NCBI GenBank assembly: GCA_002269645.1
Contig: NIVC01003295.1
Coordinates: forward strand, 42,027 to 106,026
From: Macrostomum lignano
Lineage: Eukaryota
Direction of reading: 5' to 3'
Length of the DNA: 64,000 bases
The notes beneath the pieces are model-generated. The model saw only the letters and a list, made by a program, of their open reading frames with translations. It was not told the origin of the DNA and did not search any database. The position numbers and the translations under genes are program-made. Numbering within the stretch: position 1 is the stretch's first letter; every line of letters begins with the position of its first letter. This document shows, piece by piece, positions 1 to 64,000 of this stretch.

Positions 1-660
1 GACCCGAACGAGCTGGCCAACTTCTACAACAACCCGATGGCGCCTCATCCGCACATGCCTCCGCATCACTACGGCCCCGGTGGTTACGGTCCGGCGCATC
101 ACCATCCACATCACATGCCGCCGCCACCACTGCCGCCGCAGCCGCAGCCTCCGATGTCTCATCCGCCACCACCTCATCATCATCCGCATGCTTACACGAC
201 TGGCCCGCCGCCACAGCACCACCAGCAGCAGGTGCCGCCACCGCCGCCTCTGCCGCCGCAGCAGCAGCAACAGCAGGGCGGCCGCAACAACCGCCTAAGC
301 GGTCGTGTTGGCGGCGGACTGGCTGGTTACAATCCTCCAATCGGGGCGCAGCAGCCGTCTGGTCAGATGCGCGGCGGCGGTCGCGGCGCCCGCAACAACG
401 GCGGAATGCGCTCGAGCACAGGCGGCAGCGCTAACGGTCAGCAGCAGCAACAGCAGCTGGCTCCTAACGCCGCAGGCGACGCCGGGCATATTAACAATAG
501 TGAGGGCATTAATAATGGTGGCGGAAATGCCGGCAAAGCCGGTGGTAGCAACGGTAATTGGCATCGAGGTGCTGCCCCGCGCGGCCAGCAGTATTATCAG
601 CAGCAGCAGCAGCAGCAAGCTCGCGGTGCCGGCGGCAGCTACACCCAGGCTACCGCTTAG
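1..660 (+). CDS. 3' terminal coding portion of a gene that begins before the window; Pro/His/Gln/Gly-rich low-complexity C-terminus
   Basis: Frame 1 is open from base 1 (DPNELANFYNNPMAPHPH...) to TAG at 658-660 with GC-rich coding-like composition. AATAAA at 700-705 and AT-rich UTR-like sequence follow. No folded domain is recognisable. Confidence 0.7.
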   Translation, partial: DPNELANFYNNPMAPHPHMPPHHYGPGGYGPAHHHPHHMPPPPLPPQPQPPMSHPPPPHHHPHAYTTGPPPQHHQQQVPPPPPLPPQQQQQQGGRNNRLSGRVGGGLAGYNPPIGAQQPSGQMRGGGRGARNNGGMRSSTGGSANGQQQQQQLAPNAAGDAGHINNSEGINNGGGNAGKAGGSNGNWHRGAAPRGQQYYQQQQQQQARGAGGSYTQATA

Positions 661-775
661 AATTATCGACACACAGGGGAAACCTATAATTTTTAGCCTA
701 ATAAATCTGTGCGCTATTCTCGTCAGCAGTAGACTAAATATTTAAGTTTGGACGAGACGAGAGACAAACCTTAGA

Positions 776-1095
776 GGGGGCACAGCTGCTAGTCTATATA
801 CACTAAAAACCTGTATGGTAGGCTGCTAGTGTATAATGAGGCCAGGTGACGTATCAGTTGATTGGTTCACTACCTATAGTAAAGAACGACCGCTTAGTGG
901 GGGCACAGGTGCTAGTCTTATATACTAAAAATGGCTTGTCTCTAAGTGGGTATGTTATCGTCTTCTATACACTAGAACTGTGCATGGTAGCTTTGTGAAT
1001 CCAGATCACGGATGATTTGATTGATTTACTATGTTTAAATTTAAAACTATATTCATTCTGAAGAACGACACCTTAAGGGGGGCACAGTTGCTAGT
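776..1095 (+). repeat. Three dispersed copies of GGGGGCACAGNTGCTAGT followed by CT(A/T)ATATAC(A)CTAAAAA-like sequence; Helitron-like 3' termini
   Basis: Copies at about 776-793, 899-916 and 1078-1095, each ending CTAG|T and preceded by a short imperfect palindrome (e.g. CCTTAAGG). Confidence 0.45.
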
Positions 1096-2532
1096 CTAAT
1101 ATACTAAAAAATACACAGGTTTTTTAGGCTAAAAATTCTCTAAAACTCTCAACGCAACTGCCGAAATGATATCAAGCGCGCCAAAATCTGACACATTTTT
1201 TTATTGTTTGTATTGATTGACGAATCTCGCGTTGTCGATATTTAGTTAGCGAATGAAGCCACAAGTGAAAGAGAAAGCAATTAGCAGAGAACATCACCAG
1301 TTGTACGCGTGTGTGTGATTGCTTGCTCACTCTGTAGTGAAATTCCAAGCGATCTGGCTATTTTTTGCCCATTTAAATGACTCTTGTGCCGCCGACTAAA
1401 GTGCGTCCACCCATCGCAATGTGGTCGCGACTTTTTTGCCCTTTATCCGGTAATAACAAGTTTTTTATATTATTTGCGTTAATTCTTTATTTAATTTCGT
1501 TTATACATTTATTTTTTGTCAAGCGCAGTTTTCCACCTTTTTTCCCTCTGGTCCGACTCTGTTGTATTCGCGTGGCTGATGCTTTTTTCCGGTCTGTCTT
1601 TTGTGTGCGTGTGGAATTTTTTTGTCGGCATTTAAGTCTTCTTGTTATCTATTTTTTGTTTGCTAGTTCGACTGTTGACTCTCCGCCGTAATAAAATTGC
1701 CCAAATTACTACTTTGCTAATTAATTTGCGTCAATAGTAACTTTATAATGTACTGTATTTGATTCTGATTAATAACGCATTAATTTCTATAAATGTAAAA
1801 CTCCTCGCGACTTGAATTTGTGTATAAAAATTGAACTTTTTCCTTATCAATACATCTATTAAACTGGCACTTGAATATAATTATCCACATGCTACTAATA
1901 GTAATATCATTATGGTGATTGGGTTATATTATAATTTACGAGTAGGCTTAACATTGTCTTCGTTTAATGGTTTTTTCTGCTCATTGCTGCTTATTGTAGT
2001 TTGTAACTTTTTCTTTATGAAAATTTCACTTCATCACTAATGCTGTTTTAAATAACCAGCTCGAAATTCGAGTAAAGAAATGTTTTCTTATTCTTTTTTT
2101 TCTTTTTAATTTTCAATTCTTTTTTTGATCGGTTTGACTTTCCGGCTCTTATTAATACTGCTTATAATTTTGTGCAAATGTTTGTACTGTATGCTCCTGT
2201 TCAGCCATATTTATTATTAATTATAATACTAATTATCAATAATTATGCTTCTGCTACCGAATTTTGTTAGAAAACTTTTTGTTGCAGTTCTAATGTTTTT
2301 TGTTCTAATTTTAATCATCAGGTTTCACTTGCAGTTTCACGCCGAGTTACTACTAATTACTACTAATAATAATCCTATGCGTCAGTTGTTCTCTCTTTTT
2401 TCAAGAAAAAGTAATCGGTTGCGTTTGTACTTTGTGTCACGCCGCTGTTTTGTTTAAAAATGACTCACTTGAGGGAATTTTCAGTCTTGGTTCTTTTGTT
2501 AATTGCTCTTCTTAATAAAGGTTGATAAAACC

Positions 2533-2965
2533 TCACCCTTGAAGGAAGTTCTTGTCCACGGAGTGACCTCACCGTTAAAGGAAGTTCTTGTCCACGGAGT
2601 GACCTCACCGTTAAGAAAGTTCTTGTCCACGGAGTGACCTGATCGTTAAAGGAAGTTCTTGTCCACGGAGTGACCTCACCGTTAAAGGAAGTTCTTGTCC
2701 ACTGAGTGACCTCACCGTTAAGAAAGTTCTTGTCCACGGAGTGACCTCACCGTTAAAAAAAGTTCTTGTCCACGGAGTGACCTCACTATTAAAGAAAGTT
2801 CTTGTCCACGGAGTGACCTCACCGTTAAAGGAAGTTCTTGTCCACGGAGTGACCTGATCGTTAAAGGAAGTTCTTGTTCACGGAGTGACCTCACTATTAA
2901 AGAAGGTTCTTGTCCACGGAGTGACCTCACCGTTTAAGAAAATTCTTGTCCATTGAGTGATCCGT
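2533..2965. repeat. Tandem minisatellite, ~36-bp unit (GAAGTTCTTGTCCACGGAGTGACCTCACCGTTAAAG)
   Basis: About 12 near-identical units visible directly. Confidence 0.95.
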
Positions 2966-3317
2966 CAGTTAAAGAAGTTTAATAACTACAAATGTATATC
3001 TATTTAAGATAGCCTAAGCTTAATCTGCATTAATCTGAAATGAAACTAGCATTATAGAAAATAAAACGCCAGATCGAGAAAACTTTTAACACAATACACG
3101 AATCTTAAATATTGTCCAAAGGAATGTTAAAGGACAAAGGAATGGTCGGACAGTTATAGATATCGTAAATCATATTTTAGGCCTGATAATTCGTGTCACA
3201 ATCTTGTTTAGACTAATTCAATTTATCGTGCTCACGAGAGTATAGTAAGGATCAATTAATGTAAGTTCGGCAGGATAAGGCAGTTTGATCAGTTTTATGC
3301 AGGCGGTTAGCGCAGAT

Positions 3318-4643
3318 TCATTTCTTTCCTAGAAGCGCAGTCTCCGCCGGCAGCAGTTTCCCGGAAAGGCGGCCCTCAGCGGCGGCCCGCAGCAGCCGCA
3401 GCGCCTGCCGAACGTCGTGGTGACTCACCTGAGCAGGCAGCCGTCGGATTCGAATGACTTCGTCGTCGCCTTCCTGACTGACCAGCAGCTGCAGTCTGTC
3501 GGCGAACCGGGCCTCCAGTCGGAAAGTCGCCGAGGTCAAGTCGAAGCTGCTCTGTCGCCGAACGAGGCCCAGCTGGATGAAGCGGATGGCGGCGGGGTCG
3601 TCCTCGCTGTTGAACAGCGCGCTGATCTGCCTCAGTGCGCCGTCAGCTGTCGCTGTCACGGCGGCTTCGATCACGGCGACTCTGAGAGGCCCGGCGAGAG
3701 ACTTCGGCAGCCCGAGCGAGCGGGTGAACACGGAGGCGAAGGCGGTTGCCATGGAGACTGGGATGCGGCGCAGAGTCTGGCTGGTAGCGGAAATGGCCAG
3801 GCGGTCGAATCCGGTTCTGACCAGCTCCACCAGCGTGGCGTTGCCGCCGTCCTCCGAGGTTGCAGCCGTTGGGCCTGCGGTCGTCGAAACCCCCAGCTGC
3901 AGTTCTTCCACCACCTCCGGTGCCTCGGGGGCATCGCTGGCGACCTCCTCGGCGGATCGGCGGCTGCGCAGCATGCCGGAGCTGGCGGCCACCCGACTTG
4001 CCGCGGCAGCGATGGCGAAGTGCCTCAGTCCAGCCTCCACCTGCCGCAGCTCCTCGGCCGTGAGGCCCCGCGGCACCTGCTGCGTCCAGGAGCGGCACCG
4101 TCTGATCAACCACCGGCGCTTGCAGCTTCGCATCGGCACAGGCGTTGTCTTGGCAACCAGCTGGGCGGTGGCGACGCTGTGCACGATGCCGAACTCCACG
4201 CTGACATCGTCGAGGCGCCGGCCAGCCCCGACGAAGGTCTCGTAGTGGCCGCGGCCGACCAGGGCGCTCACGGTGAAAGAGAACGTGTGGAAGGAGACGG
4301 AGCGAGCGAAGGCCAGGGCAGCCAGGCGGTTCGCCACCTCCTGAGGCAGTCCGCGAGACCTGATCGCCTGCTGCAACTCCTGCCGGGCCACCGAGCCCTG
4401 AACCAGCCGACTGCTGGCTTGCGGTGCCACCAGCAGACACGTCGGGCAGACCACTCCGCCAGGCAGGGGCGAAGCCAGCTGCCCCAGCTGACTGCGGAGC
4501 GCGCTGGATACTCCGGACTGAGCTGGGCGACTCAGCGCTCTGAAGGATGCGGGCTGAGGGCCGAAGCGCCTGGCAGACAGGGACTGAAGGCAGCAGCAGC
4601 TGCTCACGAGCGCAAGCAGCAGAAGATTTTCGCTGCAGAGCAT
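3318..4643 (-). CDS. Intronless secreted protein of unknown family (~441 aa): signal peptide, two related domains, furin-type RSRR site
   Basis: Long non-repetitive ORF. Likely start is ATG at 4643 (MLCSENLLLLALVSSCCCLQSLSA, a hydrophobic signal peptide). TATAAATA lies at 4735-4728 on the minus strand; stop at 3318. Confidence 0.8.
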   Translation of the reverse strand: MLCSENLLLLALVSSCCCLQSLSARRFGPQPASFRALSRPAQSGVSSALRSQLGQLASPLPGGVVCPTCLLVAPQASSRLVQGSVARQELQQAIRSRGLPQEVANRLAALAFARSVSFHTFSFTVSALVGRGHYETFVGAGRRLDDVSVEFGIVHSVATAQLVAKTTPVPMRSCKRRWLIRRCRSWTQQVPRGLTAEELRQVEAGLRHFAIAAAASRVAASSGMLRSRRSAEEVASDAPEAPEVVEELQLGVSTTAGPTAATSEDGGNATLVELVRTGFDRLAISATSQTLRRIPVSMATAFASVFTRSLGLPKSLAGPLRVAVIEAAVTATADGALRQISALFNSEDDPAAIRFIQLGLVRRQSSFDLTSATFRLEARFADRLQLLVSQEGDDEVIRIRRLPAQVSHHDVRQALRLLRAAAEGRLSGKLLPAETALLGKK

Positions 4644-4727
4644 TCTGTTACTTGACTGGACAGCAGATTTTTTCAGAGAATACTGAAAAAAATTTGTTAT
4701 TGCCATGGGCCTCCTGCAGGGCTGCCG

Positions 4728-4735
4728 TATTTATA
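4728..4735 (-). promoter_or_regulatory. Candidate TATA box of the secreted-protein gene
   Basis: TATAAATA on the minus strand about 85 nt upstream of ATG 4643. Confidence 0.5.
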
Positions 4736-5044
4736 GTATCAGAAATCACCTTGACATGGACCTCTGCGGGGGCCACCGCTTTCACATCTCTTTCCACTTT
4801 TTTCCTGCGAATGCTTCTATTTCTGTTTCCTGTGCTTGGCCTTCCGAATAAGGTGTTGCCGATTTCCGTGTGTGCCCGGAGTACCAAATGTGACTCAAAT
4901 GCACCTTGAGCACCTGGTCGGCTGCAGAGCTTTCCGACTGATAAGACTCTTGCAGCCCACGCACTGGAACAAGTGGTTATAACTATTTTTAATTAGAATT
5001 CCCTTGTAGGTTGCCTAGACTGGACTTTGCGTTTTCCGAAGCTT

Positions 5045-5190
5045 GAGAGGGAGAGGGAGACAGCAGAGAGGGAGATGAAGACAGCAGAGAGGGGGAGGGA
5101 GACAGCAGAGAGGGAAAGGGAGACAGCAGAGAGGGAGAGGGAGACAGCAGAGAGGAAGAGGGAGACAGCGGAGAGGGGGAGAGAGAGGGA
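5045..5190. repeat. Purine-rich 21-bp tandem repeat (GAGAGGGAGAGGGAGACAGCA)
   Basis: About 6-7 units visible. Confidence 0.9.
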
Positions 5191-5849
5191 ACCAACCATG
5201 CAGCTAAAAGAACGTAGGTTTTCCATAGTTAAAATTAATAACTCTCCACACATTTATGGGACTATCTTGATTTCCTCAGTCAGGCCCGTGAATGCAAGCA
5301 AGCAGAATTTTGGCACACTCATAGCCGAATTCCTGTAGAAAGTTTTTGAAGTTGATTACTACTCGTGTGTGCGTGTACTTTTAGCTTGCGTGCAGTTTTT
5401 CAAGCACATTTCATTTCCCCGAGTCCCGCGCGCGCGTGTCGTGACGAAAGCCTGTTAACTTTTGGACAGGATAAAAATCAGCCAATTTTGATGAGCAAAT
5501 AAATGGCTGACTTCCTGTTGAATAAAATAGGAAATTGTGCTGCTAACAACGAGTCGTGTCGTAGCGGTTCGAATGGCGGTGGAGCAGTGCGATGCTTGGT
5601 ATCAGAATCTCATTCAGTCACTGGGCCGTGATCAAGCATTACTGATTGGAGGGTGCCTGTGCATATAAATTGCTTGGCTACTTTTTTTGCTGCTACTAAA
5701 CCGCAAGAAACTTCAAGCAACTCTGCTTTCTGGTGAGTTGACTTTTGTTGGATTGTTCTCTGTCTTCGATTGCGGCCCTGTACTAAGGGTCTTACTCTCT
5801 AACTGTAAGAATGTTGTCATGCAAAACAACCTTTGACACGTTTCGAAGA

Positions 5850-6180
5850 ACAGTCTGACACAGATATGACCCTGGTCTGACACAGATATGACCCTGTTCT
5901 GACACAGAGATGACCCTGGTCTGACACAGTTATGACCCTGTTCTGACACAGAGATGACCCTGGTCTGACACAGTTATGACCCTGTTCTGACACAGAGATG
6001 ACCCTGGTCTGACACAAATGTGACCCTATTCTGACACAGATCTGACCCCATTCTGACACAGATCTGACCCCATTCTGACACAGATCTGACCCCATTCTGA
6101 CACAGATCTGACCCCATTCTGACACAGATATGACCAAATTCTGACACAGACATGACGCTATTCTGACTCTGTTCTGACAT
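5850..6180. repeat. 22-bp minisatellite (CTGACACAGATATGACCCTGGT) upstream of DNase I
   Basis: About 14 units, degenerate towards the 3' end. Confidence 0.9.
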
Positions 6181-6289
6181 AAAATAATCTGACGCAGCCG
6201 ATGACCCTAGTCTGACACTGACGCGCATGCAGATACTGACAGAGTTCCTCTCACTCGACCCCAACAGTCTCCAATCGTGTCGGTCTCAG

Positions 6290-8202
6290 ATGAAGCCCGC
6301 AACTCTGATCCTAGCGATCTTCGCGCTGTCAGCTGCCGTCAGTCTCGACTGCATTCCCGGAACAGCCACTGCTTCCAGGCATTCCAGTAGTAGGCGGCAG
6401 CCGATTCGTTTCGGATCGTTCAACATCCAGATATTCGGCCGGAAGAAAGCGCGCGACGCATTCGTGATGAACAATCTGGCTAGGATTCTGAATCGCTACG
6501 ATATTTTGGTTGTCATGGAGATTCGCGATAAGAGGTTTCTGTTATTCAGATACTAGTTACAATATTACCGGGGGCCCGGGTTAAGAAGGCATAAAACAAA
6601 ACAATTTTAGTTGAAGTCCAAATTTCGATGAAAAATGTGTGACGGATTCAATTTAGACTACTGAGAAAAGTAGAAGAACGAAGATTTGAATTTTTAATTT
6701 TCTCACGTAGCTTGAAAAATGTCGGGGTCGTGTGGCTGCTGAGCTGAGCTGCTCGTCCCGTTCTTTGAATTCTCGCATCTGAAGCAAGGTGGTCCTTGGC
6801 GGCTAAACTGGACTGGAGTCCCGTGTCTAGAGGCGTTGATTGCGACCAAAGTTACGCACGCTCGCACGTCAATTTCTTCTGCTTTTTTCAGCGGCGAAGC
6901 TTTTAGAAAGCTGGTTGAACGGGCGAATCGGGATGAGCGAAGAGACCCGTTCAGTTACGTCATCAGCGTCAGAACGGGCCGCACGGTGAGAGAAACTGCT
7001 TTCATGGATTGTCAGATTTTAGCTGGAGAGATTGAATAGTTATTATTCGAATATGCATCAGCTATAGCTACATGTACAAAGACTAGTAACAGATATAACT
7101 ACAAAGACTTGATCACAGACAGGTGGCTACAAAGTTTTGATCACAGAGAGGTGGCTATAAAGACTTGATCACAGACCAGTAGCTACAAAGACTTGATCAC
7201 AGACCAATAGCTACAAAGACTTGATCACAGACCAGTAGCTACAAAGACTTGATCACAGACCAGTAGCTACAAAGACTTGATCACAGACAGGCAGCTACAA
7301 AGACTTGATCACAGACTAGTAGCTACAAAGACTCGATCACAGACCAGTAGCTACAAAGACTCGATCACAGACCAGTAGCTACAAAGACTCGATCACAGAC
7401 CAGTAGCTACAAAGACTCGATCACAGACAGGCAGCTACAAAGACTTGATCACAGACCAGTAGCTACAAAGACTTGATCACAGGTATCTACAAAGACTCGA
7501 GATCACAGACAGGTAGCTACAGAGACAGACAGGCAGCTACAAAGACTTGATCACAGGTATCTACAAAGACTCGAGATCACAGACAGGTAGCTACAGAGAC
7601 AGACAGGTAGCTACAAAGACTTGCTATTATCAAATTAACGCCACCCTCAATCACGCCAGGTAAGCAAAGAGCAATACGCCGTTCTCTACCGAGAATCCGT
7701 GGCCGAAGTTCTGTCCGAACGGACAGTGGCCGATTCCGGCGACCGATTCCAGCGCGAACCGTACGAAGTTCGACTGGCGTTGAGACCGGCCGGTCGGTGC
7801 TCATCCTCGACCACCGTACTCACGGTGGTTTGTCTGCACACGGAGCCAGACGCCTCGGTGGAAGAGCTCAACGCCCTGCACGACATGCTGCGTCCCAGAC
7901 GTCGCGAGAACCTCCTGATTGCCGGCGACCTGAACGCCGATTGTCGCTACGTGAACCGCGGCGAGATGGCCGCCCTGCCGCTGCGGCTCGATCCCGACTT
8001 TCTCTGGCTGATCGGCGACGGCGTGGACACGACTGTGAAGTCGACGGACTGCGCCTACGACCGGCTGATCGTCACGCACTCGGCCTACCAGCTCATGCCT
8101 GGTGCCAGGGTGTTCCGCTTCGATACGGAGTTCGGGTTGAGCACAGATCAAGCTGCTCAAATTAGCGATCATTATCCTGTGGAGCTGGAGATTCTATTGT
8201 AG
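6290..8202 (+). CDS. DNASE1: Secreted deoxyribonuclease I family protein; exons 6290-6534, 6892-6985, 7660-8202
   Basis: Signal peptide MKPATLILAIFALSAAVS. DNase I motifs FNIQIFG, EIRD, SKEQY, FQREPY, LHTEP, GDLNADC, DTT, YDRLIV and SDHYPVE. GT-AG junctions join in frame (DK|SGE; GRT|VSKEQY). Confidence 0.95.
7110..7620. repeat. 28-bp minisatellite in DNase I intron 2 (AGCTACAAAGACTTGATCACAGACCAGT)
   Basis: About 17 units visible. Confidence 0.95.
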
Positions 8203-8254
8203 AGCATGCGCTAAGCAACTCTGTACTAATTGCTGGTGGCATTGCGTGTCGGTT

Positions 8255-9287
8255 AAGGGTGCCATTTTTAGCAATTGGGTGTCATTTTTAGTATCTGGGT
8301 GCCATTTTTAGCAATTGGGTGCCATTTTTAGTATCTAGGTGCCTTTTGAGTAACTGGGTGCCATTTTTAGTATCTGGGTGCCATTTTTAGCAATTTGAGG
8401 CCATTTTTAGTATCTGGGTGCCATTTTTAGCAATTGGGTGCCATTTTTAGTATCTAGGTGCCTTTTGAGTAACTGGGTGCCATTTTTAGTATCTGGGTGC
8501 CATTTTTAGCAATTGGAGGCCATTTTTAGTATCTGGGTGCCATTTTTAGCAATTGGGTGCCATTTTTAGTATCTAGGTGCCTTTTGAGTAACTGGGTGCC
8601 ATTTTTAGTATCTGGGTGCCATTTTTAGCAATTGGAGGCCATTTTTAGTAACTGGGTGCCATTTTTTAGCAATTGGGTGCCATTTTTAGTATCTAGGTGC
8701 CTTTTGAGTAACTGGGTGCCATTTTTAGTATCTGGGTGCCATTTTTAGCAATTGGAGGCCATTTTTAGTATCTGGGTGCCATTTTTAGCAATTGGGTGCC
8801 ATTTTTAGTATCTTGGTGCCTTTTGAGTAACTGGGTGCCATTTTTAGTATCTGGGTGCCATTTTTAGTATCTGAGTGTTTTTTTAGCAATTGGGTGTCAT
8901 TTTTAGCAACTGGGTGCCATTTTAGCAATTGGGTGTAACTTTTAGCAATTGGGTGCCATTTTTAGCAATTGGGTGCCATTTTTAGCAATTGGGTGCCATT
9001 TTTAGCAATTGGGTGCCGTTTTTAGCAATTGGGTGCCCTTTTTAGCAATTGGGTGCCATTTTTAGCAATTGGGTACCATTTTTAGCAATTGGGTGCCATT
9101 TTTAGCAATTGGGTGCCATTTTTAGCATCTATGGTAGTTGGGTGCCTTTTTTACTATTTGGGTGCCATTTTTAGCAATTGGGTGCCATTTTTAGCAATTG
9201 GGTGCCATTTTTAGCAATTGGGTGCCGTTTTTAGCAATTGGGTGCCATTTTTAGCAATTGGGTGCCATTTTTAGCAATTGGGTACCT
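8255..9287. repeat. 20-bp satellite (GGGTGCCATTTTTAGCAATT) with a ~119-bp higher-order cycle in the 5' half
   Basis: The variant GTATCT(A/T)GGTGCC recurs at about 8331, 8450, 8569, 8689 and 8808; units are homogeneous after about 8940. Confidence 0.95.
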
Positions 9288-9514
9288 TTACTTTGAGCTC
9301 ACAAAATAAACTTTTTTAATGCTCCAGAAGTCTGACTCAACTGTTCTATTATAATTAGTTTGAATTATTTGATCCTCAGCTTCCCGAACCAAATATAATA
9401 ATTCAATGGTTTTTGTTTTGGCAATGATTTGGTTTAATTTGCATCTTGACTTCGTTCATTCAGTGACGTGAGATAAACTATTGCACTTCTCTTCTGGTTT
9501 CCTGGTTTCCCTCT

Positions 9515-9955
9515 CGCTCCCTCCTCTCCGCTCCCTCCTCTCCGCTCCCTCCTCTCCGCTCCCTCCTCTCCGCTCCCTCCTCTCCGCTCCCTCCTCTCCG
9601 CTCCCTTCTCGATCCGCTCCCTCCTCTCCGCTCCCTCCTCTCCGCTCCCTTCTCGATCCGCTCCCTCCTCTCCGCTCCCTCACCCCGCTCCCTCCCCTCC
9701 GCTCCCTCCCCTCCGCTCCCTCCCCTCCGCTCCCTCCCCTCCGCTCCCTCCCCTCCGCTCCCTCCCCTCCGCTCCCTCCCCTCCGCTCCCTCCCCTCCGC
9801 TCCCTCCCCTCTGCTCCCTCCTCTCCGCTCCCTCCTATCCGCTCCCTCCTCTCCGCTCCCTCCCCTCCGCTCCCTCCCCTCCGCTCCCTCCTCTCCGCTC
9901 CCTCCCCTCCGCTCCCTCCCCTCCGCTCCCTCCTCTCCGCTCCCTCCTCTCCCCC
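9515..9955. repeat. 14-bp CT-rich tandem repeat (CTCCCTCCTCTCCG)
   Basis: About 30 units. Confidence 0.95.
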
Positions 9956-10266
9956 TCTCTCTCTCTGCCCCCTCTGTCTCCGTGTGTCCCAATTGTAACA
10001 ACCAGTAAATTCTGTCTTAACAAACAATTTTCAAAACAGATACCTACTTTAACATGTTGCTGTATATTTATAGGAGGTGCAACTTTGATTGAATTTGATT
10101 TTAGGACGAGAAACCACGTACATGTGTGAGTACGTACTATTGTTACTTATTCCTAAACAGACTTCATGCAAAATGACTCCAGTCTACACTTCATGTACGA
10201 CCGTGTAATATTTCAAGTAGTTGTTTTTGCATCGTAAATACTCGTAGATGTACTCGATTTAAAATT

Positions 10267-11399
10267 TTAATCGCGTCGGAACCAGCGTTTAGCTGTGATG
10301 CCATCCCAGATTATTGTCTGAAAATTTGAACAAAATACGCTGTCTTTAAAGGAACAAGGAAGGAAGGAAGGAAGGAAGGAAGAAAGGAAGGAAGGAAGGA
10401 AGGAAGGAAGGAAGGAAGGAAGGAAGGAAGGAAGGAAGGAAGGAAGGAAGGAAGGAAGGAAGGCAGGAAGGAAGGAAGGAAGGAAGGAAGGAAGGAAGGA
10501 AGGAAGGAAGGAAGGAAGGAAGGAAGGAAGGAAGGAAGGAAGGAAGGAAGGAAGGAAGGAAGGAAGGAAGGAAGGAAGGAAGGAAGGAAGGAAGGAAGGA
10601 AGGAAGGAAGGAAGGAAGGAAGGAAGGAAGGAAGGAAGGAAGGAAGGAAGGAAGGAAGGAAGGAAGGAAGGAAGGAAGGAAGGAAGGAAGGAAGGAAGGA
10701 AGGAAGGAAGGAAGGAAGGAAGGAAGGAAGGAAGGAAGGAAGGAAGGAAGGAAGGAGGGAAGGAGGGAGGAAGGCAAGCAGGAAGGAAGGAAGGAAGGAA
10801 GGAAGGAAGGAAGGAAGGAAGGAAGGAAGGAAGGAAGGAAGGAAGAAGGCAAGCAGGAAGGAATGAAGGAAGGAAGGAAGGAAGGAAAAAACTATGAAAG
10901 AGTAGAAGTCAGAAAAAGTATCAACCTCACTAACCAGTAACAGTTCGCCATTGTCCAGCAGTTCTCGGACCTGCTTCCGCCCTGACCGCTTCAGCTCCTC
11001 AGCTGAAGCCGCTTCGCCCATGTGGATCACCAGCTTGCCGTCCTCCCAGCAGGCGAGGCACTGCACCGGGCAGCAATGATGGCTTGCTTGCTTGTGTGTT
11101 TACCAACTGGAGTAAAATATTTCATGTCAACTCAAGTTTTTTGATAAAGTTCTCACATTCAACTCTGTCGATGTTCCACGGTTCCACCTGGCGATGCTAT
11201 CGATTGGCAGCCTCGTCTCCGTGTTGATCACCAGTGACTTCACCGAGAGCTGCACTTCCTCGCTGCCTCCGCTGCTGGCGTCCTCGATGCTCACCGAGAC
11301 ATTGAGCTTGGAGCCCAGCTTCTTGCCGATCCAGGACACGCCTTGGTGTGGGGCAGGGGTCTGTCTGTCTGTATGTATGTCTGTCTGTCTGTCTGTCTT

Positions 11400-11465
<66 letters not shown>

Positions 11466-11556
11466 CATGCAAGAACTCACCCATAGCGGTGAACACAGCC
11501 TCAAGATTTTCGTCTCGGTAAGAAGACCATTTGCCGAACAGTTCTGAGTTTGCCAT
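10267..11556 (-). CDS. FABP: Fatty-acid-binding protein / intracellular lipid-binding protein (~145 aa); exons 11556-11481, 11341-11157, 11060-10935, 10317-10267
   Basis: Spliced translation: MANSELFGKWSSYRDENLEAVFTAMG|VSWIGKKLGSKLNVSVSIE...TELN|CLACWEDGKLVIH...RELLDNGELLL|TIIWDGITAKRWFRRD*. It has the FxGKW motif and three introns (phases 1,0,0) at the canonical FABP positions. TATAAAA at 11656-11650. Confidence 0.9.
10357..10886. repeat. (GGAA)n microsatellite in FABP intron 3
   Basis: Direct observation. Confidence 0.98.
11359..11462. repeat. (CTGT)n microsatellite in FABP intron 1
   Basis: Direct observation. Confidence 0.95.
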
Positions 11557-11902
11557 GTCTGCAGTGGCACTGGCAGATCTTCAATCAAACGACTAAAAAG
11601 AAATGACGCAGTAAAACACAAATGCCCCTTCATTGATGCGCGAGTCGACTTTTATAAGTTTCTGTTCGTCCGGAATTCAGTTCAAAATTCTGAGCCGTCT
11701 GTGCGGAAACTGGAAAGCAGATCAGTGTCTGTCTGGAAGATTTCGGTCGTGAGAAAACTAAACAAAACTAGCAAGTGCCTTCTTGTGGTGTTGTAAAATG
11801 GACTGAAATATTATAAAACTTGAAACTGGAGACTTCTGCAACTGCGGAAAATTATTGACTAGCACGTGACAGAAGCTCTGCATTGTAACATACAACCTAT
11901 CC

Positions 11903-12170
<268 letters not shown>

Positions 12171-12234
12171 GGTGAGGACTAAGGTGAGAATGAGGCGGAA
12201 GAGTTAGATCAAAAAGCAGGCTAAGCAGAATCAT

Positions 12235-12403
12235 TACACTGAGCACAAACGGAACTCCCGAGCAGTGTTCCAATGCCCATCGAATCCCATGCAGGTTCTT
12301 ATAAGTCGGATTGTGGTAATGATCTTTAAAATTTGTCACCACCAAATCGCCGAACTCGTCGCTCTGCTTGTTAAAGTCGTCGATTTTCGTCCTGATCGGC
12401 GGA
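12235..12403 (-). pseudogene. Orphan exon of a beta-1,3-galactosyltransferase (GT31) family gene
   Basis: Translation QSDEFGDLVVTNFKDHYHNPTYKNLHGIRWALEHCSGVPFVLS matches the GT31 pattern E...GD....F.D.Y.NLT.K....W...C....FV. It is preceded by a CAG acceptor. The expected DDD motif and other exons were not found. Confidence 0.65.
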
Positions 12404-12410
12404 CTGCAAG

Positions 12411-15090
12411 GGGGTGCCAAAGCTACTGCAGGTGGCGCCAAAGCTACTGCAGGGGGCGCCAAAGCTACTGCAGGTGGTGCCAAAGCTACTGCAGGTGGCG
12501 CCAAAGCTACTGTAGGTGGCGCCAAAGCTACTGTAGGTGGCGCCAAAGCTACTGCAGGGGGCGCCAAAGCTACTGCAGGGGGCGCCAAAGCTACTGCAGG
12601 GGTGCCAAAGGCGCCAAATACTGCAGGGGGTGCCAAAGGCGCCAAATACTGCAGGGGGTGCCAAAGGCGCCAAATACTGCAGGGGGTGCCAAAGGCGTCA
12701 AATACTGCAGGGGGTGCCAAAGGCGCCAAATACTGCAGGGGGTGCCAAAGGCGCCAAATACTGCAGGGGGTGCCAAAGGCGCCAAATACTGCAGGGGGTG
12801 CCAAAGGCGCCAAATACTGCAGGGGGCGCCAAAGCTACTGCAGGGGGTGCCAAAGGCGCCAAATACTGCAGGGGGTGCCAAAGGCGCCAAATACTGCAGG
12901 GGGCGCCAAAGCTACTGCAGGGGGTGCCAAAGGCGCCAAATACTGCAGGGGGTGCCAAAGGCGCCAAATACTGCAGGGGGTGCCAAAGGCGCCAAATACT
13001 GCAGGGGGCGCCAAAGCTACTGCAGGGGTGCCAAAGGCGCCAAATACTGCAGGGGGTGCCAAAGGCGCCAAATACTGCAGGGGGTGCCAAAGGCGCCAAA
13101 TACTGCAGGGGTGCCAAAGGCGCCAAATACTGCAGCGGTGCCAATGCTACTGCAGGGGGTGCCAAAGCTACTGCAGGTGGTGCCAAAGCTACTGCAGGGG
13201 GTGCCAAAGCTACTGCAGGTGGCGCCAAAGCTACTGCAGGGGGTGCCAAAGCTACTGCAGGGGGTGCCAAAGCTACTGCAGGGGGCGCCAAAGCTACTGC
13301 AGGTGGTGCCAAAGCTACTGCAGGTGGCGCCAAAGCTACTGCAGGGGGCGCCAAAGCTACTGCAGGGGGTGCCAAAGCTACTGCAGGGGGTGCCAAAGCT
13401 ACTGCAGGGGGTGCAAAAGCTACTGCAGGGGGTGCCAAAGGCGCCAAATACTGCAGGGGGTGCCAAAGGCGCCAAATACTGCAGGGGGTGCCAAAGGCGC
13501 CAAATACTGCAGGGGGTGCCAAAGCTACTGCAGGGGGTGCCAAAGCTACTGCAGGTGGCGCCAAAGCTACTGCAGGGGGCGCCAAAGCTACTGCAGGTGG
13601 TGCCAAAGCTACTGCAGGGGGTGCCAAAGCTACTGCAGGTGGCGCCAAAGCTACTGCAGGGGGTGCCAAAGCTACTGCAGGGGGTGCCAAAGCTACTGCA
13701 GGGGGCGCCAAAGCTACTGCAGGTGGTGCCAAAGCTACTGCAGGTGGCGCCAAAGCTACTGCAAGGGGCGCCAAAGCTACTGCAGGGGGTGCCAAAGCTA
13801 CTGCAGGGGGTGCCAAAGCTACTGCAGGGGGTGCAAAAGCTACTGCAGGGGGTGCCAAAGGCGCCAAATACTGCAGGGGGTGCCAAAGGCGCCAAATACT
13901 GCAGGGGGTGCCAAAGGCGCCAAATACTGCAGGGGGTGCCAAAGCTACTGCAGGGGGTGCCAAAGCTACTGCAGGGGGCGCCAAAGCTACTGCAGGGGGC
14001 GCCAAAGCTACTGCAGGTGGTGCCAAAGCTACTGCAGGTGGCGCCAAAGCTACTGCAGGTGGCGCCAAAGCTACTGCAGGGGGTGCCAAAGCTACTGCAG
14101 GTGGCGCCAAAGCTACTGCAGGGGGTGCCAAAGCTACTGCAGGGGGTGCCAAAGCTACTGCAGGGGGCGCCAAAGCTACTGCAGGTGGTGCCAAAGCTAC
14201 TGCAGGTGGCGCCAAAGCTACTGCAGGGGGCGCCAAAGCTACTGCAGGGGGTGCCAAAGCTACTGCAGGGGGTGCCAAAGCTACTGCAGGGGGTGCAAAA
14301 GCTACTGCAGGGGGTGCCAAAGGCGCCAAATACTGCAGGGGGTGCCAAAGGCGCCAAATACTGCAGGGGGTGCCAAAGGCGCCAAATACTGCAGGGGGTG
14401 CCAAAGCTACTGCAGGGGGTGCCAAAGCTACTGCAGGTGGCGCCAAAGCTACTGCAGGGGCGCCAAAGCTACTGCAGGTGGTGCCAAAGCTACTGCAGGT
14501 GGCGCCAAAGCTACTGCAGGTGGCGCCAAAGCTACTGCAGGGGGTGCCAAAGCTACTGCAGGGGGTGCCAAAGCTACTGCAGGGGGCGCCAAAGCTACTG
14601 CAGGTGGTGCCAAAGCTACTGCAGGTGGCGCCAAAGCTACTGCAGGGGGCGCCAAAGCTACTGCAGGGGGTGCCAAAGCTACTGCAGGGGGTGCCAAAGC
14701 TACTGCAGGGGGTGCAAAAGCTACTGCAGGGGGTGCCAAAGCTACTGCAGGGGGTGCCAAAGCTACTGCAGGGGGTGCAAAAGCTACTGCAGGGGGCGCC
14801 AAAGCTACTGCAGGTGGCGCCAAAGCTACTGCAGGGGGCGCCAAAGCTACTGCAGGGGGCGCCAAAGCTACTTCAGGGGGCGCCAAAGCTACTGCAGGGG
14901 GCGCCAAAGCTACTGCAGGGGGCGCCAAAGCTACTGCAGGGGGCGCCAAAGCTACTGCAGGGGGCGCCAAAGCTACTGCAGGGGGCGCCAAAGCTACTGC
15001 AGGTGGCGCCAAAGCTACTGCAGGGGGCGCCAAAGCTACTGCAGGGGGCGCCAAAGCTACTGCAGGGGCGCCAAAGCTACTGCAGGTGGT
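12411..15090. repeat. GC-rich satellite, 21-bp unit (GGTGCCAAAGCTACTGCAGGG) mixed with a ~29-bp variant (...GGCGCCAAATACTGCAG)
   Basis: More than 100 units over 2.7 kb; accounts for the 870-948 aa ORFs. Confidence 0.98.
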
Positions 15091-15189
15091 GCATATGCTT
15101 TTGCCAACTGATTAGGGGTGGGTTAGGGTTAAGCCTAACAGAAGGCTGACTGTGGGTCGACAGGCGCACTGATTTGCAAAGGGCTCCAC

Positions 15190-15444
15190 TTGCATGCTGC
15201 CCCAATTCAGAAGCAGGTCGCGAGCTGGGGCGTGCAGCAGGAGCGGCGCCGCAGTGACGCCAGCCAGTTCCCCTCAGTGCGGCCCTGGGCTGGCATCCAC
15301 TCGGCCGGCCAGAGCGAGGCCGTCTTCCCGGACAGTGCTGGTCGCCGAGGCCAAGCAGTGGCTTTCGAACTCGCGAATGTCCAAGACTGGACGGCCCGGT
15401 GGCCCGACCTAAACCCGATTGAGAACGCTTGGGCGCTGCTATAG
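15190..15444 (+). mobile_element. Degenerate Tc1/mariner-like (IS630-Tc1) DDE transposase fragment
   Basis: DWTARWPDLNPIENAWALL resembles the Tc1 motif DWPxxSPDLNPIENxW. In-frame stop at 15442-15444; flanked on both sides by satellites. Confidence 0.75.
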
Positions 15445-15484
15445 GCGAGGAAGGCGTGGAGGCGAGGCTGGTGGGGAGCATGCC

Positions 15485-18116
15485 TGGGATCTGGGATCAG
15501 CATGGGATTTGGGGTCAGCATGGGATCTGGGGTCAGCATGGGATCTGGGATCAGCATGGGATCTGGGGTCAGCATGGGATCTGGGGTCAGCATGGGATCT
15601 GGGGTCAGCATGGGATCTGAGATCAGCATGGGATCTGAGATCAGCATGGGATCTGGGATCAGCATGGGATCTGGGGTCAGCATGGGATCTGGGGTCAGCA
15701 TGGGATCTGGGGTCAGCATGGGATCTGGGGTCAGCATGGGATCTGGGGTCAGCATGGGATCTGAGATCAGCATGGGATCTGGGGTCAGCATGGGATCTGG
15801 GGTCAGCATGGGATCTGGGGTCAGCATGGGATCTGGGGTCAGCATGGGATCTGAGATCAGCATGGGATCTGGGATCAGCATGGGATCTGGGATCAGCATG
15901 GGATCTGGGGTCAGCATGGGATCTGGGGTCAGCATGGGATCTGAGATCAGCATGGGATCTGGGATCAGCATGGGATCTGGGGTCAGCATGGGATCTGAGA
16001 TCAGCATGGGATCTGGGATCAGCATGGGATCTGGGACCAGCATGGGATCTGGAACCAGCATGGGATCTGGAACCAGCATGGGATCTGGAACCAGCATGGG
16101 ATCTGGAACCAGCATGGGATCTGGGATCAGCATGGGATCTGGGATCAGCATGGGATCTGAAATCAGCATGGGATCTGGGATCAGCATGGGATCTGGGACC
16201 AGCATGGGATCTGGAACCAGCATGGGATCTGGGATCAGCATGGGATCTGAGATCAGCATGGGATCTGGGATCAGCATGGGATCTGGGATCAGCATGGGAT
16301 CTGGGGTCAGCATGGGATCTGGGGTCAGCATGGGATCTGGGGTCAGCATGGGATCTGAGATCTGAGATCAGCATGGGATCTGGAACCAGCATGGGATCTG
16401 GAACCAGCATGGGATCTGGAACCAGCATGTGATCTGGAACCAGCATGGGATCTGGAACCAGCATGGGATCTGGAACCAGCATGGGATCTGAGATCAGCAT
16501 GGGATCTGGGATCAGCATGGGATCTGGGATCAGCATGGGATCTGGGGTCAGCATGGGATCTGGGGTCAGCATGGGATCTGAGATCAGCATGGGATCTGGG
16601 ATCAGCATGGGATCTGGGACCAGCATGGGATCTGGAACCAGCATGGGATCTGGAACCAGCATGGGATCTGGAACCAGCATGGGATCTGGAACCAGCATGG
16701 GATCTGGGATCAGCATGGGATCTGGGATCAGCATGGGATCTGGGATCAGCATGGGATCTGGGATCAGCATGGGATCTGAGATCAGCATGGGATCTGAGAT
16801 CAGCATGGGATCTGAGATCAGCATGGGATCTGGGATCAGCATGGGATCTGGGGTCAGCATGGGATCTGGGATCAGCATGGGATCTGAAATCAGCATGGGA
16901 TCTGAGATCAGCATGGGATCTGGGACCAGCATGGGATCTGGAACCAGCATGGGATCTGGAACCAGCATGGGATCTGGGATCAGCATGGGATCTGAGATCA
17001 GCATGGGATCTGGGATCAGCATGGGATCTGGGATCAGCATGGGATCTGGGGTCAGTATGGGATCTGGGGTCAGCATGGGATCTGGGGTCAGCATGGGATC
17101 TGAGATCTGAGATCAGCATGGGATCTGGAACCAGCATGGGATCTGGAACCAGCATGGGATCTGGAACCAGCATGGGATCTGGAACCAGCATGGGATCTGG
17201 AACCAGCATGGGATCTGGAACCAGCATGGGATCTGGAACCAGCATGGGATCTGAGATCAGCATGGGATCTGGGATCAGCATGGGATCTGGGATCAGCATG
17301 GGATCTGGGGTCAGCATGGGATCTGGGGTCAGCATGGGATCTGGGGTCAGCATGGGATCTGAGATCAGCATGGGATCTGGGATCAGCATGGGATCTGAGA
17401 TCAGCATGGGATCTGAGATCAGCATGGGATCTGAGATCAGCATGGGATCTGGGATCAGCATGGGATCTGGGATCAGCATGGGATCTGGGATCAGCATGGG
17501 ATCTGAGATCAGCATGGGATCTGAGATCAGCATGGGATCTGCGACCAGCATGGGATCTGGAACCAGCATGGGATCTGGAACCAGCATGGGATCTGGGATC
17601 AGCATGGGATCTGAGATCAGCATGGGATCTGGAACCAGCATGGGATCTGGAACCAGCATGGGATCTGGAACCAGCATGGGATCTGGAACCAGCATGGGAT
17701 CTGGAACCAGCATGGGATCTGGAACCAGCATGGGATCTGAGATCAGCATGGGATCTGGGATCAGCATGGGATCTGGGATCAGCATGGGATCTGGGGTCAG
17801 CATGGGATCTGGGGTCAGCATGGGATCTGGGGTCAGCATGGGATCTGAGATCAGCATGGGATCTGGGATCAGCATGGGATCTGGGACCAGCATGGGATCT
17901 GGAACCAGCATGGGATCTGGAACCAGCATGGGATCTGGAACCAGCATGGGATCTGGAACCAGCATGGGATCTGGAACCAGCATGGGATCTGGAACCAGCA
18001 TGGGATCTGGAACCAGCATGGGATCTGGGATCAGCATGGGATCTGAGATCAGCATGGGATCTGAGATCAGCATGTGATCTGGGATCAGCATGGGATCTGG
18101 GATCAGCATGGGATCC
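15485..18116. repeat. 18-bp satellite (TCAGCATGGGATCTGGGG and variants), 2.6 kb
   Basis: About 145 units with variant blocks; GAGATCTGAGATC junctions at about 16357 and 17102. Confidence 0.98.
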
Positions 18117-18420
18117 CGTAGAAAATGAGAAATCTGGGTGAGCGTGTTGATTTTTCAAAGCTTATAGATTTTAACCCAGTTATTTAGTTTTCATTATAAT
18201 ATTGTAATAATTGCTAATTCAGTATTATTATTACTAGTTATAATTTAACCCTCTCAATGTTAGTCAGCAGTTCAACTTGTTAAGTCGCTGTTTACTTTTA
18301 TCATATTTATTTTCTTATAGCACATTTTTAACAGAACAAAAATATAATTCGAAATACGCTACTAAATTAGTCAAATTGAGTAGTACAATGCGAAATCATC
18401 AATTATTAATAGAAGCTTGA

Positions 18421-20491
18421 TTAGGCAAAATACTTGGCCGCCGCCGCGTCCATTACGCTGGCCAGACGGACGTCCCGACTGGATATGCCACCGCAGGAGT
18501 GCGTGGTCAGCGTGACGTCAACTCGATTGTAGACGTTGAACCACTCCGGGTGGTGGTCCAGCTTCTCAGCGTTCAGGGCCGAGTTGGTCATGAAGGAAAA
18601 TGCCTGGAATTGGGAGAAGATATTAATTGATTTCGGGGCTCTGCGATTGACTGCAAGTCAGATCTCATCCACCACAATAGAATTCAGCAAGTCAGATCTC
18701 ACCCACAATAGAATTCAGCAAGTCAAATCTCACCCACAATAGAATTCAGCAAGTCAAATCTCACCCACAATAGAATTCAGCAAGTCAGATCTCACCCACA
18801 ATAGAATTCAGCAAGTCAAATCTCACCCACAATAGAATTCAGCAAGTCAAATCTCACCCACAATAGAATTCAGCAAGTCAGATCTCACCCACAATAGAAT
18901 TCAGCAAGTCAAATCTCACCCACAATAGAATTCAGCAAGTCAAATCTCACCCACAATAGAATTCAGCAAGTCAAATCTCACCCACAATAGAATTCAGCAA
19001 GTCAAATCTCACCCACAATAGAACTCAGCAAGTCAAATCTCATCCACCACAATAGAATTCAGCAAGTCAAAATCTCACCCACAATAGTATTCAGCAAGTC
19101 AAATCTCACCCACAATAGAATTCAGCAAGTCAAAATCTCACCCACAATAGAATTCAGCAAGTCAAAATCTCACCCACAATAGAATTCAGCAAGTCAAAAT
19201 CTCACCCACAATAGAATTCAGCAAGTCAAATCTCATCCTCCACAATAGAACTCAGCAAGTCAAATCTCATCCACCACAATAGAATTCAGCAAGTCAAAAT
19301 CTCCCCCACAATAGAATTCAGCAAGTCAAATCTCATCCTCCACAATAGAACTCAGCAAGTCAAATCTCATCCACCACAATAGAATTCAGCAAGTCAAAAT
19401 CTCACCCACAATAGAATTCAGCAAGTCAAATCTCATCCTCCACAATAGAACTCAGCAAGTCAAATCTCATCCACCACAATAGAATTCAGCAAGTCAAAAT
19501 CTCCCCCACAATAGAATTCAGCAAGTCAAATCTCATCCTCCACAATAGAACTCAGCAAGTCAAATCTCATCCAGCACAATAGAATTCAGCAAGTCAAAAT
19601 CTCACCCACAATAGAATTCAGCAAGTCAAATCTCATCCTCCACAATAGAACTCAGCAAGTCAAATCTCATCCACCACAATAGAATTCAGCAAGTCAAAAT
19701 CTCCCCCACAATAGAATTCAGCAAGTCAAATCTCATCCTCCACAATAGAACTCAGCAAGTCAAATCTCATCCACCACAATAGAATTCAGCAAGTCAAATC
19801 TCACCCACAATAGTATTCAGCAAGTCAAATCTCACCCACAACAGTATTCAGCAAGTCAAAATCTCACCCACAATAGAATTCAGCAAGTCAAATCTCATCC
19901 ACCACAATAGAATTCAGCAAGTCAAATCTCACCCACAATAGAATTCAGCAAGTCAAATCTCACCCACAATAGAATTCAGCAAGTCAAATCTCACCCACAA
20001 TAGTATTCAGCAAGTCAAAATCTCACCCACAATAGAATTCAGCAAGTCAAATCTCACCCACTCACAATAGTACAATCTCAGTCATGCATAAGATGTTGCT
20101 TTACAATGGTTGTATTTTGCATTTGAGAGTCACAGTAAGCTGTAGGCCTACCCTTAAAAAAATCACCCTTAGGGAAATAGCATGCATGCCTGCTGAAAAT
20201 CCTTGAACTTGTAACTCTTGAAGATGGCATCGCGACCATCAACCAGTTTCCAACTGCTCTGCAGCAGTGGATCCAGCAGCTCCTGTCTCTGCTCTGGGCT
20301 CAGCTTGGAAGGACCCTATGATTGAAAACAACATTGTATAAAAATCTAGCAAATAAATAAAAATGCAAACATGTTAACAGATATACCTTCTTAGTTGGGA
20401 GAGAAGTATCCATGCTAAGTAGTCGTTGTCCAACACACTGCCACAGTCTGCAAGGAAGTACAAGGCCATAGCTTGCATACAAATGTTGCAT
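18421..20491 (-). CDS. PCBD: Pterin-4-alpha-carbinolamine dehydratase (PCBD/DCoH), ~137 aa; exons 20491-20387, 20315-20190, 18603-18421
   Basis: Contains [21 protein letters not shown]|[48 protein letters not shown], including the hallmark DHHPEW motif. Exon phases are consistent. Intron 2 needs a GC donor. Exon 1 is less certain. Confidence 0.92.
18650..20065. repeat. ~31-bp minisatellite in PCBD intron 2 (CACAATAGAATTCAGCAAGTCAAATCTCACC)
   Basis: About 44 units. Confidence 0.97.
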
Positions 20492-21667
20492 TAAAACAGT
20501 TTTTCACTCAATAATGCCAGAAATAAAAGTGATGCAATATTTTAATATGAAATTTAAACATAAAGTCACCTAAAGTACTGTCTTAATAAAATGTTTTAGA
20601 TAACTGAAATATAGATAACTATTTTGCAAAAAATATTTCTTGAAAAAAACAAAGGATTTATTAGATAAAAGATTTTACTCTATATTCTTTTAATAATCAG
20701 TTTTTTACAAAGCTTACTATGCTACTAAACAGCTGACCCTTTTATTCTTTATATCTATTTATATAAATGCAATTAAAAAACTATAATATGGAACTCAATA
20801 AAATCAAGAAAGTGTGATTTAATCGTAAAATAATTACTACAAATATAAAACAAAAAGTGAAATTAATTTTAGTTGCCATCACTTAAAGATAGAATATATT
20901 TTTTAAAACAATATATTATAGTAATTATGGTATTGGTATGATGGCTACACTATGAAAAAGGATGGAGACTAGTTAAATAATTTTATAAATAAGAAAATAA
21001 TAAAATATGCAATGAAAAACCTAAGATCATTGTCATTGAGCAAACAAATATTGTATTGTATAAACTTTCTTGAGAATTTCAATTCAATTGCGAGGTCCAT
21101 GTATATTACTTAGCTGCAGCACATTAGCAGCAAATTTTATACCATTCAAATTAGCTTAACAACACTTCAAGTTTTTAAATCTTCCTCCTATCTCATTTAA
21201 GAATCTAGGTCTAGGTCATCTAGCCAAGCAAGTAATCAGCAATGAATTTTTCATTGGCAGGGTATATTATATTATATAGCTCGTAACGCCTGACGCCTAC
21301 CGCCTAAAATTTTAAACATTCTTAAAAAACATTGTTTTGAAAAATTGCTTTTGTAAATCGTGGCTTTCAAATTAAAACACAGATATTATTGTTTTTAAAA
21401 AATATGTTTTTATCAACTCAAAGTAAAAGCACCAAACAAATTAAACGTGTTTATTATGAGGAAATTTAAATTTGCATAGCACTTAAGCATTTTGAGTTTT
21501 GTTGACTTTGTTTCCTAGTCATTCAAATGAATTGCAAGAACTTTTTAAGGCATTCTCTTGTCCAGTAGATGAGTGAGTACATTTAAATAAACTACCCCGT
21601 TTTAGACATATCAGTTTCTTAAAACAGAAAAGAAGCAGCCTTTGAAGGCGGAGCAATTAAACGGCCA

Positions 21668-21915
21668 ATGTCTACTTGCGCATGCTTTGAAGTTGAAGTA
21701 CAAGCAGCTTATAGTACTGGTCCTGCTTACACAACCGTTGGATTAATTATCGGTCTTATCATCGGCTTCCTTTTAACTTTTATTTTACTATGGATCTTCT
21801 GTTTTAATACGAAGGTACGTTAGATCCTATTTAAAGTATAAAAATGTTATGTAGTTCTTCTTGTCACTTATATTTGTAGATATATTTGCCCCTGTCGTCG
21901 TGGGTTGGAAGCTAG
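21668..21915 (+). CDS. Candidate small single-pass membrane protein (~60 aa; exons 21668-21814 and 21880-21915)
   Basis: MSTCACFEVEVQAAYSTGPAYTTVGLIIGLIIGFLLTFILLWIFCFNTK ends at AAG|GTACGT. A 65-nt intron to TTTGTAG gives IYLPLSSWVGS*. Exon 1 is below the ORF-track length cut-off. Confidence 0.4.
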
Positions 21916-23014
21916 ATTTAGTTTATTGGGTATTGTTTCTGATTTACTAAAATATGTAGTCCCATATACTAAAATGTGATTTTTAGGGCTAAAACTGCAT
22001 GAAAAATAGTTGAAATTTAATTTCACAAAAACGACCCCAGTGAAATTTGCTTGAAATATTTTTCAAGTGTGTAGACATTTGCGTGGATAGCATCGTGGAT
22101 AGGATGTGGATTGCGTGAACTGTATCAAGATATAATTGTCCAATTCATCCATACATACAACAGTGTTATCTACTGCATTAAAGCTTTTTGGTTTGGTATT
22201 TATTCACCAGATATTTGAATTGTTCTCATCCATGCAGACTCGCAGTCGCTGCTACAACACATCCCGGTGTAAAAGGTAGGCTAGGACATCTTTCGTACTC
22301 GACGGGTCCTCACGAGGGAATTGCGTCTGGTTTGGAAAAATGTCTAGTTTTTACAGTAAATCACGCCAAAGGACTATATTCAGTTACTTAATGTAAAAAG
22401 TCCGTCATTCATTGTACTTCTGCGGGTCCGTTATTCGTCCGCAATGGTCCGTTTAGATCCCACTCTAAAAAATGAAAAACATTTACCGCAGATTTCGATT
22501 AGTTTTTTGTTATAATTTTTAATTTAATTAACTTTGTGTACTCCCAACTAGCACTTTGCGAAAGTGTGATTTAAGGTATGTGTCAGCTGAAAAATAACCT
22601 TTTTGTAATTCTCCAGTTGCATGGTTAATTACTACTTGAGATAGTAGAAAAAGTGGCAAAATTTTGTTTTCTAATTTCTTTTCAAAATTTTGTGTTTTGT
22701 GGCTTCGTTCGTGATTGCAGTCACGGGACTTTAGACGCTCTCCAGTTATTTGAAAACCATTCAATCATTTTATGATAATTTTATATTTACGTAGTTAATA
22801 GGCTAATTTTTATGTTTAAATCTTTATCTACATCTTCGAATTGTGTGTCGTGTTATATGTGCCAACGGTCAGTCTGATCATGCTTTACAACTTTTGACTG
22901 TAGGGTTCTTGTGAAATTCTCTCTCACCCTTGACATGTTAGCAACCCTCCTCCCTCGTAAGCATTGACCTCTCAGCAATTCCCCCCAAGCCTTGACACCT
23001 CAGGAATGTTTTTC

Positions 23015-23240
23015 ATGACCCTTCTTTTATGTCTGACATGACGCTTCTTTCATGTCTGACATGATGCTTATTTTATGTTTTACATGACCCTTCTTTTATT
23101 TTGTACATGACGCTTCCTATATTTTTTACATGACGCTTCCTGTTTGTCTTACGTGACACTCCTTTCATTTTTTATATGACGCCTTTTATGTCTGATATGA
23201 TGCTTCTTTTATTTTTTACATGACGCTTCTTTTATTTTTA
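23015..23240. repeat. Degenerate ~23-bp repeat (CATGACGCTTCTTTTATGTCTGA); resumes at about 24285-24385
   Basis: The same motif is seen in two blocks about 1 kb apart. Confidence 0.75.
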
Positions 23241-23689
23241 TGTAATAGTAGGCTAGGGTACTTTTACACGCGTAAGTAGTTATTTCTTGACAAGTTAAAA
23301 CTGCGCGGAAACCGAAAAAGCATTTAAAAAGTTTGCCTTACTGCACGATACATTATCGGTAATTCTTTTTTGTTTTAATTCTGCCCATCAAAACCCTATA
23401 TATACAAGTGAATTTTTGCCGCAAATACACCAGACGCGAACCGACTGAGCCGGCCACTCTCTCGCACGCACTCTCATTTTCGTTGATAAGCCTTGCTTAG
23501 AAATATTTAAATCTTTACGAGTTTTTTACTTTGAATCGAATAAAATCGAAAGCGCTACCAAGAACCTTACTAATAAAGGGAATTGGGAAATTATACAAGC
23601 AAATCGTAAGAGTGACTTTGTGAACCCTCTGATCTCAGTAACGCCCTGGACTGGAAATAGTACATGTTACCAGTAAAACCGCTCGGGCC

Positions 23690-24197
23690 AGAATACATCA
23701 GAAACGCTACCAGGATACGTCAGAAATACTGCCAGAATACATCAAAACTCAGAAACGCTCGGAATACATCAGAAACGCTCAGAATACATCAGAAACGCTC
23801 AGAATACATCAAAAACGCTACCAGAATACATCAGAAACGCTACCAGAATACATCAGAAACGCTACCAGAATACATCAGAAACGCTCAGAATACATTAAAA
23901 ACGTTACCAGAATACATCAGAAACGCTACCAGAATACATCAGAAACGCTCAGAATACATTAAAAACGTTACCAGAATACATCAGAAACGCTACCAGAATA
24001 CATCAGAAACGCTCAGAATACATTAAAAACGTTACCAGAATACATCAGAAACGCTCAGAATACATTAAAAACGTTACCAGAATACATCAGAAACGCTCAG
24101 AATACATCAGAAACGCTCAGAATACATTAAAAACGCTACCAGAATACATCAGAAACGCTACCAGAATACATTAGAAACGCTACCAGAATACATCAGA
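23690..24197. repeat. 20/22-bp minisatellite (CAGAATACATCAGAAACGCT[AC])
   Basis: About 24 units. Confidence 0.95.
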
Positions 24198-24384
24198 AGT
24201 TAGATCATTTCAATAGAGTAGAAGTTTACCCGGTGGCAATGGTGCGATTATAAAAGGATAGAACAAAACACCTACTACATTTATACGACGCTTCTTTTAT
24301 TTTTTGCATGCACACTTCTTTATGTCTGACATGACGCTTCTTTTATGGGTTGCATGAATCTTCTTTTATGTACGACATGACAGC

Positions 24385-27300
24385 TTCTAGCCGAAGTAAC
24401 TTGCCGGCTGTGGATGACACAGCGCCTCCGCGACCATCCGCAACCATCGGGGACGCCACGGCGAGACCCGTGGAGCAAAATCTGAGCGCAGTGCCTCCGA
24501 GAAGAGACCTGCCACTCCAGCTGCCCAGCAGCTGAGCACGACCTCTGGAGCTGCCCGTCGTCGGCTTAACAAGGCGAGGCGGGCCAAAGGAGGGCGGAAG
24601 CCTAACCGGAGCCAGGGGCCAACAGCCCGCAGCAGTGAAAGCTTCCCAATCGGGGGCGGCGGCGGAAGAGGGCCCTGAGCCCACTGAAGTCCCTGCCCAG
24701 GATAGGGAAGCTGATGCAGGCGGGAGGGTGGACAGCCAACCCACCTGATGAAGACTCCACCGAACCCCGGGCCTCCTACGCTGAGTCGGCAGAGGCAACT
24801 GGTGGTTGTCATCCTGGGGAAGGACGTATGCCTGTCTCCCGACCAGCTGAAGCAGGTGAGCCGCACTGTTGATGGCCTCTTGTGGAAGCTCACTCTGAAG
24901 GGCACGCCTCTGAACATTCACTCGAATGCGACGAGGGACTCGTGCCGTCTTATTTGCCCCAGTGATGCTGACTCGGGTCGGCGGCTCCTTGAGCTGCTGC
25001 CCGAGCAAAGCTGGGACCTCAACCTAGCCTTCTGCAGAGAGGACGAGTGCCCCCAGACCAAGAGGCTTCGAATCTGGGTTCCGGCCAAGAGCGTCGTTAC
25101 CTCTTCTGACGAGCTCCGGAAAGGACTGCTAGCAGTCAACCGAGAGCTCTCTACCGTGGGTCTAGTGGTAAATGACACCCTAACCTAAAGCGCACCGACG
25201 GCACCGGCTTCACATCCATCCTGGGGCTGTCGGACGCCTGGATGAGGCGCTATCCGCACGGCAGCTTCATCAACTTGCATGTACGCATCCGCTTTTACGA
25301 GGCCGACGGCGGTAAGCAGGGCGGGCGGGACGTGGAGGCGGCCGGGTCCGAGGCGGGAGCTTCTGCCCAGGCTGCCAAAGCGAGCGCCCCGCCCGGCAGA
25401 ACGGCACTGCTGAGGGCGAAGGCGACCGACTGAAGCTGAAGCGCAACTGAAGCGGTCCGCACCGCCAAAATCAGCAAGCTGAGGCGAGAGGTCGCCGAGA
25501 CGCCCAGGGCAGGGCCGACTTGAGACGGACCCGCCTGCCCAGGTGGCTGGCTGCTCCAAGGCCCCCGTAGCTGATGGGCGAAGGGCGGCGAACGCTGCCT
25601 ATTGCCTTCCTACCGATCGGGGGCCTTTTGCTGAAGAGCCCATGGACACCGGTGACCCCGACCCGAAGCTGGTGAGCGCCGAGGTGCAGTGATGCCAGCG
25701 TCAACCTGGTGTCTGCAGATCAACATCCAGCACTGCGTGACGCGTCAACCTGATGCGTGCGACAGCTCTCGGGCCTAGTCTTCGTGCAGGAGCCCTGGTT
25801 GACTAAAGGTAAGCCAAATAACGTACCATCTGGCTAATCACTGCTTTTGCATGGCGGACTCCCAGCCTCGCCCAAGATCTCTGATCTTTGCTGCAAATGC
25901 TTTTAAGGCATGTATGAGACCTGATCTCTCGACCGGGGACATCTGTGTTGTTCAAATCAATAACCTCCTTCCCAATAAACCTGTGCTGGCAGCATCCGCT
26001 TACTTCCCGGGCGATGCTCAAGTGGTCTGCGACGCGATAGACAACCTCATTGACTACACCGCGTCCCGCCAGTTCGGGCCCGGGTGGTCTTTATCCCCAA
26101 GCCTGGGAAGAGCGACTTCCAATCGGTGAAGGCCTTCAGGCCTATCAGCCTCACTTCCTTCTGCCTTAAGCTACTCGAAAGTTTGGTGCTTTGGCGCCTG
26201 CTCTCGGTCGAGCTGAAGCGCTTCCCACTCTCAGAACCAGCACGCCTTCCGCGCGGGCAGGTCTACTGAGAGTGGACTTGCATGGACCTTCAGTGGACCT
26301 TCATGTCATCGTCGACTTCCTGGAGAGGGCCGTTCTTGGCAACGGCTTTGCCCTCTCGCTTTTCCTGAACATTGAGGGGGCTTTCGCCAACGTCATCTTC
26401 GAGGCCTTTTGCAGAGCCCTGGAATCCAGGGCCACCCACCTTCACCTTGTCCTGTGGATCATGTTCATGATCCAGAACCGCACTGTCGTGGCCCACCTGA
26501 ACGGCAGCTCTCTTACGGCGCCTGTTCAGAAAGGGGGCCCCAGGGCGGAGTTCTCACCCCCCTTCTCTAGAACATGGGCATGGATGAGTTGCTATGCAGT
26601 GATCTCCATGACCCTATTCTCAAGGCGGGCTATGCCGATGATGTGACCGCAATAAGCGCGGACCCCTCAGTCGACACCATCAAGAGATCTCCTGCAGGGC
26701 TTTCTGGGACGAGCGGAGCGTTGGGCAAACCAATGTGGCCTCAGGCTCTCAGAGTAGAAAACCACAGCGGTCATGTCTACCAACAAACTGCTCTGGACCA
26801 TTAAGCCGCTCACCCTCTATGGAAAGGACATTTCTATGGAGAAGCAGGTCGGCTGCCTGGGCCTCACTCTGGACCACAGGCTTAACTGGACTCCGCAACT
26901 TCAAACTAAAGCTAAAAAAGCTCTTACTGTCCTGGCTCAGGTCAGACACGCCGTGGGCACCACCTGGAGGCTCACCCCAGGAAGCTGGGGTGGATTTACA
27001 CTGCCATTCTTACGCCCCTCGATCAGTTACGACAGCCTCGTGCGGGCCAGCCGTCTGAGCGTCATAAGCAGCCTCGACGCTCTCTACAAAATCCAGGCAG
27101 AGCCTGCCGCATGACTATGGGCGCTCCACCCTCTACTCCTTTTGAAGGCATGAATGCCTTCCTCTGTGCCCCTCCGGGTATTTATATCAAAGGAGAGGCG
27201 GCGAAGAGCACCCGGCGTCTTCTAGATGCTGGGGTGGCCTTCAAGAAAGTGCGGGTCTTTAAGAAGCGGTCGCTTATCCCGCACTCCGATCTTTGCCTTA

Positions 27301-28250
27301 AGGCTCTCGAGGAGTGTGGTGGGCTCAACATCCTCACGGACTAGATCCTGAGCCAGAGGTATAAGGTCACTATTCAGCCTCCACACGAGAGACAGCGGGA
27401 GCGATTCTGAAGTCCACTGTTACACTGACGGCTCTATGAGGCATGGTCTTTCTGGCTTCGGAGCTTGCGTCTTCTTCAATGGAGAAGTTGTGTGGAGCTA
27501 CTCCCAGCACACTGGACTCAACTCCAGTGTTTTTCAGAGCGAGGTGCTTGCCATCAGCTCCTGCGCGGCAGAGCTGCGCCGAAGGCAGCTCAGCGGTCGG
27601 AAATTTATTTTTCACTATGACAGCCAAGCAGCCCTTCGGGCCCTCTGCCGCAGCACCACCAGCTCCAGGTCCGTCCTGGACTGCAACACCCAGCTCAACA
27701 GGCTTGCGCTAGGCAACCAGGTGGAGCTCAGATGGATCCCGGGCCACGCCGGTTTCCTCGGCAACGAGCGCGCTGACCTGCTGACTAAGGCTGGCTCCGC
27801 CGGCGCTGCTGGGGCCGGGCCCAGGGGCCCCCATCCCCGCCTCGGTGATCAACTCCCGCGTTAAGCGCTGGACTGACTCCGAGCATCTCCGCAGGTGGCA
27901 CGACACCCGGAATTGTAGGCAATCCCGTGCGGCCGTCCCCTGCCCCTCTCCTCTCCTGCGTAGAGCCCTCCTCAGGCTCAACCGCAGACACCTCAGAGAC
28001 CTCAGTTAGCATGGCCCTCTCCGGGCATGGCTGCTTCTCTCGCCACCGCTTCCTTCAGGGCCAAGTACCCGAGGAGCGGTGCCCCTTCTGCCCCTCAGGC
28101 AGTGAGAACGCCGAGCACTTTATCTGCCACTGCCCGTTTTCACCAGGGCCAGGCTCACTCACCTTGGGCCAAACTCGGATCTCTCCGACATTTGTATAGG
28201 CCCGAGAGCATCCTGCTGCTGGCCCGGTACCTCAGGGACACGTGACGAGC
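24385..28250 (+). mobile_element. Decayed non-LTR retrotransposon (Loa-like, I group) with ORF1, AP endonuclease remnant, RT, RNase H and a C-terminal Cys/His knuckle
   Basis: ORF1-like segment 24748-25188 (RIWVP). Endonuclease remnants QINIQHC and FVQEPW. RT motifs VFIPKPGK..FRPISLTSF, LNIEGAF and YADDV. RNase H motifs YTDGS, VFQSEVLAI, YDSQAAL and WIPGHAGFLGNERAD. CPFC...EHFICHCP. Many frameshifts and a deletion between EN and RT near 26075. Confidence 0.92.
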
Positions 28251-28299
28251 TGAGTTCTTCCCCAACGCCGTTGAGGAGGAAAAAGCGCTGCAGGCGAGA

Positions 28300-28755
28300 C
28301 CTACGGGTCCCCCTGAGCGACATCACTTCGATGGAAGTCTTTGGTCGCCAGGGGCTAGCGGAATGGGCGGTATCCTCCGCCTCCTCGCTGCATCCGCCGG
28401 ACGATGCCCCCTGAAGCCGTCGAGGGCGCCCAGCGCCAGCTGGATCGGCTGTTAGGCGTTGCGGCGAGTGTCGGCCGGTGGTCAACACGCAGAAGACTGT
28501 CGTGTTCTGCGTGGCGGACGACATCGAGGCTGCAATTTTCTGCCGGGACGCTGACAAGCAGGTGACGAGGCTTTCGTGTTGTCAGCAGTTTGTCTACCTC
28601 GGCGTTCTGGTGCCTGACGTTCACGAGGACTAGTGACGTCGCCGCGGACTTGCCAGGGCGGCCTTTCGTTCCGTGAGGGCTGTCCTGCAGTCCGAGGCCC
28701 TGCCTCACCGCCAGAGGGCGGCGTTGTTCCAGACGGTGATCGAGTCCGTCCTGTA
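28300..28755 (+). mobile_element. RTE-like reverse transcriptase C-terminal fragment
   Basis: Translatable pieces AVEGAQRQLDRLLGVAASVG, VVNTQKT, QFVYLG and AALFQTVIESVL resemble the RT-thumb region of RTE-type LINEs. The fragment ends abruptly at a (GATA)n array. Confidence 0.65.
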
Positions 28756-29470
<715 letters not shown>

Positions 29471-31006
29471 AGCTATACAAATCTAAATGTACTTTATATA
29501 AAAGCCATGGACGGACAGCATTTGAGTAAAAGTAATGTCGGATGAAAGGCTTTATGTCTAAATAATTGGACTTTCGCGTGCTCTTCAACCTCGCAATTGC
29601 AAATTTATTCGCCATAAAACAATGCCGACAGGGTGCCGTGTAATTACTTAATTGCAGGAAGGTTCGAGTTAATTTTCTGCGATCTTGGCCAAGGAGGCCC
29701 AGAACGTAGATCTTGAGTGGCGACTTTTTCTCGAACCAAAGTTTACGCATAAGATGGCCTTCTAGTCTTTCTTATCTCTCCAGAGAAGTTTACTCGCTTT
29801 TTTAGAGACTTATTGACTCAGCTCTCTAGAGAATTGCTGACTCATCTCTCTAAGTCTAGAGACTTGTTGACTCAGCTCTCTAGAGACTCGTTGACTCATA
29901 TCTCTAGAGACACTGAGTCGTCTCTCTAGAGACTTGTTGACTCAGCTCTCTAGAGACAGAGTCGTCTCTCTAGAGAAGTTCTTTTATTCTGTCTTATTTT
30001 TTCAGATTGTGGCTGACTCGGCTCTCTATAAAGTTGACTGGTCCAGTTTATAAGTTGAAATTTTCTTGTTTAAAAAACTTAACTTTAGTCGTGAGTGCAG
30101 GGGCTCTTGTTCTACTGCTCAGACTTTTTTAGTCAAACATGAAGAGTTTGTTCAGCTTTAAAATGAGACCAAGTATAACTGGGGGGGGGGGGGGCTTTGG
30201 CCTCCTTGGCATGACCAATTATTTAATCGGCCAGGGCTCCAGCCTAATCACCTGAAGCGTCTGCAAAATTGGAATTAGGTAAGCATTAGAAGTAGATTGG
30301 CATATTAGCGCGACAAAAACAATAGAGAGTTGCATGTTTAGCAAGGCTGTTCCATGTTTTGAATTGCACAAAATGTGCCCTCGATGTTGGCATTTTTAGT
30401 CTCTAGCTTTGGCTATATAGAGTTACCTTGTATTTTAATAATTCTCTCGAGACCAACGACTATTAACTTAATCTGGTTACTTGGATTAGATTCAATCTGA
30501 TATTAATTGTTGTATTAGCAGTGTCCAGTCCAGCTGCTATTCGTAAAACATCCTTGGGCATCTCTTGCATTTCTTGAGATGCGTTCGTGCAGGTTTGTTG
30601 CGCGCAAGCACGAGAGAAAGCGCTCACCTCCTCTTCACCCCGCCTCTTCTCAGCTTTCTACCTTACTCAAACTTAGAAAAATGCAGCAGCAGCCACCGCA
30701 GTGCCAAAGGCTCTCAGACCCCACCCCTCCAACAAGACGTATTGTCTGCTTAACTTGGACAAATAAACACAGAGAAGAGAAGAGAGGCAGGCAAGACGCG
30801 AGAGAGAGAGAGAGAGAGAAAAAAAAATAAAGCAGCACTTTGCTTGCAACGAAACGACTGACTGCGGACTTCCCGTTCTCTTGTAGGAAAGCGCTCAAAG
30901 CACAGGCGTCAGCAGAAGCAGAAGCAGAAGCAGAAGCAGAAACGCAGGGGTCACGCTGGATAAGAACTACCATCACAAGTTGGACTCGGGCAGAGCTGTA
31001 CCCGAC

Positions 31007-43693
<12,687 letters not shown>

Positions 43694-44489
43694 CTTAAGT
43701 TGCAGCTCCAATATGGCAGGTTGGCCTAGCAACCAACTTCTGAGCATATCGCTGGGTCATTCTGTAAACCTTTTGTTCGTATTGTTTAAGCATAACTGTC
43801 ATAATCCTATTGATTTTAAATGGCGCAAGAACTTTTATTCACAAAATTCACTAACTATCGACTTTGCAACTATTAATTATATTATCACTGCTCAGTGTAC
43901 AGAAGTGCAACCAGCTATTAAAAGTATAACTTAATGGAAATCACGTCTAGAAATAAAAATTATTCCTCTTTTTATCCTGAAATGACAGGAAACGCTATTG
44001 ATACTACTTGCAGTAAATCGACTAATCGCACATTTGTAATTTTAATAGTTAGTTTTCACAAAACTGTCATATATTGCTTCATCATCACGGATCAGATTTT
44101 GTATGAGGTTGCTTAACTGACGCAAAGAAACTATGTAAAACTTATTAAATGCTCAAATAAAAATTTCAAAGCAGTTTTCACTCGACATTAAATAAATATA
44201 ATCTTTGATAACGAGGTCGCGATTCAGCTGTTACTATAAGTAGTATCTGACGCATGTCTTATTTTACGTTTTTGCGTTATCGAAAAAATTAAAATTATTA
44301 GATCGAAAATTAACCAAGTGAATTTTAGCTGATTGAATTGCTGAAACAAAATTAAAATACACGTTTTATTTTTTATTTAAAAATAAAACAATGCTTGACA
44401 AGATATGTCAATATGATAATCAAATTATTCAGTCAATATAGTAGATAAACAAAACATATCAAAACATTTTAGCAGCGTGGATGGATAAC

Positions 44490-45100
44490 ATAGATGGGGT
44501 CGAATCGGCATTGCGTTTCTTAGAATGTCATTAGATGGGGTCAAATCGACATTGCGTTTCTTAGAATGACATTAGATGGGGTCAAATCTGCGTTTCCTAG
44601 AATGTCATTAGATGGGGTCAAATCTGCGTTTCCTAGAATGTCATTAGATGGGGTCAAATCTGCGTTTCCTAGAATGTCATTAGATGGGGTCAAATCTGCG
44701 TTTCCTAGAATGTCATTAGATGGGGTCAAATCTGCGTTTCCTAGAATGTCATTAGATGGGTCAAATCTGCGTTTCCTAGAATGTCATTAGATGGGGTCAA
44801 ATCTGCGTTTCCTAGAATGTCATTAGATGGGTCAAATCTGCGTTTCCTAGAATGTCATTAGATGGGTCAAATCTGCGTTTCCTAGAATGTCATTAGATGG
44901 GTCAAATCTGCGTTTCCTAGAATGTCATTAGATGGGGTCAAATCTGCGTTTCCTAGAATGTCATTAGATGGGTCAAATCTGCGTTTCCTAGAATGTCATT
45001 AGATGGGTCAAATCTGCGTTTCCTAGAATGTCATTAGATGGGGTCAAATCTGCGTTTCCTAGAATGTCATTAGATGGGTCAAATCTGCGTTTCCTAGAAT
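44490..45100. repeat. 35-36-bp minisatellite (CATTAGATGGGGTCAAATCTGCGTTTCCTAGAATGT)
   Basis: About 17 units. Confidence 0.95.
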
Positions 45101-45876
45101 GCTGGGCAAGAATTATCATAACGTTCTAAACTGTAAAAGGCAAACGGCCAATGAAAAATAAAGTTGTTAAAACATCAAATCTCTATTACCAGCAGTAGTT
45201 AGCATTTGAGGAGTTAATTACATGAGCTGAAGTAACTAAAATATACAAATCGAGAATTATAAAACCTTCACCACACCACGCCTCAATAATTCGAGGGCAT
45301 CCAATGGAGAAAAATACACTCAGGGATTGAATGAATATGGCAATGACAAAGCAAGTATCACTAGGAAGGACGCTTTGTACTTCTTTAATTTGTTTGAAAC
45401 GAAGATCTGAAGATCTGAATATATAGTAGTAATTTTATATTAGTTTTTGAGCCTTGAAGAACTTTTTCTTTTCAAAGAAACAAACCGTCTCTTTCCTTCT
45501 ACTTGGTCCTTGTGGAGAAACATGAAATACATGTACGAGCGTATGATATGGAGCTTCAAAGATGAGATTAAATCAAATCATCATCCGGTTGAATAAAAAA
45601 TATTTACATTAAAAAATGTAAAGCCAGGTACTATAATATAATTTTGGTGAGAGCATGAGTTAAATAAGAAATCTTACCATAAAATATGTACTCCATGCTG
45701 CTTTATGGAACTAAAATAATTTCCCGATAAAGAATGTTAAACCATTTATTGCCCAATGTTTAATCAACAAACTTAACATACAGAAAAGGCTGCAACAGAC
45801 TACTCAACTCCTTAGTGTCAGTAGAAAGTATAGCTTTTATATAAATAAATATTCTAGTTTACCAGTTGGGCGCTTT

Positions 45877-48373
45877 TCAAGCGACAGCATCGCTAAGAAG
45901 CGGGTCCTGAAGAAGAGTGACATCGAAGAGATGCTCGAATTCATCCAGGTAGCTTGGGTCACCTGGGCTGAGCAATGTAGCAGTAGGCTGGGACAGCATC
46001 AACGGTGGCGGAGACCAATCCTCGGCTATTGTGACACTTCGTTCGCTGAAGCTCGAAGACTCCCACTCGTCTCCGGGTGCGGGGCTTTCGTCGTCGTAAA
46101 ACTGTTCTGTTGTGAGGTGCTCTGAGGTCACGGAGGCTTCTTCTGCAGTCAAAGAAGCAGCGGAATCCAGATCTAGGCTAGGACTGTTCTGAGCTGTCGA
46201 AACGAATTCATAGACTCGAAATGCTCCATTCCGACTCTGACTGAGGTCCCGGCGGTACCGGATGTGCTCTTTGCATCCGTGCAGGGCGCACCGGAAGTTC
46301 TGCTTCAGATGCTTTGGGCTGGCGGCCTGCTGACTGCGACCTGTGGCATGGCGTCGGGGTGCAGATCGGGGCTGGGTTAGATAGGGGCTGGGTTCGATAG
46401 GGGCTGGGTTCGATAGGGGCTGGGTTAGATAAGGGCTGGGTTAGATAAGGGATGGGTTAGATAAGGGCTGGGTTTGATAAGGGCTGGGTTAGATAAGGGC
46501 TGGGTTAGATAAGGGCTGGGTTCGATAGGGGCTGGGTTAGATAAGAGATTCAATGACTACTTAATTAGATATATACTCGTACGTTACTTTAGTTGTCCTT
46601 GAAGAGATGTGTTAGATCGAGGCTGGGTTAGATCGGGGCTGACTGCTTTAATATCAGATACTATAGAGCTAAGTGGCTGGCTCAAATAGGGACAGAATGA
46701 CTAAGTGAATTCTCGGTGTCTGAAAGTTAGTGAAATTCTGAATCCTTTGACAAGTTGCTAAACAGTTGACTGGTGCGCCTTTCATCTACTAAATTTCATT
46801 TGCAGTAAAGTTTTATGGACCGATGCAATAGGGATACGAGTATTTAATCATTAACTCATTTACGCTCGTAGCTCGTAACAGAATGGTAGCAATTGATCAT
46901 CTTTTAAGCAGAAAAGTCTGACTTTCTTTTGTTCCATGTGGGATTATTATAAATGTGCATTGATATTTGTACATTTATACCATTTAGCAAATAGCTACGT
47001 TTTCGCTTCACGTCGAGTTGCACGCATTGTAATTATAGAAAGTTCCGCGATAAAATTATTTATCAACATAATCCACGTTTATCCCTGTCTCACTACAGAG
47101 CTTTATGCACCAAACAAATAAATAATAGGTAAAAATTTGCTCTCTCTGTAGAACATTCTGGCGCCTGCAATCAAAAAACAGCAACCTTGCGCTCTACTCA
47201 AAACCACGGCCTTCACGCCTCATTTATTCAACACAGTTGTATAATTACTCAAGGCATACATGCGCAACAGTCGGCCGAGTCGGCCGATCCGGCCGACCGA
47301 TTTGGCGGCCAACCAAGGAAGTCGCAAAAATGCCAACCCGAAAAAACACAGAGTAGTAGTACTAAGTAGCTGACGAGGCATTTTGGCTTTATAAGACAGT
47401 CATAGTTACTCCTGCCGTTTACCCAAAGTTGCGTTAATTTTGCTTTTGGGTTTTTTTACATGTAAGTCGCATTTTTGGCCAAAAACTACGTCGCATTTTT
47501 GTTAAAACTAAGTCGCATGGCCGACCGAAATTTGGAGGTTGCGCATGTATGACTCAAGGCAGTTATCAAACAAAATTTACTAGAAATTTGCAACTCCCAG
47601 CCACGTACATCTATCTGGCTGTGTACATTCTCCAATGCCGCCCGTTTTTGCGTGGAGGTCACTCGGAATCTATTTTTAGCATCAGGACAAGGAATCCCCG
47701 GCCAGGGGGACAGAAGTCCAGGGCAGTAGTTGTACACTCAATTTCCAGTAAATTCTAGCGGGTTTGTAGCGACTGTCTGTGTCTGCCAATGCGAAAAAGC
47801 AGTACTAATACTAACTTTCATTATTTCTTCTGGCTCAAAATCTGAACTTCCAATACCACCAGTCCGACACATTCATGAATATTTGAAGTGGAAACTTATC
47901 AAACTTTGTAAGACAATCCACTAGACCACTAACAATTGTAATTGATATATTCGGCTTCAAGTTCTAACGATTGAAATATACCGCATAAGGCACCAAATAT
48001 GCACTGCACCTAAACCTTATTAATTAAAATCAACATTATTAAATTTAAAAAAGCTCTTAATTATTTTACTGTTCTAACAGAAGGGTTTCCAATAAAAACA
48101 AAGTTTTTAGGTAGCTTTTTAACGCATGTCTGTATGTGCTGTATAGTAGAATGTTATTACAATGCAAGACTTACCACGAAATTTATGCCAGGCTAAGTAC
48201 ACGCTAGTAGTCTTCAAATAGTTGGTATTACCCTTGGTAACTGTTGAGGACCCGTGTGTCCAAGCGATTCTAAATAGCAGTTGTCGTTTATCAAGCCAGT
48301 GCAAATCTTTAAACGAGCTCAGCTCCAATTGCTCAAACAGCCACTTGTCAATTCTTCGTTGGTGGCGACGCAT
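45877..48373 (-). CDS. IRF: Interferon regulatory factor (IRF) family transcription factor, ~220 aa; exons 48373-48175 and 46340-45877
   Basis: Exon 1 reads MRRHQRRIDKWLFEQLELSSFKDLHWLDKRQLLFRIAWTHGS...YLAWHKFRG. Exon 2 reads RSQQAASPKHLKQNFRCALHGCKEHIRYRRDLSQSRNGAFRVYEFV. This matches the IRF tryptophan-repeat DNA-binding domain (WL..Q, W.D, F.I.W.H, K.NFRCA, RVY). A phase-1 GTAAGT...CAG intron joins the exons in frame; the C-terminus is acidic and Ser/Pro-rich. An additional upstream exon cannot be excluded. Confidence 0.9.
46368..46545. repeat. 16-bp repeat (GGGCTGGGTTAGATAA) in the IRF intron
   Basis: About 11 units. Confidence 0.9.
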
Positions 48374-49034
48374 TACTTCTTCGACCGGGGGTATTAAATA
48401 ATTATTTGCTTTAAATTTTTCCGAGAACACTACTTACTAGGAACTTATTAGACTGGAGAATGGAGTCAGTCGCTTTATAAATCTAGGACAAAGTTGTTGT
48501 CTAACAATATTTCATGTCATTGACATTGTAGCGATTCCGCCTGTGCTAAATTGGCCAGAGGAATCGGGGGGGTTTGGGGGTTGGAGGGGGGTTGTCGTCT
48601 CGCTTCGGGGCGGTCTGGCGCGTGCGCATAGCGGGAGAGACGATTTTAAGTGTACAGAGGGCCAGAGGGTTTGAATGAAAGTACATTGAAGCTGAGTAGG
48701 TTTTTTATACAGCTTTTCAATATCTAATGTTCTTTTCCTTTCCTTTTCTAGAAGGCAGAGCATGAGGTCTAGAAAAGACCCAGGTAAAAATTGCAGGGCA
48801 GCAAAATTTAGTTTGTCTGTCTGTCTGTCTGTCTATGGATCTGTCTATTGTCGGTTTGAAAAAATTCCTATTTATTTTACTTTAATTTTCATCCATTTCA
48901 TATTTGAGTAATAGATAAAAATTTCACAGACTACATGTACAATTTCTTATACCGACTCCTAAGCATTTGGTATGTATGCTCTGAATAGGTTTCACGGCCA
49001 CGTGGGTTTCACGTTGACCAGCGACGCCCATCAA

Positions 49035-50030
49035 GGAAGGATCTGAAGGGAAGAGCAGCTATGGCCCATCACTGAGGATCTGAAGGGAAGAGCAGCTATG
49101 GCCCATCACTGAAGGATCTGAAAGGAAGAGCAGCTATGGCCCACCACTGAAGGATCTGAAGGGAAGAGCAGCTATGGCCCACCACTGAAGGATCTGAAGG
49201 GAAGAGCAGCTATGGCCCACCACTGAAGGATCTGAAGGGAAGAGCAGCTATGGCCCACCACTGAAGGATCTGAAGGGAAGAGCAGCTATGGCCCACCACT
49301 GAAGGATCTGAAAGGAAGAGCAGCTATGGCCCACCACTGAAGGATCTGAAGGGAAGAGCAGCTATGGCCCACCACTGAAGGATCTGAAAGGAAGAGCAGC
49401 TATGGCCCACCACTGAAGGATCTGAAGGGAAGAGCAGCTATGGCCCACCACTGAAGGATCTGAAAAAAAGAGCAGCTATGGCCCACCACTGAAGGATCTG
49501 AAGGGAAGAGCAGTTATGGCCCACCACTGAAGGATCTGAAGGGAAGAGCAGCTATGGCTCACCACTGAAGGATCTGAAGGGAAGAGCAGCTTTGGCCCAC
49601 CACTGAGGATCTGAAGGGAAGAGCAGCTATGGATCACCACTGAAGGATCTGAAGGGAAGAGCAGCTATGGCCCACCACTGAAGGATCTGAAGGGAAGAGC
49701 AGCTATGGCTCACCACTGAAGGATCTGAAGGGAAGAGCAGCTTTGGCCCACCACTGAGGATCTGAAGGGAAGAGCAGCTTTGGCTCACCACTGAGGATCT
49801 GAAGGGAAGAGCAGCTATGGCCCACCACTGAGGATCTGAAGGGAAGAGCAGCTATGGCTCACCACTGAGGATCTGAAGGGAAGAGCAGCTATGGCTCACC
49901 ACTGAAGGATCTGAAGGGAAGAGCAGCTATGGCCCACCACTGAAGGATCTGAAGGGAAGAGCAGCTATGGATCACCACTGAAGGATCTGAAGGGAAGAGC
50001 AGCTATGGCCCACCACTGAAGGATCTGAGG
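49035..50030. repeat. 38-bp minisatellite (GGATCTGAAGGGAAGAGCAGCTATGGCCCACCACTGAA)
   Basis: About 26 units. Confidence 0.97.
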
Positions 50031-50807
50031 AAAGAAGTCAACACGAAGAGACGGCATAAAAATATCCTGGGAAATCTTAATAAGAATAAATTAAAGAATT
50101 TCCAAACTTAACTAAGTTTATTTAGCATATAACAGATTTATTGACGAAATGTGAACGGAAAATCAATCAAATTTTAATGACGATCAGTGTAACTTATATA
50201 CACTACGCTTTGTATTGTCCAGCAGATATTACAGCTAAATGCTTCACATTTTATAAGCGATGCAGTTTCTATAGCAACTATGAAACAGTGCTAACCCTAA
50301 AGCTGACCCCAAACAGACCAGAATTGACAACGCCACTCCGGTGAAAACGGTACCTAAGAGATGTCACGGTACAAGTCGCCAGAAAGTAGTCAAAGAGTCG
50401 CCTAAGAGCCAATTTGAGGAGTTTTATTGTCTGCGACCCTGAAACCACTCTGGGAAAGTAAAGTCGTATCTGAGGCGTGCTAGAGCTGCTGTAGAATCAC
50501 TGAGAATAGCGCATCTGCGTCACTTCATCAATCAGAATAGCATTTCGCATTTATAACAACTCTATTTAGTCTACATGTACTTGAGTCAGTAGAAAGACAA
50601 GCACTAACACAAACGAATGTTGGACGACTGTTTCGCGACTCATACGATTCCTAAACTCACGTGATACGCTCGTGACTCAACAGTCGCCTCTCCGTTGCAT
50701 TGAGAAACGTTTGAGTCATAAAAAACTGCGATCGTACTACTGCTGCAATTAAAATACACAACGAATATCTAGTTTTCTAATACTAAACCACATGACAAAG
50801 TAACTTT

Positions 50808-53800
50808 TCACTCTTCTCGACTGTCAGCGGCATCACCAGAGGCTGCCGTGACGACATCCGATGGCCACCAATCAGGTTTGAACACTGTCGCTTCGCAGGC
50901 TACACCGCGGTTCAATTTGCATAGCAACCGTTGCTGGGGGCCGCCTTGGATTCGACCGAGGCGAACTAGTGCAAGCCCGCGACCTTGATGAGCTGATCGT
51001 ACCTGGGTAGGTGGGAGACAGGGCTTTTCAGATTTAGTCTATTCCCTACTGTCTAATCCAGTTTATTTCTTCTGTCTGTCCACCGCAGTATATTCCCTAC
51101 TGTCTACACAGTCTACCCCCACAGTCTACCAAGTTTACCCAAACAGTCCAACAAGTCTACCAAGTCTACCCTCACCTGTCTACCAAGTCTACCCTCATAT
51201 GTCTACCAAGTCTACCCTCACATGTCTACCGAGTCTACCCTCACATGTTGACCCTAACATGTCTACCAACACTTGTCTACCAAGTCTACCCTCACCTGTC
51301 TACCATATCTACCCTCACCTGTCTACCAAATCTACCCTCACCTGTCTACCAAGTCTACCCTCACATGTCTACCGAGTCTACCCTCACCTATCTACCAAGT
51401 CTACCCTCACCTGTCTACCAAGTCTACCCTCACCTATCTACCAAGTCTACTCTCACCTGTCTACCAAGTCTACCCTCACCTATCTACCAAGTCTACTCTC
51501 ACCTGTCTACCAAGTCTACCCTCACCTATCTACCAAGTCTACCCTCACCTGTCTACCAAGTCTACCCTCACCTATCTACCAAGTCTACCCTCACCTATCT
51601 ACCAAGTCTACCCTCACCTATCTACAAATTCTACCCTACTGTTTATCGAGTCTACACTACAGTCTACCAAGTCTACTCTCACTGTCTACCAAGTCTACTC
51701 TCACCGTCTACCAAGTCTACTCTCACCGTCTACCAAGTCTACCCTACAGCCTACCAAGTCTACCCTTACCTGTCCAACAGTCTCGCCATTCCTGGCGTCA
51801 ATCAAAGTGGCCCCGGCCAGCGCAGCGCAGTCAGCGCCAGAGTCGGTGAACATCACCGGGGCCAGGCGCTTTCGCACAACACCGGTGTGATGAGTCCGGG
51901 CAGTGAGCTCCTGGCCCAGGTAGCAGCCTTTGTTGAAGCTGACTCCGTTGAGCAGGGCTGCGTTGCACTCGAGTGGCAGGGCCCGGCCGGGCGGATGGTC
52001 GACGGGGCCCTCGCCTATGCCCAGGCGGTATCTAAGCGTGGGTAAAGGAGATTATCCAAGCGTAAATTAAACGATTATTTGTCCTGGTTTAGACTAGATT
52101 CTAGATCCCAGATCCTAGATTTCAGATTCTTAGATCCCAGATCCTAGATTTCAGATTCTTAGATCCCAGATCCTAGATTTCAGATTCTTAGATCCCAGAT
52201 CCTAGATTTCAGATTCTTAGATCCCAGATCCTAGATTTCAGATTCTTAGATCCCAGATCCTCGATCCCAAATCCTCGATCTCATTTCCTCGATCCACGAT
52301 CCCAGATATCAGATCCTAGATCCCAGATCCCTGACCCCAGATCCCAGATCCCAGATCCCAGATTCTAGATCCCAGATCCCAGATCCCAGATCCTAGATCC
52401 TAGATCCCAGATCCTAGATCCCAGATCCTAGATCCCAGATCCTAGATCCCAGATCCCAGATCCTAGATCCCAGATCCCAGATCCTAGATCCCAGATCCTA
52501 GATCCCAGATCCTAGATCCCAGATCCTAGATCCCAGATCCTAGATCCCAGATCCTAGATCCCAGATCCTAGATCCTAGATCCCAGATCCTAGATCCCAGA
52601 TCCTAGATCCCAGATCCTAGATCCTAGATCCCAGATCCTAGATCCCAGATCCTAGATCCCAGATCCTAGATCCTAGATCCCAGATCCTATATCCCAGATC
52701 CTAGATCCCAGATCCTAGATCCTAGATCCCAGATCCTAGATCCTAGATCCTAGATCCCAGATCCTAGATCCTAGATCCTAGATCCCAGATCCTAGATCCT
52801 ATTCACTACTGTCTGACCAGATCTAGATTCCAGATCTTAGATAACAGAGGTACAGTTTACAATAGATTAAAACAAACAACAATCACCGAGTCATCCTGTA
52901 GGTCCCAGTCTTAGCTGACTGCAGGCCGTCAAGAGCGGTCGCGCTCTGATCTCGCCGAATGAGCCAACGATGCGCCCAGCCTACTGGCAGCCGAGGATCT
53001 CGGACCAGACACTCGGAGCCAGGCCGGCTGGAGAGACTGTGCAGCAGCTGGGATTCGGCCTCTGATGAGGACTCTGCGCTGTCTGCCAGTTTGCAGGATG
53101 CAGATTGTTTTATTGTTTTATTGCCTGAATCTGAATGAGCAATCAGCTGACCTAAGCCATCTCTACACCAATCAGATGTAATCATCTCAATCAAGTAGAT
53201 CTAACCATCGCAACCAATCAGATCTAACCATCGCAACCAATCAGATCTAGCTATCGCAACCAATCAGATCTAACCATCGCAACCAATCAGATCTAGCTAT
53301 CGCAACCAATCATATCTAACCATCGCAACCAATCAGATCTAACCATCGCAACCATTCAGATCTAACCATCGCAACCAATCAGATCTAGCTATCGCAACCA
53401 ATCATATCTAACCATCGCAACCAATCAGATCTAACCATCGCAACCAATCAGATCTAGCTATCGCAACCAATCATATCTAACCATCTTAACCAATCAGATC
53501 TTATCATCAGACCCTCCCCTGTGAAATCCAAAAGCTGACCATCGAGTCCAGCAGGCAGCAGTGCGGCCACGAGCAGCTTATCGCTAACATCGGCAATTTC
53601 AACTTTCTTTCTCAGCCGATATCGTCTCAGATGCTTGGCTAAATCGGCCAAATCGCTGGACTCAGATTCGATTAAGTAAACTCGATGTTCCGGATTATCT
53701 GAGTCTGAGCGAACGTAGACAATGGTGTCGAATAATACTCGGCCCTGCAGTGGCAATAAGCGCTTAGTGTATTGCAAGTAGCCTATAAAGCATATCAAAC

Positions 53801-54138
53801 TTTTTAATAACACTCACCTGAGCATTGAGCAGCATTGAGAACACTGCGCCACGTTGACACTTATCTAAGCAGCTTAGATCATTGGTAATGAGGCCTTGTA
53901 AATAGGATTTAGCATCTAATCCATTCACTTGAAGTAGAGAACGTTCATTTAGCAGTTCATATTGCAGTGGAGATTGCTGATCTTTAGCTTGATAGCACAG
54001 AAATCTTCTTTGACACTGAAGCATTTGTATAATGCAGGCATTGGCTGCAGCACGTTTGCTTTGTGAAATTTTGCACAATCCCAGTTGAGAGTGCAAACTC
54101 TTTGAAAAGAGTCTTAGAGCATTAGATAGCATTGGCAT
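50808..54138 (-). CDS. IBA57: Mitochondrial Fe-S cluster assembly factor IBA57 (CAF17/YgfZ family); exons 54138-53818, 53744-53513, 53082-52887, 52031-51770, 51002-50808
   Basis: [25 protein letters not shown]|[22 protein letters not shown], the signature [28 protein letters not shown], and GLALVRL...PDWWP. Phases are consistent; the N-terminus resembles a mitochondrial presequence. Confidence 0.95.
51125..51765. repeat. 23-bp minisatellite in IBA57 intron 4 (CTACCAAGTCTACCCTCACCTGT)
   Basis: Direct observation. Confidence 0.93.
52095..52800. repeat. 7-bp repeat AGATCC(C/T) with a 29-bp derivative at the left end, IBA57 intron 3
   Basis: Direct observation. Confidence 0.95.
53165..53500. 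repeat. 23-bp minisatellite in IBA57 intron 2 (AGATCTAACCATCGCAACCAATC)
   Basis: About 13 units. Confidence 0.93.
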
Positions 54139-57100
54139 GTTGTTGTAGCTTATTTCAATGTCTGAAATGTTTGTAGATAAAGGAAATATGATGATATTAT
54201 TAAACATGCAGATGTCAAATTATATTGTAAATGTTTGAAATACTATAGTTTAGTATCTAACCAAGGTATTTTAAAATATATTGATTAATTTGTAATAGCC
54301 AAAGTTTATAATGTCTCTCATAATAAGAAGTATTTACTTATAAGTTTACTTATTGAAACCCTATATATTAGTATATATTGAAATATATTCACAACTAATG
54401 GCTAACTCAATTAGTATTAACTGTGATAGAACAAAACTAAATAGCAAATGACAATTTTTTAAATGTTTTTATCATTTCATAAAATTTTGTGAACAATCAA
54501 ATATGTCTACTTTGTTTTTGGTTAAACTGAAAACTTTGGAGATTGCATATATATATACTTTTTTTATGATTAAATTTAAGCAATTTTGATTTAGAAACTC
54601 AAGATTTTAATCTATGATTTTGAATATTTAGTTGATTTAGACTCTTATTGACTAATATTCTTATTGTCTAAAAATTTGCTACTAATTAATAATACCTAGT
54701 TGATATTGCTAATGGCAACTATATAACCTCCTTATTAGATGTCATTTTTAGCTCAACTAGAAAAATATTTGCTACTTAAGTAGGGTGTCCAGCGAGCCTA
54801 TTTTTAGCATGTGCAAAACCTAAAAACGGTAAAAAGTGGTCTTCTTTAAACGAATGTAACTTTTTAAATATTTTAAGATATGACAACGTTCTTATATTCA
54901 TTGAAAAGAAGGCAAACAGATCTTTCAAACGACATATAGTTTACATGTTTAGGACATACGATTACAAAGATACAGCCTGTCAAACATCGTGTACATTTTC
55001 GTACATTTTCAAAACTGTGCCGAATTTGCTTGAAAATATGGGATCGGGAGGATTCGTTTTTTAGTAAATGAGTGCATAACTGCTAAGAATGCTTGCACAC
55101 TGAGTGTAGGTAACTTCCTGGAGGTCATTTTAAATGAACTTTTTTTGTTCAAAAATATGTACATGTAAAATTTAAAATGGCCATAACTTTTGAATGGAAA
55201 GAGCGGCCACCCTAATTCTTTTTGCTACTTACTTCTAGGGACAAAATGAAACTTTTAGGCTAGACAGGATGAGTGTAACTCTTGCCACAGTATGCCTAAT
55301 GGAAATCGCCAAAATACATGCAAATCCCCATAGGGGACATAAAAATCGGGAAATTTTTGAAGCTCGAAAGAATGGCCAGTTAGTTTCTTCGATAAAATGA
55401 TAGCAAAACAGGCCAAACTCTTTGTCCCAAAGGCACATCCTGATAGCTTTTGCCGCACCAAAGTTATTAAGCATAATTGGCACAGGTGTACATGCAAAAT
55501 ACACTACAGAGATAGGAAAAATGTACATTGAGGGGTTGTACATTCGAAAAGAAGTCATATATGCAATTTTTTTTAAAAATGATAGCAGGACTTTGGATAT
55601 ACTTTATCTTTTATGCATTTCTTACTAATCCATTCTTTACTTGCAGATCTTGCAGATGCCAGACATGCTGCACCTACATGTATACAGTATCTGCTATGAG
55701 CGCTTGACAAGCTCATGGTGACAGCTTTCTACACAGTCGCCTCTGATCATTCCAGCTGGGCCCGAAGATCGCGCTTCGAAGCTTCTTGAAGGCCTGCATC
55801 GGCGCCCCTCTTCTCTAAAGGGGACGAGGCAACAGCAGCAGCAGAGAAATGTTGACAAACTGGCATGCTGGAAGTCGACTCTGGCGCAGTTGCAGCTGGG
55901 ACCACTGCAGGAAAGACAAGTGCCTGGTCCATGTAGATGGCCCAGGGACTCTGCTTGCCAGCAGCTTTCTCGCGCACCTTCGACCTCAACAGGTCCCGCA
56001 TTCTTTCCTTCACTTTCGTTACTGCCTGCCACAGCCACAGGTTTTAAAGTTATAAAGTACGTCTGGTTCAGTGTATACAGACAGACTGATACATTCTGCC
56101 AAGCTAATTAATACAGTATTAAAGCACTAAAATGGAAAAGCTGAGTAAGAGCTGAGCTGATTAAAAGGGTTCTCAGTCTCCCCCAGTCAATTCAGCTTCT
56201 GGCAGACAAACTGACTGGGAATGAAAACGGGAGCAGACGAATCGACTGTCATACTCTCATCATGTACATGTACATATACAATGTAATCACGCTGTGTAGT
56301 GTACTGCCCCCAAGATTGTTAGATTAGCTACGAGCGAGTCACCAATGCGACACTTATCGCCGAACTGGTGTCCGTCTTAGCAAACTGTTGCGCAGTTGGC
56401 GACTCCAGTCTCCAGCTGCCAGGCCATGTCAACCAAGCCGATTCGTATTGCCCGCAGCTGGTGCTGATGCTGCTGACGCTGTAGGCACCTTAATACTGGA
56501 GAGGAAAGGCACGCACTCGCATTTTATTGACTGCCTGCCAGCTGATGCAGCTGACACCCTTGACACTGCCGATGATGCGACCTATACATTCGTGTCAAAG
56601 CCCTGAAACCCACCCTGTAACATTGTCTCGATCATGCCTGACTGGCTTGACTGTAGTAGCTACAGTTGTAGTAATGTAGTAGACTCATAGTACAATGAGA
56701 AGACCAGCACAGCAGACGAAATGCTCATTCAGATATTTGCTGACGAGCTGACTGCAGATGAATTGGTAGCAGACAAATTGACTGGATTACAACGGAAAGC
56801 TATTGTGCTGAAAAGTGGACACAGTGAACAAGTAAATGAATCAAGTAATGCAGGTAAACTGTAAAGGTAGATTCAATTGCTGCATTCGGGCATGGCCTTT
56901 TCAAACATGAAAGTACATGATTTAGTAACATATTACTTAGTAAAGCATTGATTCATTACAATTGTCAGATGGACTACAAAAAGTTTTTAATGACTTCAGC
57001 ATGAAGATAGAAGATTAGAATTGTCAGGAGCTACATCGATTTTTAGACAACCAGAGTGGTACTTTAGAAGACTCATTTTCATGGAAATAATGGTCAACTT

Positions 57101-59448
57101 TTTGCATACTACTTACAGTAGAAAGTCAAAAATCTTACTATTATAGTATATACAAGTATTACTTTAACAGGAAAGTAATACAAATTAAGTTTAATAGAAA
57201 GAATACCATGATAAAGCCAAAAAGTGGTACTCTAGAAAAAAAAATTTCTTCCCCTTTTCTGTCTTAATCCCTAGATATCTGCTTATATAGAACAGTATAT
57301 ATGTACAAAAATATTAGAAAATGTTAGAAATAACACCTAAAACACTAAAATCAGTTATGAAGTAAAAAAGTTACAGACATTTTACTGCAAAAAACATGCT
57401 TTTTTGCCCAAAAATGGCACAGTTTTTAATGTATTTGAGATAGGAAAAAACACAATTTTTTGAAACCAAAAACTTTATAACTTTTTTATTACTTGATCAA
57501 TTTTCAAAACTTTGGTGTCATTTTACTCATAACATCCAGGGCTACAACATGGCATAGTTAAAAATTTGAGTTTCAAAAAAAATTTTCTTACTGGACCCCC
57601 TAACAGTCTTAAGCTATAGTATAAAGACAAATTAATTAGATTGCATATATAGCAAACTTTATTTTTATTTTTCAAAATACATCCATATACTAATAATTAA
57701 TAATTATATCATAGCTTGTTATATTAAAAAAATTTTGTTATTTGTAAAATGCATTTACCTTATTTAGACAAAATTGAAACCCTATTTATTTGTTTAATTT
57801 TACTTTTCTAACACTGTTTACTATAAAATACAAGAATACAATATAGCTAGCTAGGATTTTGGAATATTAGTTTAATAAAGGGCCTATTGCAAAAAATGAA
57901 ATGAGTTTTAGAAAAACAAAATATTAGAGTTGGCTTACGCAAAACAGCCAGCTAACTAACTAGGAAAGTCTTTATTTATTTTATACAATTAGGCCTAGTT
58001 CATAGAATAAGGTTAAAATTTCAAATTTTCAAAAGTAGAATTTTTTTTAAAGTTTAGAGTTTTCAATTACCTATAAATGGGGGTAGGCCTATGGCTTTAT
58101 CCTTGCTTGAACCACTTCTCTGATCTCTCCAGTCTCCATAAGGCATATAGGCCCTAATTGATAGGTATGTCTATGATAAGTATTAGACATAGACTATAAA
58201 TACAAAATATAAGAAAAATTAAGCTATTTTTGTTTTACTTGCAGTGCAGTCCTCCACTGATTTAATTATTAGCAGATTTTTGTAGCTCAATTCACTCAAG
58301 TAAAAAAGTGAAATTTTGGCTAATGTTTTGCCTCTTTCCATCTTTGCTGCGACTGCAAATTAGTGACAAAAATTTAAGTATAATCGAATTCCAGCAATCA
58401 ACATTCAACACGTTTTCAGCCCTCATGCACAAGGCATGAAATCATGGACAGGATAACCTAAACCTCAACAAAAACCTCAACAAATTTTGCATTTCTACTG
58501 ATCTGATAGGTTTCTTGTAATGATCGTACGCGCCAAAATCATATGTATTTAAACAAAAAGTATATATATTAATCCTGTTGCATCGAGGTATATTTTACTT
58601 ATTAAAATGCGTAAGTTGAAGAGTTGTATAGTTTTTATATTGCCAGCTATAAAGTTGTTAAAGCCTTCTAACAGTATACTGAGTCTTTAGCGACTTTTTA
58701 GAATTTATCATACACTTAGCTTCTGCAATTTTGGCCACATTCTTTTCAATCACACTTAACATCAGCTTGCCAAGGGTTGCATTCTGCAAAGCATTTGTTG
58801 ACGTCATTTTCGGTGTTGAATTTATTAACCAGATTAGATCATTTTTTCTTAAAACAACACTAAGCAATTAAATTTGTCTTACTCTTCTTTCTGTTCACTA
58901 AATGAACAAAAAGATTTGTATAGTCACGTAGCAACTATGAGAAATTAATTATTTTATTTGATCAAATCGAATTCACTATCTAATATCAGACTACTATTGT
59001 ATAATAGAAAATAATTAGTGGTGCTTATCCATGATTTTTTAAAGCTGTACAAGTAATGTAACCAATGTCAAATGTAAACTTACAGCTACAGATTTAGTTT
59101 GAATCTCTTTCAGTGGTTGTCCTTTTTATATAAGGCTTTATTCAGGTGATATGGCATATGTTAAAATTTTTGGTAATCTTTTAAAATATAGTAAATGCAC
59201 AATTACAGACAATCAATGAAAGTCTTAACAAAAGTTTGTAATTGTATTATATAGGTTTGATATAATATGACTATTATTGGTTTATTAATTGCGTTGTACC
59301 TTTTCAAATTCATGCTATCAAGATGCACCCCTAAAAGGAAAAAAATAATTGAGGCTTAACTCGGCTCATCTGTTGAGCCATTGATTAACAGCTGATCTCA
59401 CAATTTATAGCTTCATAAGCCTCTCGCCAGTTTGAAACTTACCTTGAG

Positions 59449-62400
59449 ATGTCCACAGAGGAATTCTTAGGCGAAACAGACCCCAACTGCTACAGTTTCA
59501 CCATCAGCGATGCCAGCAGTTCGCTTTCAACTCACGAACTGCGAGCCGCTACCGCAGTTGGCGCTTCTCTGTTCAACCTGAACGAAGCTCAAAACTCTCT
59601 CATGCTAACCGAGAGTCAAGGCGAAAGACAACAGCAACAGGAGCAGCAACAACAGCATCCACAGCATCTGCAGGATGCCATGAGCAAAATAGAGCACGGT
59701 TTGAGAATCATCTCGACCATGATGAACGTCCCAGCAACTGGCCTGCCATTCGTGAGTCGCTATGGCCTGGCAGAGGGCGGCGGGCCCTTCCTACCGAACG
59801 AGCTGCTCCATTTTCGAATCCGGGAGACTCAAAACCAGGCCGGAAGCAGTTTGTCCAAGCACCGGATGCAGCAGCTTCGTAGGGGCATTCAGCGGATGCT
59901 GAACCTCGACCTGAGCTACGAGGTCACCTTCAGCCACGGCATTTACACGTGGACAGTCAGCAGGAAGTGGAGTCACTGGCGCCGGCTGTACCCCCTGCTG
60001 CTGGCCTCGGGGCTGCTGCCGCACATGGGCACCACAGGGGCTAGCGGCACTTCCGGTCCGGTTAAGACGAAGCGCGAACAGGCGCAGGTGAGGGATGACT
60101 CTGATTGATTACCGTATCTTATCTTTCTGTTCACTCTGATAACTATCTGATGACTCTAAACAAATCTTATCAATCACTCTCAGGTCATTCTGTGGTCTCG
60201 GATTTTAGTTGGGGGTTGTAGCCTAGTGGTCAGAGCGTCGGACTCACGACTTGAAGGTCTGGGGTTCGATTCTCGACCCACTATAAACAATTTGTGTCCC
60301 TAAGCAAGACGCTTAACTCTGCATTGCTTCAGATTACCACAGCTGTAAAATGGGTGCCAGCATTAGCTGGAGTGATTGAGGGTGTGTGGCGACCCCCCAG
60401 TCCTTGGACTGAACAGCCGTATGCAGCCTTAAGATGCGCCGCGCAATAGCTGCGGCTGAGCTGTCGGTTGCAAATCTGCTAATTGGGACAGGTGTATTAA
60501 AATAACGCTCGTACTATATCTGGTCACTCTCACGACCACTCACTCTATGATGCAGCAACAATCTAGTCGCTGTCGGCTCACTCCCAATCATCTCGCAATC
60601 CAGACAATCGGCGGCAACTCTGTTGCCCCCATCGACGGCGCGTCTATGGAAGCTCCAACGCCGCGCCGTCCAGCCTCGGCCGCATCGGTGACGTCTTCGG
60701 TTGCCATGGAAACAGACGAGCATAAGCGAGTAAAATTTGAAGAACAGTTAACAAAAATTCTGGACAGATTGGACAATCTGCAAAGGAATCAGCATCTGTT
60801 GAAGTTTCTCAGCGTCTCCGGCTGTCATTCGTTCGCGAGATTGGCGGCAAAGGCGGCGAGGCCGAGGTTCGCGTCTACATCCAGCGGTACGCGTCTTCCT
60901 CGGCGCTGAAGCGGTGCCAGGCCTGCCACGGAAGTCTGCTGCGACGGAAACGCACAATGTTAGTGCTCGTACAGGCACTTGTTGGTCACTGGTCACTCTT
61001 GTTGATCGCTAATTGGTCACTCTAATTGATCACTAGTTGGTCACTCTAATTGATCATTAGTTGGTCACTCTAATTGATCATTAGTTGGTCACTCTAATTG
61101 ATCACTAGTTGGTCACTCTAATTGATCATTAGTTGGTCACTCTAATTGATCATTAGTTGGTCACTCTAATTGATCACTGTTTGTTCACTCTAGTTGATCA
61201 CTAGTTGGTCACTCTAATTGATCATTAGTTGGTCACTCTAATTGATCACTGTTTGTTCACTCTAGTTGATCACTAGTTGGTCACTCTAATTGATCACTAG
61301 TTGGTCACTCTAATTGATCATTAGTTGGTCACTCTCATTGATCACTAGTTGGTCACTCTAATTGATCACTGTTTGTTCACTCTAGTTGATCACTAGTTGG
61401 TCACTCTAATTGATCACTAGTTGGTCACTCTAATTGATCATTAGTTGGTCACTCTCATTGATCATTAGTTGGTCACTCTAATTGATCACTGTTTGTTCAC
61501 TCTAGTTGATCACTAGTTGGTCACTCTAATCGATCATTAGTTGGTCACTCTTATTGATCACTGTTTGGTCACTCTTATAGACTTTCTGGTCGCTCAAAAT
61601 TTTATCGAAGATAAAAGCATACTATATTTAACACTCCAGGTGGATGGTGATCAAGGACATGAGCATTATATTTCTAAAGGACAACATTTCTGAAGTGTTG
61701 GAAGTGTTTCTACTCGATGCCAACTTCATTGTGATTAACGGGCTGGACCCGTCCATGAGGAACTACCTGTCTGGCTTTGTGCTGAAAAACTCCAGCATGT
61801 GAGTTTCGTTTTACATGCATTTGAGTCCGTCTGCCTCCCTCTAGCGACCCTCTACCGCCCTCTACCTCTCTCTGATATCAAGATCTATCACATATAAACA
61901 CAATCTACTGTATTTATCACGAAGCTACCGCAACTCTACCAACAATCTACTGGCCCTCTATCAACAATCTACCGCGACTCTACGAACAATCTACCGCAAC
62001 TCGACCAACAATCTACCACAACTCTACCAACAATCTACCGACCCTCTACCAGCAATCTACCACAACTCTACCAACAATCTACCGACCCTCTACCAACAAT
62101 CTACCACAACTCTACCAACAATCTACCACAACTCTACCAACAATCTACCACAACTCTACCAACAATCTACCACAACTCGACCAACAATCTACCGCAACTC
62201 TACCCAACAATCTACCGCAACTCTATCAATAATCTACCGCAACTCTATCAACAATCTACCGCAACTCTATCAACAATCTACCGCCCTCTAACTCACTCTG
62301 ATATCAAGATATATCACATATACAACCAATCTATTGTATTTATCACCAATCTACCACAACTCTACCAACAATCTGCTGCAACTCTATCAACAATCTACCG

Positions 62401-63267
62401 GCCCTCTACATCCAATCTACCGCTCTGGGCCACTAATCTCCCTATCTACCAAAAATTTACTGGCCCTCAACCAACAACCTACCGGCCCTCTACTAAAAAT
62501 CTACCGGCCCTCTATACCAACAATCTACCACCACTCTGTACGACTAGTCTCCATTATGTACCAAAAATCTACCGCCACCTCTACCATGACACCTCCGCCA
62601 GGCTGATAATAGTCGAGTGCGACTACGGCGACTACCCCATGCTGTCCGCCGAGATGGACCGCATCAAAAGCATCCCCGCCAGTTGACCGCCGCAGCCGCC
62701 GCCGCCGCCGCTGTCAACTCGTCGCCGCCGCCGTCGACCGTCCCAGAGTTCGGCAGTTTCGCTCGAACCCGGATCAACTGCCCAGCCAAGTGGTACGTCG
62801 ACGGAGCCACTTATTTTGCTGACGTGTTCGACGCTCTTGAACAGGCAACCGAAGAGATTTTCATCTGCGACTGGTGGCTCACGCCCGAGCTGCATTTGAA
62901 ACGGCCGGACGACGGCTACCACCAGCTCATGAATGTCCTGCAGCGCCGGGCGGATGCTGGCGTCAAAATCTGCATCCTAATCTACAAGGAGGTGAAGTAC
63001 ACCCTGAAGATTGACAGCTGGTACACCAAACTGGTGCTGAGAGAACGAAATAAACGAAATATATTTGTCTTGCGACACCCGGACCACCTGTCCACCTGGG
63101 AGTTCTTGTGGGGCCATCACGAGAAGCTGGTTGTGGTGGACCAGAAGCTCGCCTTCGTTGGCGGCCTCGACCTCTGCTGGGGCCGCTGGGACACCCAGCA
63201 GCATCGGATTGCGGATAACGGCGATGACAACTGGCGCAAATATCCGCCTCTGATCCCTGTGCTCACC
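59449..63267 (+). CDS. PLD: Phospholipase D (PLD1/2 type: PX, PH, first HKD), 5' part, continuing beyond the window; exons 59449-60087, ~60556-60958, 61640-61798, 62602-63267; two apparent 1-nt frameshifts
   Basis: PX-like YEVTFSHGIYTWTVSRKWSHW; SFVREIGGKG; PH-like WMVIKD; KWYVDGATYF, EEIFICDWWLTPELHLKRP; HKD motif HHEKLVVVDQKLAFVGGLDLCWGRWD. Confidence 0.93.
60211..60495 (+). mobile_element. tRNA-derived SINE with a CORE-like central domain in PLD intron 1
   Basis: A-box TAGCCTAGTGG (~60219) and B-box GGTTCGATTCT (~60263), followed by GTGTCCCTAAGCAAGACGCTTAACTC...CAGCTGTAAAATGGG. T and acceptor stems pair poorly, so this is not a functional tRNA. The 3' boundary is uncertain. Confidence 0.75.
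61005..61578. repeat. 24-bp minisatellite in PLD intron 2 (AGTTGGTCACTCTAATTGATCATT)
   Basis: About 23 units. Confidence 0.95.
61920..62580. repeat. 22-bp minisatellite in PLD intron 3 (CAACAATCTACCACAACTCTAC), degenerate at the ends
   Basis: Direct observation. Confidence 0.9.
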
Positions 63268-63342
63268 GTGAGTTCGAGTTTTATATGCAGCTGCTGGGTA
63301 TTTACTGTGTGCTCGATTGCTTCAGTTTACGCTTTGAGTCAT

Positions 63343-64000
63343 CCTCCCAGATCCTCAGTTGCTGGGCCAGCCTCCCAGATCCTCAGTTGCTGGGCCAGCC
63401 TCCCAGATTCTCAGTTGCTGGGCAGGCTCCCAGATCCTCAGTTGCTGGGCCAGCCTCCCAGATCCTCAGTTGCTGGCCAGCCTCCAGATCCTCAGTTGCT
63501 GGGCCACCTCCCCGATCCTCAGTTGCTAGGCCAGCCTCCAGATCCTCAGTTGCTGGGCCAGCCTCCCCGATCCTCAGTTGCTGGGCCAGCCTCCCAGATC
63601 CTCAGTTGCTGGGCCAGCCCTCCCAGATCCTCAGTTGCAAGGCCAGCCTCCCAGATCCTCAGTTGCTGGCCAGCCTCCCAGATCCTCAGTTGCTGGGCCA
63701 GCCCTCTGAGAGTGTCAGTTGCTAGGCCAGCCTCCCAGATCCTCAGTTGCTGGACCAGCCTCCCAGATCCTCATTGTAGGCCAGCCTCCAGATCCTCAGT
63801 TGCAGGCCAGCCTCCAATATCCTCAGTTGCTGGCCACCTCCCAGATCCTCAGTTGCTAGGCCAGCCTCCCAGATCCTCAGTTGCTGCCAGCCTCCCAGAT
63901 TCTCAGTTGCTGGCCAGCCTCCCAGATCCTCAGTTGCTGGGCCAGCCTCCCAGATTCTAGTTGCTGGCCAGCCTCCCAGATCCTCAGTTGCTAGGCCAGC
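63343..64000. repeat. ~28-bp minisatellite in PLD intron 4 (CCAGATCCTCAGTTGCTGGGCCAGCCTC)
   Basis: Runs to the end of the window. Confidence 0.95.

Follow-up and report, generated by a model that had tools for sequence, protein, structure and literature searches.

The gene Mlig031296 of Macrostomum lignano, a single-exon coding sequence on the minus strand of the window (the whole stretch of 64,000 nucleotides analyzed here), is a real, expressed gene, and, judged by its sequence, its product is a true member of an undescribed A/B-domain family otherwise seen in protists and, on the level of the fold, in giant viruses. The coding sequence (3318..4643) is an uninterrupted ORF of 441 aa followed by a TGA stop (3318-3320). 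The explanation towards which we lean, with modest confidence in the whole, joins an expressed single-exon gene to a secreted protein laid out as domain A, RSRR, linker and domain B, in which a convertase would free the cationic domain A as an effector, and in which the introns would have been lost directly or through retroposition. As it stands, we have a well-delimited product that belongs to an undescribed two-module family, and not a demonstrated new mechanism; its function is hypothetical. If the explanation is true, this would be an uncatalogued secreted fold family that has no Pfam entry, solved structure or literature, that can be recognized by a stapled hairpin and RG...E, that carries modular lectin fusions and whose distribution, over protists, giant viruses and one flatworm, is unusual. 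It would also provide a testable innate-defence or gland-secretion candidate in a genetically tractable organism and a clean case of an intronless derivative inside an intron-bearing paralogue family.

Anatomy of the protein and the family to which it belongs

All features named below lie on the minus strand. The protein begins with a putative signal peptide, MLCSENLLLLALVSSCCCLQSLSA (4572..4643; aa 1-24), with a hydropathy maximum of 2.58; in the AlphaFold2 model it forms a helix that passes into disordered chain. Of 36 family members, 29 have a comparable hydrophobic segment at the N-terminus, in agreement with the N-terminal signal suggested in the original prediction. Domain A, a conserved family module, follows at 3978..4538 (aa 36-222) and has a net charge of about +20 including its flanks (pI 11.9). 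Near its start lies the Cys pair CPTC (4437..4448; aa 66-69), which in the family alignment is common to the flatworm clade, is more widely spaced in some relatives and is missing from many protist members. According to the alignment and the model, CKRRWLIRRC (4095..4124; aa 174-183) forms the Cys-bracketed, basic and aromatic tip of a beta-hairpin with strands at aa 165-177 and 180-192, in which C174 is predicted to stand opposite C183 and W178-L179 to make up the tip; the hairpin as a whole (aa 165-192) has a net charge of +9. PRGLTAEE (4050..4073; aa 191-198) caps the long C-terminal helix of the domain. RSRR (3957..3968; aa 226-229), a candidate proprotein-convertase site, marks the boundary between this ordered domain and a Ser/Thr/Ala-rich acidic linker (3819..3956; aa 230-275; net charge -10) that is predicted to be disordered. 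The second family module, domain B, occupies 3351..3818 (aa 276-431) and has a net charge of +8. Every motif quoted in the original prediction was found in the ORF where it had been placed, including MLRSRRS (starting at aa 224), VPRGLTAEELRQVEAGL (aa 190), RSRGLPQEVANRL (aa 95), RSLGLPKSLAGPL (aa 308) and PAQVSHHDVRQALRLL (aa 403).

Searched exhaustively with HMMER at a threshold of E <= 1e-3, a set of 1.84 billion cluster representatives yielded 37 proteins, most of which align to aa ~40-220, corresponding to domain A; one of them, P0005, aligns over aa 32-388 with E = 1e-24. Searches of Pfam and of PDB sequences, for which both the protein and the family profile served as queries, gave no match, which bears out the earlier view that no named family could be assigned. 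The view of the protein as a lone novelty has to be given up, since there are at least five paralogue groups in M. lignano (Mlig031296; Mlig022805; Mlig006903; Mlig018188/026559/019930; Mlig017382/010958) and about 30 protist-like relatives. The M. lignano paralogues are annotated as "hypothetical" or after an accessory domain, as is Mlig006903 (UniProt A0A1I8GB95, "WSC domain-containing protein"). The other relatives come from ENA, Logan or JGI metagenome and transcriptome assemblies; one sits on a eukaryotic contig of 27% GC in a gene with an AT-rich intron of ~70 nt, and further ones on metagenome contigs of ~2 kb and on one mRNA-like contig. In a named, word-indexed database even the profile retrieved nothing beyond M. 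lignano and two unnamed proteins, and P0005 used as the query recovered P0005 alone. No additional family copies were found within the window, and no tandem array in the protist contig.

An alignment of 26 sequences is collinear across domain A, a variable linker and domain B. Within it four residues never vary (C174, R192, G193, E198) and a fifth, C183, is kept in at least 90% of the sequences; thus, the Cys-bracketed loop and the VPRGLT..E motif to which the original prediction had drawn attention belong to the core of the family. Mlig031296 scores 167 bits against the A profile (profile positions 4-178), and its aa 261-379 score 47.7-50.3 bits against the B profile (positions 2-109 of 184). 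MAFFT also aligns the C-terminal third of domain B, and the AlphaFold2 model folds it at a pLDDT of 70-80, but by itself this part gives no score. Domain B measures ~185 aa in the family and is repeated once or twice in long relatives, the architectures being A alone, A+B, A+B+B, A+lectin and WSC+A. The accessory Pfam domains are B_lectin in several relatives, DUF5648 in one and, in one paralogue of M. lignano, two WSC domains, and apart from these modules the relatives have no Pfam domain. Mlig031296 resembles the rest of the family in that both domains match, in collinear order, and the invariant Cys loop and RG...E are present. It is unlike the others in having a single B domain, the hairpin loop of which is shortened, in being far more cationic than most protist members, and in carrying an RxRR motif that is shared only by its closest paralogues.

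Origin of the intronless state

Retroposition or intron loss inside a family of native paralogues that bear introns is the most likely source of the intronless state of Mlig031296. Introns are absent from Mlig031296 and Mlig022805; Mlig006903, 017382, 018188 and 019930 share two intron positions. The last exon of the intron-bearing paralogues always codes for ~100 aa and splits domain A, and the exon that precedes it codes for ~87 aa in the A-only paralogues 017382, 018188 and 019930. Mlig031296 is thus missing introns that its paralogues have, as is required of a retrogene, and the retroposition proposed in the original prediction is plausible because the other paralogues of the same genome bear conserved introns. 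Downstream of the coding sequence only polyA-signal-like hexamers are listed. Since the event would predate the split between the A+B and A-only forms, the poly(A) and target-site-duplication marks have probably decayed. Some of the intron-bearing paralogues are arranged in tandem.

Horizontal transfer had been raised as the other way to account for the lack of introns. We rejected a recent transfer on the strength of the native codon GC, the spliceosomal introns of the paralogues and the structure of the clade. GC3 is 0.80 for Mlig031296, compared with 0.64-0.74 for neighboring coding ORFs of the window and 0.715 for the paralogue, and the flatworm paralogues form, together with P0004 and the sister sequence P0005, one monophyletic clade (NJ bootstrap 0.87) whose internal branches are deep. 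An ancient transfer from a protist or giant virus into the Macrostomum lineage, followed by diversification, retains some probability because no other named animal is among the matches. M. lignano is the sole carrier among named sequences, all other matches being protist-like metagenome or transcriptome contigs; its copies fall in one clade, and the only significant fold matches, given below, are proteins of Mimiviridae-like giant viruses. However, the absence from other animals may stem from search sensitivity and database naming. The native codon composition, the conserved spliceosomal introns and the deep flatworm branches also count against a transfer of this age, and we consider it rather improbable next to retroposition or intron loss within the native family.

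Predicted fold and its nearest counterparts

AlphaFold2 supplied with the family alignment gave a model with a mean pLDDT of 79; single-sequence AlphaFold reached a pLDDT of 36 and was useless. Confidence is highest in domain A (pLDDT above 90), lower in domain B (70-90) and falls under 50 in the linker (aa 228-274). The model suggests that A and B each consist of a curved antiparallel sheet of five to six long strands, packed against a pair of helices and a long helix at the C-terminus, and that the hallmark of the family would be a disulfide-stapled beta-hairpin, which in Mlig031296 is predicted to be strongly basic with a Trp-Leu tip.

Foldseek found no significant match in the PDB (best E = 0.06), and any function is consequently proposed without a structural anchor. 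The weak PDB list is mostly made up of PYL, Bet v 1, CoxG, START and StARkin structures (E >= 0.1, probability <= 0.16, TM <= 0.28), and the order of elements (beta-alpha-alpha-beta meander-long C-terminal helix) is like that of the helix-grip proteins of the Bet v 1/START/PYR-PYL superfamily (SRPBCC). Mlig031296 differs from these in its extra N-terminal helix, its disulfide-stapled hairpin and its putative secretion. It is not a demonstrated SRPBCC member: there was no Pfam match, the Foldseek matches in the PDB were insignificant at E 0.13-0.8, and there was nothing when the profile was compared with PDB sequences. The same likeness would allow for a carrier of hydrophobic ligands such as lipids or sterols, with helix-grip-like cups that hold a lipophile between the sheet and the C-terminal helix and shuttle it outside the cell. 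The beta-alpha-alpha-beta(n)-alpha order and the makeup of the weak PDB list fit such a carrier, but the fold matches concerned are all insignificant, Pfam gives no SRPBCC match, and neither the extreme positive charge nor the lectin fusions are typical of lipid carriers; we regard it as unlikely.

The only significant fold matches came from a Foldseek search against predicted viral structures (E 3e-6 to 1.6e-3, probability 1.00, TM 0.33-0.49 normalized to the viral protein). They are uncharacterized proteins of ~190-270 aa from Mimiviridae-like giant viruses, among them Borely moumouvirus A0A6G6ADX5, Edafosvirus A0A3G4ZYQ2, Hyperionvirus A0A3G5A862 and Terrestrivirus A0A3G4ZN21. These are matches of fold, at a sequence identity to Mlig031296 of 9-12%, and a pattern scan of viral contigs with a narrow alignment found no sequence relatives.

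Candidate processing and possible function

The protein is rich in Arg (10.7%) and contains two RxRR motifs, a number that is reached or exceeded in shuffled sequences with P = 0.13; RxRR by itself is not beyond chance here. The RSRR motif carries weight because its position is conserved in paralogues and not because the motif is rare. It sits between the folded domain A and the acidic disordered linker, where pLDDT in the AlphaFold2 model drops from 96 to below 50, so that RSRR at this order/disorder boundary is an accessible R-x-[KR]-R of the kind found in furin-type substrates. At the equivalent place Mlig022805 has RSRR followed by QAETAVESEKFDLDFQDD, an acidic tail, and P0004 has RIRR followed by SVVEDEALPETVDLLE, also an acidic tail. 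An RxRR with an acidic tail is kept in the two nearest paralogues, in P0040 as RSRR|QAETAVESE and in P0004 as RIRR|SVVEDEA, and distant relatives have no RxRR. The furin-type site put forward in the original prediction is upheld as a candidate by this placement and conservation. The second motif of Mlig031296, RIRR (aa 398-401), lies inside a beta-strand of domain B and is buried in the model.

In the mechanism that we propose, the putative signal peptide would direct the protein into the secretory pathway and a furin-type convertase would cut after RSRR229. Domain A, highly cationic with a pI of about 12, would thereby be separated from domain B and the acidic linker. The basic, aromatic-tipped stapled hairpin of domain A could bind anionic surfaces, such as microbial or prey membranes or glycans, and the domain might then serve as a defence- or effector-type secretion. 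The fusion partners seen in relatives (B_lectin, WSC, DUF5648) are extracellular glycan binders, and those with lectin and WSC speak for a role outside the cell in the targeting of surfaces. For Mlig031296 itself, a function as a toxin or in defence is something that we can only infer. Pfam shows no pore-former, toxin or lectin signature in the protein, and no MACPF or aerolysin domain. The label "MACPF" on the overlapping UniProt entry A0A1I8FGL0 was rejected because that entry is a chimeric model with no MACPF match in Pfam and with a Galactosyl_T fragment only. Domain A has a charge of +13 to +31 in the flatworm copies and P0005; in protists most values lie between -8 and +11, a few reach +17 to +18, and many are acidic. 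Since many protist A domains are acidic, cationic membrane binding is not a family-wide mechanism.

Two known systems offer analogies. Proteins of the BPI/LBP type are secreted, lipid-binding and involved in defence, and consist of two tandem homologous alpha+beta domains of which the N-terminal one is cationic. Mlig031296 is similar in having two tandem, related alpha+beta domains, a cationic N-terminal one and putative secretion; its size and linker are unlike theirs, and neither an LBP_BPI_CETP match in Pfam nor a TULIP fold match in the PDB search was obtained. Anti-LPS factors and beta-hairpin antimicrobial peptides have disulfide-bracketed cationic beta-hairpins, to which C-KRR-WL-IRR-C may be likened as an amphipathic and basic hairpin that is stapled and has an aromatic tip. 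In Mlig031296, however, the hairpin lies within a domain of 190 aa, and there is no sequence or family relationship to these peptides.

The protein could alternatively be a structural or adhesive secretion, as in mucus, rhabdites, eggshell or seminal fluid, in which basic domains cross-link acidic glycans or proteins. It is putatively secreted and very basic, its acidic Ser/Thr-rich linker could be glycosylated, paralogues and relatives are fused to the glycan-binding WSC, B_lectin and DUF5648 domains, and many lineage-specific gland proteins are secreted by M. lignano (PMC5977470). Against this, the domains are compact and globular and not low-complexity repeats, and the family occurs in many unicellular eukaryotes that have no such organs, which makes a structural or adhesive role doubtful in our estimation. 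A more far-reaching version of the effector proposal would see in the family a new extracellular fold with a patchy distribution among protists, giant viruses and a single lineage of flatworms, with the hairpin as a membrane or glycan warhead; Mlig031296 would be a furin-activated, two-subunit cationic effector whose basic hairpin is masked by the linker or by domain B until cleavage. The hairpin of domain B equivalent to that of A has an acidic tip, QEGDDE, which might serve as such a mask. We put this version forward as speculation with little likelihood of holding in full.

Relation of domains A and B

The original prediction had described an internally duplicated domain. We conclude from the profiles and the model that A and B are probably ancient, family-wide duplicates and not a recent internal repeat, so that the relationship between the halves stands and a recent duplication does not. 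In a pairwise Smith-Waterman comparison the two halves score 35, against 33.6 +/- 5.4 for shuffled sequences, which is at chance. Comparison of the A and B profiles with hhalign aligned 123 collinear columns with a probability of 76%, P = 2e-5 and a score of 37.5, about 11 SD above 100 column shuffles (11.7 +/- 2.2, maximum 19.3); the reversed profile scored 16. The paired columns bring together the two "LP" helices, EY.GAAR with CKYV.I, the Cys hairpin with the SKS..GG loop, and VPRG.T..E with VP......L, and both pairs of echoing segments noted in the original prediction fall among them. Several B domains of the family bear the A-type motif PRG/PRS/PRN-x-T-x-x-D/E (IPRGVTSEDI, VPRSVTQADV, VPRNLTSKDL). 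In the AlphaFold2 model both halves have the identical order of ten elements, H-E-H-H-E-E-E-E-E-H, with LP before the second helix of the pair and with the last strand followed by P-R-G in A and P-A-Q in B. That the halves are unrelated and their motif echoes due to chance or convergence would agree with the pairwise similarity at chance and with an hhalign probability of only 76%; set against the margin of the profile score over shuffles, the PRG.T..E motif in several B domains and ten secondary-structure elements in identical order, it appears very unlikely.

Gene model, start codon and expression

The best protein matches of the ORF are BOX15_Mlig031296g1 (98% identity) and BOX15_Mlig031296g2, both of M. 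lignano. The GenBank annotation of the assembly rests on an RNA-seq-guided transcriptome, for which the authors report 4.9 introns per gene on average (PMC5730564). That models g1 and g2 exist in this annotation implies transcripts, and against a mean of 4.9 introns the intronless Mlig031296 is atypical. The original prediction of an intronless gene among spliced neighbors holds on both counts, as the ORF is single and uninterrupted, has transcript-derived models and evolves under constraint (below), and as the gene ranges and product lengths in the homeologous locus confirm that the neighboring genes are spliced. The literature and supplements, searched for Mlig031296 and the IDs of its paralogues, yielded neither a site of expression nor a phenotype.

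The predicted TATA box is present as TATAAATA at 4728..4735 on the minus strand, 85 nt 5′ of the start codon at 4643. An upstream in-frame ATG (4704..4706, minus strand) lies 22 nt past the TATA box and is probably not in the mRNA, and an in-frame stop is present further 5′. The public transcript-derived models begin ~45-55 nt 3′ of the TATA box, past this upstream ATG. Because the ATG at 4706 is so near the TATA box and lies 5′ of the ends of the public models, the ATG at 4643 is the likely start.

A second genomic copy, on NIVC01001045, is 97% identical in DNA across positions 1-5186 of the window. The two coding sequences differ by 16 synonymous and 8 non-synonymous changes and by a single in-frame codon indel, which is their sole length difference, and dN/dS is 0.18 (binomial P = 7e-5 against neutrality). 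The idea that this is a spurious reading frame of GC-rich DNA, or else a dead retrocopy, for which one might cite an antisense ORF of 412 aa and the frameshift carried by public model g2, can practically be dismissed in view of this dN/dS, the homologues across eukaryotes, the confident fold prediction, the TATA box and the transcript-derived models. The coding sequence is 98.0% identical between the copies, compared with 93.4% for the immediate 5′ flank and 95.3% for the 3′ flank, and the flanks contain many indels.

Gene models at the Mlig031296 locus

The UniProt entry A0A1I8FGL0 (P0003), annotated as a MACPF domain-containing protein and spanning window positions ~3318-12813 on the minus strand, is a chimera of unrelated parts. 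A fragment of a galactosyltransferase at ~12.6 kb of the window is fused in it to segments from ~11.2-11.4 kb and from ~10.9-11.0 kb, to antisense sequence of a DNase I-like exon at ~7.8-8.2 kb and to amino acids 51-155 of Mlig031296. A Pfam search of this predicted protein detects Galactosyl_T and nothing else. Up to approximately amino acid 240, the public model BOX15_Mlig031296g2 (P0002) matches the window protein exactly; beyond this point it continues in a different reading frame (…SDAPRHRRWWKNCSW…). At positions 3927-3931 lies a homopolymer of five G on the plus strand, read as five C in Mlig031296, and a run shorter by one base at this site would give the frame change seen in g2. Either the older assembly represents an allele with a frameshift, or the difference is an indel introduced by assembly.

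Neighboring genes and repeats

The upstream neighbor of Mlig031296, in divergent orientation, is a probable DNase I-like gene. An ORF at 7699-8202 on the plus strand, with the C-terminal end ...SDHYPVELEILL and a weak match to Exo_endo_phos, looks like the last exon of this gene, whose product would be secreted. Further along the plus strand, the potassium-channel selectivity-filter signature TVGYGD near the end of an ORF at ~34750-34907 marks it as a probable K+ channel exon, and a phospholipase D gene exon at 62617-63250 matches PLDc (E = 5e-8) and includes the active-site motif HKD.

Retroelement remnants occupy 26191-27864 (plus strand) and include an RT-like ORF upstream of an RNase H domain at 27436-27864 (plus strand; Pfam E = 2e-7). 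Long tandem mini- and microsatellite arrays are very numerous and make up a large share of the window (~8250-9400, 9450-10030, 10310-11070, 12260-15150, 15200-18160, 33900-34900, 35370-35820, 39270-39870, 42985-43585, 51200-52050 and 63200-63960). They yield simultaneous open frames on several strands and probably mislead gene prediction.

Paralogous loci and domain hairpins

Elsewhere in the genome, domain-A paralogues lie in head-to-tail tandem pairs (L008 8001-11321; L009 8001-14022). Mlig006903, of WSC-WSC-A architecture, adjoins Mlig017382, and Mlig018188 adjoins Mlig019930; all four have intron positions in common. On a protist-like contig of 27% GC, an A+B+B homologue contains a ~70-nt AT-rich GT...AG intron (L002 11590-11665) at which the gene caller broke it up, so that the protein models P0039 and P0023 are truncated and belong to longer proteins.

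The domain A hairpin (amino acids 174-183, window 4095-4124) is basic and Cys-stapled, whereas its domain B counterpart (amino acids 383-401, window 3441-3497) is without cysteines and has an acidic tip, SQEGDDE. The opposite charges of the two hairpins hint, as pure speculation, at intramolecular masking.
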